From positions 4,152,757-4,216,756 of the forward strand of contig JAWPMS010000001.1 in assembly GCA_033344795.1 (NCBI GenBank): DNA of 64,000 nt, in the 5' to 3' direction. Source of the stretch: Acidimicrobiia bacterium (GTDB taxonomy: Bacteria; Actinomycetota; Acidimicrobiia; Acidimicrobiales; SHLQ01). Positions 1 through 64,000 of this stretch are shown here, piece by piece (position 1 is the stretch's first letter; each line of letters opens with the position of its first letter). The position numbers and the translations under genes were made by a program. The notes beneath the pieces were generated by a model, which was not told the DNA's origin, made no database searches, and worked only from the letters and a program-made list of their open reading frames with translations.

Positions 1-651
1 CTCGCGGAGATCACCGATCGGGTGAACGAACTCAACCTGTGGATCCTTGAACAATCACTCCGAATCGTTGGAGCACTCAATCTCGAGGAGAACCAGGAGT
101 TCTCGATCGCGGTCAACGTCTCCCCCACCGAGCTCGAGCTCCCGAACCTGGTCAGCAACATCACCGACGCACTCCTCCTCTCGGGAGTTTCGGCCGAACG
201 CCTTGTCATCGAGCTCAGCGAACGGATCGTTGCCGAACGCGGGGCGACGCTTCCCGCCATCAAGGAACTCACCGAGCTCGGCATTCAGTTGTCGCTCGAC
301 GACTTCGGCGAGGGACGCACCTCACTCGCCCACCTTCGAGGCCTCCCCATTTCTCAGATGAAGCTCGACCGTCTTCTCGTGCAACAAGCATGCATGGCAA
401 AGCAGGATCGAATCATTCTCGAGTCGCTTGTTGACCTCGCACACGATCTCGATCTCTCGGTGGTCGCTGAGGGCATCGAGACCAAGGAACACTTCGCAAC
501 GGTCATCAACGCAGGCGTTGACCTTCTCCAGGGATACGGCCTCCACCGACCCATGCCAGCCGAGTCCTTCCTTGCGCTGATGGCCCATGCGAAACCTGTC
601 GATCGGTTCGTCATCGCGAGATCGAACCAAACGAACGAGGTCGAGATCTAA
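1..651 (+). CDS. EAL-domain protein (c-di-GMP phosphodiesterase family), 5'-truncated by the window edge
   Basis: The frame is open from nt 1. EAL-family motifs are visible: AVNVS, IELSER, DDFGEGRTSL, KLDR, VAEGIET, LQGYG. Stop TAA at 649-651. Confidence 0.85.
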   Translation, partial: LAEITDRVNELNLWILEQSLRIVGALNLEENQEFSIAVNVSPTELELPNLVSNITDALLLSGVSAERLVIELSERIVAERGATLPAIKELTELGIQLSLDDFGEGRTSLAHLRGLPISQMKLDRLLVQQACMAKQDRIILESLVDLAHDLDLSVVAEGIETKEHFATVINAGVDLLQGYGLHRPMPAESFLALMAHAKPVDRFVIARSNQTNEVEI

Positions 652-1262
652 TGGCGCGACCACTGCACGAATTCACTGTCACCCCAGCATCAGACGAGGA
701 GCAGGCCAGCGAGAACTGGCTCACCCGAACGACGGCGCGAGCCTTCGCTGCTGCGATCTCCGCGCTCTTGATCGCCACACTTGTGGTCAATAGATCGAAC
801 GAGGCTCTTGCGACCGACGGAACAGCTGCCGGATCGTCGCTGTCCACCGGAACGATCTCCCTTCTCGACGACGACTCTGGACGCGCCCTGTTCGACTTCA
901 GCGACATGGCCCCCGGTCGACCCATCATCCGGTGCCTCGAAGTCATCTATGACGGCACGATCACCCCCGTCGACCTCACCCTGACCACAGAGAGCAACGG
1001 CGAGCTGGCCGAATTCCTCGACGTCAAGATTGAAGCCGGCGAGGGCGCTGGCTTCGAGTCGTGCGATGGCTTCGTTCCAGACGGTCAACTGATCTCGGGC
1101 ACATTGCAGAAGCTTTCCGATGACGGCCGACTCGACCTCGGTCGGCTCGTGAACAGCGGGGAACGCCACAGCTATCGCATCACGGTCGATATTCGCGATG
1201 TGCAGGATGCGCTCGGAAAGTCTGCTTCCGCGGACTTCATTTGGGAAGTCTCACCATCATGA
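651..1262 (+). CDS. TasA/camelysin-like exported protein, paralog 1 (SipW-cognate-type signal peptide)
   Basis: Long n-region, then h-region AFAAAISALLIATLVV, then ALATDGTAAGSSLSTGTISL and F.FSDMAPG. Size is ~200 aa. The ATG overlaps the EAL stop (TAATG). Confidence 0.6.
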   Translation: MARPLHEFTVTPASDEEQASENWLTRTTARAFAAAISALLIATLVVNRSNEALATDGTAAGSSLSTGTISLLDDDSGRALFDFSDMAPGRPIIRCLEVIYDGTITPVDLTLTTESNGELAEFLDVKIEAGEGAGFESCDGFVPDGQLISGTLQKLSDDGRLDLGRLVNSGERHSYRITVDIRDVQDALGKSASADFIWEVSPS

Positions 1263-1900
1263 GCGAGCTCACCCAACAAGAACACGACGAGCTGCTGAGG
1301 CGGAGGAGCCTGATCGCAGTCGTGGCTGCTCTGCTTCTTCTGGTCATCTCGACGCCGATCTGGCTCATCTATCGAGCGAACAGTTCGACGGCTGCCTTTG
1401 CCGATGCCGAGGTTCTCGAGAACAACCGCCTCGGTGCCGCAACACTCGACATCGAAGTCGGCAATGGTGCCGCGACGTTCGAAGCCACCAACCTCGCCCC
1501 CGGAGATGTCGTGTCCGGACAGCTCGAACTCCACAATGCGGGGACCCTCCCACTCCTCTATGAGATCTCTGGATCGTCGGATGGCGATCTCCTCGCCGAG
1601 TGGCTGCGGTTTGAGCTTTGGCTCTCCCAGGACACCTGCAACATCGCAGACCCGAAGAATCGAATCGCGCAAGACCTGAGCTTCGACCCGTCGGTAGCGT
1701 CGTTCGACGAACTGAATGTCACCGGGCGCGCGGTCGTCGCTCGTGGAGGCCTCTCGGTCGGCGAACGGCAGACGATGTGTCTCGGCGCGCGGCTCGTCCT
1801 GGAAGCCCCCAATGACGTGCAAGGCCGACGAACCGAAATCGACATCGTCGTCGACGCCGTACATGACATCGAGGCAGATCAGGATGGAGGCACCCCGTGA
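1259..1900 (+). CDS. TasA/camelysin-like exported protein, paralog 2
   Basis: h-region LIAVVAALLLLVISTPIWLI, then AAFADAEVLENNRLGAATLDIEV and NLAPGD..SGQLELHNAGTLPLLY. ATG 1259 overlaps the upstream stop (ATGA). The ORF-track start at 1241 is TTG. Confidence 0.6.
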   Translation: MSELTQQEHDELLRRRSLIAVVAALLLLVISTPIWLIYRANSSTAAFADAEVLENNRLGAATLDIEVGNGAATFEATNLAPGDVVSGQLELHNAGTLPLLYEISGSSDGDLLAEWLRFELWLSQDTCNIADPKNRIAQDLSFDPSVASFDELNVTGRAVVARGGLSVGERQTMCLGARLVLEAPNDVQGRRTEIDIVVDAVHDIEADQDGGTP

Positions 1901-2385
1901 CGCGCCGACGCGATCGTTTCATCAGTGGCCTCGCCCTGCTTGTCATCATCCTCGTATCGGTCGTACTGGGTGGGCTGGCGGCTGGCTACCGGCCAGTCAT
2001 CATCCAGACGGGCAGCATGGTCCCGACAGCTCCGCCGAAGTCGCTGATCATCGCGTCTCCTCGCGACGCGTCTGACATCGCCGTTGGAGACATCATCGTC
2101 ATGCGCCGCCCGGGCGCCACACCGGTCACCCATCGAATCATCGAAATCGAGGGCTCTGCCACCAATCGATTCGCCATCACGCAAGGTGACGCGAACGAAG
2201 GACCCGACGCCTCGCCGTACCCCCTCGACGGTGAAGATCTTGTCGCGAGATGGATCCGCCCAGGTTGGGGTGGAGCAATCCAATCACTGTTCCAACCTGG
2301 TATCGCTCTCGGCGTCATGGCGCTCGCCGTGCTGGCGCTTGTTTTTCAAGCACTTCGATTCATCTGGCGCAACCCATCGCCGATG
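1897..2385 (+). other. Signal peptidase I (S26B) module of the fusion protein
   Basis: aa 1-163: TM GLALLVIILVSVVLGGLAAG, the catalytic-type motifs GSM, THR and GDAN, and a second TM GIALGVMALAVLALVFQAL. Confidence 0.7.
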
Positions 2386-5300
2386 GCCGTCGAGGCCGCC
2401 AGTTCAGCACGTGTGATCGCCGACACGTTGTCCAAGGACGCCCCGACCACCTCGAAACCGGTGAAGCCGATTCAAGGAAAGAAGCGGCGTTCCCGCAAGC
2501 CGCTCGTCGTGGCGATCTTCCCGCTCACCGCGATGTTCACGACTGGGGTCGCGTGGGCGCTTTTCGTCTCGACCGACACGGTCGCCTCCAACGATTTCGC
2601 CACGGCAGCGTGTTTCGATGCCCAGCTCGGATCGGTCCAGTCCGGCGAGACCATCCATGCGGTGAACGGCAACGTCTCGATACCGATCAGCGCGGTCGAC
2701 CCAACCGGTTCGTTCGTCATTGCCTCGATACGGAGCGCATCGAACGAACCAGCCGACAGCGTCGTGCAAGTCCAGCTCGGAACCGGCGGTACATCGGTCG
2801 AACTCGATCGGCTCACCGACAATGGTGCGCCGCCACCGATCACCGTCTCCTGGTCGGTCGTCGAATACACGTGCGGAGTCACCGTGCAACGAGGGGTGGC
2901 CAACGGCAATGGCTCTGGCCAGGTTGACATCCCCATCGCAACCGTCGACCTCGCGACGTCTTTCGCCCTGGCTTCGACCAGCCCGGCGGCAAGCGCAACC
3001 CAATTCGACGCCGACGACAGCCTTCTTTTTGAACTCGTGTCCGCAGATACGCTGCGTGTCCGAACCGCGGGAGCGGCGATCGCGGCCACACGGTCGATCT
3101 CGTGGCAGGTCGTCAGTTTCGACGACCCGGGAGATGCGTCGATTCAGACGGTGACGGGAAGCCTTGGCGCCGCAGCGACGACCACCACCCTCGCTCTGCC
3201 ATCTCCGGTCGATCCGACGTCGACCTTCATCCTTGCCTCCGCGGCGACTGCCAGCACCGGCGCTGACATCAGCGAACGTCAGCTCCGGTCTCGCCTCATC
3301 GATGCCAACACGATGGAGGTGAGCCGACTCGGAAGTGGCACCGCCATGGAGATCTCGGTACAGGTCGTCACACTTCGAGATGGCACCTCCGTTCGTCATG
3401 GCTTCGTCGACTTCGCAGCTGGACAACCGGTTCGGACCGTGAAGATCGAGCCGGTCGACCCGCAGCGATCGACCGCGCTCTCGACCGTGGTCACCCCTGG
3501 AGTAGCCAGCGGGGGGCAGACCGACTACACCGTCGATGACCTCGCAGGAGAGGCAAGCGCCACATTTGCGATCACCGATCCAGAAACGCTCTCGGTGCAA
3601 CGAGGGAGCACCGCATCGAACGCATCGTTTGGCTGGCAGGTCATCGAGTGGGCTGGGCCCGGTTGGTGGAATCCGAACTACAACTTCCGTCAACGGATCG
3701 ACGTGGACACCGGATCTGCGGCTGCGCCTGGCGAGTACACCCTGCCATTCACGATCGATCACGCCGCACTCGTCACCGCGGGGCTGGCGCAATCGGACGG
3801 CAGCGACGTGCGCGTGCTCCGTTGGGACGGGACGGCGTGGACGGAACTCGACCGCATTCTCGATGACGGCGCATCCTGGAACCATTTGGCGACAACGCTT
3901 CGGTTCCGCACGACCGACGCCATCGATGCCGACAGCACGAGCACGTACTGGGTGTACTTCGGAAACACCTCGCCTGCGCTGGCCTTCGCTGACCCCGAGA
4001 ACGTCTGGTTGCTGACAGAGGACTTCGAATCCGGAACCCTTGGAGATTTCGAGGACAGGACCGGCAGCACCGGCTGGTATGCAGCGTTGCCCTGGACTCG
4101 CCGGATACCCGTCTCCGTTCCAGCGGGACGAACCACTGCGCCCCTGACGGACTTTCCGTTGCTCGTTTCGTTGACCAGCGCCGATCTCGCATCGAACGCC
4201 CAGGCCGATGGCTCTGACATTCGTTTCACCGCGTCCGACGGAACCACCCCCCTCCCCCATGAGATCGAAGGGTTCGATGCCGGCACCGGCACGCTCGACG
4301 CGTGGGTCCGTATCCCCACGCTCGACTCGGCAACCTCGACCACGATCTACCTCTACTACGGAGCTCCGGACGCGCCGACGCAGGAAGATGTCCGCAACAC
4401 CTGGTCGACCGAGTTCGGCGGCGCATGGCATCTGTCGCGCGATCCTGCAGGTACCGCGCCTCAGGCCGACGACTCCACCGTTCGCAATCATGACGGTCTG
4501 AGCCGCGGCGCCATGACGACTAGCGATCTCGTTCCCGGACTCATCGGCGGTGCCATCGACTTCGACGGTGTAGACGACATGTTCGAGACCGATCCGTTCG
4601 ATCTATCGGTCGGCGGGCTCACACTCTCTGGATGGGTGCGACTCGACAGCTACACCACCCAACCTCGCATCATCAACAAGGCGTACAACCCGAGCAACCG
4701 AGTCTTCGAACTGAGCGTCGATGGTTCCAATGTTCGAAGCCGTCTGGTTCTGGATGGCTCCGAGAACCTCTTGCTTGGTTCCGGGGATGGCGTGACCCTT
4801 GGTGCATGGCATCACCTGGCCATGACGTGGGACGGGGTGACGATCAAGCTCTATCTGAACGGCGTCGAGGTGGCCTCGCGAGCGGCCAGCGGCACACTCG
4901 CCAGCGATCCGGCGATGCCTGTCACGATCGGCGGAATCGAATCGCTGAATCGCCAGCTCGATGGGCTGATCGATGAAGTGCGGATCGATCGGGTCGGGCG
5001 CAGCGCAGCCTGGATTGCGGCGTCCGAATCAAACCAACGCAATCCCGGTGCCTTTCACACGTTCGGGCCTGTCGAGACGGGGAGCTGGCTCGGGCAGGGA
5101 ACGTGGACGGCTCGAAAACCGATTGCGATCGACGCAGACCTCGTCTCGGCGGATGCGACCGACTTCACTCTGCTCGTCGAGGTCATCGACCCCGAGCTGC
5201 AGGTCGGAGCGACGGCGTCGGGAAATGACTTGGTCTTCACCGACGCCAATGGAACAACTCGGCTCGATCATGTTGTCGAATCATGGGACGACGCCACCGG

Positions 5301-5454
5301 CACGCTCAGCGCCTGGGTCAACGTGCCGCTCCTGTCGTCGACCAGTGACACCGAGCTGTTCGTCTACTACGGCAACCCGTCCGCCGTCGACCAACAGGAC
5401 CCCGAAGCGGTCTTTGGACCGAACGCGGATCTCACCTTCTTGGGGGCCTCATGA
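1897..5454 (+). CDS. SipW-like (S26B, archaeal-type) signal peptidase I fused in frame to a large extracytoplasmic DUF2341/LamG passenger (1185 aa)
   Basis: The N-terminus has a TM segment plus QTGSMVPT (Ser), VTHRIIEI (His), TQGDAN and a C-terminal TM, as in SipW/Sec11-type peptidases. There is no stop codon before the ~1000-aa downstream region. The GTG start overlaps the upstream stop (GTGA). Confidence 0.75.
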   Translation: MTRRRDRFISGLALLVIILVSVVLGGLAAGYRPVIIQTGSMVPTAPPKSLIIASPRDASDIAVGDIIVMRRPGATPVTHRIIEIEGSATNRFAITQGDANEGPDASPYPLDGEDLVARWIRPGWGGAIQSLFQPGIALGVMALAVLALVFQALRFIWRNPSPMAVEAASSARVIADTLSKDAPTTSKPVKPIQGKKRRSRKPLVVAIFPLTAMFTTGVAWALFVSTDTVASNDFATAACFDAQLGSVQSGETIHAVNGNVSIPISAVDPTGSFVIASIRSASNEPADSVVQVQLGTGGTSVELDRLTDNGAPPPITVSWSVVEYTCGVTVQRGVANGNGSGQVDIPIATVDLATSFALASTSPAASATQFDADDSLLFELVSADTLRVRTAGAAIAATRSISWQVVSFDDPGDASIQTVTGSLGAAATTTTLALPSPVDPTSTFILASAATASTGADISERQLRSRLIDANTMEVSRLGSGTAMEISVQVVTLRDGTSVRHGFVDFAAGQPVRTVKIEPVDPQRSTALSTVVTPGVASGGQTDYTVDDLAGEASATFAITDPETLSVQRGSTASNASFGWQVIEWAGPGWWNPNYNFRQRIDVDTGSAAAPGEYTLPFTIDHAALVTAGLAQSDGSDVRVLRWDGTAWTELDRILDDGASWNHLATTLRFRTTDAIDADSTSTYWVYFGNTSPALAFADPENVWLLTEDFESGTLGDFEDRTGSTGWYAALPWTRRIPVSVPAGRTTAPLTDFPLLVSLTSADLASNAQADGSDIRFTASDGTTPLPHEIEGFDAGTGTLDAWVRIPTLDSATSTTIYLYYGAPDAPTQEDVRNTWSTEFGGAWHLSRDPAGTAPQADDSTVRNHDGLSRGAMTTSDLVPGLIGGAIDFDGVDDMFETDPFDLSVGGLTLSGWVRLDSYTTQPRIINKAYNPSNRVFELSVDGSNVRSRLVLDGSENLLLGSGDGVTLGAWHHLAMTWDGVTIKLYLNGVEVASRAASGTLASDPAMPVTIGGIESLNRQLDGLIDEVRIDRVGRSAAWIAASESNQRNPGAFHTFGPVETGSWLGQGTWTARKPIAIDADLVSADATDFTLLVEVIDPELQVGATASGNDLVFTDANGTTRLDHVVESWDDATGTLSAWVNVPLLSSTSDTELFVYYGNPSAVDQQDPEAVFGPNADLTFLGAS
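2476..2604 (+). other. Internal signal-peptide-like segment with a SipW-cognate motif, inside the fusion ORF
   Basis: GKKRRSRK (n-region), LVVAIFPLTAMFTTGVAWALF (h-region), VSTDTVASNDFATAA. 10 of 18 residues are identical to ALFTDQETVAGNAFATGT of TasA-like paralog 3. Confidence 0.6.
2635..3650 (+). repeat. Four divergent ~85-95-aa in-frame protein repeats of unknown family
   Basis: Each unit has (V/I)Q.G ... (I/L)P(I/V)..VD(P/L)..S(F/T).(I/L)AS ... (S/F)(W/V)(S/Q)V(V/I)(E/S/T). The units end in SWSVVEY, SWQVVSF, SVQVVTL and GWQVIEW. Confidence 0.55.
3664..5385 (+). other. Three DUF2341-like modules flanking one LamG/concanavalin-A-like module
   Basis: DUF2341-like modules: NYNFRQRIDV...SDGSDVRVLRWDG...YWVYFGN; WTRRIPVSV...ADGSDIRFTASDG...IYLYYG; WTARKPIAID...NDLVFTDANG...LFVYYGN. 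LamG: AIDFDGVDD...WHHLAMTWDG...LDGLIDEVRI. Confidence 0.6.
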
Positions 5455-5468
5455 CCTCCATCACTGCT

Positions 5469-5488
5469 CTTGCGGGCTCGCCTGCAAG
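5469..5488 (+). promoter_or_regulatory. Intercistronic hairpin (8-bp stem including one G-U pair, 4-nt loop), no T-tract
   Basis: cttgcggg-ctcg-cctgcaag, located 15 nt after the fusion-gene stop. Confidence 0.3.
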
Positions 5489-5543
5489 CAAACTCCGCCA
5501 CTCAACCATCACCACAACGACCACCTCGGTGGCGTCAACACAT

Positions 5544-5549
5544 AGGAGG
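5544..5549 (+). promoter_or_regulatory. Shine-Dalgarno AGGAGG for TasA-like paralog 3
   Basis: AGGAGG sits 8 nt upstream of ATG 5558. Confidence 0.7.
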
Positions 5550-5557
5550 TCATCACC

Positions 5558-6178
5558 ATGACCATCACGACTGAGCCCGAGGCTCCTGCGGTCAACAGAC
5601 GCAAGGGCAACGGCACGAAAATATTGGCAACACTTGCCGTGTTGTTCCTCGCAGGCACGATCTTTTCGATTGCTTCGCTTGCATTGTTCACCGACCAAGA
5701 GACTGTCGCTGGAAACGCGTTTGCAACAGGAACGGTCGACCTACTGGCGACGCCGGCAACGGCTGTGGTCACCGCAGCCGCGATGGCGCCCGGTGACCAG
5801 GTCACCGCGCCGCTCGACATCGCGAACAGCGGCTCATTGGAGCTGAGGTACTCAGCGACAACGACCACCACCGAAAACACGCTGGCTTCTCTGCTCGCGC
5901 TGACGGTGAAGACAGGAGTGACCGTGTGTGACGATGCCAACTGGGCCACCGATGGCACGGTCATCTACTCCGGAACCCTCGGGTCCACGGCAACTGCGCC
6001 TCTCTTTGGCTCCGCCGTGCAGGGTGCGCAAGGTGGCGACAGAGTGCTTGCCGCTGGCGCGAACGAAGCGTTGTGCATCAACGTGACATTGCCGCTCGCA
6101 ACCGGCAACGCCGCCCAGAACATCACCACCACTGCCACGTTCGCGTTCGACGCAGAACAAACAGCGAACAATCCATAA
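5558..6178 (+). CDS. TasA/camelysin-like exported protein, paralog 3 (most canonical)
   Basis: NRRKGNGTK, then ILATLAVLFLAGTIFSIASLALF, then TDQETVAGNAFATGTVDL. MAPGD..TAPLDIANSGSLELRY. C-terminal FAFDAEQ. Confidence 0.75.
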   Translation: MTITTEPEAPAVNRRKGNGTKILATLAVLFLAGTIFSIASLALFTDQETVAGNAFATGTVDLLATPATAVVTAAAMAPGDQVTAPLDIANSGSLELRYSATTTTTENTLASLLALTVKTGVTVCDDANWATDGTVIYSGTLGSTATAPLFGSAVQGAQGGDRVLAAGANEALCINVTLPLATGNAAQNITTTATFAFDAEQTANNP

Positions 6179-6201
6179 GCCCCGGCGGTAACAGCGTGGT
6201 G

Positions 6202-9200
6202 ATGACCCTGAGCGTTCACAGGAGGGCGGCGGCAGCCGCCCTCCTCTGCGCGCTCGCAGTCATTGTCACGATGAGCGCGGTTGCCGCGGCGAACGTTGCA
6301 CAAGACGACCCCACGGCAGTACCTGGCATCCCTCTCATCAGCGTCGATGGCGACGCCAAAGCCGAAGCAGGTCGACCGTATCTGCTCGACGTAACCGTCG
6401 AAGGCATCGACCAATCCCAAGTCTCCGAGTGGACGGTCTCGTGGGGTGATGGCACGGCTACCAAAGGCACAGGTTCACCTGGCATTGTCGAACACGTCTA
6501 CGAGCATGTCGGGTCCGCACACCAGATAACCGTGAGCGTTATCACCTCAGGCGGCGACACCCTCAGCAACGCCGCTCTTGTCATCTCCAACTACGACACC
6601 GCCAGGGCGCCAACACTCCATCGCATCACGGGCCAGCCGGCGTCAGACCAGCTGGTGGGCGACGCCACGGACAACATCGCATCGGTACTCGTTGGCGCCG
6701 ATGGAGTTCTCTACGCGATCGACGACGTTGCCAACACGATCCTTCGCTTTGATCTCGATCGGAAGACCCGATTCGAGGTGCCTCTCGACCGAGAATCGGT
6801 CGTCCGCCGACCCCGAGCCATGGCCTTCGACGCAGAGGGGCATCTTCTCGTGGCCGACGCAAGCTCGAACGCAATCCATCAGATCGACGTGGATAGTGGT
6901 CAGATCGTGCGAACGATCGCCGGCGACGAGCACCTCAACCGACCCAGCGCGTTGATCATCGGCCCACAGGGCGACCTCTATGTGACGGACGCTGCCGACG
7001 ACGACATCGAACGGTTCGATTTCACCACCGGTCGGCACGTCAGCACCTTTGCGACCTTCGAACCGGGAGCGACGCCAACCTCGCTCGTCTCGGGCCCCAA
7101 CGACACGTTGCTCGTGTCATTGCCAGGTGCCGGCCGAATCGCCTCGGTTTCCAGTTCCGGCCAGGTCGCCAATTTTGGAGCCGATGTCACCACACCAGAT
7201 CAACTCGCGGTTGGGCCCGATGGCGCGCTTTGGGTCTCCGACTACTGGAACGACACCGTCGAGCGCTTCGATCTGAAGTCAGGCGAGACGCTGGACCGAG
7301 AACCAATCGTTGAGGGCACTGCCGGCCCGCGGGGGTTGTCATTCGCACCCGATGTCTCGGTGACGGTCATCGCCCCTTCTGACGCGCCGAGCTCTGACCC
7401 GTCACCCGATGAGCTGACCGCACAAGAGTGGCGCGAGTCGTTGCCCGAGGATCAAAACATCGACGAGCTGATCTTCGTGGCCAACGATGGTGAAGCCGAG
7501 CCCCAGCTCGACTTCATTGCACAATCCGATGACTACATTGCCGTGATCGCCGACAACACCATCGAAGTGGCCCTCGATCAAGCAGAATCCGATCAACTCG
7601 TCACCATGGAGCTCGAGGACGCCACCGAAAAGCCTCCGTCCGGAGCATCGACGGACACCCGTGTCGCATTCGACGACGTCTACGACGGAATCGACGCGGT
7701 GTATTCCGACGACGAGGGTGAGCTCGAATACAGCTTCATCATCGAGCCCGGAGCGGATGTCGACGACATCTCACTGGACTTCGGTGGAGCGGAGACTCTT
7801 CAGATCACCGAACAAGGCGACCTGTTCATCGACGTGTCCGAGGGACCTGATCTACTCTCCACGGCACCCTTCACCTTCCAGTTCATCGATGGTCGACGAG
7901 TTGTCATCGAGAGCTCATACGTCATCCGACCGGACGGCAGGGTGGGATTTGGTCTCGGAGCGTACGACCCCACACGACCGGTCGTGATCGACCCAACGCT
8001 CACCGCTGCGACGAACCTCCTCATGGTCACCGGTACCGGCACTGCTGTCGGAACCGACGCCACCAAACAAGCCCTGTTTCAAAGCTGGGGCTGGACCGTC
8101 ACGCTCATCGACGACGACAGCGTCGGCTCCTTTGCTGGCGCCGCGGCTGCAAATGATGTGTTGTACGTGAGCGGCACGGCCCGATTCGACATCGCCTACG
8201 ACGTTCGAGATCTGGACATCGGCATCGTGAATGAGAATTTCTCGGCTTGGAACGGCCTACTCAACTACGGCTCTCAACCTCAAGCCTTCACCACAGGCAC
8301 AACCCTCAACATCGTCGACAACTCGCACTACATCACGTCACCGTTTGCCACTGGATCCTTGGCGATTCACAGCGTGGGTGATGACATCAACTACTGGCCG
8401 TCCGATAGCGCCCCGCTACCCGCTGGTGTCACCGTTCTGGCTGAATCGCCCACGTCCACCAATCATGAGGCCCTCCACGTCGCCGAGACTGGGACCACGT
8501 TGTATTCCGCCTTCACGGCCGTGAATCGCCGGGTCTGGTTCCCGAGTGACTACGCCGACCCGGCAAACTACACCACCGACTACGAGACGTTGCTGGAGCG
8601 CTCCCTCGACTGGGCTGCCGGGAACGACGCTCCGCCTGCCGCGCCTCAGTCCATCGCGGTGGCGAACCCCGACACTGCGTCAACAGCGCAGGATTTGGCC
8701 ACCACTCTCGACCCGAGTGCGAACGACGCCGATGCCGAGGGTGACCCGATCGTCGAGATCGACGTGACCGACCCAGCCAATGGCAGCGTGGTCATCAACG
8801 GGGACGAAACGGTGACGTACACCCCAGACCCTGGGTATACGGGATCTGACTCGTTCGACTATTGGGCGATCGACTCAGGCGCCGGTCTGACGAACTATTG
8901 GGGCTTGGCCGGAGGAGGCATCGATTCTGTCGGTTCTGCCAACGGCGCCTTGTCTGGCACCACGACGGTGCCCGGTGACTTCGGAGACGCCCTGTCCTTT
9001 AACGAGATCAACGACCGGGTGACCGTGCCTGACTTCGCCTATGGATCAGACTTCTCTCTGTCCTTCGAGTTCAAGCTAGACGACAACACCGGATCGCTGT
9101 TTCAGTACGTGTACAGCCATGGCGACATCAACGCGGTGAACTCGGTGAACGTCTTCATCAACGAGGCGTCGCACGGATCAGACCCCAACATCCTTCGTAC

Positions 9201-12200
9201 CGTCGTTCGCGATGGAAACGACACCTTGGACAACGCGGCCCTTCAGACCAGCATTGCTTCGTTTGTCGGTGACGGCTTGTGGCACACCTACACGGTGACC
9301 GCCGACAGTTCCGCCGGTCTCACGGTCTCGATCGATGGCGTCGCCGTCGCTACCGACGCAACGCGAGGTACAGGGGTCGTCGATCCCACGGGTTCCGCCT
9401 ACTTCGGGACTCGACAGGATCTCGCCGCTGACCGTTGGTACGGCGGAAGTCTCGACTCGGTCCAGATCTACAACCGGGCGTTGACGGGAAGTGAAGTCAC
9501 CGATCTTCACGCCGGCACGAACCGCAGCACTGTGTCGATAACGGTCGCTCCATGCACCGTTGACACAGACGGAGATGGCCTCTGGGACTGCGAAGAAGAT
9601 GCCAACACCGACGCCGACGGCGACCCCGCGACCAACCCCGGCCCTGACACCGACGGCGACACCACCCCCAACTACCTCGACAACGACGACGACGACGACG
9701 GAGCACTGACCTCGGCAGAGAACGCCGACCCCAACAGCGACGGCGACCCACGAGACGCCCAAGACACCGACCACGACGGCGAACCCGACTACCTCGACAC
9801 CGAGGCTGGTGCCTCCAGGACTCCGGTCGCGGCCGAGCAGAAGATCTCCAACACCTCCGGGGGTCTGACGGGCTCCTGGAGCGCCTCAGATTGGGCCGGC
9901 ACTGCGGTCGCATCTATCGGTGACCTCGACGGCGACGGCATCACCGACATCGCGGTTGGCACCAACGGAGATGACGATGGGGGTGCCAACCACGGCGCCG
10001 TCTGGGTGCTGTTCCTCAACGCCGACGGCACAGTGAGGGCCGAGCAGAAGATCTCCGACACCGCGGGCGGGTTCACCGGCACCCTCGAATCCGGGGACCA
10101 GTTCGGCTCTGCGCTGACCGGCCCCGGTGACATCGACGGGGACGGCATCCCAGACCTCGTGGTTGGTGCCCGACTCGACGACGACGGCGGTTCGGGGCGC
10201 GGCGCCGCCTACATCCTCTTCCTCAACACCGACGGCACCGTGCGAGCCGAACAGAAGATCAGCGACGCCCAGGGCGGGCTCGCCACGACCCTCGACACCA
10301 ATGACGAATTCGGCCACGCAGTCGAGGGCATCGGCGACCTCGACGGAGACGGCATTCCCGACATCGCCGTAGGTGCATGGGGCGACGACGACGGCGGTTC
10401 GGGGCGCGGCGCCGTCTACATCCTCTTCCTCAACAGCGATGGGACTGTGCGAGCCGAACAGAAGATCTCCGACATCAGCGGTGGGCTGGCCGCATCGATC
10501 CCCGACGGCAGCAACTTCGGCGTCGGCCTGGGCGACATCGGCGACGTGGACAGTGACGGGATCACCGATCTGGCCGTCGGTGCCTGGAACGACACCGACG
10601 GCGGCAGCGCACGCGGTGCGGTCTACGTTCTGATGCTGAACGCCGACGGCACCGTTGCGGGCGAACAGAAGATCTCGGCGACGGCCGGCGGCTTCGGCGG
10701 CACCCTTGACGCCAGCGACGACTTCGGCGCGGGGGTCAGCGGCATTGGGGACGTCGACGGCGACGGCACCCCCGACCTCGCTGTAGGTGCTCCTCGCGAT
10801 GATGACGGGGGTTCTTCACGGGGTGCGGTGTGGCTCCTGACGCTGAACACCGATGGCACCGTGGGCACGACGAGCAAGATCTCGTCCACCGCTGGTGGGC
10901 TCACGGGTCCCTTGGACGACAACGACCAGTTCGGCTACGAGGTCACCAGCCTCGGCGATCTCGACGACGACGGGTCCCTCAACCTTCTGGTCGGCGCCTG
11001 GGGCGACAGCGACGGCGCATCGGCCGCCGGCGCCGGCTACATCCTCGACCTGTCTCCTCCGTCCTCCACCGTCACTGTCAACTCGACTGGTGACCTGGGC
11101 GACGCCACTCCGGGCGATGGCTCGTGCGATACCGGATTCCTCAACAGCGAGACCAACACCGAATGCACGCTGCGCGCTGCCATCGAAGAAGCGAACGCGT
11201 CCGCGGCCATCGACACGATCCACCTTGACATCCCGACGTCAGATTCCGGCTACGCCGCAGCGCCGCTCGCCTTCACCATCACGCCCGGATCCGTTCTGCC
11301 CGCGATCACGTCGTCGGTCGTTCTCGATGCCACGACACAAAGCGAGTACGCAGGTCGCCCTGTGATCCAACTCGACGGAAAGGACGCGACAGGCGCGACG
11401 GCAGGCATCCTCATTCACGCGGACGACGTCACCGTGAGCGGGTTCATCGTGCACAGCTTTGACGATGAGGGGATCGAGGTCTCCAACTTCAGCAGCAGCG
11501 CTGACCGCAGCACAATCATCAACAACTGGATCGGTATCGACGCATCTGAGGCCACGCGGGCGAACCTCGGCGATGGCGTGCTGGTCACGAGCGGTTCCGC
11601 TGCCAACACCATCGGAAGCCCGGGCCAAGGCAACGTCATCAGCGGAAACGTGGGCGCCGGTGTCTTGATCCGCGGTGTCGACAGCGACGACAACGTCGTG
11701 CAGGCAAACCTCATCGGTGTCGGCTCGGACGGCTCCACAGCCGTTCCGAATGGCAGCGATGGTATCCAGATCAGCGACACCACGACAGGCAACCGAATCG
11801 GTGGCACGCTGGCGACAGAAGCCAACACAATCGCCAACAACGGTGGCGATGGCGTCGCCGTCCTTGCGACGGCGGGATCCGACAACGCCGTTCTCCGAAA
11901 CGAAATCCACTCCAACGCTGGCATGGGAATCGACATCGATCCCAATGGGGTCAACGCCAACGACCCAGGTGATACCGACGGTCCCGGCCCAAATGACTTG
12001 CTCAACTACCCATCCATCACGTCTGCGACGACGAGCGGCATCATTGCGATATTGAACGGCACCTACGACGTGCCGGCCGGGAGCTATCGCTTCGACTTCT
12101 ACAAAAACCCCTCGGGGGCTGACGCCAGCGGCTTCGGCGAGGGCGAGCAGTGGGTGGCGACATCCACGCTGAGTCACAGCGGCTCTGGGGCCGAAGGCTG

Positions 12201-15200
12201 GGGTGCAGCATTTGTCGGCGCGGTTGGCGACATCATCACCATCACTGTCACCGAGGATCTCGGCGGCGGGAACTACGGGTCCACTTCGGAGTTCTCGAGC
12301 GCCGCATCGGTCACAGCTCCAGCGGTCGTGGTCAACTCAACTGGCGATGCAGCGGACCAGACTCCGGGCGATGGATCGTGCGACACCGGCGGGGTGAATT
12401 CTCAACTCGCGACCGAATGCACCCTGCGCGCTGCCATCGAAGAAGCGAACGCGCTCGCCGGCGGCGACACGATCGAGTTCAACATGCCGAGCAGCGAATC
12501 GGGCCACGCGAGCGGCGTGTGGACGATCTCTCCAGCCACCATCTACCCAGAACTGACCGAACGGGTCGAGCTGGACGCATCGTCACAACCTGGTTTCGTT
12601 GGTACACCGATTGTGGAGCTCGATGGCTCATCCCTCTCGGTGTCCTCCGAGCACGGATTACAACTCGGAGTAGGCAGCGACGGGACGACCGTCCGCGGGC
12701 TCTCCATCAGCTCGTTCCCCGGCGCCGGGCTCTACCTCGAGGGTTCCGACAGCCACACCATCGCAGGAAACTACATCGGCCTCAAGGCCGATGGTTCGAC
12801 CGCTGCTGGCAACCGCTACGGCATGTACATGAGCGCCTCGTCGTCGACGACAATCGGCGGAACCACACCTGCCGATCGCAACGTGATCTCCGCCAACACG
12901 TTCTCCGGAGTCGCGGTCTACAACAGCATCGGCTTGGGCCTCGAATCGTTGGACACCGTGATCATCGGCAACTACATCGGCACCGACAGCACTGGAATGT
13001 TGGCCCGCGGCAACGCTCGCGACGGCCTGTTCGTCGTCAACGGCTCATCGCGCACTCAAGTCGGTGGGTCCTCCCCCGGCGAAGGGAACCTCATCTCGGC
13101 AAACACCGATGCAGGTGTCTACGTGGGCTCGGGTTCGATGGTCGACACCGTTGTCGTCGGTAACACGATTGGCGTGAGCGTCGATGAATCGATCGAGCTT
13201 CCCAACGAAATAGGCGTCGAGGTCGGTTGGTCGGAGCGCACAATCGTGCGAGACAACGTCATCGGGTCGGCGACCAGTCATGGTGTGCTGCTCAGTTCCG
13301 CGGACAACGCTGTCGTCGCTGGCAACACCATCGGCACCGATGCAGCGGGGTCTGCGGCGTGGACCATCGGTGGTCACGGCGTGTTGCTCGAGAACACGAG
13401 CGAGCTCAACATGATCGGCGGAACGCTCACCGCCGACGCCAACACCATCACGAACGCTGCACTCTCGGGCGTCGCTGTTCCCGCGACGGCGGGATCCAAC
13501 AACAGCATCCTGCGCAACGAGATCGCAGCAAACACGGGACTCGGCATCGACCTCGATGTCGACGGCGTGACTCCAAACAGCAGCGTTGACGGCTGGTTGG
13601 ACTATCCGGACATCACCTCGGTCGTTTCATCCGGCGGCACGCTCACCACCGAGTTCGACCTCGATGTTCCTGCGGGTGCCTACCGAATCGAGTTCTTCAA
13701 CAACCTCTCTGGGGCCGATGCCAGCGGCTTTGGCGAAGGCGAGACGTTCGTCCACGCCACTACGGCGACGCACACGGGCTCGGGAACCGAGTCATTCTCC
13801 GTCAACTTCGCAGGTTCGTTCGGCGACATCATCACCGCCACAGCGACGCAGGACTTGGGCGGAGGCTCATTCGGATCCACGTCAGAGTTCTCCGGTGCCG
13901 TAGCTGTCTTGCCCGTGGCCGTGGTGAACTCGACCGGCGATTTGGGCGATGCCACGCCCGGTGATGACATCTGCGACACCGGTGGCACCAACTCTGGGCT
14001 CGACGCCGAATGCACGCTGCGGGCAGCCATCGAGGAAGCCAATGCATCGGCTGACGTCGACACGATCGAGTTCGACATGCCAACGTCCGAGGCAGGCCAC
14101 TCAGCCGGCGTGTGGATGATCGAGCCAGGGACGCAGCTCCCGGAGATCACACAGGTCGTCATGCTCGACGCCAGCACTCAACCTGGATGGACCGCCACGC
14201 CGATCGTCGAGATCGACGGCAGCAGCGCAGGCGCGACCACCGATGGCCTTCTCATCAGTGGCGACGACGTCACCATCTCGGGCCTCGCAATCAACCGCTT
14301 TGCCGCGGACGGTGTCAAAGTCCTCGTTGGTGCCCAAAACACCACACTTCGCTCGAACCACATCGGCCTCGATGCGTCGGGTCTGATCGACAGAGGCAAT
14401 GGCGACCGAGGCGTCGACCTGCAAGCCGGGTCGGGTCCAACGACCGTCGGCGGCACGAACGCGATCGACCGCAACGTCATCTCCGGCAACGGCGACGACG
14501 GCATCATCATCTTTGGTTCCGACGACAACATCGTCATCAACAACCTCATCGGAACGGACGTGTCCGGCCTCTCTGCTATCCCGAATGCCGCAGATGGGGT
14601 CGTGCTCGCCAGTGGAAGCGCCGACAACACGATCGGCCAGCCCGGGTTCGGCAACGTCCTCTCGGGCAACGCCAACGATGGCATCGAAATCGACGACACG
14701 ACCGGCCCGAACACCATTCAGAGCAACATCATTGGGCTGGGACTCGACGGGGACGCCCTGGTGCCGAACGGTCGTTACGGCATCGTCCTCTACAACGGAG
14801 CGAACACCACCCAGATCGGTGGCGGCGGAGCCGATCAGGGCAATGTCATCTCCGGCAATGCCACCGACGGCATCTACATTGATGGCAACAACAACGCGGC
14901 CACCACTGCGAACGTCATCGAAGGCAACCTGATCGGCACCGACGGCACGGGCACCCTCGAACGGGGCAACGTTCGCTACGGGATCAGGGTCGACAATGCT
15001 GCGACGTCGACGGTCATCGGTGGCCCCGGGGCGGGAAACACGATCTCCGGCAATGGCGATGATGGCATCTATCTCTCGGATTCGGGGACAGACAACACGA
15101 TCATCCAGGCCAACCACATCGGTACGAATGCCGCCGGTGATGATGCGATCCCGAACGGCGATCGTGGAGTTCAGATCGAGTCGGGAGCGTCGTTCACACA

Positions 15201-18200
15201 AGTGGGTGGCGCGGGCGCAGGCGAGGGCAACGTGATCTCGGCAAACCTCGGCGATGGGGTGATCATCGCCGACTGGTTGGCGCTTGGAACCACCGGCACG
15301 GTCGTCGAAGGGAACTTGATCGGCGTTGAAGCCGACGGTTCGACGCCTCTTGGAAATGGCGGCCACGGAGTGCACGTCGACCCGGTCACCGGCAACCGTA
15401 TTGGCGGAACCGCTGTCGGCGCCGGAAATGTCATCGCCAACAACGGTGCGACCGGGACGCAGATGGCGCCGACCTCAGGCACGAATACCGTTCTCGGCAA
15501 CTCCATCTACGCGAATGCCGACATTGGATTGGGCCTCGGCTGGGATGGAGTGACCCCGAACGACCCCGGTGATGTGGATAGCGGACCCAACGGATTGCTC
15601 AACTTTCCCGAAGTCACCGCGGCGTCGGTGTCGGCCGGTTCGGTGACCGTCGACTTCGAGCTCGACGTACCCGCTGGCGATTACCGCATCGAGTTCTTCA
15701 CCAACCCTTCGGGCGCGGATCCGACGGGTTACGGAGAGGGTGAGGTCCTTGCGGACGCACTCACGATTTCTCACACGGGCTCGGGCGTCGAGTCATTCTC
15801 GACAAGCTTTGCCGGCGCGATCGGTGACGTGATCACCGCCACGGCGACAGAGGACCTCGGCGGATCTCATGGAGCCACGTCGGAATTCTCGGCAGCCGCG
15901 ACAGCCACCGCCACCGACACGATCGTCAACTCGACGGGCGACGCAGGCGACGCCGCTGTTGGCGACGGCGTTTGTGACACGGGGGCCCTCAACAGCGCCG
16001 GCGTGACGGAATGTACGCTCCGCGCCGCGGTGCAGGAGAGCAACAACCTCGGGGCGGCGGCGATCGTCTTTGACATCCCCGCTACCGAGTCCGGTCATGA
16101 TGCCGGTGTGTGGACCATCTCACCGAGCGCTCCATTCGACGACCTCACCGCTCCGGTGAGCATCGATGGTTCGACGCAACCCGGATGGAGCACCACGCCG
16201 GTCATCCAGATCGACGGGTCGGGATCCGGAGCGGCCGCAGACGGCTTCCGGCTGCTTACTGGTTCCGACGGTTCTGAGATCCGCAGCCTTTCAATTGGCA
16301 TCTACGACTCAGACGCGCTCGAGATCCAAAGCAATGATGTGGTCATCGCCGGCAACCACCTCGGCCTCGACGCTGCAGGCACAACTGCGACCCCCATGGC
16401 GACTGGGGCAGGAGTCAACATCTCCGGCGCAGCGCGGACCACGATTGGGGGATCGACCGCGGTTGACCGCAACGTTATTGCGGGTGGGCCCAACGGTGTC
16501 ATCGTCGGCGGTGCCTCGACCGACACCGTGATCATCGGCAACTACATCGGAACGGACGTGACGGGTTCGGCTACGGCTGTCACCTTCAGCCAATACAGCA
16601 TCTACGTTCTCGGCGGCAGCGCCGACACCAGGATCGGTGGACCGCTGACGACCGACCGCAACATCATCGCATCACGCGGGATCTACATCAGAGACGAAAC
16701 CTCCGACAACGTGCTGATCGAGAACAACTCGATCGGCGTGGGAGCGGATGGGACGAGCCCTGTCAGCGTGGCCTCACGCGCCATTCTCGTCTCGGGAGGC
16801 TCCGATGACATCGATGTGATCGACAACGTGATTGGCAACGCGTACCGCGCGGTCGAGATCAACGGCGCAACCACAAACAGCACGGTGCGGGGCAACACGA
16901 TCGGCACCGATGCAGGTTTGACAACCGACCATGGCACGACCGTGGAGGCCATCGAGATCAGCGGTGGCGCCGCCGGCATCCAGATCGGCGGCACGACGCC
17001 AGCGGAGGCCAACCGTATCCAGTTCGTCGGTCTTGGCTTCCCAGCGATCAGCGTCGCTGACGCCGCAACCGATGACGTGCACGTGATGGGCAATTCCATC
17101 CTGCATGATCACGGTGCCATCGACCTCGGAGCCGACGGCCCAACGTCCAACGACCCTGGCGACATCGACGGCGGCGCAAACGACCTGCTCAACTTCCCAA
17201 CTCTGACGGTGACCAACACGACCGGAAGCGGGCCGTTCACCGTCGACCTGGACGTCACTCTCGACACGGCGGCAGGTGATCATCGAATCGAGATCTACTC
17301 GAACGCTGACCCTGGATTCGGTGGGCTGGGCAAGGGCGAGGTTCTCGAGCACACGTTCACGTTCACACACACCGGCAGCGGCCCCGAAACCGTGTCGACG
17401 ACATATGTCGGCTCGTCGTCGACCGCGTTGTCCGCTACGGCGACCGAAGAGTTCGGTGGTGGCACATACGGGTCAACGTCGGAGATGTCACCGATTGCGG
17501 CCATCGCTGCAGACGCGGTCGTGAACTCGACCGGTGACTTGGGCGACGCCGACCTGAACGACGGACAGTGCGACACGGGCGGCACGAACAGCGACGGTGC
17601 CACCGAGTGCACGTTCCGGGCAGCGATCGAACAAACCAACCGGGCCATCGCCTCGAGAGTGGATTTCGCCATCCCGAACACAGACTCCGGCTACGACGTC
17701 GGCGGCTACTGGACCATCAACCAGGCCACCGACTACGAGGACATTTTCGCCTCGACGACCGTCGATGGCAGCACCCAGCCTGGATGGGACGGGTCACGTC
17801 CAGTCGTGTTCATCAACGACAACTCCTCGGGAACCGACCATTTGACCGCATTCGGGGACGACGTCACGCTGCGCTCGCTCGCCCTGGGAAACCCAGGTGA
17901 CGATGGGGTTCAAATCGAAGGCAACCGGGCCACGCTCGATGACCTGTGGATCGGCATCGACCCCACGGGAGCTGATGCAGGGCGTCCTGGAACGGGCAAC
18001 GAAGGTGTCATCGTCTACAACGGGGCCACAGACCTCCTGATTTCCGACAGCCGTATCGCCGGCTTCGACTCCGGCATCATCTCGAACTCTGGGACCATCG
18101 ACGCGACGGTCAGCAACACCGAGATCTTCAATAACCGCAACGGCGGTATCGCGTTCGACAATCTCGGCCGCGTCACCGCGATTGGCAACTCGATCCACGA

Positions 18201-21195
18201 CAACATCGGACTGGGCATCGACCTGAGCGTCAACAATGGCATCCCCCTACCGAACGATCCGGGCGATACCGACACCGGAGGCAACGACCTCCTGAACTAC
18301 CCCGTTCTCACCGGAGCCACGATCGGGGCTGGCTCCCTCGACATCACCTACGACCTCGACGTCCCTGCAGGCACGTACCGGATCGAGTTCTTCGACAACG
18401 CAGCGCCCGACCCGTCTGGCAACGGCGAGGGGGAAACGTTCGTAGCGTCGGCGACGCTCACCCACGGCGGAGGAGCGGCGTCGTATCTCACGACAATTCC
18501 GGGCGTGGTGGGCGACGTCATCACCGCAACGGCCACCCCCGATCTCGGCGGAGGAACCTACGAGGGGACATCGGAGTTCTCCAACGCACTCGCCATCGGG
18601 GTGGTGTTCGTGAACTCGACAGCCGATGCCTCTGATGCTTCGGCTGGCGATGGCGCCTGTGACACCGGGGGCCTCAACAGCGACGGGAACGCTGAGTGCA
18701 CCTTGCGAGCAGCCATCGAGGAGACCGCTGCGAACTCGGGCTACGACCACATCCGCTTCACGATCCCCGAGACAGATCCCGGCTTTGTTGCTGGGGCGCC
18801 CTCGTACTGGACGATCTCGCCAGCAACCACGCTCCCGTTTGTCTCCGACACGATCGAGATCGATGCAACGACCCAACCGGGGTGGGTCGACAGTCCGGTC
18901 ATCGAACTCGATGGGTCTGGCGTGGTGAGCGCTGGCGCCGACGGCATCAATTTGGCGACGGGGATGACTCTACGGGGTTTCTCCATCACGGGGTGGCTCG
19001 ACGACGGTGCGTTCAGCGACCAGGACGACATCGTCGTGGCTGGCAACTGGTTCGGCATCTCGCCCGACGGTACCCCGCTCGCCAATCAGGGCACTGATCT
19101 CGTTCTCTATGGCGCAAGTGATGGCGCGACGATCGGCGGTCCCGACGCAGCCGACACCAACATCTTTGCCGCCGGTGGCTCCGAGGACGGAGTCATGCTC
19201 AGCGGCGATACAACGAACGCCGTCGTCGAGAACAACCGATTCGGCGTCGCTGCTGATGGGGTGACCGGCCTTGGAACAGCCACTGCGGAACTTCTGGTCA
19301 TCGTCGACAACGCTTCGGACATTCTGGTGGTCGACAACCAGTTCGGTGACGCACCCAACGCGTCTGTGACCTTGTGGGCCGATCCGACGAACGTCACCAT
19401 CGTCGGCAACATCTTCGGCACGGATGACACGGGAACGGCGGTTCTCCCCGTGGGCCAAGCCGTGTATGCGCAAGCCGCCGGCAGCGCACGATTCGGCGGG
19501 ACCACCTCGAGCGAGTGGAACACGATCCGCAACGTCCTCTGGCAGGCGGTCTTGCTCGACGCAGGCCACACCGGGTCCTTCAGCTACCTCGGAAACTCGA
19601 TGACCGGTTCCGGCCTGTATGGGATCGACCTGAGCGGAGACGGAACCACATCCAATGATGCTGGTGATGCTGACAGCGGTCCGAACGACAACCTGAACGT
19701 CCCCGAGATCTCATCGGTCGTCGAGAGCGGTGGCACCGTGCGGGTCTCCTTTGGGCTCGACGTACCGGCGGGCACCTACCGGATCGAAGCGTTCACGAAC
19801 CCGAGCGGCGCACATCCGACCGGGTTCGGCGAGGGCGAGGTCTTCGAAACATCGGCGACGATCACGCACGCGGGCTCCGGTCGACAGAGCTACGAGGTCA
19901 CGTTCCCCGGAAGTATCGGCGAGCTGGTCTCGTTGACGACGACGCAAGATCTTGGTGGCGGACTGTTCGGCGCCACGTCGGAGTTCTCACAGACCGTTCA
20001 AGCAACCGACCCCGCCCTCATCCTCGAGGACGACCGCTCAGAACGACGTTCCGACCTCGCCAGTAGCGGCGGGGTGAGCATCAGCGGTGACAGCGCGCCT
20101 GGTCAGGCAGGGCTCGCCGTGCACTTCGACGGGTCCAACGACCGTTTCGTCGGCCCAGCGGTCGACATCACCGACGCGGCGCTCACGATGTATGCCAGCT
20201 TCAATGCCGACGGGCTCACCGGCGACCCTGTCCTGCTCTCGAAGAGGACCAGCGCCGGATCGCCGATCTACGAGCTCTCGATCGATTCGGGGACCGGCGA
20301 GGTCGTCGCCGAAGTACGCACGAACAGTGGCCCAGCGGTCGCACGGGGCGGTTCCATCGCGGCTGGGACCTGGCATCAGGCGCTCGCCACGTGGGACGGC
20401 GCCGAGTTGGTCTTGTTCGTCGACGGGCTCGAGGTCGATCGCGTCGCCCTCACCGGAGCCCTTACGGTCGATGTGGCGACCGATGTCATCATCGGCAGCA
20501 CGAGCACGAACTCGGCTCCGTTCGATGGTCTGATCGACGATGTCCGCGTCTCTCATGAAGCCACGGATAGCGCTACCGCAGACGCCTTGGCGCAAAACCA
20601 AACCATGGTGGGGTTCGTCTCGGTGGGCGGCGAACAGACATCGGCACCCTCGCCGTGGACGACGAGCAGCGTGCAGACAAGGTCCGGCTCCTTCGCGCTG
20701 TCGGCTCCGGAAACGAGCGGATCCGGCGCCGCAGCATGGGCGGTGGCCACTGGTATCGACGAACCTGGACTCGTCTTTGAATCTTGGTGGTGGTTCAGCT
20801 CGAACACCGGCGTCGATTTGTCCTCTGGCACCCGTGCGGGTGAGGCGCCAACCGATCAGTACGAAGCTGCACTGACATCGCCGTCGGGTTGGGAACTCCG
20901 CCAACGAAGCGGCGGCACAGGGTCGTTCGACGCTCCCGCCGCCGGCTCGCCAACCGCTGGTGCGTGGGTCAACGTCGAGATTCGAACAGATCAGTTCGGA
21001 GCCACTCGCCTGTTCATCGATGGCAGCGAAGTGACGACCACAACTCCGCAGGGTTCTGCGCTGTTGAGCGGCTCGATGGCGCTACGCGCAGGACTGCTCC
21101 CCACTGGCCAGACCTGGTACATCGACGATGCTCGCGGCCGAAAGCTGGTCACGCCGGAGCCCGTCACCTCAGTGGGCCCCCTCGACAGGAATTGA
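6202..21195 (+). CDS. Giant secreted multidomain protein (~4997 aa): PKD, NHL propeller, cadherin-like, LamG, Ca-binding repeats, FG-GAP propeller, six CSLREA/beta-helix modules, two C-terminal ConA-like domains
   Basis: Single open frame. Sec-type signal peptide MTLSVHRRAAAAALLCALAVIVTMSAVAAA. ATG 6202 lies 23 nt after the TasA-like stop; the ORF-track start at 6073 overlaps that gene. Domain motifs are listed under the sub-features and findings. Confidence 0.9.
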   Translation: MTLSVHRRAAAAALLCALAVIVTMSAVAAANVAQDDPTAVPGIPLISVDGDAKAEAGRPYLLDVTVEGIDQSQVSEWTVSWGDGTATKGTGSPGIVEHVYEHVGSAHQITVSVITSGGDTLSNAALVISNYDTARAPTLHRITGQPASDQLVGDATDNIASVLVGADGVLYAIDDVANTILRFDLDRKTRFEVPLDRESVVRRPRAMAFDAEGHLLVADASSNAIHQIDVDSGQIVRTIAGDEHLNRPSALIIGPQGDLYVTDAADDDIERFDFTTGRHVSTFATFEPGATPTSLVSGPNDTLLVSLPGAGRIASVSSSGQVANFGADVTTPDQLAVGPDGALWVSDYWNDTVERFDLKSGETLDREPIVEGTAGPRGLSFAPDVSVTVIAPSDAPSSDPSPDELTAQEWRESLPEDQNIDELIFVANDGEAEPQLDFIAQSDDYIAVIADNTIEVALDQAESDQLVTMELEDATEKPPSGASTDTRVAFDDVYDGIDAVYSDDEGELEYSFIIEPGADVDDISLDFGGAETLQITEQGDLFIDVSEGPDLLSTAPFTFQFIDGRRVVIESSYVIRPDGRVGFGLGAYDPTRPVVIDPTLTAATNLLMVTGTGTAVGTDATKQALFQSWGWTVTLIDDDSVGSFAGAAAANDVLYVSGTARFDIAYDVRDLDIGIVNENFSAWNGLLNYGSQPQAFTTGTTLNIVDNSHYITSPFATGSLAIHSVGDDINYWPSDSAPLPAGVTVLAESPTSTNHEALHVAETGTTLYSAFTAVNRRVWFPSDYADPANYTTDYETLLERSLDWAAGNDAPPAAPQSIAVANPDTASTAQDLATTLDPSANDADAEGDPIVEIDVTDPANGSVVINGDETVTYTPDPGYTGSDSFDYWAIDSGAGLTNYWGLAGGGIDSVGSANGALSGTTTVPGDFGDALSFNEINDRVTVPDFAYGSDFSLSFEFKLDDNTGSLFQYVYSHGDINAVNSVNVFINEASHGSDPNILRTVVRDGNDTLDNAALQTSIASFVGDGLWHTYTVTADSSAGLTVSIDGVAVATDATRGTGVVDPTGSAYFGTRQDLAADRWYGGSLDSVQIYNRALTGSEVTDLHAGTNRSTVSITVAPCTVDTDGDGLWDCEEDANTDADGDPATNPGPDTDGDTTPNYLDNDDDDDGALTSAENADPNSDGDPRDAQDTDHDGEPDYLDTEAGASRTPVAAEQKISNTSGGLTGSWSASDWAGTAVASIGDLDGDGITDIAVGTNGDDDGGANHGAVWVLFLNADGTVRAEQKISDTAGGFTGTLESGDQFGSALTGPGDIDGDGIPDLVVGARLDDDGGSGRGAAYILFLNTDGTVRAEQKISDAQGGLATTLDTNDEFGHAVEGIGDLDGDGIPDIAVGAWGDDDGGSGRGAVYILFLNSDGTVRAEQKISDISGGLAASIPDGSNFGVGLGDIGDVDSDGITDLAVGAWNDTDGGSARGAVYVLMLNADGTVAGEQKISATAGGFGGTLDASDDFGAGVSGIGDVDGDGTPDLAVGAPRDDDGGSSRGAVWLLTLNTDGTVGTTSKISSTAGGLTGPLDDNDQFGYEVTSLGDLDDDGSLNLLVGAWGDSDGASAAGAGYILDLSPPSSTVTVNSTGDLGDATPGDGSCDTGFLNSETNTECTLRAAIEEANASAAIDTIHLDIPTSDSGYAAAPLAFTITPGSVLPAITSSVVLDATTQSEYAGRPVIQLDGKDATGATAGILIHADDVTVSGFIVHSFDDEGIEVSNFSSSADRSTIINNWIGIDASEATRANLGDGVLVTSGSAANTIGSPGQGNVISGNVGAGVLIRGVDSDDNVVQANLIGVGSDGSTAVPNGSDGIQISDTTTGNRIGGTLATEANTIANNGGDGVAVLATAGSDNAVLRNEIHSNAGMGIDIDPNGVNANDPGDTDGPGPNDLLNYPSITSATTSGIIAILNGTYDVPAGSYRFDFYKNPSGADASGFGEGEQWVATSTLSHSGSGAEGWGAAFVGAVGDIITITVTEDLGGGNYGSTSEFSSAASVTAPAVVVNSTGDAADQTPGDGSCDTGGVNSQLATECTLRAAIEEANALAGGDTIEFNMPSSESGHASGVWTISPATIYPELTERVELDASSQPGFVGTPIVELDGSSLSVSSEHGLQLGVGSDGTTVRGLSISSFPGAGLYLEGSDSHTIAGNYIGLKADGSTAAGNRYGMYMSASSSTTIGGTTPADRNVISANTFSGVAVYNSIGLGLESLDTVIIGNYIGTDSTGMLARGNARDGLFVVNGSSRTQVGGSSPGEGNLISANTDAGVYVGSGSMVDTVVVGNTIGVSVDESIELPNEIGVEVGWSERTIVRDNVIGSATSHGVLLSSADNAVVAGNTIGTDAAGSAAWTIGGHGVLLENTSELNMIGGTLTADANTITNAALSGVAVPATAGSNNSILRNEIAANTGLGIDLDVDGVTPNSSVDGWLDYPDITSVVSSGGTLTTEFDLDVPAGAYRIEFFNNLSGADASGFGEGETFVHATTATHTGSGTESFSVNFAGSFGDIITATATQDLGGGSFGSTSEFSGAVAVLPVAVVNSTGDLGDATPGDDICDTGGTNSGLDAECTLRAAIEEANASADVDTIEFDMPTSEAGHSAGVWMIEPGTQLPEITQVVMLDASTQPGWTATPIVEIDGSSAGATTDGLLISGDDVTISGLAINRFAADGVKVLVGAQNTTLRSNHIGLDASGLIDRGNGDRGVDLQAGSGPTTVGGTNAIDRNVISGNGDDGIIIFGSDDNIVINNLIGTDVSGLSAIPNAADGVVLASGSADNTIGQPGFGNVLSGNANDGIEIDDTTGPNTIQSNIIGLGLDGDALVPNGRYGIVLYNGANTTQIGGGGADQGNVISGNATDGIYIDGNNNAATTANVIEGNLIGTDGTGTLERGNVRYGIRVDNAATSTVIGGPGAGNTISGNGDDGIYLSDSGTDNTIIQANHIGTNAAGDDAIPNGDRGVQIESGASFTQVGGAGAGEGNVISANLGDGVIIADWLALGTTGTVVEGNLIGVEADGSTPLGNGGHGVHVDPVTGNRIGGTAVGAGNVIANNGATGTQMAPTSGTNTVLGNSIYANADIGLGLGWDGVTPNDPGDVDSGPNGLLNFPEVTAASVSAGSVTVDFELDVPAGDYRIEFFTNPSGADPTGYGEGEVLADALTISHTGSGVESFSTSFAGAIGDVITATATEDLGGSHGATSEFSAAATATATDTIVNSTGDAGDAAVGDGVCDTGALNSAGVTECTLRAAVQESNNLGAAAIVFDIPATESGHDAGVWTISPSAPFDDLTAPVSIDGSTQPGWSTTPVIQIDGSGSGAAADGFRLLTGSDGSEIRSLSIGIYDSDALEIQSNDVVIAGNHLGLDAAGTTATPMATGAGVNISGAARTTIGGSTAVDRNVIAGGPNGVIVGGASTDTVIIGNYIGTDVTGSATAVTFSQYSIYVLGGSADTRIGGPLTTDRNIIASRGIYIRDETSDNVLIENNSIGVGADGTSPVSVASRAILVSGGSDDIDVIDNVIGNAYRAVEINGATTNSTVRGNTIGTDAGLTTDHGTTVEAIEISGGAAGIQIGGTTPAEANRIQFVGLGFPAISVADAATDDVHVMGNSILHDHGAIDLGADGPTSNDPGDIDGGANDLLNFPTLTVTNTTGSGPFTVDLDVTLDTAAGDHRIEIYSNADPGFGGLGKGEVLEHTFTFTHTGSGPETVSTTYVGSSSTALSATATEEFGGGTYGSTSEMSPIAAIAADAVVNSTGDLGDADLNDGQCDTGGTNSDGATECTFRAAIEQTNRAIASRVDFAIPNTDSGYDVGGYWTINQATDYEDIFASTTVDGSTQPGWDGSRPVVFINDNSSGTDHLTAFGDDVTLRSLALGNPGDDGVQIEGNRATLDDLWIGIDPTGADAGRPGTGNEGVIVYNGATDLLISDSRIAGFDSGIISNSGTIDATVSNTEIFNNRNGGIAFDNLGRVTAIGNSIHDNIGLGIDLSVNNGIPLPNDPGDTDTGGNDLLNYPVLTGATIGAGSLDITYDLDVPAGTYRIEFFDNAAPDPSGNGEGETFVASATLTHGGGAASYLTTIPGVVGDVITATATPDLGGGTYEGTSEFSNALAIGVVFVNSTADASDASAGDGACDTGGLNSDGNAECTLRAAIEETAANSGYDHIRFTIPETDPGFVAGAPSYWTISPATTLPFVSDTIEIDATTQPGWVDSPVIELDGSGVVSAGADGINLATGMTLRGFSITGWLDDGAFSDQDDIVVAGNWFGISPDGTPLANQGTDLVLYGASDGATIGGPDAADTNIFAAGGSEDGVMLSGDTTNAVVENNRFGVAADGVTGLGTATAELLVIVDNASDILVVDNQFGDAPNASVTLWADPTNVTIVGNIFGTDDTGTAVLPVGQAVYAQAAGSARFGGTTSSEWNTIRNVLWQAVLLDAGHTGSFSYLGNSMTGSGLYGIDLSGDGTTSNDAGDADSGPNDNLNVPEISSVVESGGTVRVSFGLDVPAGTYRIEAFTNPSGAHPTGFGEGEVFETSATITHAGSGRQSYEVTFPGSIGELVSLTTTQDLGGGLFGATSEFSQTVQATDPALILEDDRSERRSDLASSGGVSISGDSAPGQAGLAVHFDGSNDRFVGPAVDITDAALTMYASFNADGLTGDPVLLSKRTSAGSPIYELSIDSGTGEVVAEVRTNSGPAVARGGSIAAGTWHQALATWDGAELVLFVDGLEVDRVALTGALTVDVATDVIIGSTSTNSAPFDGLIDDVRVSHEATDSATADALAQNQTMVGFVSVGGEQTSAPSPWTTSSVQTRSGSFALSAPETSGSGAAAWAVATGIDEPGLVFESWWWFSSNTGVDLSSGTRAGEAPTDQYEAALTSPSGWELRQRSGGTGSFDAPAAGSPTAGAWVNVEIRTDQFGATRLFIDGSEVTTTTPQGSALLSGSMALRAGLLPTGQTWYIDDARGRKLVTPEPVTSVGPLDRN
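6337..7360 (+). other. PKD-like domain followed by NHL-type beta-propeller repeats
   Basis: PKD: WTVSWGDGT...HVYEHVGSAHQITVSV. NHL: LYAIDDVANTILRFD, HLLVADASSNAIHQID, DLYVTDAADDDIERFD, ALWVSDYWNDTVERFD. Confidence 0.6.
8944..9515 (+). other. LamG/concanavalin-A-like domain 1 of the giant protein
   Basis: ALSFNEINDRVTVPDF...FSLSFEFK...WHTYTVTADS...GGSLDSVQIYNRALTGSEV. Confidence 0.6.
9553..9803 (+). repeat. Thrombospondin-type-3-like Asp-rich Ca-binding repeats
   Basis: DTDGDGLWDCEEDANTDADGD...DTDGDTTPNYLDNDDDDDG...DPNSDGDPRDAQDTDHDGEPDYLD. Confidence 0.6.
9826..11055 (+). repeat. FG-GAP/integrin-alpha-like propeller repeats, period ~69 aa (six full units plus a partial one)
   Basis: Recurrent (D/N)(Q/E/D)FG...GD(L/I/V)D(G/S/D)DG(I/T)(P/T)D(L/I).VGA..DDDGGS.RGA.(Y/W)(I/V)L.LN.DGTV..EQKIS. 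Confidence 0.75.
11077..20010 (+). repeat. Six tandem CSLREA-cap, parallel beta-helix (PbH1) and C-terminal beta-sandwich modules
   Basis: Module starts (VNST(G/A)D) are at 11077, 12331, 13924, 15925, 17521 and 18610. Each has EC T(L/F)RAA(I/V)(E/Q)E(A/S/T)N, then N.IG...G.(S/T)GN-type helix turns, then NDPGD.D.G.N(D/G)LLN(Y/F)P ... YRIEFF.NPSGAD..G(F/Y)GEGE ... TSEFS. Confidence 0.8.
20110..21160 (+). other. LamG-like domain 2 plus a further ConA-like C-terminal domain; no LPXTG-type sorting signal seen
   Basis: AVHFDGSNDRFVGP...WHQALATWDG...FDGLIDDVRVSHEA, then WVNVEIRTDQFGATRLFIDGSEV...WYIDDARG. The protein ends ...VTSVGPLDRN. Confidence 0.55.
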
Positions 21196-21307
21196 TCTCG
21201 ACTTTAGCTCTCTTTGGGTAGTTCGGCCCTGGGACGACGACCACTCTGCGTGGTGTAGTTGTGGTGGGTTGACCGCACACCGCCGTCACGAGATTGAGAG
21301 CTCCCTG

Positions 21308-23671
21308 ATGTTTCCCCGATCTTCTACCGTTCGAAAGAGCTTCCGCAAGGCCGTCACCGCCGGGCTCGTTCTGGCGCTCGCCGCAACTGCGGTCTTGAGC
21401 GCGGGACCGACCGACAGCGCCTCCGCTGGCGTCCTGGACGAGCCGTTCACCCCTCATCCATCACTCGTGCCGGACGTACCCGAGACCGGCTACCCGATCA
21501 TTCTCACGACCCCAGCCGACGGACGAAATGGAAATCGCCAGACCCGCGCCGTTGACTTGATCGGCGACTACATCGTCTCAGGTGGCGACTTCTACAACAT
21601 CGAACTGCAGAACGGTCAGACGATCGAGCAGCGGTATCTCAGCATCGTCGATGCATCGACAAAGCAGCTCGTCTGCACGAACCTCGACGTGAACAACGAC
21701 GTTCTTGCCATCGCACCAGGTCCAGATCGCAACACGGCCATCATTGGCGGACGGTTCAACACCGTGACGGGCGCCGACGGAATCGTGCGAGTCAAGCCAA
21801 GGGTTGCCAAGATCGACCTCGATACGTGTCAGGTCGATCCCAACTGGGCGGCGGGCGCAATCAACTCGAAGGTCACCGAACTCGCAGTCAACGGCAACCG
21901 CCTCTTCGTTGGCGGCGATTTCACCGCGATCGCCGGAACGTCGATCGAGCGTCTGGCAGAACTCGACCTCACCACAGGTGTCATCAACCCGAACTTCAGC
22001 TTCGTCTTTGGCGGCGAACTCTCGACTCCAATCCGGGCGCTCGAAGTGAACACGGCTGGGACACGCGTGGCGATCGTCCATCGGACCACGTCGATCAACG
22101 GCAACTCGATGCGCGGCACCGCGATCTTCGACGTGAGCAACCCCAACGCCCCGACCCTCACGAACCACCGGATGAGCACCAACGCAAACGCCTACACCAA
22201 CTACACCCGAATCCAAGACGGCGCTGTCTCCCCTGACTTCAGCCGTATCGGCATCGCCGCTGGCTTCAGTACGGTTGCCGACTACGTCACCCTTGTGCCG
22301 ACGACCGAAGCCGCCGGCCAGCTCAGCTGGCAACACTTCATGCGAGATAGCAACACCGGTATCGGCATCTCGAACAACGCCGTCTACGTCGGAGGTCACT
22401 TCTGCAAGCCCGATGATGGTCCTGGACCGACCGTGATCTCGGCACCGAACAGCGGCCCGAGTAGCTGCACCGGAAGCAACGCATTCCCCGGCGGCGCATG
22501 GCGCACACAACTCGCTGCTCTCAACATCGCAGACGGAACTCCTCTCGATTGGAACCCTGGCAACGACTCCTTCCGGGGCGCAACAGCGGTGACGGTCGTG
22601 AGCCGAGGTCTCCTCGTCGGATACGACGGCGCTCGCACCAACAACCGCCGAGTCGGCGCAACGGCGTTCTTCGACTTCGGAGCGACCCCAGATCCCCGCG
22701 AGGATCAGACCTGCAGCGCATCGGTGGATGCAAACTTCGATGTGAACCTGACCTGGACCCTTGTCGCCGGTGGCGTGGACGGTGACAACTATCAGGTGCG
22801 TCGCGACGGCGTGTTCGTCGCAGATGCTGGAAACACCACGACGTACACCGATTCGCCGGACAACGGCACGTACACCTACCGAATTCGCACATTGCTCAAT
22901 GGTGTGGAGTGGGACACGACGTGTGAGCCAACGGTGACGGTCGACGCCCCTCCTCCTCCCGCCCAGACCTGCACCGCCACGGAAGCCAACGGACTCGTGA
23001 CGCTCACCTGGACGGCGATCGCAGGCGAAAACAACTACATCGTCCGACGCAACAACACCTACATCGCCACCGCAGGCAACGTCCTCACCTTCGATGACAG
23101 CCCCGGCAACGGCACCTTCACCTACGTCATCCGATCAAACATGGCCGGAGTTCAGACCAACACCACCTGCAACCCCGACATCACGATCGACGACCCACCA
23201 CCACCCGGACAAACCTGCACCGCCACGGAAGCCAACGGACTCGTGACGCTCACCTGGACGGCGATCGCAGGCGAAAACAACTACATCGTCCGACGCAACA
23301 ACACCTACATCGCCACCGCAGGCAACGTCCTCACCTTCGATGACAGCCCCGGCAACGGCACCTTCACCTACGTCATCCGATCAAACATGGCCGGAGTTCA
23401 GACCAACACCACCTGCAACCCCGACATCACGATCGACGACCCACCACCACCCGGACAAACCTGCACCGCCACGGTGAACGGTGATGGTTCGGTCACGTTG
23501 GTTTGGACCGCTATAGCGGGCGAGAACACGTATGTGGTACGTCGCAACAACAGCTGGCTGGAAACGGTGGGCAACGTCCTCACCTACACAGACACCGGTG
23601 CAGCTGCTGGAGACACGTACGTCATTCGATCGAGCATGGGCGGCGTGCAAACCAACACGACCTGCGACTGA
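21308..23671 (+). CDS. Secreted beta-propeller protein with four C-terminal Cys-bounded ~82-aa Ig/FN3-like repeats (~787 aa)
   Basis: Signal peptide MFPRSSTVRKSFRKAVTAGLVLALAATAVLSAGPTDSASA. Propeller-type repeats: GG(D/R)F..(I/V).G...R.A..D. Repeats: QTC.A...LTW(T/A)..AG...Y.VRR(D/N)....A...T(Y/F).D.....TY.IR......TTC. Confidence 0.8.
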   Translation: MFPRSSTVRKSFRKAVTAGLVLALAATAVLSAGPTDSASAGVLDEPFTPHPSLVPDVPETGYPIILTTPADGRNGNRQTRAVDLIGDYIVSGGDFYNIELQNGQTIEQRYLSIVDASTKQLVCTNLDVNNDVLAIAPGPDRNTAIIGGRFNTVTGADGIVRVKPRVAKIDLDTCQVDPNWAAGAINSKVTELAVNGNRLFVGGDFTAIAGTSIERLAELDLTTGVINPNFSFVFGGELSTPIRALEVNTAGTRVAIVHRTTSINGNSMRGTAIFDVSNPNAPTLTNHRMSTNANAYTNYTRIQDGAVSPDFSRIGIAAGFSTVADYVTLVPTTEAAGQLSWQHFMRDSNTGIGISNNAVYVGGHFCKPDDGPGPTVISAPNSGPSSCTGSNAFPGGAWRTQLAALNIADGTPLDWNPGNDSFRGATAVTVVSRGLLVGYDGARTNNRRVGATAFFDFGATPDPREDQTCSASVDANFDVNLTWTLVAGGVDGDNYQVRRDGVFVADAGNTTTYTDSPDNGTYTYRIRTLLNGVEWDTTCEPTVTVDAPPPPAQTCTATEANGLVTLTWTAIAGENNYIVRRNNTYIATAGNVLTFDDSPGNGTFTYVIRSNMAGVQTNTTCNPDITIDDPPPPGQTCTATEANGLVTLTWTAIAGENNYIVRRNNTYIATAGNVLTFDDSPGNGTFTYVIRSNMAGVQTNTTCNPDITIDDPPPPGQTCTATVNGDGSVTLVWTAIAGENTYVVRRNNSWLETVGNVLTYTDTGAAAGDTYVIRSSMGGVQTNTTCD
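22706..23668 (+). repeat. Four ~82-aa Cys-bounded protein repeats
   Basis: Units start at 22706, 22964, 23210 and 23456. Units 2 and 3 are identical. Confidence 0.85.
22967..23474 (+). repeat. Perfect 246-bp direct tandem duplication (2.07 copies)
   Basis: nt 22967-23212 and 23213-23458 are identical base for base when read side by side. The identity continues 16 nt into the next unit. Confidence 0.9.
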
Positions 23672-23716
23672 GCTCTTCGCCTACGATCGGCAAAACGCCG
23701 ACGTCAGGAGCGCTCA

Positions 23717-24406
23717 ATGGGACAGATGATCGAATTCGCATCGAACGGTGACACCGCAGGGGGTTACCTGGCGATACCAGACTCCGGCAATGGGGCCGGA
23801 GTCATGGTCATCCAGGAGTGGTGGGGACTGGTCCCTCAGATCAAGGCCGTCTGCGATCGGCTGGCTGCGGCCGGTTATGTCGCTCTGGCGCCAGATCTCT
23901 ACCACGGTGCGCTCGCCGAGCACGATGAGATGGACAAGGCCGGGCATCTGATGACCACCCTCGACATCGAACGAGCGGTGGTCGACATGGGCGGAGCGAT
24001 CACTCACCTTCTGTCGTTGGATGCGGTCGACGGCGATGCAATAGGCGTCGCTGGTTATTGCATGGGAGGCATGCTGTCGCTGCTCATCGCCGCTCACGAG
24101 GGCGATCGCGTTGGTGCGGTCGCACCGTTCTATGGAGCTCCGCTCGGCGACGGTGCTCCCGACTGGTCAGGCCTCACCGCAACCGTCGACGGCCACTTCG
24201 CCGAAATCGATGACTTCTTCCCCCCAGACGCAGTGACCGCACTGGGCGACGAGCTGCGCGCCATGGGCAAGAACGTCACGTTCACCGTGCACGAAGGGAC
24301 CGGACATGGTTTCACCAACGAAGAGAACCCACTCGGCACCTACGACGCGGAGCGCGATGCCCAGACATGGCGGTCGATGCTCGATCTGTTCGCGACCTCT
24401 TTGTAG
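23717..24406 (+). CDS. Dienelactone hydrolase family protein
   Basis: GGYLAIPD...GVMVIQEWWGL...DRLAAAGYVALAPDLYHG...GYCMGG...GTGHGF. AGGAG sits 7 nt upstream. Confidence 0.85.
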   Translation: MGQMIEFASNGDTAGGYLAIPDSGNGAGVMVIQEWWGLVPQIKAVCDRLAAAGYVALAPDLYHGALAEHDEMDKAGHLMTTLDIERAVVDMGGAITHLLSLDAVDGDAIGVAGYCMGGMLSLLIAAHEGDRVGAVAPFYGAPLGDGAPDWSGLTATVDGHFAEIDDFFPPDAVTALGDELRAMGKNVTFTVHEGTGHGFTNEENPLGTYDAERDAQTWRSMLDLFATSL

Positions 24407-24424
24407 TACGAGAAGGAGCCGATG

Positions 24425-24865
24425 TCAGGCGTCGACGACCACGAACATGATGTCGGCGCTACAGGCAACCTTGCCGTCGATGAGCACCGCACCCTTGCCT
24501 TTGCCCGCTCGCGCAGACAGCTGGTTTATCTCGGCCTCGACTTCGACCGTGTCTCCCGGCCCAACCTGCCGTCGGAACCGTGCCTTGTCGAGCCCGCCAA
24601 ACAGCGGCAGTTTTCCGATGTACTGGTCGGGGTCGCACAGCACGGTGTAGGCGCCCATTTGGGCAATGGCCTCACACATCAGGACGCCGGGAAGCGTCGG
24701 ACGACCGGGAAAGTGGCCCGGAAACCAGAATTCGTCCCCGGTCAACGTCCAGGATGCCTTGCCGTACTCCAGCGGGCGGAGCTCGACAATCTCGTCCAGA
24801 AACAGGAACGGTGGACGGTGCGGGAGGATCTCGCTGGGCGCTGGGAACGTCGTCATAGGCCACAA
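24425..24865 (-). CDS. fabZ: 3-hydroxyacyl-ACP dehydratase FabZ
   Basis: LPHRPPFLFLDEI...FPGHFPGRPTLPGVLMCEAIAQMG...FGGLDKARFRRQVGPGD. Confidence 0.85.
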   Translation of the reverse strand: MWPMTTFPAPSEILPHRPPFLFLDEIVELRPLEYGKASWTLTGDEFWFPGHFPGRPTLPGVLMCEAIAQMGAYTVLCDPDQYIGKLPLFGGLDKARFRRQVGPGDTVEVEAEINQLSARAGKGKGAVLIDGKVACSADIMFVVVDA

Positions 24866-24871
24866 ACTCTA

Positions 24872-24911
24872 GGGCCAAAAAGACAATGGGGCGGCGCCGA
24901 AGCACCGCCCC
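24872..24911 (-). terminator. Rho-independent terminator downstream of hup
   Basis: On the minus strand: GGGGCGGTGC-TTCG-GCGCCGCCCC, followed by ATTGTCTTTTT. It lies 32 nt after the hup stop. Confidence 0.65.
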
Positions 24912-24942
24912 ACAGCTCAGATTGTCGGTGTGAACCGAAGAA

Positions 24943-25221
24943 TCAAGCGCCCTTGCCGGCAGCCTTCAGCTTCGAGCCAGCCTGAATCTTGACGGCGGTG
25001 CCGGCAGGAATCATGCGTGCTTCACCGGTGCGCGGGTTGCGACCCATGCGCTCCTTGGTGTCCTTACGTGAGAACTTCACGTAACCGGGAATGTTCACCT
25101 CGCCGCCGCCGCGGACCTGCGACGACACGATCTCCATCATTGCATCGACGCACGAACCCGCGTCTGACTGGGTTACTCCAGCCTTCGAAGCGATCTCTGC
25201 TACCAATTCACTCTTGTTCAT
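24943..25221 (-). CDS. hup: Nucleoid-associated DNA-binding protein HU
   Basis: MNKSELV..IA...G.T...A...VDA....V......G..V.IPG.(V)KF......ER.GRNP.TGE...IPA. AGGAGG sits 8 nt upstream of the ATG. Confidence 0.95.
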   Translation of the reverse strand: MNKSELVAEIASKAGVTQSDAGSCVDAMMEIVSSQVRGGGEVNIPGYVKFSRKDTKERMGRNPRTGEARMIPAGTAVKIQAGSKLKAAGKGA

Positions 25222-25481
25222 CTTTATGTACCTCCTGAGCCACCAACTTGGCGGAACGTTGCGAATTACAAGTAGGCGTCACTGTAGTGGACGAATTTTG
25301 GCAAGTGGCGATGCTCCAGCGAAAATTCGTTGGAATTCCAACGGTGCCGATCTCTCGATGTTGGCCGTCGTCCGACACGGGCAAATTACAAACCTGCGTC
25401 GATTGCAACATCGGTCGGTCTGCCCACGACTTGTGCCGGTCGATTCTCGACACATCCGCGAGCGCTACTAGTGTGTCCACG

Positions 25482-26033
25482 ATGTCGACTGATCAGAATT
25501 CTGGCCCCGTAGGTCAGGACGCTCGCTTCGCCGAGTACGTGGTGCCAGAACTCGAAGTGCTCTACCGCGTCGCACAGTCGATCACGCGCAACCCCACCGA
25601 TGCCGAGGACCTGGTCCAAGACACGCTGATACGGGCCTACCGAGCGATCGAGAGATTTGATGGTCGTTACCCACGTGCGTGGTTGTTGACCATCATGCGC
25701 AACGCTCAGGTGAATCGTGTGCGTCGGAAGCGACCCGAGCTCATGCACGATCCCGACGAACAGATGGCACGGGTGGCCGATGAGTCGCCTGATGGTGCGG
25801 ACGCCGAGAGTCAGCTCATGGACCAGGAGTTCGAAGCCCCCATCGAGAACGCCCTCAACGCCCTTCCGGAGAAGTTCCGTCGCGTCGTCGAGCTCGTCGA
25901 CCTCAACCAGTTGTCCTATCAAGAAGCCGCCGACGCCCTTGGAATTCCCGTCGGTACCGTGATGTCGAGATTGCATCGAGCCAGACGGAATATTCGGCAA
26001 CACCTCGAGGCTTCCCAGATGGAGGAGACCTGA
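25482..26033 (+). CDS. ECF (group 4) RNA polymerase sigma factor
   Basis: Region 2: AEDLVQDTLIRAYRAIERFDG...AWLLTIMRN. Region 4: LSYQEAADALGIPVGTVMSRLHRARR. ATG 25482 was chosen within the longer ORF 25248..26033. Confidence 0.85.
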   Translation: MSTDQNSGPVGQDARFAEYVVPELEVLYRVAQSITRNPTDAEDLVQDTLIRAYRAIERFDGRYPRAWLLTIMRNAQVNRVRRKRPELMHDPDEQMARVADESPDGADAESQLMDQEFEAPIENALNALPEKFRRVVELVDLNQLSYQEAADALGIPVGTVMSRLHRARRNIRQHLEASQMEET

Positions 26034-26299
26034 TGTCGAACAAAACCATGACATGCCGAGACGTTGCGCTTCGCCTGCAGACCTATCTGGACGGCGAACT
26101 CGACGCCGAGCGGATGGAGCGGATCCAGACACATCTTGAAGCCTGTGTCGACTGCGGCCTCGAAGCCGACGTGTTCACGACCATCAAGAACGATCTCGCG
26201 AAACAGGTCAGCCCCGTGAACTCAGAAGCGCTCGCACGCCTCCGGGCCTTCAGCGATCAGATCGCTACCGCTGCGCAGGACGAGCCTCAAGACCACTGA
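26033..26299 (+). CDS. Soluble zinc-binding (ZAS, RsrA/RshA-like) anti-sigma factor
   Basis: C-x25-H-x3-C-x2-C motif: TCRDV...THLEACVDCG. 88 aa with no TM segment. The start overlaps the sigma stop (TGATG). Confidence 0.75.
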   Translation: MSNKTMTCRDVALRLQTYLDGELDAERMERIQTHLEACVDCGLEADVFTTIKNDLAKQVSPVNSEALARLRAFSDQIATAAQDEPQDH

Positions 26300-27617
26300 C
26301 GGGCTGGAAGAATTGACCGGCGGCCTGCTGGATCGCCGTCGACCACGTTGGGTACGGCGTCGTCACCTGCGCGAGCCGACCGACAAACATTCCCAGACGA
26401 GCCGCCAGGGTAGGACCGTGGATCATCTCCCCAGCCCGGTCCGCAACGATCGTGGCGCCAATGATCTGTCCGCCGAACAGCCCTCTCGTGATCATCTTCG
26501 GTCCGGCGATGAGCTTCACGAAACCGTCGGTGCGACCTTCGGTGATCGCTCGATCGACATGTGACAAAGGCAAATGGGCGACCATCGCACCTCGCGGCGC
26601 CTCGGACTCGAGCACACCGACCCGTGCCACCTCTGGCGACGTGAAGGTGACCCATGGTGTTGCCGTCGTGCCGTACTTCCAACGGGTGCCCTTTCCCAAC
26701 GCATGGCTGACGGCAAGGCGAGCCTGCTCATCGGCGGCATGGGTAAAGGGCAGGAGTCCGGTCACGTCACCAGCGGCGATGATGCCCTTGACGGTCGTTC
26801 GCAGCCTGTCATCGACCTTGATATGACCTGATTTGGACCGTTCGACGCCAGTCGACTCCAGTCCGAAGCCGGTTGTGTTCGCGACACGTCCCGTCGCGAC
26901 AAGAAGTGTGTCCACATCGACGACGTGACCATCGACCGTCAGCGTGATGACACTCCCCTGGGCCGAGACGTCGTCGACAAGGGAACCGGTTCGCACGTCG
27001 ACGCTCGCGGCTGCCATCGCCCGTTCGATGACCGCGGACGCTTCTGGTTCCTCGTTGGGGATGAGCCTTGGCGCACCCTCGAAAATCGTGACGGCGCTGC
27101 CGAAGCCAGCAAACGCCATCGCCATCTCACAGCCGATCGGCCCACCACCGATAATGCCCAATCGTGGTGGAAGCTTCTCCAACTCGAACAACGTCTCGTT
27201 CGTGAGGAAGTCGACGTCACTGAGTCCCGAGATCGGAGGGATTGCGGCTCTCGCCCCCGTCGCGATGAGCACGTGTTTCGCCGAGTACGAGGTGCCATCG
27301 ACTTCGACGGTGTCGGGGGCCACAATCGTGCCCCGACCATCGATGACATCCACACCTTCGGCACGGAGCACGTCGGCGCTCTCCTCGGCAGCGATGCGGT
27401 CGATCGTCTCGTGCACGGTGCGCATGGCATCACCGAACGACGCTCCGCGGCGACTCTGCGAAATCAACGTCTTCGAGGGGACGCAACCGGTGAACGTGCA
27501 GTCTCCCCCTATAGGCCCATCGGTGATCAGGAGCGGCGAGGCGCCGTGCACTCGCGCTCCGCGAGCTGCACCCAATCCTGCTGTTCCTCCACCGATGATG
27601 ATCAGATCATGAGCCAT
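26265..27617 (-). CDS. Class I pyridine nucleotide-disulfide oxidoreductase (dihydrolipoamide dehydrogenase / mycothione reductase-like)
   Basis: MAHDLIIIGGGTAGLGAA (FAD), GGDCTFTGCVPSK (redox CxxxxC), IIGGGPIGCEMA (NAD), AAGDV. ATG 27617 was chosen; the ORF track extends to 27803. Confidence 0.85.
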   Translation of the reverse strand: MAHDLIIIGGGTAGLGAARGARVHGASPLLITDGPIGGDCTFTGCVPSKTLISQSRRGASFGDAMRTVHETIDRIAAEESADVLRAEGVDVIDGRGTIVAPDTVEVDGTSYSAKHVLIATGARAAIPPISGLSDVDFLTNETLFELEKLPPRLGIIGGGPIGCEMAMAFAGFGSAVTIFEGAPRLIPNEEPEASAVIERAMAAASVDVRTGSLVDDVSAQGSVITLTVDGHVVDVDTLLVATGRVANTTGFGLESTGVERSKSGHIKVDDRLRTTVKGIIAAGDVTGLLPFTHAADEQARLAVSHALGKGTRWKYGTTATPWVTFTSPEVARVGVLESEAPRGAMVAHLPLSHVDRAITEGRTDGFVKLIAGPKMITRGLFGGQIIGATIVADRAGEMIHGPTLAARLGMFVGRLAQVTTPYPTWSTAIQQAAGQFFQPVSGLEARPAQR

Positions 27618-27699
27618 ACGCAACAAACCCTTCCACGACGGGGCTTCTTCCGCGGGGAGGCTACGGAATCCGAAGTACCCCGGTTGGTGTTTCACCCCC

Positions 27700-27891
27700 G
27701 TGCCCGATTTCCTACTCGATCTCCTTCTGCCAAAGACCGACAGAATCGTGGCAATCCAATGGCTGGTGATGACGCCGTTCTGGCTGATCATGATCGTGCT
27801 CACCAGGAAGTTGCAGAAGGAGACCCGACTCTTCGTCTATGGCCTCGCGATGATGAATCTCGCCTGGTTCGCGGCACGGACGATCCACTGA
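27700..27891 (+). CDS. Candidate small two-TM membrane protein (<=63 aa)
   Basis: Lies in an otherwise unassigned 296-bp gap. About 80% G/C at third codon positions in this frame, counted by eye. Hydrophobic segments: IVAIQWLVMTPFWLIMIVL and LFVYGLAMMNLAWFAA. The start is uncertain (GTG 27700 or the internal ATG). Confidence 0.35.
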   Translation: MPDFLLDLLLPKTDRIVAIQWLVMTPFWLIMIVLTRKLQKETRLFVYGLAMMNLAWFAARTIH

Positions 27892-27913
27892 CAACTCCGC
27901 GGTCGAACTCGTG

Positions 27914-28582
27914 CTATTCGACTTCCCAGTTGTAGAAGCCTTCTTCGCTCGGCTCGTGCTGTTCGGCGTCGAGCACTTCTCCCGCAGCTTTGGCGTTTTG
28001 GATGAAACGTCGCAATGCCGACGGGTCCTTCTTGCCGGGTGCACTCTCGACGCCACTGGCCACGTCCACGCCCCACGGCTTGACCGCTGCGATTGCATCA
28101 GCGACGTTCTCGGGGTTCAGGCCTCCGGCGAGCAGAATTCGACGATCCATCGGCAGCGACTCGGTGAGTCGCCAGTCGAAGACCTCACCTGCACCGGGCG
28201 TCGGAGCGTCGACAAGGATGATGGGCACCAAGAACTCGCTTGCCCGACGAGCCTGCTCGGTTCCCGCAGCAACCGCCTTGATCACCGTCGGTACACGCTC
28301 GGCGACCCATGCAACTTCGTCGGGGCTCTCGTTGCCATGGAGTTGCGCTGCCCGAAGGCCGACGGTGTGGACGATGTCGACCACCCGCTCCTTGGACTCG
28401 TTGCGGAAAATGCCGACCGTCAAGGTCTCGGCGGGGATTCGTGCGGCGATGTCTCGAGCTCGGGTCGTTGCGATCTGACGGGTAGAACCCGAGACGAAGT
28501 TCAGTCCCAACGAATCGGCACCAAGAGCCACAGCCAACAAGGCATCGTCGACGTCCGTCACGCCACAGATCTTCACAAACAC
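27914..28582 (-). CDS. trpF: Phosphoribosylanthranilate isomerase TrpF
   Basis: MFVKICGVT....A......GAD.LG(L)NF...S.R.I...LAGGL.PENV....PWGVDV(A)SGVE..PG.KD. Confidence 0.9.
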   Translation of the reverse strand: MFVKICGVTDVDDALLAVALGADSLGLNFVSGSTRQIATTRARDIAARIPAETLTVGIFRNESKERVVDIVHTVGLRAAQLHGNESPDEVAWVAERVPTVIKAVAAGTEQARRASEFLVPIILVDAPTPGAGEVFDWRLTESLPMDRRILLAGGLNPENVADAIAAVKPWGVDVASGVESAPGKKDPSALRRFIQNAKAAGEVLDAEQHEPSEEGFYNWEVE

Positions 28583-28583
28583 G

Positions 28584-29423
28584 CTAGGTACCCAACCGTT
28601 CGGTCAGTCCGTCCGATTCTTCGGCGACCGACGTGGGCAGCTCGGCGCCCCCTGCCGCGTCGAGGAGTGCTCGGACACCGTCGGCTGGTCCGCGGTGTTT
28701 GACGAGCGATTCGCCGATGAGGACCGCATCGAATCCGGCCTCGACGAGGGCGGGAATGTCCTGTGGTCCGCCGATACCAGACTCGGCAATGCGCAGCGCC
28801 TCAGCGGGCAACGACGCAGCAACACGGGCAGCTCGGTCCACATCGACCTCAAATGTTCGCAGATCGCGCTGGTTGACTCCGATGATCGTGCCCCCTACGG
28901 CGATGGCCCGCTCGGCCTCGGCTTCGTCATGCACTTCGATCAGTGCATCGAGGCCGACCTCGGTCGCGAGAGAAAAGAAATCGGTGAGTTCAGCATCGTC
29001 GAGCGCAGCAACGATCAGCAGCACACAATCGGCACCCATCAACCGAGCATCGACAACGTCATTGGGGGAGACCGTGAAGTCCTTGCGGAGAATTGGGATC
29101 TCGACCGCCTCGCGAACCGCACGCAGATCAGCGACCGAACCGCCGAAGTACTCCTCGTCGGTCAGCACGGAGCAACAAGCTGCGCCCCCGGCTGCATAGC
29201 TCGAGGCGAGCTCGGCCGGGTCGAGGTCGGGATCGAGGTCGCCCTTCGATGGGGAGCGCCGTTTCACTTCTGCGATCACGCCGAGCGGAGCCGCCGCGCG
29301 TAGCGCGGCACCAAATCCACGCGCCGGAGAGAGGTCGCCAACCAGTTCGACCAGCTGATCGACCGATCGGTCGTCATCGGCAGCCGCAGCTCTGTGCGAC
29401 GCGAGGATCCCGTCGAGGTACAT
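28584..29423 (-). CDS. trpC: Indole-3-glycerol-phosphate synthase TrpC
   Basis: MYLDGI...VIAEVKRRSPSKG...ILRKDF...D.VLLI.AAL...L...A...GLDALIEVH...IGVNQRDL.TF.VD...ESG. Confidence 0.9.
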   Translation of the reverse strand: MYLDGILASHRAAAADDDRSVDQLVELVGDLSPARGFGAALRAAAPLGVIAEVKRRSPSKGDLDPDLDPAELASSYAAGGAACCSVLTDEEYFGGSVADLRAVREAVEIPILRKDFTVSPNDVVDARLMGADCVLLIVAALDDAELTDFFSLATEVGLDALIEVHDEAEAERAIAVGGTIIGVNQRDLRTFEVDVDRAARVAASLPAEALRIAESGIGGPQDIPALVEAGFDAVLIGESLVKHRGPADGVRALLDAAGGAELPTSVAEESDGLTERLGT

Positions 29424-29425
29424 GG

Positions 29426-30241
29426 CTACGCCGCGTCTCCGGGCACCGGCCGGACCGTGACAGCTGTGCCACTGAAATCGAGCTCGGTCTTGTCGAACGA
29501 AGACCGTTTCACATACGCCAGTGCCACCCAACCGTCATCGGTGGGCGCGACGGACGTGAGGGTGCCCGCAATTGCACCGTCGTTGTGCAGCTCATCGCCG
29601 ACGGCGGCCGAGCCGGATCCCGAGACGATTCGCAGGCGTCGTGGGGTGTTATCGCCGCGCGAGTCAACCCGGGCAACCAGTTCTTGTCCGGTGTAACAAC
29701 CCTTGGTGAACGACACCGACTGCTTCACGATCCCTGCCTCAGCAGGAATGGTCGATTCACCGAGCTCGCTTCCCATCGCCGGGATGCCGCCCTCGATCCG
29801 ACGGCGGAGGTGCTCGGTTGCATCGAGTTCCGTGGCGACTGGAGTCGCCAAGTCTGGTCCGATCACGTCGACGCCCAGCCCATCTGCTGATGGCGAAACG
29901 ATGGGTGCCGCTGTGGCAGAGTCGTCGATGGCTCCGTCATACGCGTGCAGCGTCCACGTCGCGAGTTCGAGCTCGACCTTGACGCGCATCATGAAACGTT
30001 TCACTCGGGCGAGCAGCGTTTCGCCGAATCCGGCATCGACGTCGAGCAGAAAAACGTCGTCTGCGGTCCTGGTTATCCGAAACCACGCATCCACCTTGCC
30101 CTGCGGCTGCAGGATCAGGCTCCATGCACTCTCGCCGATGCCGAGTTTGGTGACATCCTGCGAGACCTGGCCTTGCAGGTACGACTCCGCGTCCTCTCCC
30201 GAGACCGACAGTACGTCGCGTTCACCCACGTAGACATTCAT
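29426..30241 (-). CDS. YgfZ/GcvT-like folate-binding protein
   Basis: VLSVSGEDAESYLQGQVSQDV...SFTKGCYTGQELVARVDSRG. The ATG overlaps the trpE stop (ATGA). Confidence 0.7.
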   Translation of the reverse strand: MNVYVGERDVLSVSGEDAESYLQGQVSQDVTKLGIGESAWSLILQPQGKVDAWFRITRTADDVFLLDVDAGFGETLLARVKRFMMRVKVELELATWTLHAYDGAIDDSATAAPIVSPSADGLGVDVIGPDLATPVATELDATEHLRRRIEGGIPAMGSELGESTIPAEAGIVKQSVSFTKGCYTGQELVARVDSRGDNTPRRLRIVSGSGSAAVGDELHNDGAIAGTLTSVAPTDDGWVALAYVKRSSFDKTELDFSGTAVTVRPVPGDAA

Positions 30242-31755
30242 GATGAAGCCGCCTTTCGTTGCGCCGTCATGATCCTGGCGCCGGGCACCGCAGCGAGCAG
30301 CGCCTTCGACTTGTTGATGCACTCATCATGCTCATCGATGGGAACGCTGTCCGCAACGATCCCCGCACCCGCTTGCACCGACGCCTGGTTTCCCCGCACG
30401 AACATCGTGCGAATTGCGATAGCGGTGTCGATATTGCCCGAGAAGTCGATGTAGCCGACGATGCCGGCGTACGGACCACGCTTGACCGGCTCGAGCTCAT
30501 CGATGATCTGCATCGCTCGAACCTTCGGTGCTCCCGAAACCGTTCCCGCTGGCAGCGTTGCTCGAAGCACGTCGATTGCCGTCTTTCCAGGAGCGAGGTC
30601 GCCCGAGACCTGCGACGTGAGATGCATGACATGGCTGTATCGCTCGAGTGTCATCAACTGATCACGGGTCTCGCTCCCGTAGCTGATGACCCGGCCGATG
30701 TCGTTGCGAGCAAGATCCACGAGCATCACGTGCTCGGCGACTTCCTTCGGATGTTCTTGGAGTTCGGCTCCAAGACGTCGGTCTTCGACGTCGGTCGCAC
30801 CACGCGGTCGGGTTCCCGCGATCGGGCGCGAGATGACCTTGCCGTCGAGCAATTGCACCATCGGCTCGGGCGATGCACCCACGATGCTCAGCTCCCCGAT
30901 GCGCAAGAAGTACATGTAGGGGCTCGGATTCACCTGACGGAGAACCCGGTAGACGTCGAACGGTTCCGCGTCGAGCTCGAAGTCGAAACGTTGTGCGAGC
31001 ACGACCTGAAAGATGTCTCCCGCGAGGATGTACTCCTTCGCTGTCTCAACGGCTCGGCAGTAGTCGGCCTCACCCATCGTCGAGGTGACCGTCGGGAGCT
31101 CCGCATCGAGCGGAGGCGGCGACACGAGGGGTTCGTCGAGCGGTCGAGCTCCATCGTTTTGCAGTGCCGTCAGCCGGCCGATGGCGTCGTCGTAACAGGA
31201 ACGCAGCGCAGTCTCGTCGGCGTTCTCGGGAATGATCGTGTTGGAGATTAGCGTGACCTGTTGCTTCCAGTGATCGAAGGCGACCAACTCGCCGATCATC
31301 GCCATCACACCATCGGCGTGGCCCGTGTCGTCGTCGGGTACGTCCGGCAGGTGTTCCACCTCGCGGACGACGTCGTACCCGAGGTAGCCCATGAGACCGG
31401 AGTGCAGCGGTGGCAGTGCTTCGAGCGACGGGGCGCTGAACGTTTCCAGCAGTTCTTCGAGGGTCGCCAGCATGCCGCCTCCTGTTGGCATCTGGTCCGC
31501 AAGCGGGCCGGTGACCGAGATGACACCACCTACCGAGACGACGGTGGCCAGAGCATTGCGACCAAGAAAGGACCAGCGACTCCACCGCTCCCCGTTCTCG
31601 ACTGACTCGAGCAAGAATCCGTCGTCCTCGCCAACACAGCGTGCGAAGATCGAGACCGGCGTGACCTGGTCGGCCAGCAAGGACCGCCACACGGGAACGA
31701 CACGGTGTTCTGCTCCAAGCGAGACGAACTCGTCGAAGGTCGGCTGGATCGTCAT
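30238..31755 (-). CDS. trpE: Anthranilate synthase component I TrpE
   Basis: LLESVENGERWSRWSF...GDIFQVVLAQRF...SPSPYMYFL...GASPE...RGPYAG.VGY....G..D.AIAIRT. Confidence 0.95.
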   Translation of the reverse strand: MTIQPTFDEFVSLGAEHRVVPVWRSLLADQVTPVSIFARCVGEDDGFLLESVENGERWSRWSFLGRNALATVVSVGGVISVTGPLADQMPTGGGMLATLEELLETFSAPSLEALPPLHSGLMGYLGYDVVREVEHLPDVPDDDTGHADGVMAMIGELVAFDHWKQQVTLISNTIIPENADETALRSCYDDAIGRLTALQNDGARPLDEPLVSPPPLDAELPTVTSTMGEADYCRAVETAKEYILAGDIFQVVLAQRFDFELDAEPFDVYRVLRQVNPSPYMYFLRIGELSIVGASPEPMVQLLDGKVISRPIAGTRPRGATDVEDRRLGAELQEHPKEVAEHVMLVDLARNDIGRVISYGSETRDQLMTLERYSHVMHLTSQVSGDLAPGKTAIDVLRATLPAGTVSGAPKVRAMQIIDELEPVKRGPYAGIVGYIDFSGNIDTAIAIRTMFVRGNQASVQAGAGIVADSVPIDEHDECINKSKALLAAVPGARIMTAQRKAASS

Positions 31756-31767
31756 GTTGATTCCTGC

Positions 31768-32175
31768 CTAGAGGTAGAGCCCGGTCGAACCCTCTTCGAG
31801 GCGTTCTGCGGCCACGGCATGCACGTCACGTTCGCGAAGAATGATGTAGTCGGTGCCACCGACTTCGACCTCGTAACGATCGTCGGGGTTGAAGAGCACA
31901 CGGTCACCGATTTCCATGTTTCGTACGTTTGGGCCAGCGGAGACGATCTCGGCCCAGGTCAATCGTTTTCCGACCTGTGCGGTCGCGGGGATCAGGATCC
32001 CTCCGGACGATCGCCGCTCACCCTCTGCATCGCCGATGCGGACGAGGATGCGGTCATTCAGCATCTTGATCGGAAGACGATCGCCAGCGCTGTTCGACGG
32101 CCCAAGTTCGTTGTGCTTCTTGGGTGAGGGCTTCTTGGCGTCAGGCTCGGTGGACGTCGGTGTTGATGCGGTCAC
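31768..32175 (-). CDS. GroES/Cpn10-family small protein with an N-terminal extension
   Basis: LPIKMLNDRILVR...SSGGILIP......K..WAEIV(S)AGP......GDRVLF. GTG start. The stop lies 12 nt before the trpE ATG. Confidence 0.55.
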   Translation of the reverse strand: MTASTPTSTEPDAKKPSPKKHNELGPSNSAGDRLPIKMLNDRILVRIGDAEGERRSSGGILIPATAQVGKRLTWAEIVSAGPNVRNMEIGDRVLFNPDDRYEVEVGGTDYIILRERDVHAVAAERLEEGSTGLYL

Positions 32176-32286
32176 GGCGTCAGGCTACTGGCGCGGTCGA
32201 ACGGTGACGCCACGCGATGGCCATCGGCTCACCAGGTGGTGCCATTCGCCCGGTCTGGAGAGGAAGATGAATCGAGGCCTGCGACA

Positions 32287-32922
32287 ATGGCAGCCATGCC
32301 AGTCGCCATCCTCGACTACAACGCTGGAAACGTCACTTCGGTGGCGCACGCTGTCCGCAGCCTCGGGTTCGACGCTGAAATCACCGCCGATCATGACGTG
32401 ATCCGAGCCGCCGATCATGTGATCTTTCCTGGTGTTGGCGCTGCTGCGACGTGCATGCGCGTGCTTCGCGAACGTCGACTGGACGTCGCACTTCGAGACG
32501 CAGTCGAATCGGGAAAGCCGGTCTTCGGCATCTGCGTTGGCATGCAACTGCTGTTCGATCACAGCGAAGAAGACGGGGGCGTCGAGTGTCTCGGACTGCT
32601 GCCGGGTCGCGTCAGACGTTTCGAGCTCGACGACCCAACGCTCAAGGTTCCCCACATGGGATGGAACCCGGTGACCTTCGCTGATGACGAACCCTTGGCC
32701 AAGGATCTCGTCGGGGCAGCGGACACGGCCTGCTATTTCGTGCACAGCTACTACTGCGACCCTGACCCCTCGGTGCACGTGATCGCCACGACCGACCACG
32801 GCCACGCCTTCTGTGTCGGTGTGCGCAAAGACAACCTGGTCGCCCTGCAGTTCCACCCGGAAAAGAGCGGACCCGTGGGCATGTCGATACTCAAATCGTT
32901 CCTAGACGGAGACCGATCATGA
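32287..32922 (+). CDS. hisH: Imidazole glycerol phosphate synthase, glutaminase subunit HisH
   Basis: [15 protein letters not shown]...LG......D......AD.VIFPGVG.F...[12 protein letters not shown]....E...GLG...HMGWN...VHSY. The alternative ATG at 32296 gives MPVAILDY. Confidence 0.9.
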
Positions 32923-33701
32923 CGTTGCTCAAACGAGTCATCGTGTGTCTCGATGTGCGTCGAGGCCAAGTGACCAAGGGAATCAAGTTCGAAGGAAACG
33001 TCGACCTCGGCGACCCGGTCGAATACGCCGTGCGTTACGACGAGCAAGGTGTCGATGAGCTGGTGTTCTATGACATCACCGCATCGGCGGAGGATCGCAA
33101 CCTCTTTCTCGACGTCGTCGAGAACGTGGCGGCTTCGATCCGTATCCCTTTCTCCGTAGGCGGCGGAATCGATTCGCTCGATGCCATGCGGGCGGTCCTG
33201 CTCGCCGGCGCCGAGAAAGTCAGTCTCAATTCACCAGCGGTCCGCAATCCGGATCTGCTCAGCCAAGGTGCTGAAGCGTTTGGCGCCCAGTGCGTCGTTC
33301 TCGGCGTCGATGCAAAACGGGTCGAGCCGACAGCATCCATCCCATCAGGGTACGAAGTGGTCATTCAAGGCGGTCGCACGCCGACCGGACGTGACGTTCT
33401 CCAGTGGATCACCGAGGCCGAGGATCGCGGCGCTGGCGAAGTCTGCCTCAACGCCATCGACACCGACGGCGTACGAAGCGGATACGAACTCACACTCACC
33501 CGAATGGTCGCCGACGCAGTGCGCATCCCCGTGATCGCATCGGGAGGCGGAGGCGAACCATCACATCTCACCGACGCGGTCACCAAAGGCGGCGCGGACG
33601 CTGCGCTGATTGCATCGATGGTGCACTACGGCGACTACACCATCGGCGAAATCAAGACCGCGATGGCCGCTGATGGTGTTCCCGTGCGGCTCTCGCAATA
33701 G
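32919..33701 (+). CDS. hisF: Imidazole glycerol phosphate synthase, cyclase subunit HisF
   Basis: KRVI(V)CLDV..G.V.KG..F......GDPVE.A..Y...G.DELVF.DITAS...IP...GGGI...GAGE.....ID.DG...GY......VIASGG(G)G. ATGA overlap with hisH. Confidence 0.95.
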
Positions 33702-33721
33702 TTCTTCGAAACACCGACGTC

Positions 33722-34309
33722 CTACAAGACACCTTTTGTCGACGGAAGTCCGCCACCGGTCACGGTGACCGCGTCGCGAAGGGCCCGGGCGACGCCCTTG
33801 AACGTTGCCTCGATGATGTGGTGGGTGTTCTTTCCCCGGACGGAGGTGATGTGCAGCGTCAGGCCAGCCGCGGTCACGAAGGCCCGCCAGAACTCTTCGC
33901 AAAGCTGGGGGTCAAAAGGTGGGTTGCCCAAGATCTTCTCACCCGGGAAATCGACCTCGTAGTGCAGAAATGGGCGGCCGGAGAGATCGAGCGCCGTCTC
34001 GACCAACGCTTCATCGAGCGGCACCGAGTTCGAAGCGAAGCGCCGAACGCCCACCTTGTCGCCCAACGCCTCGCGGAACGCGTCGCCGAGCAGAATTCCC
34101 GTGTCCTCGACCGTGTGATGGGAGTCGATCTCGAGATCTCCAACGGCTTTGACCGTGAGATCGAAGCCCCCATGTCTTCCCAGCTGGTCGAGCATGTGAT
34201 CGAAGAACGGAAGGCCCGTGGTGCAATTGGTGGTTCCGTCGCCGTCGAGCTCGATGCTGATCTCGATCTGGGTTTCTTTTGTGTCTCTGCGTGCTTCAGC
34301 GTTGCGCAT
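33722..34309 (-). CDS. hisB: Imidazoleglycerol-phosphate dehydratase HisB
   Basis: RDTKET.I.I...LDG.G......TG..FFDHML.Q...HG.FDL...A.GDL.ID.HHT.ED.GI.LG...G.N.HH..EA.FK..ARAL. Confidence 0.95.
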   Translation of the reverse strand: MRNAEARRDTKETQIEISIELDGDGTTNCTTGLPFFDHMLDQLGRHGGFDLTVKAVGDLEIDSHHTVEDTGILLGDAFREALGDKVGVRRFASNSVPLDEALVETALDLSGRPFLHYEVDFPGEKILGNPPFDPQLCEEFWRAFVTAAGLTLHITSVRGKNTHHIIEATFKGVARALRDAVTVTGGGLPSTKGVL

Positions 34310-34331
34310 CCGACAAGTCTACGGAATCACC

Positions 34332-35435
34332 TCACGCATCGAGCACAGCGGAGAGCGCCTCGAGAAAGAGGTCGTTGTCCTGCGGACTGCCGACCGTCAC
34401 CCGCAAGCACCCTTGCAAGCGTGGCCAAGACGAACAATTGCGGACCAGCACGGACCGCTCGACCAAACCATTCCAGAGGTCATCGCCCGACATGTCGTCG
34501 GCGCGGAACAAAAAGAAGTTGGCGCCGCTGTCCCAGGTGGTGACCGGCAGGGCCTCCAGAGCCTTCAACAATCGCGCTCTCTCTTCGACGATCAGCGCAA
34601 CCCGGTCGTCCATGGCGTCGCCGAAGCCGAGCGCCGCCAGACCTGACGCTTGTTTGAACGAGTCGAGGTGATACGGCAGCACGACCTTGTCGAGCTCTTG
34701 CACGATCCACGCCGGGGCCAGGAGGTATCCGAGTCGCGCGCCGGCCATTGACCACGTCTTCGAGAAGGTGCGGCTGACGACGAGTGGCACGTCTTCTGCG
34801 ATCTGCTCGACGGCCGAGGTCTCGGCGAACTGTCCATACGCTTCGTCAACCACGAGCAGTCCGTCGGTCCCTGCCATCAACTCGAGGACCGCTCCGACGG
34901 TCTCGGGTGGATCCACGAGACCGGTTGGATTGTTCGGAGAACACAAGAAGAGCACGTCGGGCTGGTGTGTCTCAACGATGCGTTGCACCTCGTCGAGATC
35001 GAGAGAGAAGTCGTCACGACGTGCCCCCTCAACAACCTCGGTACCCGTCGTTTTCGAGATGTGCGCGTGCAACGCGTATGTGGGCTCGAACACGGCGGCG
35101 GTTCGCCCCGCCCCACCGAACGTGAGCATCACGGTCTGGAGAACCTCGTTGGACCCATTGGCCACAAACACTTCGGCCGCAGTTCGGGAATATCGATCGG
35201 CCAACGCCGATCGAAGCTCCCCTGCGGAGCGGTCGGGGTATCGGTGCCAAGAGATTTCGTCGAGCGCTCGGTGCAACGCATCGTCGAACTCGGCCGGTGG
35301 AGCACTTGGTGCCTCGTTCGTGTTCAACCGCACATCGACGTCGAGCTGCGGAGAGTGATACCCGGGACGCAAAGCGATGTCCTCGCGGACTCGTGGCCGA
35401 CCCGACTTCTTCGCTGAGTTCTCCATCGAAATCAA
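34332..35435 (-). CDS. hisC: Histidinol-phosphate aminotransferase HisC
   Basis: LNTNE.P..P......YPD.....LR..LA......V..NGSNE.....C.PNNPTG......VVDEAY..F......V.RTFSK...(M)AG.R.GY. The PLP Lys lies in RTFSKTWSMAG. Confidence 0.9.
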   Translation of the reverse strand: MISMENSAKKSGRPRVREDIALRPGYHSPQLDVDVRLNTNEAPSAPPAEFDDALHRALDEISWHRYPDRSAGELRSALADRYSRTAAEVFVANGSNEVLQTVMLTFGGAGRTAAVFEPTYALHAHISKTTGTEVVEGARRDDFSLDLDEVQRIVETHQPDVLFLCSPNNPTGLVDPPETVGAVLELMAGTDGLLVVDEAYGQFAETSAVEQIAEDVPLVVSRTFSKTWSMAGARLGYLLAPAWIVQELDKVVLPYHLDSFKQASGLAALGFGDAMDDRVALIVEERARLLKALEALPVTTWDSGANFFLFRADDMSGDDLWNGLVERSVLVRNCSSWPRLQGCLRVTVGSPQDNDLFLEALSAVLDA

Positions 35436-35620
35436 AAAGCCCGAAAGGCGCTCTGCAAGTTGCGACCAGCGCTGTTGAGGGAACGTTCGACTTCGAACAA
35501 CCGAATCGCGACATCATCGCGATCTGTGCCGCGATAGCGCTCGGCCACCTCGACTATTCGTTCGACGAGTTCGTCGATCTGGGTAGCGACGGTCGACAGT
35601 TCTGCCTGGTCCGAGTTCAT
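35432..35620 (-). CDS. Small hypothetical helical protein (~62 aa)
   Basis: MNSDQAELSTVATQIDELVERIVEVAERYRG... Moderate third-position GC bias (~66% by eye). The stop overlaps the hisC start. No recognisable family. Confidence 0.35.
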   Translation of the reverse strand: MNSDQAELSTVATQIDELVERIVEVAERYRGTDRDDVAIRLFEVERSLNSAGRNLQSAFRAF

Positions 35621-35709
35621 GGTGTGAAAGCTACTCAGAAAAATAGGAAAGAGCGGATGCCGAAGCATCCGCTCTTTCTGCGACACGAGGGCGGCGGATC
35701 CCTCACGAT

Positions 35710-36546
35710 GTGTCGCACGCACGCCCCATCGCGGCGGAGCTCAGGGGCGCTATGCGTACATTAACACCGAGTCTTGCCCGGCCAAATTCAATCGGCAGGC
35801 CGACCAACCAATTTAGGTGGAATGGAAAACTTTCTTTGGAAAGCGATCTCGCTCGTAGCCTTCATGGGGTGGAGTTCATTGTCGAACATCAACCGGGTCG
35901 CACATCTGTCGTTCACCTCACATTCGAGGAGGCCGACACGATGACGACGTTCACCGATGCGCTCGCTCTGGCCGAAAACGCTCCTGTTGACGCGGCGATA
36001 TGGATTCACGGAACCACTCCCGAGCGTCGCGCCGCGATGGAGGCGCGTGAACTGGTCTCGAACCGCACTCTTCTGCAGATGCGCATGCCACTTCCGGCAG
36101 CATCGACCGACGTGGCCACCGAGCCGTTCACCGATGCCGACATCGATGAATTCGTGGTGGTGAACAATCGCGCGTTCCACTGGCACCCAGAGCAGTCTGG
36201 GTTGACCGCGGAAGCTGTTCGCGAAGACATGAGCCAGTCGTGGTTCGATGCGGATGGCTTTCGTCTCCACCGAATCGACGGGGCACTGGCGGGATTCTGC
36301 TGGACGAAGATCCACTCCGAGCCCGAAGCGCTGGGCGAGATCTACGTCATCGCCGTCGATCCAACGTTCCACGGCCAGGGCCTCGGCAAAGCACTCACCC
36401 TTGCGGGGCTGCAGTGGTTGCACGACCAGGGGTTGTCAACGGGAATGCTCTACGTGGAGTCCGACAACGTCGCCGCCGTCGCGACATACAAAAAGATCGG
36501 ATTTCACATCCACCGCACCGACACGCTCTGGACGCCGCAATCATGA
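35710..36546 (+). CDS. mshD: Mycothiol synthase (MshD)-like GNAT acetyltransferase with a short N-terminal domain
   Basis: Recalled MshD blocks match: IWIHGT, LLQMRMPL, NNRAFHWHPEQSGLT, SWFDADGF, AGFCWTKIH, GEIYVIAVDP, GQGLGKAL, LYVESDNVAAVATYKKIGF. The start is uncertain. Confidence 0.7.
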   Translation: MSHARPIAAELRGAMRTLTPSLARPNSIGRPTNQFRWNGKLSLESDLARSLHGVEFIVEHQPGRTSVVHLTFEEADTMTTFTDALALAENAPVDAAIWIHGTTPERRAAMEARELVSNRTLLQMRMPLPAASTDVATEPFTDADIDEFVVVNNRAFHWHPEQSGLTAEAVREDMSQSWFDADGFRLHRIDGALAGFCWTKIHSEPEALGEIYVIAVDPTFHGQGLGKALTLAGLQWLHDQGLSTGMLYVESDNVAAVATYKKIGFHIHRTDTLWTPQS

Positions 36547-37601
36547 CCGCCACCGAGACCCGCTATCAACTCGACCGCGAAACACTTGGCACCCTGCTTG
36601 CCGAGCATCCCAAATACCGAGTCGAGCAACTTTGGAAGGGCCTCTACGAGGACGGGCTCGAGATCTCGGAGATTTCCACCCTGCCCAAAGCGTTGCGCGC
36701 CGACCTCGACGAGCTGTTGCCCGTTGCCTTGCACAATCGGGTCGAGCGCATCAGCGACGATGGCGAGACCCACAAGTGGCTCTGGGGCCTCGGTGACGGT
36801 GATGCCGTCGAGACGGTGCTCATGCACTACCCGGGCCGCTCGACCGTCTGCGTCAGCTCTCAGGCTGGATGTGCGATGGCCTGCGGGTTCTGCGCGACCG
36901 GACAAGAGGGCTTTCGGCGACATCTCACCACGGGAGAGATCGTCGAACAGGTCATCCGTGCCCGCGAGGCTGCCAAGCCGAGACGTTTGTCGAATGTGGT
37001 GTTCATGGGGATGGGCGAACCTCTCGCCAACTACGACGCCACCTGGGGTGCGGTTCGTCGAATTCACGGCGACTTGGGACTGTCGGCGCGGCACATCACG
37101 ATGAGCACCGTCGGAGTTGTCCCGGGGATCAAACGGATGTCGGAGGAGAACCTTCCGGTCAGTCTTGCGGTCTCGCTTCACGCCGCGACCGATGACCTGC
37201 GCACCGAACTCGTGCCTCTGAACAAGCGCTACCCGATCGATACACTCGCCGACGCCTGCGCAGGATACGTTGCGGCGAGCGGGCGCCGACTCAGTTTCGA
37301 GTGGGCGCTGATCGCAGATGTGAATGACACCGAGGCGCAGGCGATCGCTCTCGCAGAGCTCTGTCGCGAGCTCCGTGCACATGTCAATCTGATCCCGCTC
37401 AACCCAACGCCTGGGTATCCCACGATCGGGACCGACGCTGCGGGGGTCGCTCGTTTTCAGCAATGGCTGCTGGATCGGGGAACCAACGCAACCATCCGCC
37501 GAAACCGCGGTACCGACATCGATGCTGCGTGTGGCCAATTGCGAGCAAGCCAATCAGGATCGCCACAATCGGTTGCAGCTCCCCGCCGTCGCCGATCCTG
37601 A
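36543..37601 (+). CDS. rlmN: 23S rRNA/tRNA adenine-C2 methyltransferase RlmN (radical SAM)
   Basis: YRVEQLWKGLY...CVSSQAGCAMACGFCATGQ.GF.R.LT.GEI..Q...N.VFMGMGEPL.N...SLHA.....R..L.P.N......CGQL. ATGA overlap with mshD. Confidence 0.9.
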   Translation: MTATETRYQLDRETLGTLLAEHPKYRVEQLWKGLYEDGLEISEISTLPKALRADLDELLPVALHNRVERISDDGETHKWLWGLGDGDAVETVLMHYPGRSTVCVSSQAGCAMACGFCATGQEGFRRHLTTGEIVEQVIRAREAAKPRRLSNVVFMGMGEPLANYDATWGAVRRIHGDLGLSARHITMSTVGVVPGIKRMSEENLPVSLAVSLHAATDDLRTELVPLNKRYPIDTLADACAGYVAASGRRLSFEWALIADVNDTEAQAIALAELCRELRAHVNLIPLNPTPGYPTIGTDAAGVARFQQWLLDRGTNATIRRNRGTDIDAACGQLRASQSGSPQSVAAPRRRRS

Positions 37602-37639
37602 GCCCGTCATAGGTCGACAAAACCACCGTTCTAGGTTCG

Positions 37640-38587
37640 ATGGGACCCAAGATTGCGGCTCAGAGTGCAGTACCCTTTGTGCCGATGGCTGATCGCTATG
37701 CATTCCAGAGTCCGTTTTCGCGAGGGTCGGGGTCCGACCCTTGGTTCACCGTTGGCACCATCGCGGTCACGACGACGGTTGCCATCACGGGTTTGGGCCT
37801 GTTCGGCATCCTGCTCGTGGTCCTCGAAGGCGGTTATGGCACGCTGAGCCGAGCGCTTTTCCTCGAGAACTCGGCACTCTCGGGTGGCCAGGTCTGGCGA
37901 TTCCTCACGTGGCCCATTCCGCCTGCATCTGACTTCTTCTGGGCACTTCTCGGGTTGATCTTCTTCTTCATGATCGGTTCGCAGTTCGAGAGCATGCTCG
38001 GCCGGCGGGCGTTCACCAGTCTGATCGGCGCAATCGTGATCATTCCCGCCGTTCTCGCGACCGTTGTCGGCCTGTTGGTGAACGACTCGGTCCCCACGTT
38101 CGGGCTGAGCATGATCTTCCTCGGTGTCGCAGCCGGCTTCTCTGCGTCGATGCCACAAGCGCGCTCGTTCTTCGGCATTCCGTTCTGGGTCGTGGTGGCG
38201 TTCTTCTTCTTCGTGCAATTCCTCCAGCTGTTGACGCTGCGAACGCTCCCCGGGATCGTGATGCTGACGGCCACAGCCTTCATCGGGCTCGTCATGACCC
38301 GGTCGCTCGGATTTGCCAATGTCGAGTGGATCCCGACCGTCGCTCTCCCATCATTTGTGACCGGCACACCATCGACGCCTCGCACGACCAAGAAGACGAG
38401 CAAACGGGCCAAGAAGTCCAAAGGCCGAGCAAACCTCAGCGCCGTGCCGACCGTGGATGCCTCCGACGCCGAGATCGACGCCCTGCTTGATCAGGTGAAC
38501 GACCAAGGTCTCGACAGCCTGACCAAGAAGCAGAAGCAGACCCTCGAGCGACACGCGAAAGAGATGCGCAAGCGTCGAGACGGCTGA
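37640..38587 (+). CDS. Rhomboid-like polytopic membrane protein (possibly non-catalytic) with a Lys-rich C-terminal tail
   Basis: GGQVWRFLTWPI...IFFFMIGSQFESMLGRRAF plus ~6 TM segments. No clear GxSG/His pair was seen. The tail reads TKKTSKRAKKSKG...LTKKQKQTLERHAKEMRKRR. Confidence 0.45.
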   Translation: MGPKIAAQSAVPFVPMADRYAFQSPFSRGSGSDPWFTVGTIAVTTTVAITGLGLFGILLVVLEGGYGTLSRALFLENSALSGGQVWRFLTWPIPPASDFFWALLGLIFFFMIGSQFESMLGRRAFTSLIGAIVIIPAVLATVVGLLVNDSVPTFGLSMIFLGVAAGFSASMPQARSFFGIPFWVVVAFFFFVQFLQLLTLRTLPGIVMLTATAFIGLVMTRSLGFANVEWIPTVALPSFVTGTPSTPRTTKKTSKRAKKSKGRANLSAVPTVDASDAEIDALLDQVNDQGLDSLTKKQKQTLERHAKEMRKRRDG

Positions 38588-38601
38588 CGTCAGACAACGC
38601 C

Positions 38602-40059
38602 ATGACGTGTGACGTCGACGTGCTCGTCATCGGCGCCGGAATCTCCGGGATCGGTGCGGGCAGATATCTCGACGAGAATTGCCCGGACCGCAGCTACGCG
38701 ATTCTGGAAGGTCGATCTGACCTGGGTGGCACCTGGGATCTCTTTCAGTATCCCGGTGTGCGGTCAGACAGCGACATGTACACGTTGGGGTATCGGTTCA
38801 AACCATGGACCGGTAACACGACCATCACCGATGGTGCCTCGATCCAGGCATACGTCCGCGAGACTGCAGCGGAGTTCGGCATCGATCGCCACATCCGCTA
38901 CAACCATCAGGTCACCAGCGCCTCGTGGAGCACGAAGGACTCGACGTGGACCGTTACCGCACGTCGCACAGACACCGATGAAGCGGTCGTGCTCACCTGC
39001 GGTTTCCTGTTCATGTGCTCGGGTTACTACAGCTACAAGGGCGGCTACGAACCAGACTTTCCTGGACGTGACCGTTTCGCCGGTCCCGTCGTGCATCCAC
39101 AGTCGTGGCCTGACGACCTCGACTACGCCGACAAGAAGGTCATCGTCATCGGGTCGGGCGCTACTGCGGTGACCATCGTGCCTGCGATTGCAGCCGATGC
39201 CGAACACGTGACTATGTTGCAACGTTCGCCGTCGTACGTGGCTTCACAGCCCGAGGTCGACCGCATGGCGATGCGGCTACGAACGTTTCTGCCGTCAAAA
39301 CTGGCCTACGGAATCACACGTTGGAAGAACATCCTCAAGACCGAGCTGCTGTACCGACGATCGCGATCGAATCCAGATCAGATCCGATCGCTACTGATCG
39401 GCCGTGTGCGCAAGCGACTCGGACCCGATTTCGATGTCGATACACACTTCACACCGACCTATGGTCCGTGGGATCAGCGGCTTTGTGTCGTTCCCGATGG
39501 TGACCTCTTCGAAGCACTGAAGAGCGGTACCGCGTCGGTCGTGACCGACACGATCGATACATTCACCGAGAGCGGGATACGCCTCAACTCAGGCCAAGAG
39601 CTCGATGCAGACATCATCGTGACAGCCACAGGGTTGCAGCTCGTGACCCTTGGCGACATGCACATCACCGTGGACGGCGAGGCGATCGACTTTTCCAAGA
39701 CCTGGACGTACCGCGGGCTGGCGTACTCGGACGTTCCGAATCTGGTTTCGTCGTTCGGCTACATCAACGCTTCCTGGACGCTGCGTGTCGACCTCACCTG
39801 CGACTACGTGTGCCGACTGCTGAATCATATGACGGACGTACGCGCCACGATCTGCACACCGCGGCTCCGACCCAGCGATGCCGACATGACCGCCCGCCCC
39901 TGGATTGCCGACTTTCCCGCCGGCTACATGGAACGGATGATGCCGCTCCTGCCACGACAGGGCGATCGCGAACCGTGGCTGAACACCCAGCGTTATCTTC
40001 ACGAGCTGCGTCGATTCAAGACGAGACCCATCGACGACGGGGTCATGCAATTCGAGTGA
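38602..40059 (+). CDS. Flavin-containing (Baeyer-Villiger-type) monooxygenase
   Basis: DVLVIGAGISGIGAG (FAD), GGTWDLFQYPGVRSDS, KKVIVIGSGATAV (NADP). Confidence 0.85.
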   Translation: MTCDVDVLVIGAGISGIGAGRYLDENCPDRSYAILEGRSDLGGTWDLFQYPGVRSDSDMYTLGYRFKPWTGNTTITDGASIQAYVRETAAEFGIDRHIRYNHQVTSASWSTKDSTWTVTARRTDTDEAVVLTCGFLFMCSGYYSYKGGYEPDFPGRDRFAGPVVHPQSWPDDLDYADKKVIVIGSGATAVTIVPAIAADAEHVTMLQRSPSYVASQPEVDRMAMRLRTFLPSKLAYGITRWKNILKTELLYRRSRSNPDQIRSLLIGRVRKRLGPDFDVDTHFTPTYGPWDQRLCVVPDGDLFEALKSGTASVVTDTIDTFTESGIRLNSGQELDADIIVTATGLQLVTLGDMHITVDGEAIDFSKTWTYRGLAYSDVPNLVSSFGYINASWTLRVDLTCDYVCRLLNHMTDVRATICTPRLRPSDADMTARPWIADFPAGYMERMMPLLPRQGDREPWLNTQRYLHELRRFKTRPIDDGVMQFE

Positions 40060-40064
40060 TTCGC

Positions 40065-40631
40065 TTACTTCGTCGAGCGGATCAAGCCCGCTGTCGCCTC
40101 GCTCAGTTCGCTCATCTGGTCGAGCACAGCCTTCCACGCATCGGCAATTCGGGCGGGCCTACCTTCGATCGCCACCACCAGAAGGTCATCGACCATCCGA
40201 AACACGAGGATCGCGCCGCGGCTGGTCGATGTCACTGAATCCACGAACGATCCCAGCGCATCGCGTTCGATCAAGTCGAGCTCCATGCGAACCGACGTCG
40301 CCACGTGGCTGAGCGATCGCCGCATCGCCTCCCGATCACCTGCCGTGATCAGGCTCACCAGTGGCTGAGCGGTCTCGCCGCGGAACAACATCGCACCCGC
40401 AAATCCAGGGGACCACTCTGCGATGGCATCGAGCGAGTTGCCCAGTCTTGCCATCATCTCTTCATCGACGTCGGCCGCAGTTGGGCCATCGCCGCCCGAT
40501 CGGGCGCGTCGTCGTTTGTCAGAGGCAGCCATTGCGGCCCGACGCGCCATGTCGGCGACTTCGTCCTCGCGGTTGTCTGCATCGTTCTCGAATGATCCCG
40601 TCACGTGCGAGACGCTAGCGCCGTTGGTCAC
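40065..40631 (-). CDS. Hypothetical protein (possible roadblock/LC7-like fold, weak)
   Basis: The ORF has coding-like composition. The C-terminal ~120 aa (FAGAMLFRGE...AILVFRMVDDLLVVAIEG) is vaguely MglB/roadblock-like. There is no firm motif. Confidence 0.4.
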   Translation of the reverse strand: MTNGASVSHVTGSFENDADNREDEVADMARRAAMAASDKRRRARSGGDGPTAADVDEEMMARLGNSLDAIAEWSPGFAGAMLFRGETAQPLVSLITAGDREAMRRSLSHVATSVRMELDLIERDALGSFVDSVTSTSRGAILVFRMVDDLLVVAIEGRPARIADAWKAVLDQMSELSEATAGLIRSTK

Positions 40632-40688
40632 ATTCCCCGAAGTCGATGAAGCCTGTTACTCAATCGCAATCGACCTACGCTTGCACGT

Positions 40689-41423
40689 GTGACTCGACCA
40701 CCCGACGAACGTTCGTCCGCTGCACTGCCTGAATTGGACCAACCACTCCCCCAGGGAGACAAAAAGGGTGAAGCCGTTCAAGCGATGTTCGACACGATTG
40801 CGCCCCGATACGACCTCGTCAACCGGATCATGACCTTTCGTCTCGATGTCCGTTGGCGTCGGATAGCGATCGACTCACTCGGGTTGGCGCCGCAGTCGGT
40901 GCTGCTCGACCTCGCAACGGGAACCGGCGATTTCTGCCGTGAGCTCGCCGACCGGGGCTACCGCTCGGTCGGCGCCGACTTCAGCTTCGGCATGCTCGCC
41001 GCAGCGCGCACGGGCGAACCATTGGTGCAAGGCGACGGGATGAGCCTGCCCATCGCAACCGCATCGGTCGACGGTGCAACGTGCGGGTTCGCGCTTCGTA
41101 ACTTCGTCGACCTTCAGTTGGTGTTCGAAGAACTCGCTCGCATCGTGCGACCAGGTGGGCGCATAGCGTTGCTCGATGCCAGCGAGCCAGACAACGCACT
41201 GATGCGCTTTGGACACGGGATCTACTTCGGCAAGGTTGTTCCGTTCATCGGAGGGCTGCTCTCAGACAAGCGGGCCTACGGTTACCTTCCGCGCTCTCTT
41301 GCCTATTTGCCTCCTCGCGAGGAACTGCTCGGGGGGCTTCGCCAGGTTGGCTTCACCGACGTTGAACACCGCCAGCTCACTCTCGGCGCAGCCCAACTCC
41401 TCACCGCCACCCGAGGGGCCTGA
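40689..41423 (+). CDS. menG: Demethylmenaquinone methyltransferase (MenG/UbiE family)
   Basis: VQAMFDTIAPRYDLVNRIMTF..D..WR...VLDLATGTGD...GDGMSLP...FALRNF.D....F.E.ARIVRPGGR...L. Confidence 0.85.
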   Translation: MTRPPDERSSAALPELDQPLPQGDKKGEAVQAMFDTIAPRYDLVNRIMTFRLDVRWRRIAIDSLGLAPQSVLLDLATGTGDFCRELADRGYRSVGADFSFGMLAAARTGEPLVQGDGMSLPIATASVDGATCGFALRNFVDLQLVFEELARIVRPGGRIALLDASEPDNALMRFGHGIYFGKVVPFIGGLLSDKRAYGYLPRSLAYLPPREELLGGLRQVGFTDVEHRQLTLGAAQLLTATRGA

Positions 41424-41436
41424 CCCCATCTCGCAG

Positions 41437-41482
41437 AAAGGGGTCTGACCCCTTTTTTGAAAAAGGGGTCAGACCCCTTTTT
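41437..41482. terminator. Bidirectional intrinsic terminator between convergent menG and menA
   Basis: aaaggggtctgacccctttt-ttga-aaaaggggtcagaccccttt. This is a ~20-bp perfect stem with A/T runs on both sides. Confidence 0.7.
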
Positions 41483-41505
41483 AAAACGCCCCTTGTTTCG
41501 AAGCG

Positions 41506-42387
41506 TCAGAGGAGGAGTCCGAAGGTGAGAAGCAGCCCGCTCACGAGCTGCGTTCGAGCCGTTGACTCGAGGACGGGAATCAGGTCCCGGCCGGTCGCTC
41601 CTGCACGAACGGCAAGAATTCCCGGCATCGAGACACCAAATCCGAAGAGACCGAGGAGAAGCGCAGGGCGAGCAGCCACCGCAGCCACGAGCGCGATCAG
41701 CACGAACGCGCCGGTCATCGATGCTGTGTAGAGCAGGCGAGTGCGCGAGTCACCGAGACGCACGGCGAGGGTGGTCTTGCCCATCGCTTCATCGCCCTCG
41801 CGGTCGCGCAGGTTGTTGATCACCAACAGGGCCGTCGCGAAAACGCCCACCGGAACCGACAAGACCAGTGCCAACCCGGAGAGTTCTTCGGTCTGCACAT
41901 ACGCCGACCCGGTCGTCGCCACGATTCCAAAGAAGACGAACACGACCACTTCCCCGAGCCCGAGGTAACCGTAGGGATTCTTCCCTCCCGTGTAGAACCA
42001 CCCAGCCGCGATCGAGGCGGCACCGATCGCCAGCAGCCAGGGATTCACCGCCAACGACAGGACCAATCCAACGATCCCGGCGACAACGAACGATGCGATG
42101 AGCGCAGCCTTCACCTGGGCAGGCGATGCAGCACCCGAACCGACGAGCCTCAGCGGCCCGACGCGGTCATCGTCCGTGCCGCGAATCCCGTCGCTGTAGT
42201 CGTTTGCGTAGTTGGTCCCGACCTGGAGGGCGAGCGCCACGACCATGGCGGCGAGGAATCGCCATGGGATGAACTCATCCTCGGCCACCGCGGCGGTGCC
42301 CACCACCACGGGGACTACGGCTGCTGGAAGCGTCTTTGGTCTCGCTCCTGCGATCCACAATCTGATTCCGGTCGGGTGCACGCTCAT
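41506..42387 (-). CDS. menA: 1,4-dihydroxy-2-naphthoate polyprenyltransferase MenA
   Basis: WIAGARPKTLPAAVVPVVVG...GTNYANDYSDGIRGTD..R.GP.R...NN.RD...D...GK.TL.VR.G. ATG 42387 was chosen within the longer ORF. Confidence 0.85.
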   Translation of the reverse strand: MSVHPTGIRLWIAGARPKTLPAAVVPVVVGTAAVAEDEFIPWRFLAAMVVALALQVGTNYANDYSDGIRGTDDDRVGPLRLVGSGAASPAQVKAALIASFVVAGIVGLVLSLAVNPWLLAIGAASIAAGWFYTGGKNPYGYLGLGEVVVFVFFGIVATTGSAYVQTEELSGLALVLSVPVGVFATALLVINNLRDREGDEAMGKTTLAVRLGDSRTRLLYTASMTGAFVLIALVAAVAARPALLLGLFGFGVSMPGILAVRAGATGRDLIPVLESTARTQLVSGLLLTFGLLL

Positions 42388-42415
42388 GGCGTCCAAGTAT
42401 GGCCCACGAGCGAGT

Positions 42416-43021
42416 TCACCAACGGCCCCGATGCGTCGTCTTCTCTGGCGCTCGACGTGCGCGTTGGCTCGAGCGACTCGGACGGTCGTTCTCTGTATCG
42501 GGGTGCCCCACTGCAACGGTACCCACGGCCCGAAAGTGGTCCGGGACGCCGAACGCCGAACGAACCGATGGCTCGTGATCGAACTGCCCAAAAAGGCACG
42601 CACCGAGTCCGCACGCCACCGCAGCCAACAAGATGTTCTCGACCGCAGCCCCTCCGTCGACCCACCAGTAAGGCACCGGCCATGCGTGTGGACCCACGCC
42701 AAGACCCGTCCGGGCCTTGTCTGGCTCGCTGTATCGAGCCGCGTAGCGGGCTGGATCTACATAGGGGACCAGAAGCAAAGGCGCCCGGAGGAGACCGGGC
42801 CACGGAAAGGCGTCACGCTTGTCGGGTGCGAGGGTCGTCTCCCAGTACCGAACGACGTCCTCACCGGTGAGGACGAGCAGCTCGAGCGAGCGGGTATTCC
42901 CCGCGCTCGGAGCACTGTGCGCCGCGGCAACAATTCGATCGATGGTGGCCTCAGCGACCGGCTCCGCTCGATAGCTGCGGACCATCCTTCGCTGCGCGAT
43001 CGCGTCGAACAGCGATGTCAT
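42416..43021 (-). CDS. Nitroreductase family protein
   Basis: LFDAIAQRRMVRSYRAEPV....I..I..AA..APSAGNT... Confidence 0.8.
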   Translation of the reverse strand: MTSLFDAIAQRRMVRSYRAEPVAEATIDRIVAAAHSAPSAGNTRSLELLVLTGEDVVRYWETTLAPDKRDAFPWPGLLRAPLLLVPYVDPARYAARYSEPDKARTGLGVGPHAWPVPYWWVDGGAAVENILLAAVACGLGACLFGQFDHEPSVRSAFGVPDHFRAVGTVAVGHPDTENDRPSRSSQRARRAPEKTTHRGRW

Positions 43022-43057
43022 GACGAAACTCTGACCGAGGCATGCAGCCTCCCAAGA

Positions 43058-43726
43058 TCAGGCGAACTTGGCAAGATCCTCCGACATTGCCCAACCGAAT
43101 GCCACGAGCACATCACCGTTCGCGGGATCAAGGTCATCGAAGTACGCGGCAACCGCTGGATCGATGCTCTCTGGCTTGGACGATTCGTGGTCGAACGCGC
43201 ACGGAATCGATCCGTTGCCCTTGGAACTGAACGTTCGATCGGCATATCGGAGCGGCGAGATCCCGAATCGTTTCGCGAATCGGCGTCCCCAAGCACGCTC
43301 CTCGCCCGACGCCTTGTGATCTGGGCGAGGCACGATGTCATTGAAGCTCTTGAGTAGTTCGAAGCCATCGGGGGTCTGCATGCGTAGCCCGACGACCACA
43401 TCCTCGTCTGGGAACGCCATGACGGCTCGGTGCATCAGATCGGTCACCATGCCCCGCATGACACTGTCACGACGCGAGGAGCGACCAATGGAGCCGAGTC
43501 CGAGGATGATCGCAGGCGTTCCGCCGATTCGCTCGAGGGTGTAGTACGCAAACCCCTTCAAACGACCGTTGTCGAGCGCCTGGCAGCACAAAACCCATTC
43601 CTCGGCTTGTTTGGAGAGCTCGCCCGCCTCATATGGGAGCGGCGCATCCGCGCAGAGGTCGGCCATGTCGGAGATCTCGGCATCGCTGAGCGCGTTGCAG
43701 TCTTTGGTTTCAACTTCCATTGCCAT
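43058..43726 (-). CDS. Hypothetical protein (~222 aa)
   Basis: ATG 43726 was chosen so that the gene does not overlap dnaE. No diagnostic motif was recognised. Confidence 0.45.
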   Translation of the reverse strand: MAMEVETKDCNALSDAEISDMADLCADAPLPYEAGELSKQAEEWVLCCQALDNGRLKGFAYYTLERIGGTPAIILGLGSIGRSSRRDSVMRGMVTDLMHRAVMAFPDEDVVVGLRMQTPDGFELLKSFNDIVPRPDHKASGEERAWGRRFAKRFGISPLRYADRTFSSKGNGSIPCAFDHESSKPESIDPAVAAYFDDLDPANGDVLVAFGWAMSEDLAKFA

Positions 43727-43811
43727 GTGCGGAGTTCGCCTCGCTGTTTGTTCTTGGGGCCCTACTAGTCCAGTCGATCCGAGGTCGAAAACGCAAACTG
43801 GGTCGAACTGC

Positions 43812-46800
43812 TTAGACAACCACGGCATCGGGGCCAAGGAGAACTCGGAGCTCTGCGACCAGACCGCTACCGGTGTCGACCCGATACGTCTCGGGCAGAC
43901 GGATCACCTGTTTGCCCTCGAGATGTAAGAATACCTCGGACTCGCCGCTGTGATCGTTCAACAGCCCCTTGAGCGCATCGAGTGTGTTCGGATCCTGGGC
44001 GTGGGTTGGCAGCCGCAAACGCAGAGGAATCGACGCTGTCATCTGACTCGAATCGAAGATTTCCAAGTCTTGCGCGATGAACTTGGGTATGTCGTCCTTG
44101 CCGTCGAGACGGCCGCGAACAACCACGATGGCGTCATCGATGAGCTTGTGACCGTGTTCGGTCATCGTGCGTGGGAACACCATGACCTCGATCGAACCTT
44201 CGAGATCTTCGAGCTCGAAGATCGCCATGAGATCGCCCTTTCGCGTCCACTTCTTCTGCAGGTTCGTGATCACTCCACCCACACGAAGGAACGCTCCATC
44301 CGCCTCGTCGGACAACGCACCGACCGTCTTGTCGCATCGACGGCCCAGGGCTGCTTCGTAGCCGAGGATTGGATGATCGGAGATGTACAGCCCGAGCATC
44401 TCTTTTTCGTGCGCGAGCTTGGGCATCTTGTCGAATTCGATGTCTGGAATATCGGGGCGATCATCGAACGACGGTTCATCGCCCAAGCTGCCAAAGAGTG
44501 TTGCGACACCGATGTCGTGATCCTTGCGGGAGGCGACCGTCCGGTCGATGATCACCTCGTACACGTTGAGGAGACCCTTCCGAGGGTGCCCGAGGGCGTC
44601 GAACGATCCCGCCTTGATAAGAGACTCGATGGTCCGTTTGTTGAGCACGGTGTAGTCGACCCGCTCGACGAACTCGAGGAAGCTCGTGAAGGGCCCGTTG
44701 GCATCACGTTCGGCAACGATCTGTTCGACGAGGGCGGTTCCCACGTTGCGCACCGCAGACATACCGAAGACGATTTCGCCGAGTTTGTCGCCGGACTCCA
44801 GATTCGGCTCGGGGTGAAAGTCGACACGAGCCCGATTGATGTCGGGAACGATGACGTCAATTCCCATCACCCGACACTCGTTGAGATAGATAGCGGCCTT
44901 TTCGAGGCTGCCCTTCACCGAGGTCAACAGTGCCGCGAGGTACTCGACCGGGTAGTGCGCCTTCAGCCAGGCGATTTGAAAGGCGACAAATCCGTATCCG
45001 TAGCTGTGGCTCTTGTTGAACGCGTAGTCCGCGAAGGGTTCGATGATCTTCCACCACTCCTCGCCCAAATCGCGGCCATAACCCGTGGTTTCACAACCGT
45101 CGACGAACTTGGCCTTCTCCTTCTGCATGACTTCGCGGATCTTCTTGCCGCAGGCTTTGCGAAGCGAGTCGGCATCGGCGAGTGAGTAGCCGGCGAACTT
45201 CTGCGCCACTCGCATCATCGACTCTTGGTAGATCATCAAGCCATACGTGTCGCCAAGAATTTCCGATGCATCATCGTGAAGGAGCGTGACCTCTTGGCGG
45301 CCGTTCTTGCGGTCGGCGTAGTCGTTGTGCATGTTCGCTTCCATCGGCCCCGGCCGATAGAGCGCGACGAGCGCGGCGACATCTTCGAACTCTGTTGGGC
45401 CGAGCGACTTCATCAGCGACCGCATCGGTGTCGACTCGAGCTGGAATACCCCGATCGTGTCGCCTCGCTGCAGTAGTTCGTAGGTCTTGGCGTCATCGAG
45501 ATCGACGTTGTCGATGTCGACTTCGATGTTTTGTGTCTCGCCGATCATTCGAAGCGTGTCGTCGATGACATCGAGGTTTCGCAGACCAAGAAAGTCCATC
45601 TTCAAGAGGCCGAGTGACTCGACGCCGTTCATCTCATACTGCGTGACGACGGGAGCGTCTTCGGGGGCTTGTCCAGCTTCGGGTTTCCGTTGGATCGGCA
45701 GGTAGTCGGTGAGCGGATCCTTTGTAATCACGACTGCCGCAGCGTGAATGCCGTCGGAGCGCCTCAGACCCTCGAGACCCTTGGCCACCTCGACGACTTC
45801 TGCAGCCACCGAATCGGTCGCGACCATTTCGCGGAGGTCGTTGGCCTGCGCGTATCCGCCTTCGTACTTGGGGTGTTTCTCGAAGCAGTACTGCAGCGGT
45901 GTGTCCCGGCCCATGATGAGCGGAGGCATGGCCTTTGCCACCTTGTCGCCAACCGCGTATGGGTAGCCGAGCACCCTCGCCGCATCACGGACCGCAGCGC
46001 GCGCCTTGATCTGACTGAACGTCACGATCTGAGCGACGTGGTCTCGACCATAACGTTCGGCGCAGTACCGAATCATCTGGTCTCGGTAACGGGAGTCGAA
46101 GTCCATGTCGATGTCGGGCATCGAGATACGGGACGGATTCAAGAACCGCTCGAACAGCAGGTCGTACTTGATTGGATCGAGGTCGGTGATCCAGAGGCAA
46201 TACGCGACCGCACAACCAGCCGCCGATCCTCGACCTGGACCAACCCGGATCCCGTTGTCTCGGGCGTATTTGATGAGGTCCCAGGTGATGATGAAGTACG
46301 AAGAGAACCCCATGTTCTTGATGACGTCGAGCTCGAACACCAACCGTTCAACGGCAGCTTCCGGGATGTTCTCGCCCCATCGTTTGCGCGCCCCCTCCAT
46401 CGTGAGGTGCAACAGGTAGTCGTCATCGTTCTCGAAGCCAGGCGGAAGCGGGAAACTCGGCAGCTGCGGTTCGCCGAACTCGATCTCGACATTGCAGCGC
46501 TCGGCTATCCAGAGGCTGTTGTCGCAGGCGACCTCGACCTCGCGCCACATGTGGCGCATCTCGGCGGCGGTCTTCAGATAGTGCTGGTCGCCGTGGAACT
46601 TGAACCGGTCGGGGTCGCTGCGAAGTGACCCGGTCTGCACGCACAGCAGCGCGTCGTGCGCCGCGTGATCGGCTTGATGCGTGTAGTGGCTGTCGTTGGT
46701 CGCAAGGATCGGGGCACCGATCTTCTTGGCGATCTCCAGCAGCTGTGGGTTGGTGCGAATCTGTTCGGGGATGCCATGGTCCTGAAGCTCGATGAAGAGA

Positions 46801-47351
46801 TTGTCACGCCCGAAGATGTCTTGGAATCGCCCGGCCCGTTGTACCGCCTCGTCGAAGTTGCCCTGCAGCAAAGACTGCAGGACCTGGCCGCCGAGGCAAC
46901 CCGTCGTCGCGATCAGTCCCTCCGAGTGCTGATCGAGGAGCTCCCAATCGACTCTCGGCTTGTAGTAGTACCCCTCCATGAAGGCCTTTGAGGCCAGCTG
47001 GATCATGTTCTGATAGCCGGTGTTGTTCTCCGCCAGCAGGATCAGGTGGTAGTAGAGCTTCTTGCCTGCATCGGTGGAACCGCCGGAGTCATCCATCTTG
47101 CCGCGGCGTGAAGGTCGCTCGGAGCGGTGTTCGTGGGCCATGTAGGCCTCGGTGCCGAGGATTGGTTTGATCCCGGCCTTGTTGCACGACTTGTAGAAGT
47201 CGAGGATGCCGTACATGTTGCCGTGGTCGGTGATCCCGAGCGCTGGCTGGCCGTCGGCAGCTGCTGCGGCGACCAGGTCATCGAGGCGCGATGCGCCATC
47301 GAGCATCGAGAACTCGGTATGGACGTGCAGATGGGTGAAGGACCCGGCCAT
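43812..47351 (-). CDS. dnaE: DNA polymerase III alpha subunit DnaE
   Basis: PHP domain: FTHLHVHTEFSMLDGA...ITDHGNM.G. Further motifs: PDIDMDF, GLLKMDFLGL.NL, FNKSHS..Y. AGGAG sits 5 nt upstream. Confidence 0.97.
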   Translation of the reverse strand: MAGSFTHLHVHTEFSMLDGASRLDDLVAAAAADGQPALGITDHGNMYGILDFYKSCNKAGIKPILGTEAYMAHEHRSERPSRRGKMDDSGGSTDAGKKLYYHLILLAENNTGYQNMIQLASKAFMEGYYYKPRVDWELLDQHSEGLIATTGCLGGQVLQSLLQGNFDEAVQRAGRFQDIFGRDNLFIELQDHGIPEQIRTNPQLLEIAKKIGAPILATNDSHYTHQADHAAHDALLCVQTGSLRSDPDRFKFHGDQHYLKTAAEMRHMWREVEVACDNSLWIAERCNVEIEFGEPQLPSFPLPPGFENDDDYLLHLTMEGARKRWGENIPEAAVERLVFELDVIKNMGFSSYFIITWDLIKYARDNGIRVGPGRGSAAGCAVAYCLWITDLDPIKYDLLFERFLNPSRISMPDIDMDFDSRYRDQMIRYCAERYGRDHVAQIVTFSQIKARAAVRDAARVLGYPYAVGDKVAKAMPPLIMGRDTPLQYCFEKHPKYEGGYAQANDLREMVATDSVAAEVVEVAKGLEGLRRSDGIHAAAVVITKDPLTDYLPIQRKPEAGQAPEDAPVVTQYEMNGVESLGLLKMDFLGLRNLDVIDDTLRMIGETQNIEVDIDNVDLDDAKTYELLQRGDTIGVFQLESTPMRSLMKSLGPTEFEDVAALVALYRPGPMEANMHNDYADRKNGRQEVTLLHDDASEILGDTYGLMIYQESMMRVAQKFAGYSLADADSLRKACGKKIREVMQKEKAKFVDGCETTGYGRDLGEEWWKIIEPFADYAFNKSHSYGYGFVAFQIAWLKAHYPVEYLAALLTSVKGSLEKAAIYLNECRVMGIDVIVPDINRARVDFHPEPNLESGDKLGEIVFGMSAVRNVGTALVEQIVAERDANGPFTSFLEFVERVDYTVLNKRTIESLIKAGSFDALGHPRKGLLNVYEVIIDRTVASRKDHDIGVATLFGSLGDEPSFDDRPDIPDIEFDKMPKLAHEKEMLGLYISDHPILGYEAALGRRCDKTVGALSDEADGAFLRVGGVITNLQKKWTRKGDLMAIFELEDLEGSIEVMVFPRTMTEHGHKLIDDAIVVVRGRLDGKDDIPKFIAQDLEIFDSSQMTASIPLRLRLPTHAQDPNTLDALKGLLNDHSGESEVFLHLEGKQVIRLPETYRVDTGSGLVAELRVLLGPDAVVV

Positions 47352-47628
47352 CGAACTCCTAGGCGTCGGTCTGACACCCTAGCGAATTACATCGACGAAA
47401 TTCGAGCGCAGAGCGACTACACGTCGGGACTTCCGCCCGACTTCCGGCCTCGCCGACATGGCCGTTCCTCCATTCTTTGTGCGTTTGACCACCTCTGAAG
47501 AGGTGAAGTGCACAAATTTTGGAAGAAGAGGGACGAACGACGGAAAGGCGCCTCCGGCGCAACAGCCGAGCATCGAGAGCCGTCAGGCTCGGATTGCGAC
47601 CGCTGGAGCGAGGAACGAGCGGGAAAAA

Positions 47629-48729
47629 TTACACAATCGTGTGGAGTATCGGGACGAGCATTTCTGCCGGAGTCAACGAACCATGACGTCCGACGAGCTT
47701 GTCTGCGTGGCGCTCCCCCGGGTCGTCGAATCCGATCGGTGCGTGAGCGACCAAGGCGACATCGCCCAAGCGGGAGGCCGCCTCCTGGCTCACCGTTGGA
47801 CCGAACCAACCTTCGTCGATGACCCGTTGCTTCGTGCGCACCCAGGCGTGCTCTCCATGGGCTTCCTGAGCTGCACTCTCGAGCTCGGCTGTGGCCCCGC
47901 CCTTCGCGTGCAGCCATCGAAAACGTGGCTCCCCAGAACGTTGTGCGGTGAGGTCGAGGCACGATCCGTGCACCGGAACGATTTCTGGCGCATCGATCTG
48001 TCCGTGGTCTGCGGTGACGACAAGCGCCGTGCCAGATGGAAGAGCGTCGAGCATCGCACCGACCAGCCAATCACAGAAGGCGAGCTCGAGGTTGAAATGT
48101 GAGCCGCTGAACCCATGGATGTGCGCCACATGATCTAGGCCGTCGTAGTACGCGTAGACACGATCGTGTCCTTGATCGAGCAAGGCTCTCGTCTCGGCGA
48201 CGATCGACGACGGGTGCCAGAAGCCGTGATAGGGCGCCGCTCCGAGGTAACACTCGGTGAAGCCGGATCCGATGAATGTTCGATCGCTCACGACGTGCCA
48301 GTCACCACCGCCGAGCGTCGGGACCGGTTGGATGTCGCTGGGCGACACGACGTCTCGGTGGTCCCCTGCCGGAGTTGTCCAGCGGAGCGCATTCATGACC
48401 GAGCCGCCTGCCGGGAAACGATAACCAACGATGCCATGTTCGCCGGGAGCTACTCCGGTCGAGATCGAAGTCAATGCTGCGGCGGTCGTCGAGGGAGCGA
48501 CGGTCGTTGCGGGACCGCCGCCCATCGCGCTCATGACCGGTGCGAGTGCTCGCCGCTCCTCGAGCTGCATCCACCCGAGTGAATCGAGTACGAGAAGCAC
48601 CACGTTGTCGGCTTTGGCAACCTCATCGGGGATCGTTGCGCTCGGCACCCCCCAGGTGAGCGCTGGCATGATCGACAAGGTCGACGACCCCGAGAAGTCG
48701 GGGAGCATTGGAGAGCCTGCCGTTGTCAT
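47629..48729 (-). CDS. Alkaline-phosphatase-superfamily protein (nucleotide pyrophosphatase/phosphodiesterase-like)
   Basis: VVLLVLDSLGW, YYDGLDHVAHIHG, LVVTADHGQ. ATG 48729 overlaps the rluD stop (ATGA). The ORF-track extension to 49146 was rejected. Confidence 0.7.
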   Translation of the reverse strand: MTTAGSPMLPDFSGSSTLSIMPALTWGVPSATIPDEVAKADNVVLLVLDSLGWMQLEERRALAPVMSAMGGGPATTVAPSTTAAALTSISTGVAPGEHGIVGYRFPAGGSVMNALRWTTPAGDHRDVVSPSDIQPVPTLGGGDWHVVSDRTFIGSGFTECYLGAAPYHGFWHPSSIVAETRALLDQGHDRVYAYYDGLDHVAHIHGFSGSHFNLELAFCDWLVGAMLDALPSGTALVVTADHGQIDAPEIVPVHGSCLDLTAQRSGEPRFRWLHAKGGATAELESAAQEAHGEHAWVRTKQRVIDEGWFGPTVSQEAASRLGDVALVAHAPIGFDDPGERHADKLVGRHGSLTPAEMLVPILHTIV

Positions 48730-49664
48730 GACGCTGGCACCGCGCCGCCGTCGGGCGCTCCAAGGTCGGACAGAACGGACTGCATGTCGGCAGGAAGTGG
48801 AGTGGCGAATTCGAGCCACTCCCCACTCGTCGGGTGCTCGAACCCAAGCTCGGCCGCATGCAGTGCGGGACGCTCCATGCCGAGCGAACCGCGAGCAGCG
48901 CCGTATCGACCATCGCCCACCACCGGGTGATGGATCGCCTCGAGATGAACTCGAATCTGATGCGTGCGTCCGGTATCGAGCGTGCACGCAAACAACGCGA
49001 CGACCGGCTCGTCCCAGGTTGCCTCGACTCGATACGAGGTGCGCGCCGACTTGCCATCGTTTCGAACGACCATGCGCGTTGGGTCGCGTACAGCGCGACC
49101 AATCGGTGCTTCGATGACGCCTCGTGGAGTGTCGGGATGTCCCCACGCCAACGCGAGGTAGCGCCGTGAGACCGTTCGTTCACGTAGTTGACGCGTCAGC
49201 GAGTCGTAGGCGACAGCGGTACGTGCGATGACGAATATGCCAGATGTGCCCTTGTCGAGCCGATGCACGACCCCCGGGCGTTCGGGCTGTCCAACCTCAC
49301 GAACCTCGGGGTACGCAGCGATCACGCCCTGGGCAATCGTGCCCGTCTTGTGGCCGGACCCGGGATGCACGATCTGTCCAGGCCGCTTGGCGATCACCAG
49401 GACGTCCTCGTCGATGTGTACGTAGTCGATTTCGACAGACGGATCGTCGGAGATCGGCGGCGCTTCTTCGAGCACGATGTCATCGATCGACAACTCTTGA
49501 TCGGTCGCAACCCGCTGTGACCCCTTCGTGACCAGGTTGCCGTCGAGCGTCACAAGCTTGTTCTCGATGGCGTCCGACGCAGCAGCCCGGCTCAATCCCA
49601 TGAGCATCGAGACCACACGGTCGACGCGCTCGCCATCGAGGGGGTCGGGAATCGTCTCAATCAC
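48726..49664 (-). CDS. rluD: RluA/RluD-family pseudouridine synthase
   Basis: S4-like domain: ERVDRVVS......SR......I....V..(D)G. Catalytic motif: GVVHRLDKGTSG. Also HQIRVH. The GTG start overlaps the lspA stop. Confidence 0.85.
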   Translation of the reverse strand: MIETIPDPLDGERVDRVVSMLMGLSRAAASDAIENKLVTLDGNLVTKGSQRVATDQELSIDDIVLEEAPPISDDPSVEIDYVHIDEDVLVIAKRPGQIVHPGSGHKTGTIAQGVIAAYPEVREVGQPERPGVVHRLDKGTSGIFVIARTAVAYDSLTRQLRERTVSRRYLALAWGHPDTPRGVIEAPIGRAVRDPTRMVVRNDGKSARTSYRVEATWDEPVVALFACTLDTGRTHQIRVHLEAIHHPVVGDGRYGAARGSLGMERPALHAAELGFEHPTSGEWLEFATPLPADMQSVLSDLGAPDGGAVPAS

Positions 49665-50169
49665 GTGAACCCAAGATCGCCACGAGCGCACCGCCGACGA
49701 CGATCGCCACATCGGCGAGGTTGAACACCGGCCACCAGCCACCGACCTCGAGGAAGTCGATCACGGCACCGCCGAGAAACCCATCGCCGTCCCGAAAGAG
49801 ACGGTCGATCACATTGCCGAGCGCTCCACCTTGAATCAGCCCGAGGCCAAGGACGACGACGCGGCTGCGCACGTGGCGCACGATCCAGAACATCGCGACC
49901 GAAACGGCGATGGCGAGGACACCAAAGACCGGTCCAAGTCCTTCCCCAAGAGAGAATGCCGAACCCGTGTTGTAGACGAGCCGTAGGGACGAACCAAACG
50001 GTCCATCGATACTCGAATCCTCAAGCGCGCTGACCGCCCACACCTTCGTGATCTGATCGACGATGAGGACGCCTATGCAGACGGTGAGAAGTTGCCAGCG
50101 ACGAGCTGAGATCTGCAGGGGACCCAGCGCGACTGCTGACGAATCGCTCGTCGACTCAGCGACGCCCAA
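49657..50169 (-). CDS. lspA: Lipoprotein signal peptidase LspA (signal peptidase II)
   Basis: DQITK.WA...L......L.L.YN.G.AF....(G)...GGALGN.IDR...G.V.DF......WP.FN.AD. The start is uncertain (TTG 50169 proposed). Confidence 0.8.
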
Positions 50170-50869
50170 GCCCGCCGACTTTGAACTCGACACGCTGTGA
50201 AGCCCACGGAATGGCCTCGAGGCGTTCTTTGGGGATCGGCAGGCCCGACTCGATGCAGACGCCGTACACCTTGTCCGCAAGGCGCTGCAAGGCCGCATCG
50301 ATCTCCTCGACGGCCTGCTGCGCTTGCGCACTCAAGGCCAGGTCGCGTTCACGCTCGACCGACAACGTGTCGCCCTCGCCCGACTCCTCGTCGAATTGCA
50401 CGTCACCTGGCTCGCGATCGAGCACGAGCGAATCGGCTTCCTCGCGATACGACACGGCCGATCGAGTGTACTTTTCGCGCTCTCGGAGTAGCTCGGCTTC
50501 CTGCTTTTTGAGGAAAGGTTTGGTGAAGGCTTTCGCCGCGACCTTTTGGTGTTCTTTCAGGCGAGCCGCAGCTGCTGCTCGTGCTTCGTCGACCTTTGAG
50601 GACTCTGACACCACTGCCTTTGCTGGAGCCTTCTTTGCGGGGCTCTTCTTTGCTGGAGCCTTCTTTGCTGGAGCCTTGGTAGCTGCAGCTTTCTTTGCGG
50701 GACTCTTCTTCGCTGGAGCCTTCTTTGCGGGACTCTTCTTTGCCGGAGCCTTCTTTGCGGGGCTCTTCTTTGCCGGAGCCTTCTTTGCTGCGGCCTTCTT
50801 CGTTCCTGATGCCGTCTTCTTTGCGGCTGCCTTCTTCGCCACTCCAACACCTTTCTCCAGCAACCACAC
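50156..50869 (-). CDS. DksA/TraR-like protein with an N-terminal Lys/Ala/Pro histone-H1-like repeat tail
   Basis: C-terminus: FDEESGEGD.....ER....A.......EI..AL.R.....YG.C...G..I...RLEA.P.A. N-terminus: ([10 protein letters not shown])n. The start is GTG at 50869 or 50842. Confidence 0.7.
50621..50790 (-). repeat. ~30-bp imperfect tandem DNA repeats encoding [10 protein letters not shown] units
   Basis: The plus strand shows ~5 units of gc(t/c)ggagccttctttgcgg(g/a)(g/c)tcttctt(t/c). Confidence 0.8.
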
Positions 50870-50998
50870 GACCGTGGTTCCTGCACTGCCCGATTACGTC
50901 AACGTGATCGGGTCCTTGAGGCGAGAAGTCTAGACGGAGGTCAGTGGGTTCCCACGGACGCAGCGTCGGACCGCCGCCGGGCGCCGAAACTGCAGCGA

Positions 50999-52432
50999 CT
51001 ATTGGTCGTTCGCGACCGGGTGCGCATCGAGGAGTTCGGCGAACCTCTCCACGAATCGTGGCCCCGAGGCTTCGTCGCCGCCCGCCTCATCATCATCGGA
51101 CAACGCCGCGACCGGCTCGGTCGCCGCGGGGACCGGAACGTACTCTTCCTCGATCGATACTGCGTCCGCGTCCGCCGAGAAGTCGGTACCGAACAGCGCC
51201 GAGGGCTCATCATCGAGCTCGATGAGTTCGCTCTCGTCGTCATCGGCCTCCACAACCACCTCGTCGATGACAGATTCGGCTCCCGCCGTGGCTGTGTCGT
51301 CAACAAATGATGAATCATCGAACGCTGCAGCATCGACGACCGGGATCGGTTCTGTCGCTGGCCCCAGATCGTCGACGATGATCTCGCCGTCGGCATCGGG
51401 CGCCTCGACTACGACCTCGGCGTCGACCACGTCGGTATTGACCACGTCGTCGGCTACAACGCCCTCGGCTGGGTCTGTGATGGCCTCGGTGGTGGGAGCT
51501 GCAGCCTCGACCGCCTCGACCGCCTCATCCACCTCAGGGGCTGCTGGGGCACTACGGACGGTGTCTTCGACCTCATCCGCGGTTGGAGCGTCGGGGGCTT
51601 GTGCCGCCACACGGTCCACGATCTCGATGTCGGGAGCGACGGCCACGTCGGCCGCACCCGCCCCGCTGATCGCCGGCGCCGGTTGCGTCGCCAGGAGCTC
51701 GTCATCATCGGCGACCCGTTCCAGGTCCTCGATCGAGCCAGACATCCCAACCCGAAGTGCCTCGACAGCGGTTCGAACTCGAACCCGCTGCTGCTCGAGA
51801 TGTGACTCGAGGCCAGCAATGTCAGCCATGACGTGGGCTCGTGCAACCTCGAGCTCACCGACTTCGGTGCGGATCGGTTCACGCATCGCTGCAGCCTCGA
51901 CCTGCGCGGCTTGTTCCAGCTCGGCGACCCGCTCCATTCCACGACGTTCGGCTTCTGCGAGAATCTTCTCACTCTCGACTCGTGTTTCGGCCCGAAGCCT
52001 CGCTGCTTCCTCAGCAACCGTTTCCCGAATGCCGGCGGCCTCATCACGTGCGTTGTCGAGTTCGCGCTTGCCTTCTTCGCGCATCGACCGGGACTCGTTC
52101 TCGGCCGCGTTGCGCATTTGCGCGGCATCGGCGACCGCAGCCTCGTGCATTTCAGCTGCGTCTTTCTTGGCTTCCGCTTCCGTCTCGTCAGCGAGCCTTT
52201 GTGCAAGTACCAGCGTGCGTCGAAGGGTTCCTTCGGTCTCGCTCGACGCGCCACCACCGTCTTGCACTGCACTTTCGAGCTCGCGGATACGGGCCGCAGC
52301 AGCGTCGTTCTCTTCCTGCACGTTCGTGATGTCGGCACGCATCTTCGCCAAAAACGCGTCGACAGCCTCGCAGTCGTAGCCGCGCAGGCTCAGTTCGAAG
52401 CGGACGTCTTTCAATTCACGAACCAGGTCCAT
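50999..52432 (-). CDS. divIVA: DivIVA-domain protein (Wag31-like) with a long acidic C-terminal region
   Basis: MDLVRELKDVRFELSLRGYDCEAVDAFLAKM is followed by coiled-coil-like E/A/R-rich sequence. The last ~220 aa are D/E/A/V-rich. Confidence 0.85.
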   Translation of the reverse strand: MDLVRELKDVRFELSLRGYDCEAVDAFLAKMRADITNVQEENDAAAARIRELESAVQDGGGASSETEGTLRRTLVLAQRLADETEAEAKKDAAEMHEAAVADAAQMRNAAENESRSMREEGKRELDNARDEAAGIRETVAEEAARLRAETRVESEKILAEAERRGMERVAELEQAAQVEAAAMREPIRTEVGELEVARAHVMADIAGLESHLEQQRVRVRTAVEALRVGMSGSIEDLERVADDDELLATQPAPAISGAGAADVAVAPDIEIVDRVAAQAPDAPTADEVEDTVRSAPAAPEVDEAVEAVEAAAPTTEAITDPAEGVVADDVVNTDVVDAEVVVEAPDADGEIIVDDLGPATEPIPVVDAAAFDDSSFVDDTATAGAESVIDEVVVEADDDESELIELDDEPSALFGTDFSADADAVSIEEEYVPVPAATEPVAALSDDDEAGGDEASGPRFVERFAELLDAHPVANDQ

Positions 52433-52534
52433 GGTGAAACCATACTTTCCGAGTGTTCCGCGGGTGTGGTTCCTCAGTGCTGAATCCACTCAGGGTCCGG
52501 GGCGCCGCAGCTCGAGTCGCCCTGGCGCCGACGC

Positions 52535-53104
52535 TCACGGGGTGTAGTTGTGACGTTCCTCGTCTGCGACTTCGACCTCGTCGGGGGTCAGCAGGTAGAC
52601 GTCTTTGGCGACCTTCTCCATCTGACCGCCGAGCCCATAACAAAGACCCGAGCTGAAATCGATCAGGCGACGCGCGAGGTCCCGTTCTGCGTTTTGCATG
52701 TTGACGATGACCGGCGTCGAGTCACGAAAGTGGTCGGCGACCTCCTGCGCGTCGTTGAACGACTTTGGCACGATCGTCTTGGGTTTGGTCGTTCGTGGCA
52801 TCGCAACCGCGCGAACCGTTCCCATTGCACCACTCGCAGTGTCCATCGGTACCGCGCGAACCGCACCCTCCGAGCGATCTGGAGCATGCCGGTTGTGGGC
52901 GAGCGGATCGCGCTGGGGCTCTTGTCGCGGTGGCGTGATGCGTTCAGGCCGCGGCTCGGGTCCGACTGGTCGATTGCCCGGTGCTGGCGTCTTCTCGGTC
53001 ATGGGACCTTCCGCAACTGGAGTATGTGATGGTGGAGCTGTCTCGTCTGGATATTCCTCGTTCAGCCCGAGCCAGACGACAGCCTTCTTGTAAAAGCCCG
53101 ACAT
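52535..53104 (-). CDS. sepF: Cell division protein SepF
   Basis: MSGFYKKAVVWLGL ... SFNDAQEVADHFRDSTPVIVNMQ......ARRLIDF.SG..Y.L.G....V...V.LLTP. AGGAGG sits 6 nt upstream of ATG 53104. Confidence 0.85.
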   Translation of the reverse strand: MSGFYKKAVVWLGLNEEYPDETAPPSHTPVAEGPMTEKTPAPGNRPVGPEPRPERITPPRQEPQRDPLAHNRHAPDRSEGAVRAVPMDTASGAMGTVRAVAMPRTTKPKTIVPKSFNDAQEVADHFRDSTPVIVNMQNAERDLARRLIDFSSGLCYGLGGQMEKVAKDVYLLTPDEVEVADEERHNYTP

Positions 53105-53165
53105 CAGGACCTCCTGTCTTTCAACACTACCTGCTTCGAACGCTTCGACCCAGCCACGTACACAC

Positions 53166-53831
53166 TCATCGAGCCGGCCGATCACCAAAGAGAACCGAGC
53201 CGACTCGAAGCATGGTCGAGCCTGCCTCGAGCGCATCTGGGAAGTCGCCGCTCATCCCCATCGAACGCTCCGCCAGACCGAACTGGTCTGCAAGCCGATC
53301 GAGTTCGACGAAACACTGACGGGTCGCGACCGCATCACCCAACAGTCCGATCGTCATCAGCCCCCGAACCGTCACGTTGTTCGCCGCAGCGACCTCGAGC
53401 ATCGACTCGAGCTCGGCTGGTCGCACGCCGTCCTTGGTTGGATCCTCCACGGGTCGCACCTGAATCAGCGCTTCGACTGCACTCGACCGCTTGCCGAGTT
53501 CGACCAGGATTTCCGGTCTGGCGACGCTGTGCCACAGATCGATGTGGTCGACGATCTTGCGCACCTTGTTCCGCTGAATTCGACCCATGAAATGCACGCT
53601 CGTATCGGCGGCGACCGCATCGGCTTTCTCGATGACTTCCTGCGCATAGTTCTCGCCAACATCTCGGAGACCAACCCGCTGCGCACAGTCGACCGCCGAG
53701 CGATCAAACCCTTTGGTGACCGCGACGATTTTCACCCCGGAACGTCCGTGAGACTCGATCGTCTCTCGGATCGATGCAAGGCGCTCGGCGACAATTTCAT
53801 CGGCTACCCGCATCACTCTGTCGGCCGTCAT
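53166..53831 (-). CDS. YggS/YlmE-family PLP-binding protein
   Basis: VKIVAVTKGF....V..A...G....GENY.QE...K........H(F)(M)G.IQ.NK....V......HSV......L...LMTIG....F..L......LSMGMS.D...A...G.T.(L)R.G...FG. Confidence 0.85.
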   Translation of the reverse strand: MTADRVMRVADEIVAERLASIRETIESHGRSGVKIVAVTKGFDRSAVDCAQRVGLRDVGENYAQEVIEKADAVAADTSVHFMGRIQRNKVRKIVDHIDLWHSVARPEILVELGKRSSAVEALIQVRPVEDPTKDGVRPAELESMLEVAAANNVTVRGLMTIGLLGDAVATRQCFVELDRLADQFGLAERSMGMSGDFPDALEAGSTMLRVGSVLFGDRPAR

Positions 53832-54514
53832 CGCTCCGCCTCCGGAAGGATCCTCGCAGCAAGGGCATGACGTTCGACATCGCCTCTTGCCCGATGGGAG
53901 AACCCCGCATTTTCACAGGCCGTGCACCCGCCGACGAACCGGACATCGATCACGTCGTGCTTCGCGAACGCGCTGGTGATGGCCGAGCGAAGATCGAGCG
54001 CTGGTGCACCCGCAGAGGTTGACCCACGAACCTCCTCACCGAGCAACGAGGCAACGTGGTCCAAATCGTCCCGGCCGAACTCGTAGCACTCGGGACCGAT
54101 GGTCGGTCCAACGACAGCACATTGTGCGCGTGCCCCTTGTTCTTCGAGCCGTCCGATCGTCTCGTCGATCACCCCTGCCGCCAACCCGCGCCACCCTGCG
54201 TGGGCGACTGCGACGGGCCCACCGTCGGTGATGAAGGCAATCGGGGCACAGTCGGCACCCTGCACGGCGATCGGCTGGCCGACCTCGGTGGTGATCAGTG
54301 CGTCTGCCTGCGGCGTCGCTAGAGGATCGCCATCGACGACTGCAGCACCGTGCACCTGTTGCGCAACCGCCCATGCACCAGGCATGACCACCGAACGCCG
54401 AGCGACGAGGCCGTCCAGCTCTGCGTGCAGGTGAAAGTCACCATCTCGTCGATCCGTCGTACAGACCTCGATGACGGTGCCATCTTCTCGGATGTAGTGG
54501 TGGCCTTGGCTCAC
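53828..54514 (-). CDS. pgeF: YlmD/PgeF (DUF152, laccase-domain) protein
   Basis: QVHGAAVV...ADALIT....P.AV..ADC.PI.F......AVAHAGWRG...G.......GP.IGP.CYE(F)...C(T)......FS.R. GTG 54514 lies 14 nt after the ftsZ stop. Upstream ATGs at 54571 and 54577 are alternatives. Confidence 0.8.
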   Translation of the reverse strand: MSQGHHYIREDGTVIEVCTTDRRDGDFHLHAELDGLVARRSVVMPGAWAVAQQVHGAAVVDGDPLATPQADALITTEVGQPIAVQGADCAPIAFITDGGPVAVAHAGWRGLAAGVIDETIGRLEEQGARAQCAVVGPTIGPECYEFGRDDLDHVASLLGEEVRGSTSAGAPALDLRSAITSAFAKHDVIDVRFVGGCTACENAGFSHRARGDVERHALAARILPEAER

Positions 54515-54527
54515 CGTTGCGGCGGCT

Positions 54528-55742
54528 TCAGCGCAAGAACGACGGAACGTCGAACTCGTCGTCGGGGCCATCGTCATCGTCGGACGCGTTGGGCTCTGCA
54601 TCTGCGAACACATCCGCTATCTCGAGATCATCTTCAGCGACTTCTGTACCCACGCTGAAGGTCGAGGGAGACGAAGTACCAGCGACCGCAGGGGCCTCGC
54701 TGTCCTCATCATCAGCAGCGGAGCCGCCAATCGTGGCCCGATCGGCCATGGTCGTTCCCGAAGTCGCCGCACCGACAGCACCAGCGGAGCTATCCCAGCG
54801 TTCGAAGCCGGCCGCGATGACCGTCACTCGAACGTCGTCACCCATCTCATCATCGATGACGGCGCCGAAGATGATGTTCGCGTCGGGGTGGGCAACGCCG
54901 TGGATGACCTCGGCGGCCTCGTTGACCTCGAACAAACCAAGATCCGATCCACCGGAGATGTTGAGCAAGATGCCGCGTGCGCCTTCGATCGATGCCTCCA
55001 ACAGCGGCGAACTGATCGCGGCGCGGGCCGCAGCGAGGGCCCGACCCTCTCCCGATGCGTAGCCGATCCCCATCAACGCTGAACCAGCATCCGACATGAT
55101 CATTTTGACATCGGCGAAGTCGGTGTTGATCAGGCCGGGTGTCGTGATGAGGTCGGTGATGCCTTGTACACCCTGCAAGAGCACTTCGTCAGCCATCTTG
55201 AACGCATTCAGTACCGACGTGTTCTCGTTCGAGACCGTGAGAAGGCGATCGTTGGGGATCACGATCTGTGTGTCGACGTTTTCTTTGAGGCGCTGGATTC
55301 CCTGCTCGGCCTGCACTGCGCGGCGACGTCCTTCGAATCCGAATGGCCGCGTGACGACGCCGATCGTCAGGGCACCGACGGTCCGGGCGATCTCGGCGAT
55401 GACCGGTGCGGCGCCCGTTCCGGTGCCACCGCCCTTGCCAGCGGTGATGAACACCATGTCGGCGCCGTTGATGGCCGATTCGATTTCATCTCGATGGTCT
55501 TCGGCCGCTTGTCGGCCGATCTCGGGATCGCTGCCGGCTCCGAGTCCACGCGTGAGCTCACGACCGATGTCGAGTTTGACGTCGGCATCGCTCATGAGAA
55601 GCGCTTGCGCATCGGTGTTCACTGCGATGAATTCGACGCCTTTGAGTCCAGCATCGATCATCCGGTTCACGGCGTTGACGCCGCCGCCGCCGACTCCGAC
55701 CACCTTGATAACTGCAAGGTAGTTCTGGGGTGTTCCGTTCAT
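54528..55742 (-). CDS. ftsZ: Cell division GTPase FtsZ
   Basis: [23 protein letters not shown], the [11 protein letters not shown] tubulin signature, NTDAQAL, and an acidic C-terminal tail ending [17 protein letters not shown] sits upstream of ATG 55742. Confidence 0.97.
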
Positions 55743-55981
55743 GGGGCTACTTCCTCCGGTCCCGATCATCGCGTAAGACTCCTGTGCGTGTGGCGCATAG
55801 TCGCATTCGACCACCCGTCCACCCTGGTAGGTGGAGCGGGTGACCGTTTGCGTTCACATGCGCCTCACGGCCCCTACTCGCTGTGTGTGGTGCAGAAAAC
55901 ACCCCACGTGAGAAAGGAAACCGCAGATCGCGCGAAGATGCAAAACGAGCGCCCGACATTCTACCTCGACGAGGAGCCATG

Positions 55982-56935
55982 TCAGCCGAGCGCCGCGCTC
56001 TGGAGCAGGCAATTCGGATCTCGGTGCAACACGGGGGTGTCCGCGATCGTGAGGTCGATGACCTCGAGGCACACGAGGCTCGCTCCCCCGTTCAAGATCG
56101 ATGCGAGCGACACGAATTGGGTCCGATGGTCATCGAGCCTGCCGAAGTTCGCTCGGGCCGACCCGACCAGCTCAGCGGTCACTTCACCGTCTTCGGACGC
56201 ACGCCAGGTGGTGACCCAAGGGTCGAGTTGCAAGGGAAGGTCTCGAGAGATCTCGAGCACTCGATCGACTCCGGCGAGTGGCTCGCCGATGGTCGATGCC
56301 TCGACGATCTCGTTGGTCGCAACGATGAGAGGAACGCCGCTCGGCGGAGACATGCGATATTCGACCACGACACCGTCGCCAGCGAGAACGACCCACTCGG
56401 AACCCGATGGCCGGGCGATCGCCGCGGACACGGTTCGTTCTCGAACGACGACGCGCAACGTCGACGGCCATTGTCTCGTCAGTGAAACCGCCTCGACCCA
56501 GGCGAGGTCGGCAACCGCTGCACTGCCCTCCTGGGCATCATAGGTCAGCAACGCCTGGTCGTCGGCAATATCGAGCGCTTCGAGAATCGCACCTTCGCTC
56601 GTTCGGGCAGCGCCGCTGATCTGCACAGTTTGCACTTCGAACATCGGACCCTCGAGGAGCGCGACGACAAATCCTGCCACCGCGACGAACAACGCGACGA
56701 GGAACCATCGCAGCTTCGTCGCGCCCGACATCGGCTCGCGAGCTGGTGCTTCGACGCGGCGGCTTCTTTGTGGTGCTGGCTCGCCTCGAGTCGTGCGTTC
56801 GTTGGGTCCGAGCCGTCGACGCGTCGTTCGGTGATTGCTCGGGCTCTTCGATCCGTGGTGTCTCGGGCCCGGGCGAGGGCCAGGACGCGGCCCGGGGCGC
56901 GGGCGCGTTGCAGAGTCTGGGGTGCGCTCGGCCAT
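55982..56935 (-). CDS. ftsQ: Cell division protein FtsQ (POTRA domain)
   Basis: Basic/Pro-rich N-terminus (PRPGPRPGPRPGPR), one TM (WFLVALFVAVAGFVVALL), then the POTRA-like V.(I)SGA......I..A.........L.......V..L.WV..V...R.WP.TL...V.ER. The start is 56935 or 56974. Confidence 0.75.
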   Translation of the reverse strand: MAERTPDSATRPRPGPRPGPRPGPRHHGSKSPSNHRTTRRRLGPNERTTRGEPAPQRSRRVEAPAREPMSGATKLRWFLVALFVAVAGFVVALLEGPMFEVQTVQISGAARTSEGAILEALDIADDQALLTYDAQEGSAAVADLAWVEAVSLTRQWPSTLRVVVRERTVSAAIARPSGSEWVVLAGDGVVVEYRMSPPSGVPLIVATNEIVEASTIGEPLAGVDRVLEISRDLPLQLDPWVTTWRASEDGEVTAELVGSARANFGRLDDHRTQFVSLASILNGGASLVCLEVIDLTIADTPVLHRDPNCLLQSAALG

Positions 56936-56939
56936 CTCT

Positions 56940-57908
56940 CTAGTCTCTCTCGCCTGAGTCCCGCGGCTGGACATGGTCGACCAGATCTTGCGAGAAGCCG
57001 ACCAGCTGAGTCTCGGCGTGCAAGCGCACCCCCGAATCCTCGTGCACTCGATCGACGATCTCGACCATCAGCTGCATCACGTCGTTCGCGTCACCGTCTG
57101 CATCGACCTGAATGAAATTCGCATGCTTCTCGGATACTTCTGCCGAGCCGACGCGGAAACCCTTGAGCCCAGCCGCATCGATCAGGCGGCCCGCCGAATC
57201 ATTCGGTGGGTTTGTGAAGACCGACCCCGCGTTCGCCCCGCCCGGTTGATTCTCGCGCCGCCACCCAACGATTTCGCGGAGAGCTTCTTCGCCGTCGGCA
57301 TCGTCGTCGGCATCTTCCAGTTCAAGCGTGGCCTGCACGACGATGTGCCATGGCGAAAGACTCGACGATCGATAGCCGAGCCCGAGGGATTCAACCCCTC
57401 GAGTGACGATTCCCCCGAGCAAAATGTCCGCGACCTCGACCGAGACGAGATTGGCGGCCATGTCCGAACCGTGACCGCCCGCGTTCATGCGCACCGCGCC
57501 GCCGATCGACCCTGGCACACCGACAGCCCATTCAAAGCCGGTCAGACCTGCTTTGACCGACGCTCGAGCCACAACGGGCAATGTGGCGGCAGCTCCCGCA
57601 TCCACGGTCGTTCCGTCGATCTCGACACCAGAAAAGCCATCACCGAGAACGATGGCGACCCCGTCAAAACCAGCCGATGACACCAAGAGGTTCGACCCCT
57701 TACCCACGGGAAGTGACGCAAGACCGGACTCGCCTATGACAGCCACGAGCTCTCCGAGCGCCTCGATCGTCTCCACTCTCGTCACCAGCGCGAACGGGCC
57801 ACCTACGCGGTAGGTGCAAAAGACACCCGAGGGCACGTCTCGCGCCAACGTCACGCCGTCGATGTTTCCGACGGCGTCGATCACCCCTGCGAAGTCCTCG
57901 CTGTTCAC
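56940..57908 (-). CDS. murB: UDP-N-acetylenolpyruvoylglucosamine reductase MurB
   Basis: T.(Y)R.GGP........E.L..........P....G.GSNLLV...G..G........PG..GGA..MNAG..G.......GS.F.NP....AG.LI...GLKG...G.A.VS..HANF. Confidence 0.9.
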   Translation of the reverse strand: MNSEDFAGVIDAVGNIDGVTLARDVPSGVFCTYRVGGPFALVTRVETIEALGELVAVIGESGLASLPVGKGSNLLVSSAGFDGVAIVLGDGFSGVEIDGTTVDAGAAATLPVVARASVKAGLTGFEWAVGVPGSIGGAVRMNAGGHGSDMAANLVSVEVADILLGGIVTRGVESLGLGYRSSSLSPWHIVVQATLELEDADDDADGEEALREIVGWRRENQPGGANAGSVFTNPPNDSAGRLIDAAGLKGFRVGSAEVSEKHANFIQVDADGDANDVMQLMVEIVDRVHEDSGVRLHAETQLVGFSQDLVDHVQPRDSGERD

Positions 57909-59293
57909 TGCCGTTCCTGCGTAGGTTCCAATAGGGCCTGTACCTCATCGGGAAGGGAAACCAGGTCGCCTGCTCCGAGCGTCAAACACAGATCTCCCGG
58001 TCGCAGCTCGGTCATCACGCGTGTTGGCAGGCTGGCGCGATCGGCGTGGTAGACGATGGTTGGGTGGCCCGCGCGACGCTGGATCGCCTCGACGATGAGC
58101 TCCCCGTTGATGCCTTCTCGAGGCTTCTCACCAGCGGAATAGATGTCGGTAACGATCAGTACGTCAGCAGCATCGAAGACGCCTTCGAACTCTTCCCACA
58201 GTGCCTCTGTCCGGCTATAACGATGGGGCTGAAATACGGCGACGACACGCTCGTGACGCGTATCGACCGCCGCGTCGAGTGCTGCCATGACCTCGGTCGG
58301 CAGATGCGCATAGTCATCGATGAACGTGACTCCGGCAGCGGTTCCTCGCGGATCGAAACGGCGACCGACGCCACCAAAGTTCGCCATTGCAGCCTGTGCA
58401 GCTCGAAACGGCAAACCCATCTCCATGGCTGCCGCCGTCGCTCCTGTCGCGTTTCGTGCGTTGTGAATGCCCGGCATGGGCACACGAAGCCGCCCGAGTA
58501 GAACCGACGAACGGTACAAGTCGAACGTGGTCGCTTCGGAGCTGCGCTCGATGTCCATCATGCGATACGTCGCGTCTTCGCTCGCACCATATGTGACGAT
58601 GTTCGAGGACACCGGCAAACGCTGGGCGCCCTCGTCGTCGGCACACACCACGGCGACCTTCGATGCTGCGACGAAGTCGGCGAACGCCGCTCGCATGGTC
58701 TCTTCGTCGCCGTAGTACTCGAGATGGTCGGGCTCGACGTTGGTCACCAGACCGATCGTGTGACCCAACTCGAGGAACGTTCCATCGCTCTCGTCGGCCT
58801 CGACGACGAACCAGTCCCCTTCGCCCCACGCTGCGCCCGTGCCGAGGTCCGTCACCTCTCCGCCGATGATGAAGGATGGGTCGACGCCGGCCTGACGGGC
58901 GATGACTGCGAGCATCGACGAGGTCGTGGTCTTGCCATGCGTGCCGGCCACGGCTGCGGTCTTGCGCATCGAGGTGATCGAACCCAAGAGTTCGGCGCGC
59001 CGAAGCACCACCTCGCCTCGCTCGTGTACCTCGACCACCTCGACATTCGAATCGGGGATCGCCGTCGATCGTGCAACGACATCGGGCGATCCGACGTTCG
59101 AAGCGTCGTGACCGATGACGGCTTCGATGCCGAGGTCGATCAGCCGATCGAACGCGCCGGAGGCTTGCAGATCGCTGCCGCTGACTCGATGGCCCATACC
59201 GTGGAGAACCTCGGCGATCGCTGCCATGCCGGCGCCACCGATGCCAATGACATGTACGTGTTTCGTCGTCGAAAGGTCGACCGCGGGATTCAT
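57905..59293 (-). CDS. murC: UDP-N-acetylmuramate--L-alanine ligase MurC
   Basis: HVHVIGIGGAGM.AIAEVL...G..VSGSD, AVAGTHGKTTT.SM, EADESDG.F, DDYAHLPTE. Confidence 0.95.
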   Translation of the reverse strand: MNPAVDLSTTKHVHVIGIGGAGMAAIAEVLHGMGHRVSGSDLQASGAFDRLIDLGIEAVIGHDASNVGSPDVVARSTAIPDSNVEVVEVHERGEVVLRRAELLGSITSMRKTAAVAGTHGKTTTSSMLAVIARQAGVDPSFIIGGEVTDLGTGAAWGEGDWFVVEADESDGTFLELGHTIGLVTNVEPDHLEYYGDEETMRAAFADFVAASKVAVVCADDEGAQRLPVSSNIVTYGASEDATYRMMDIERSSEATTFDLYRSSVLLGRLRVPMPGIHNARNATGATAAAMEMGLPFRAAQAAMANFGGVGRRFDPRGTAAGVTFIDDYAHLPTEVMAALDAAVDTRHERVVAVFQPHRYSRTEALWEEFEGVFDAADVLIVTDIYSAGEKPREGINGELIVEAIQRRAGHPTIVYHADRASLPTRVMTELRPGDLCLTLGAGDLVSLPDEVQALLEPTQERQ

Positions 59294-60433
59294 CTACTGA
59301 CCTCCGAGAGAGCGCGCGCTGTGTTGCTCGACCAGATCGCCAACTGCTTGGGCGGCATCTGGCCGGGCGATGCTCGACGCACCGGCGCGCATCGAGTCGA
59401 GAATCTCTGGCTTGGCCACCAGCCGGGTCATGGTCTCCACCATGAGCTCGGCGTCGAAGATCGAGTCCGCGAGAAGCTCAGCACCTCCAGCACCTTCAAG
59501 CGCTCGAGCATTGGCCGTTTGATGGTCTCCTGGCGCTCCGGGAAGTGGCACGAGAACTGCCGGCGTGCCCGTCACCGCCAACTCCGCACAGCTCGTTGCG
59601 CCAGCGCGACACACAACCAGATCGGCGGCCGCGTAGACACTCGCCATGTCGTCTTCGTATTCGATCGGCGTGTACTGAAGCGCCGCTTCTTTGGGCAGCG
59701 TGACTCGCGAGCACACGTCTGCGAAGTCGCGGGTGCCGATGATGTGACGAATCTCGAGATCGCGCCGGCCGGCAAGCAAGGAGAGCGCGCCGACCGTCGC
59801 ATCGTTGATCGTCCGAGCACCGAGGGAACCACCGAACACCACGACGAGTTTCCTGTCGGTCGCAACACCGAGCGCCTCCCGGGCGGCGAGACGGCTCGAC
59901 TCTCGGGCCGACCCGACGGCCAAGATCTCGGGGCGAACCGGATTGCCCGTCCAGACCGCGCGTGGCAAGTCCGTCCCGTCGTACGACACTGCGGATGCCT
60001 TTGCGAACCGGCCGATGATTCGGTTGGCCAGCCCCGGGACGGCATTTTGTTCGGCGACCACAATCGGCACACGAAGCAATACCGCCCACAAACCTGCTGG
60101 CACGCTTGCGTACCCGCCGAGCGCAACCACGACGGCCGGTCGGTGTGTGCGCAGCAGCGAAAACGACGTCGCGAACGCCCGGACAAGTCCAGCGACCGCT
60201 CCGATGTTCTCGGCGGTGAACCGTCGTTGTATCCCGCGACCAGGAAGCAGCGTCAGCTCGAAACCGGCGTCAGGCACGATCGTTCGCTCGACGCCTCGCT
60301 CGGAACCGACGAAATGAATCGACTCGCGAGTATGGCCTCGCCGAACGAGTTCCTGGCCAATGGCAATTCCGGGTAGGACATGTCCCGCGGTTCCCCCGCC
60401 GACGATGAGCGCGTAGGTCTCCGTGGAGCTCAA
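59294..60433 (-). CDS. murG: Undecaprenyldiphospho-muramoylpentapeptide beta-N-acetylglucosaminyltransferase MurG
   Basis: ALIVGGGTAGHVLPGIAI..EL, GGY.S.P, V.FGGSLGA, RAGA.(S)..EL...G.P..LVP.P.A...HQ..NA. The proposed TTG start at 60433 overlaps the ftsW stop (TTGA). Confidence 0.9.
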   Translation of the reverse strand: MSSTETYALIVGGGTAGHVLPGIAIGQELVRRGHTRESIHFVGSERGVERTIVPDAGFELTLLPGRGIQRRFTAENIGAVAGLVRAFATSFSLLRTHRPAVVVALGGYASVPAGLWAVLLRVPIVVAEQNAVPGLANRIIGRFAKASAVSYDGTDLPRAVWTGNPVRPEILAVGSARESSRLAAREALGVATDRKLVVVFGGSLGARTINDATVGALSLLAGRRDLEIRHIIGTRDFADVCSRVTLPKEAALQYTPIEYEDDMASVYAAADLVVCRAGATSCAELAVTGTPAVLVPLPGAPGDHQTANARALEGAGGAELLADSIFDAELMVETMTRLVAKPEILDSMRAGASSIARPDAAQAVGDLVEQHSARSLGGQ

Positions 60434-61662
60434 CGGGTGCCTCGTGCGACGTTCAACATCACACCAACGCCAGCGAGTGTCGTCACGAGAGATGTGCCTC
60501 CAGCGGACATGAACGGCAATGGCACGCCGGTGATCGGGAGCACTCCAAGGACCGCTCCGATGTTGATGAACGCCTGCACGAGAATCCACGAAGCGATGCC
60601 GATCACCAACAACGCACCAAACCGGTCGGCTCGGCGCGCCACCACCAAAGCGACGAGGCCGAACATCACATAACCGAGGACGACGACGGTGGCGCCGACA
60701 AGCCCGAACTCTTCGGCCGTCACGGCGAACACGAAGTCGTTGTGTGCTTCAGGCAGATACCCAAACTTTCCACGGCTCTCGCCAATCCCGACGCCACGAA
60801 CTCCACCGTTCGCCACGGAGACGAGCGACTGGATTGTTTGCCATCCCTCGTCGAGCGGATCCGACCAGGGGTCGAGAAAGGCGAACAAACGGTCCCGGCG
60901 ATAGGGCGCAAGGTACGCGAGCGCACCCGCTCCGGCGGCGCTCAGCGTGCCGAGCACCGCGATGACCCACAGACGAATCCCGCTCGCGAAGAGGGTGGAG
61001 ATCCCGATGACGAAGATGATGATCGTCGTGCCGAGGTTCGGCTGCATCAAGATGAGGCCGCCATACGCCATGAGAACGATGAGAATCGGGCGCAACGAAC
61101 GTTCGACATCGACCGTCTTCGACCGTGCGAGGTTGTCGGCAGCGAAGAGCACGAGGGCGAGCTTGGCGATCTCCGACGGCTGAAACTGCGCGGGGCCGAG
61201 CCGAATCCATCGTTGTGCCCCGTTGACCGAGACTCCGAACCACGGCAGCAACACCATGACGAGGAGGACGAACGAGACGATGAGCGCAGGGACCGTCAGG
61301 CGCCGCAGCAAACGGTGATCGATGAGCGTGGTCGTCAGGCAGGCCAGGCCGCCCAGCGCGAGCCACATCGCCTGGGCCCGGAACTCACCCCAGGGAGACC
61401 CGGTCTCGGTCAACGACGTCACCGATGACGCCGAGAGAACCATCGTGAGTCCCAGTAGCGAGAAACACACCACGATGCCCAACAAGATGATGAACGGCGC
61501 GGTCCGAACCGGTCGTTTCTTTGCCGATGATGTCGAGGTACGGCGGGCGGTGACCGGCCGCGATGGTGTTGTTGCTCGGCTGGCCGTGCGGCGCTTCGGC
61601 CCCGGGCGGGTTGGTGTCCGTGTTGCTGCGGATCGGCGCGTCGCGCTCTTTGTCCGAGTCAT
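60430..61662 (-). CDS. ftsW: FtsW (SEDS-family peptidoglycan glycosyltransferase)
   Basis: Basic N-terminus plus ~10 TM segments. Motifs: GAQRWI..GP..FQPSE.AKL, QPNLGT, LPEAHNDF.FA...EE.GL.G, PLPF.S.GG(T)S. ATGA overlap with murD. Confidence 0.9.
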   Translation of the reverse strand: MTRTKSATRRSAATRTPTRPGPKRRTASRATTPSRPVTARRTSTSSAKKRPVRTAPFIILLGIVVCFSLLGLTMVLSASSVTSLTETGSPWGEFRAQAMWLALGGLACLTTTLIDHRLLRRLTVPALIVSFVLLVMVLLPWFGVSVNGAQRWIRLGPAQFQPSEIAKLALVLFAADNLARSKTVDVERSLRPILIVLMAYGGLILMQPNLGTTIIIFVIGISTLFASGIRLWVIAVLGTLSAAGAGALAYLAPYRRDRLFAFLDPWSDPLDEGWQTIQSLVSVANGGVRGVGIGESRGKFGYLPEAHNDFVFAVTAEEFGLVGATVVVLGYVMFGLVALVVARRADRFGALLVIGIASWILVQAFINIGAVLGVLPITGVPLPFMSAGGTSLVTTLAGVGVMLNVARGTR

Positions 61663-63008
61663 GAGACCTCCACGAGTTCGTGTACAGCACGAATGAAATC
61701 ATCACCGCGTGCCCCGTAGTTGGGGTATGCGTCGAAGGATGTACACCCCGGCGACAGCAGTACAGCATCGCCGATCTCGGCTGCCGAGAGGGCGACCCGC
61801 ACCGCCTCATCCATCGAGGTTGCGCGTATCACGTTCGTCTGACCCTCGAAGATCGCAACGATCTCCTCCGCGGCATCACCCATCGCCACGACTGCTCGCG
61901 TGCGGTCTGCGATGTCGCGCAAACCTCCGAGATCCAACCCCTTGTTCTTCCCACCTGCGATCAACACGACCGACTCGAACGCTCGGACGGCCGTGACCAC
62001 GGCGTGTGGCACCGTCGCTTTGGAATCGTTGTAGAACGAGACGCCCTCGCTGGTGAGAACGTGCTGAATGCGGTGAGGTGGGAGCACGTGGGTTGCGAGT
62101 GCGGCGCGAATTCCTGTGACGGTCGCGCCGAGTTTCACTGCGAGGGCCGCAGCGACCAGCGTGTTCGACACATCGTGTGGAAACGTCCGCTCGAGATCTT
62201 CCAGACCAGCGATGTCGACACCATCGAGGATCAGACGGCCGGCCTCGACGAATCCGTCGACTCCAGCGACCGGCTCGAGCCCCACGATCGTGTGCGGTCG
62301 GTCCGTCGGAAGATGCGAACGGACCACCACATCATCTGCTGGAGCAACCGCCAACCCGTCGGGTGGCAGGAACGCCCAGATTTTTGCCTTCGCGTTCTCA
62401 TAGGACTCGAGGCTCGAATGCACGTCGAGGTGATCCGGACTGAAGTTCAACCAGGCGGCCGCCACCGGCTCGAAACGTTCGGAGTGAGCGAGCCGGAACG
62501 AGGAGGCCTCCACCACGAATGCATCGAAGGCCGGATCGTCGATGACGTCGATCAATGGAGTTTCGGTGTTTCCGACAGCGACCGCTGCCACTCCCGATGC
62601 CTCCAACATCGCAACGGTCAACAGGGTCACCGACGTTTTGCCGTCAGTGCCCGTCACGGCAGCGATCGGACGGTCATCCCACCACCGGGCCATGTCGAAT
62701 TCGGAGATCGTGGGGATCTGATGTGCTGCAGCGATGCCGAACGCGGCGTGCGATTCAGGAACACCGGGACTGGGGATGAAGGCTGCTGCTCCCGTCAACG
62801 CGGCCTCCAAGGTCTCCTGATCAGGGGACTCGATGAGGTCGACACCCAAGTCGCGGGCGAACTCGCGTGTGGCGTCCGTGGGACGATCGTCGATGACCGT
62901 CACGACGATGTCGCGTCGTCGGAGCGCCCGAGCCACTGATTGCCCGGTGATCCCAAGTCCGAGCACAAGGGCTCGATCTTCCGACCGCAGTCGCGTCTCG
63001 CCTGTCAC
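61659..63008 (-). CDS. murD: UDP-N-acetylmuramoylalanine--D-glutamate ligase MurD
   Basis: V.GLG.TG.S.A..L......V...D, A.TG(T)(D)GKT(S)VT, GN.(E)(T)P, E.SSF(R)L, NDSKATN-like NDSKATV, GG..KG. The GTG start at 63008 overlaps the mraY stop (GTGA). Confidence 0.9.
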   Translation of the reverse strand: MTGETRLRSEDRALVLGLGITGQSVARALRRRDIVVTVIDDRPTDATREFARDLGVDLIESPDQETLEAALTGAAAFIPSPGVPESHAAFGIAAAHQIPTISEFDMARWWDDRPIAAVTGTDGKTSVTLLTVAMLEASGVAAVAVGNTETPLIDVIDDPAFDAFVVEASSFRLAHSERFEPVAAAWLNFSPDHLDVHSSLESYENAKAKIWAFLPPDGLAVAPADDVVVRSHLPTDRPHTIVGLEPVAGVDGFVEAGRLILDGVDIAGLEDLERTFPHDVSNTLVAAALAVKLGATVTGIRAALATHVLPPHRIQHVLTSEGVSFYNDSKATVPHAVVTAVRAFESVVLIAGGKNKGLDLGGLRDIADRTRAVVAMGDAAEEIVAIFEGQTNVIRATSMDEAVRVALSAAEIGDAVLLSPGCTSFDAYPNYGARGDDFIRAVHELVEVS

Positions 63009-64000
63009 GCAGTGATTCCTTGGCGGATCGAGTCCCAATAGAAGATTCCAACTCCGACGCCCGTGGTCAACCCCGAGATCAGCCAAAAGCGGATGATCAC
63101 GCGAGTCTCGGGCCATCCGGCGAGCTCGAAGTGATGGTGGATCGGGGCCATCCGGAACAGACGGCGCCCCTTCTGCGTGCGAAAGACCAAAATCTGCAGA
63201 ATCACCGACACCGTCTCCGTCACGAAGAGCAGTCCCATGATCGGTAGCAACAGATGTGTGTTGGTCGTCAGGGCGAGGGCGGCGAGCGCCGCGCCAATGG
63301 CCAGAGAACCTGTATCACCCATGAAGATCTGAGCTGGCGCTGCGTTCCACCAAAGGAACCCAACACACCCCCCGAGCATCGAGACCGAGATCACGGCGAG
63401 GTCGAGAGCGTGCGGCACGTCATAGTCGGCCTCGTGGCGAAAGGCCCAGAATGCGATGAACGTGAACCCGGCGAAGTTCAGGATCGCCGCGCCCGAAGCG
63501 AGCCCGTCGAGCCCATCCGTCAGATTCACGGCATTGGCAGACGCGAGGATGAGCAGAATCGCCCAGAGACTCCAACCGATCTTGCCGAGATCCCATCCAA
63601 TGGAGTCCCAGCGGACGAAGGACAACTCGGTGTGTACCGAGGTGAAGGTCAACAACAAGACGGCAAAGGCGACCGCCACGCTGACCAGACCGATGACCTT
63701 GGCGCGTTTGTTGAGTCCGAGGTTGCGCTCTCTCGAGATCTTGATCCAGTCGTCGAGGAACCCGACGAATCCGGTGGCCAGGATCGTACCCATGACGATC
63801 AGGCCGGTCCGCGTGAAAACGATGGATGTCCCGACGCCGAACAAATTCGCGATGTCCGCTGCGATGTACCCAAAGAAGGCGCCGACGAGAATCGCGATGC
63901 CGCCCATCGTGGGTGTCCCGGCCTTGACCGCGTGGCCCTCAGGTCCGTCTTCTCGAATCGGTTGTCCCACGTTGTTGCGCGAAAGAAAATCGATCAGAAA
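63005..64000 (-). CDS. mraY: Phospho-N-acetylmuramoyl-pentapeptide transferase MraY, 5'-truncated by the window edge
   Basis: GQPIREDGPEGH..K.GTPTMGG, NA.NLTDGLDGLA, F.GD.GS.A.G, PIHHH(F)E..GW.E. The frame stays open through nt 64000 (FLIDFLSRNNVGQPIR). Confidence 0.9.
   Translation of the reverse strand, partial: FLIDFLSRNNVGQPIREDGPEGHAVKAGTPTMGGIAILVGAFFGYIAADIANLFGVGTSIVFTRTGLIVMGTILATGFVGFLDDWIKISRERNLGLNKRAKVIGLVSVAVAFAVLLLTFTSVHTELSFVRWDSIGWDLGKIGWSLWAILLILASANAVNLTDGLDGLASGAAILNFAGFTFIAFWAFRHEADYDVPHALDLAVISVSMLGGCVGFLWWNAAPAQIFMGDTGSLAIGAALAALALTTNTHLLLPIMGLLFVTETVSVILQILVFRTQKGRRLFRMAPIHHHFELAGWPETRVIIRFWLISGLTTGVGVGIFYWDSIRQGITA

Follow-up and report, generated by a model that had tools for sequence, protein, structure and literature searches.

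Proteins of the CSLREA type, recognised by the model TIGR04214 (CSLREA_Nterm), share with the protein analysed here a C-T-L-R-A-A motif that comes after a V-N-S-T-x-D segment where a beta-helix begins, and several relatives (for example P0012, P0014, P0021 and P0094) have already been named CSLREA by NCBI or JGI. In those portions of the literature covered by our search, the term CSLREA is mentioned only in passing, and a literature search found no paper on a multi-cassette architecture. Many beta-helices of the NosD/CASH kind act as enzymes or bind sugars. Judged by sequence profiles, the closest solved structure is PDB 8WM1, an Acinetobacter 3-dehydroshikimate dehydratase and a remote homologue with a single cassette. 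Proteins of this QuiC type (8WM1; P0241 of A. baumannii, ~485 aa) follow the same three-part plan in a single copy, with a signal peptide, a cap (GSLRWAIEQAN), a NosD-like beta-helix and a C-terminal unit, and by annotation are periplasmic or secreted enzymes. Elsemore and Ornston are said to have noted in 1995 that Acinetobacter QuiC was similar to no known sequence, and a literature search returned nothing on 8WM1 or on a beta-helix dehydroshikimate dehydratase. An A. baumannii type II secretion substrate named 'CSLREA domain-containing protein' was considered as a possible QuiC-type protein and rejected, as TIGR04214 misses P0241. RbtA (rhombotarget A, A. baumannii; PDB 9CDV/9CDU), the first solved structure of its class (PMC12643943), is a secreted protein of the cell surface with a beta-helical N-terminal domain. 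The PDB searches retrieved neither RbtA entry with a cassette profile (E<=1) or a cap profile (E<=10), and RbtA was rejected as a close relative since neither profile detects a sequence relation.

The window analysed here is a 64,000-nucleotide stretch of DNA from an Acidimicrobiia bacterium. The region of interest, 11077-20010, lies inside one intact gene on the forward strand that encodes a giant secreted protein of 4,997 aa. The open frame starts at 6073 (GTG) or 6202 (ATG) and ends at 21195, giving 5,040 codons in the list of open reading frames and its translation, and the database gene call P0002 is identical in the ATG form. The gene and its cassettes are laid out as follows.

6202-21195, + strand: whole gene of the giant secreted protein (open reading frame list, translation, Pfam matches, P0002)
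11077-12330, + strand: cassette 1, 418 aa (TIGR04214 19.6 bits, Beta_helix 28 bits); cap at ~11077-11211 with Cys17/Cys30 and the helix LRAAIEEAN, then the beta-helix, then the C-terminal unit at 11920-12303
12331-13923, + strand: cassette 2, 531 aa, C-terminal unit at 13537-13899 (TIGR04214 23.5, Beta_helix 55, NosD 44.6 bits)
13924-15924, + strand: cassette 3, 667 aa, the longest, C-terminal unit at 15520-15897 (Beta_helix 54, para_beta_helix TIGR03804 30.2 bits)
15925-17520, + strand: cassette 4, 532 aa, C-terminal unit at 17113-17496 (TIGR04214 15.8 bits, no Pfam match alone)
17521-18609, + strand: cassette 5, 363 aa, the shortest, with CTFRAA, C-terminal unit at 18208-18588 (same-length orthologues in P0009, P0022 and P0003)
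18610-20010, + strand: cassette 6, 467 aa, C-terminal unit at 19615-19995 (orthologue: cassette 4 of P0022)

Based on Pfam matches, the protein begins with a signal peptide, a PKD-like/NHL propeller, DUF7948, Big_9/Cadherin_5 and LamG, continues with Asp-rich Ca-type repeats and an FG-GAP propeller, and ends, after the six cassettes, with two LamG-type domains. Propeller, LamG and Ig-type binding modules are found at both ends. It carries a Sec signal, is acidic and almost free of Lys (371 Asp and Glu against 72 Lys and Arg in the cassette region), and no cell-wall anchor was recognised at its C-terminus.

The initial annotation had described six in-frame tandem cassettes of 418, 531, 667, 532, 363 and 467 aa within one protein, already diverged at the DNA level, and each of these points is confirmed, the lengths exactly. 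VNST starts fall at nt 11077, 12331, 13924, 15925, 17521 and 18610, C[ST][LF]R[EA]A motifs at 11164, 12418, 14011, 16012, 17608 and 18697, and TSE[FM]S ends at 12297, 13893, 15891, 17490, 18582 and 19989. Compared pairwise by BLASTP, the cassettes align over their full or near-full length at 32-47% identity (E 1e-49 to 1e-91). A six-copy, 120-nt DNA family lies exactly at the cassette starts (spacings 1254, 1593, 2001, 1596 and 1089 nt), and its copies, the best-conserved part of the cassettes, are only 65-74% identical; the suspected six-fold periodicity is therefore real and diverged. Tandem Repeats Finder reports just the FG-GAP repeats and, further downstream, a duplication of 246 nt; it misses the cassettes because their period exceeds 500 and the copies have diverged. 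The proposed consensus strings were approximately right, with small deviations in three cassettes: cassette 2 has DQ for DA and replaces the Asp-rich NDPGDxDxGxND loop with a short connector, PNSSVDGWLDYP; ND..C and CTFRAA appear in cassette 5, and EETAAN in cassette 6.

Each cassette opens with a CSLREA-type cap that holds a Cys17-Cys30 pair and a capping helix, continues as a right-handed beta-helix and ends in a C-terminal beta-sandwich of ~127 aa. The motif C-[ST]-L-R-[EA]-A reads CTLRAA in five of the six copies. TIGR04214, whose curated cutoff is 25 bits, recognises the whole protein (65.9 bits, E 2e-18, four stretches), as had been anticipated, yet no copy reaches the cutoff singly: cassettes 1 to 4 score 19.6, 23.5, 18.9 and 15.8 bits, cassette 6 scores 17.5 and cassette 5 is unmatched. 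About 40 cap residues align to 25 positions of the model, so the cap contains an inserted loop, which bears the second Cys. Every Cys of the array sits at position 17 or 30 of one of the cassettes; these six cap pairs account for 12 of the 15 Cys residues of the protein, and both positions are invariant in 52 cassettes. Contrary to what the name of the model implies, the first copy lies at residue 1626 of 4,997, with five more after it, whereas in the relative P0009 the array begins at residue 21. 'Nterm' is where the model was trained and not a rule. A search of the PDB with a cap-only profile gave chance matches only.

The helix bodies carry the N.I..N...GI.I repeat signature of the NosD/PbH1/CASH models (PF05048, PF13229; TIGR03804), with above-threshold matches that agree with the predicted fold, although these models describe the helix only and leave the cap, the C-terminal unit and a 62-aa super-repeat outside. 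Pfam recognition of the helix held for the whole protein, at 132.3 bits in six stretches for Beta_helix (PF13229) and 65.4 bits for NosD (PF05048), both above the gathering thresholds, and for five of the six cassettes taken alone (27-55 bits), but not for cassette 4 alone. Cassette 3 contains five to six super-repeats of 61-67 aa with the pattern GNxIGxDxxGxxxxxN..GIxI..NxIGG....GNVISGN..DGIxI. Measured over 359 cassettes, length shows a periodicity of ~62 aa (Rayleigh R 0.40), and all six cassettes of the giant protein lie at its peaks. From the strand spacing in DSSP strings we infer that one step may correspond to two helix coils, one minimal and one with a TDxxGxxxxxN loop. The unequal cassette lengths probably arose by gain or loss of the super-repeat.

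No Pfam or NCBIfam model covers the C-terminal unit, and a PDB search with a profile of its six copies returned nothing at E<=10. Its profile matches 16,121 representative proteins, the best 150 of which all have 2-8 copies, and within the same genus it occurs mostly several times per large open frame. The linker from one C-terminal unit to the next cap has a median of 9 aa (288 junctions). The three-part cassette with its C-terminal sandwich, which had been read from the letters alone, was borne out by AlphaFold2: cassette 1, with the 52 homologous cassettes in the input, was modelled at pLDDT 95.4 and pTM 0.94, with the cap helix at 32-41, regular short beta-helix strands at 47-287, sandwich strands at 313-403 and lower confidence only in the Asp-rich connector. 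For cassettes 1 and 2 modelled jointly (pLDDT 92.5, pTM 0.65), the prediction is confident in each module and only partly defines their mutual orientation.

The six units in series had been called unusual, a view that the relatives do not support. Among 239 database relatives, caps and C-units frequently alternate in arrays of 2 to 12 cassettes, with (NC)3 in 16 proteins, (NC)4 in 12, (NC)5 in 5 and (NC)6 in 6 including the giant protein; (NC)7 and (NC)8 also occur, and the largest array, in P0003, has 12. Judged from these sequences, a string-of-cassettes design recurs commonly among the giant surface proteins of many different bacteria. The protein analysed here is therefore a good example of a widespread module rather than a one-off. 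The partners of the arrays elsewhere include RHS repeats (P0111), a dockerin (P0038) and RTX (P0059), and in many cases cadherin, FG-GAP or LamG domains. Giant adhesin-like proteins of Chloroflexota, Verrucomicrobiota and Burkholderiales also combine tandem beta-helices with the ~127-aa unit, each followed by a cap within ~10-20 residues. In these other phyla, however, the caps lack the Cys pair (VxNTNDxGxGSLRQAI in P0048, P0052 and P0106; VDTTxD...GxDGxISLREAI in P0066, P0120, P0025 and P0018), and the partner domains are DUF4347/cadherin, DUF11 or Calx-beta instead of FG-GAP/LamG.

In a tree of the cassettes, copies 2 and 3 are sisters (support 90/89) and each other's closest relatives, so at least one duplication was internal. 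Cassette 4 groups with cassette 4 of P0009 and cassette 2 of P0022. The orthologues of cassette 5 in P0009, P0022 and P0003 are 356-358 aa long and 55-61% identical in the helix body, and cassette 6 and its orthologue, cassette 4 of P0022, both span 462 aa between the start of the cap and the end of the C-unit. Cassettes 4-5-6 are orthologous in order and length to those of P0022, and 4-5 to those of P0009; since cassettes 4-6 have positional orthologues in other proteins, the array is old. At the 55-60% protein identity of orthologous cassettes, synonymous sites are saturated. Helix bodies are 45-61% identical between orthologues against 26-39% between paralogues, which could point to cassette-specific ligand or catalytic surfaces as opposed to a passive spacer.

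Upstream, on the same strand, the giant gene is preceded by five others.

1-651, + strand: EAL domain gene (Pfam scan)
651-1262, + strand: small open reading frame, no Pfam match in the scan
1241-1900, + strand: small open reading frame (upstream same-strand context)
1897-5454, + strand: S26/SipW-like-DUF2341-LamG fusion (Pfam scan)
5558-6178, + strand: third small gene, with a Peptidase_M73 match (Pfam scan)

This upstream order also adjoins the homologous giant genes P0020 (L077) and P0022 (L078), and the cluster of GGDEF/EAL, TasA-like (Peptidase_M73) and S26-DUF2341-LamG genes is syntenic in three genomes. We infer from this a functional association, not homology, between a TasA/SipW-type matrix cluster and the giant gene.

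Its Sec signal, its acidic and almost Lys-free composition and the binding modules at both ends make a role in the extracellular matrix or in adhesion the most likely one for the giant protein. On balance we lean towards reading its array as old, specialised copies of a self-folding module that form a disulfide-stapled, segmented stalk or binding region. The module would be a right-handed parallel beta-helix shut at both ends. At the N-terminus the predicted cap comprises the extended VNSTGD segment, a loop stapled by the putative Cys17-Cys30 disulfide and the amphipathic helix LRAAIEEAN; at the C-terminus, a seven-to-eight-strand Ig-like sandwich would be attached through the Asp-rich connector NDPGDxDxGxND, which probably binds Ca. 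Because each helix has its own two end-caps, the helices could fold in turn outside the cell and avoid end-to-end pairing, the caps thereby having an anti-aggregation role. The ~9-residue linkers would string the modules into a stalk that would extend the protein's reach and present several distinct, flat binding faces. The protein may act together with its gene neighbours, namely the TasA-like fibre genes, the dedicated SipW-like signal peptidase and the c-di-GMP enzyme.

The cassettes might instead be carbohydrate-binding or carbohydrate-active units of the CASH type, for instance lyases, hydrolases, epimerases or lectins. The giant protein would then be no stalk but a row of six different heads that recognise or process glycans. 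The Pfam Beta_helix and NosD matches, the LamG lectin-type domains flanking the array, weak PDB profile matches to inulin fructotransferase and mannuronan C5-epimerase, and the helix bodies and exact lengths that orthologous cassettes keep across proteins are all consistent with this. The best Foldseek match to the cassette model is also an enzyme, pectate lyase Pel9A, then a phage tailspike; the top matches are beta-helix proteins, in keeping with the predicted fold, but weak (E 7e-4 at best, TM ~0.3), and further ones, at E>=0.015, are to generic Ig-like sandwiches such as those of TapA, GH2 Ig domains and Bap. Across 52 cassettes, the helix body keeps only structural Asn and Gly and one Asp at invariant or near-invariant positions, which leaves it without a shared cluster of catalytic appearance. 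The arrays elsewhere are joined to toxins, dockerins and cadherins, a pattern expected of a generic spacer. We regard six glycan-active heads as rather doubtful, though worth keeping in mind.

A second enzymatic reading, that the cassettes are small-molecule enzymes like the QuiC-type 3-dehydroshikimate dehydratase of Acinetobacter, draws on a 52-cassette profile that matches 8WM1 in two stretches across cap, helix and C-unit (hmmsearch, E 2.3e-13), on an hhalign alignment with P0241 (97.5% probability, 350 columns) and on the similar C-unit strings (YQVEFF...EAE...ATSEL against YRIEFF...GEGE...TSEFS). The relationship is nevertheless remote and found by profile methods only; 8WM1 is absent among the Foldseek matches listed for the cassette model, so the structural link is through sequence profiles alone. 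The QuiC-type cap is short, lacks the Cys17-Cys30 loop and is unmatched by TIGR04214 in P0241, and the Asp-rich connector is missing. Conversely, the cassettes lack both Cys-containing insertions of the QuiC family, one of ~30 aa that follows the first coils and one of ~60 aa that precedes the C-unit (P0241 ~100-130 and 325-390). An extracellular protein of 5,000 aa in a matrix-gene cluster is, moreover, an unlikely site for aromatic catabolism, and we consider this reading very improbable. Still less credence is given to the idea of an array without cassette-specific meaning, produced by recent and unstable repeat expansion or by faulty assembly. Repetitive genes are prone to mis-assembly and the sister cassettes 2 and 3 attest internal duplication, but the low DNA identity of the copies, the 5,040 codons open on a single 4.87-Mb contig and the positional orthologues of cassettes 4-6 stand against it, and divergence and orthology largely refute it.

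A broader reading is possible, and we put it forward tentatively: the cap, beta-helix and Ig-like unit may together be a previously undescribed self-contained block that varies in ~62-aa steps and serves, in arrays of 2-12 across several phyla, as a ruler or stalk. QuiC would then be a single cassette with acquired catalysis, and none of the six cassettes would be able to stand in for another, each having a conserved binding face of its own. Under such a reading the arrays serve adhesins, toxins and matrix proteins, and the C-terminal unit would be a large uncatalogued domain family of at least 16,000 clusters at 50% identity.

In summary, a metagenome-assembled genome has yielded one more giant surface protein of the 'CSLREA domain-containing' kind. 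What is gained is a clean definition of a three-part repeating module whose abundant C-terminal domain has no family model, together with a ~62-aa step rule that would explain the large differences in cassette length. In addition, these giant proteins are linked by profile to a solved structure, 8WM1, that is usable as a template. Acidimicrobiia, of which hardly any have been cultured, abound in soils, sediments and sea water. The conserved place of the giant gene beside TasA-like, signal peptidase and c-di-GMP genes may offer a testable entry to matrix building in this class.

The six cassettes, each a CSLREA-type cap, a right-handed beta-helix and a C-terminal beta-sandwich (C-unit), belong to one giant protein encoded by a single open frame. 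The host genome belongs to an uncultured Acidimicrobiia bacterium and consists of a single 4.87-Mb contig.

6073-21195, + strand: giant-protein open frame of 5,040 codons, enclosing 11077-20010

The gene likely starts at the ATG at 6202, where a typical Sec signal peptide opens (MTLSVHRRAAAAALLCALAVIVTMSAVAAA), and the 4,997-aa product is identical to the database gene call P0002. Based on Pfam, NHL-type propeller repeats, DUF7948, a Big_9/Cadherin_5 Ig domain, LamG and FG-GAP repeats lie N-terminal of the cassettes, and one further LamG domain lies C-terminal. The FG-GAP propeller blades form a 207-nt tandem repeat in the DNA (window 10012-10674; 3.2 copies, 74-78% matches) and are less diverged at that level than the beta-helix cassettes.

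As the initial annotation had proposed, there are exactly six VNST starts, six C[ST][LF]R[EA]A motifs and six TSE[FM]S ends, all where they were claimed to be, and the lengths of 418, 531, 667, 532, 363 and 467 aa were reproduced, every cassette being in frame. All cassette pairs align by BLASTP over full or near-full lengths (32-47% identity, E 1e-49 to 1e-91), and their multiple alignment has 57 invariant columns, clustered at both ends. The six-fold periodicity expected in the DNA takes the form of a 120-nt family with six copies precisely at the cassette starts. Because these copies are only 65-74% identical, the duplications are old.

The CSLREA model TIGR04214 (CSLREA_Nterm) matches the whole protein at 65.9 bits against a cutoff of 25, but each single cassette stays under it (15.8-23.5 bits), and cassette 5 (CTFRAA) goes unmatched when scanned alone. 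About 40 cap residues align to 25 model positions, and the cap therefore contains an insertion. With cassettes taken alone, Pfam Beta_helix accepts five of the six and fails on one; NosD passes for two, with a third under threshold. The last ~127 residues of every cassette match no Pfam or NCBIfam model at E<=1.

Cassette 1 was modelled with AlphaFold2 from an alignment of 52 cassettes of the window and related genomes. The model (mean pLDDT 95.4, pTM 0.94) predicts the cap-helix-sandwich order that had been described from the sequence:

N-terminal segment: extended
residues 32-41: helix LRAAIEEAN
about residues 47-287: beta-helix
residues 288-312: connector NDPGDTDGPGPND, of lower confidence
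residues 313-403 (window 12013-12285): sandwich of seven to eight strands

A model of cassettes 1-2 (949 aa) kept a pLDDT of 92.5 while pTM fell to 0.65; the modules are predicted to be well defined and their mutual orientation only partly so. Foldseek returned only weak matches for the beta-helix (pectate lyase Pel9A, E 7e-4; phage tailspike) and generic Ig-like or CBM-like domains for the sandwich (E>=0.015). TapA, the TasA-anchoring protein of B. subtilis (6hqc), is among the weak sandwich matches (E 0.015, TM 0.49 on target); the resemblance is probably generic Ig-like, though curious beside the TasA-like neighbours of the gene.

The protein has 15 cysteines: one in the signal peptide, two where the Asp-rich repeats begin and 12 in the cassettes. 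The latter occupy cassette positions 17 and 30, both invariant across the 52 cassettes, and the obvious reading would be that a Cys17-Cys30 disulfide staples the cap loop. The sole Cys pair outside the caps flanks CTVDTDGDGLWDC (window 9553-9591, residues 1118-1130 from the ATG), where the Asp-rich Ca-type repeats start, and probably forms another small disulfide loop. The helix-to-sandwich connector itself recurs in two forms, a long Asp-rich NDPGDxDxGxNDLLNxP and a short N..LDxWLDxP without the acidic loop. The short form is present in cassette 2 (C-unit 13537-13899) and in several cassettes of other proteins, and the pair of motifs suggests Ca-dependent and Ca-independent versions.

The closest solved structure, matched by a profile of the 52 cassettes, is PDB 8WM1 (484 aa; E 2.3e-13, two stretches), deposited as a 3-dehydroshikimate dehydratase. 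As in the cassettes, the match spans a cap (SLRWAIEQAN), a helix and a C-unit (YQVEFFSN...EAE...ATSELS). A fragment of the 8WM1 chain is 98% identical to the A. baumannii protein P0241, which carries a signal peptide and aligns with the cassette profile at 97.5% probability over 350 columns (hhalign). Unlike the cassettes, P0241 has two extra Cys-containing insertions and a short cap that lacks the Cys loop; it is unmatched by TIGR04214. Its family comprises ~485-aa proteins of Acinetobacter, Psychrobacter and Pseudomonas, whose database names vary between 3-dehydroshikimate dehydratase, NosD domain-containing protein and beta-helix repeat protein. Going by these names and by Elsemore and Ornston (1995), we take it to be the classical Acinetobacter quiC product; a literature search found no paper on 8WM1. 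Judged by sequence, a single-cassette, solved and apparently enzymatic relative exists, remote from the cassettes, and the features most likely to form its active site appear to be missing from them.

Cassette length follows a rule. The long-cassette helix is built of a 61-67-aa super-repeat, GNxIGxDxxGxxxxxN..GIxI..NxIGG....GNVISGN..DGIxI. Among 359 cassettes of <900 aa from 239 database relatives, lengths recur at intervals of about 62 aa, peaking near 345, 405, 460, 525, 590, 655 and 715 aa (Rayleigh R 0.40, a descriptive value as cassettes share kinship). From the start of the cap to the end of the C-unit, the giant protein's cassettes measure 356, 409, 462, 523, 524 and 658 aa, and all fall on these peaks. 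Since long strands are spaced ~30 residues in the model, and given the sequence register, we infer that one ~62-aa step would comprise two coils, the minimal coil having ~23 residues and the other, with the TDxxGxxxxxN loop, ~40. Beta-helices usually rise 4.8 Å per coil, and by rough estimate the six helices would together span roughly 30 nm, to which the six Ig-like domains are added.

In a tree of 73 cassettes from 12 proteins, built from cap and C-unit, cassettes mostly group with those of database relatives (_cN denoting cassette N). Cassette 5 clusters with P0009_c5, P0022_c3 and P0003_c6, which match it in length (356-358 aa in every case; support 100/99). The partner of cassette 6 is P0022_c4, each being 462 aa long. 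P0009_c4 and P0022_c2 accompany cassette 4, and P0011_c2 and P0007_c1/c2 accompany cassette 1; within the giant protein a sister relation links only cassettes 2 and 3. Helix bodies are 45-61% identical between orthologues, at matching lengths, versus 26-39% between paralogues. These groupings and identities indicate that the array is ancient. Blocks such as 4-5-6 are passed on as units, recurring in proteins with different other domains. In P0009 the six cassettes begin at residue 21, the 'N-terminal' situation behind the NCBIfam model name.

Six units in series had been considered unusual, yet alternating arrays are frequent among the relatives scanned. A long-protein search gave 311 relatives; the 120 listed, together with the best representative-search hits, were scanned with HMMs for cap (N) and C-unit (C). 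Arrays of (NC)3 occurred in 16 proteins, (NC)4 in 12, (NC)5 in five and (NC)6 in six including the giant protein, alongside (NC)7, (NC)8 and 12 cassettes in one 6,948-aa protein. Over 288 junctions, a median of 9 residues separates a C-unit from the cap that follows. The initial annotation was right on the cassette parts and wrong on rarity; this kind of protein is known but unstudied.

The C-unit profile detects 16,121 representative proteins at E<=1e-3 (8,893 at E<=1e-10), and all of the best 150 of the 16,121, a ranking that favours multi-copy proteins, carry 2-8 copies. Many further proteins combine multiple C-units with other cap variants: Chloroflexota- and Verrucomicrobiota-type proteins use VxNTNDxGxGSLRQAI, and Burkholderiales DUF4347/cadherin giants use VDTTxD...GxDGxISLREAI. 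By genome, the Cys-loop cap variant belongs mainly to Acidimicrobiales; Woeseiaceae, Thermoleophilia and Rhodothermales contribute a few cases. The C-unit is present in 10 of 19 genomes of the genus, including this one, usually several per large frame, and absent from the 12 genomes searched from other families in the order; in the host genome it is confined to the giant protein. The cassette-array gene is an accessory type, patchily distributed. Arrays are fused elsewhere to RHS repeats (P0111), dockerin (P0038), RTX repeats (P0059) or cadherins, and the array is therefore a widely reused carrier for differing functional ends.

The giant gene has the following neighbours, domains being Pfam matches:

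upstream, + strand: EAL-domain gene
651-1262, + strand, upstream: small ORF with no Pfam match
1241-1900, + strand, upstream: small ORF
upstream, + strand: fusion of S26/SipW-like peptidase, DUF2341 and LamG, 1,185 aa
upstream, + strand: small gene with a Peptidase_M73 (camelysin/TasA family) match
21128-23671, downstream: gene for a secreted 847-aa protein
L077 1-9483 and L078 21104-30064 (loci in two other assemblies): conserved GGDEF/EAL, TasA-like and S26-DUF2341-LamG cluster beside homologous giant genes

In those assemblies the same cluster (GGDEF-EAL, small TasA-like genes, a ~1,190-aa DUF2341/LamG fusion and another TasA-like gene) directly adjoins the homologous giant genes P0020 and P0022. 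Conservation of this neighbourhood is our chief reason for assigning the giant protein to adhesion or extracellular matrix biology. L077 has the N-terminal PKD/NHL/FG-GAP part in a gene of its own (1,244 aa), ahead of the cassette protein; the giant protein is therefore split or fused differently between genomes. The 847-aa gene contains a 246-nt tandem duplication (window 22937-23474; 2.2 copies, 97% matches), far younger than any cassette duplication of the giant gene.

A beta-helix is left with an open hydrophobic end and with edge strands that lack partners; in pectate lyases, autotransporter passengers and other beta-solenoids, caps at both ends shield the core and prevent end-to-end association. 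With its own N-cap, its own C-terminal sandwich and short linkers joining the modules, each of the six helices could fold independently after Sec export; the anatomy is as expected for that. The modules would then make up a segmented chain, and how many two-coil steps it contains would fix its length. A reach-and-bind element fits better than a catalytic one, because the same arrays carry RHS toxins, dockerin, RTX repeats or cadherins elsewhere, because the helix body lacks shared catalytic-looking residues across the 52 cassettes, and because the composition is acidic (D+E 371 vs K+R 72 in the cassette region; Lys 0.2%) with an Asp-rich connector. The main rival is that individual cassettes have ligands of their own, most plausibly glycans; each orthologous helix body is conserved, which leaves room for such specificity. 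Alongside the preferred reach-and-bind role, the analysis yields useful by-products: a large uncatalogued domain, a cassette length rule and a structural template.
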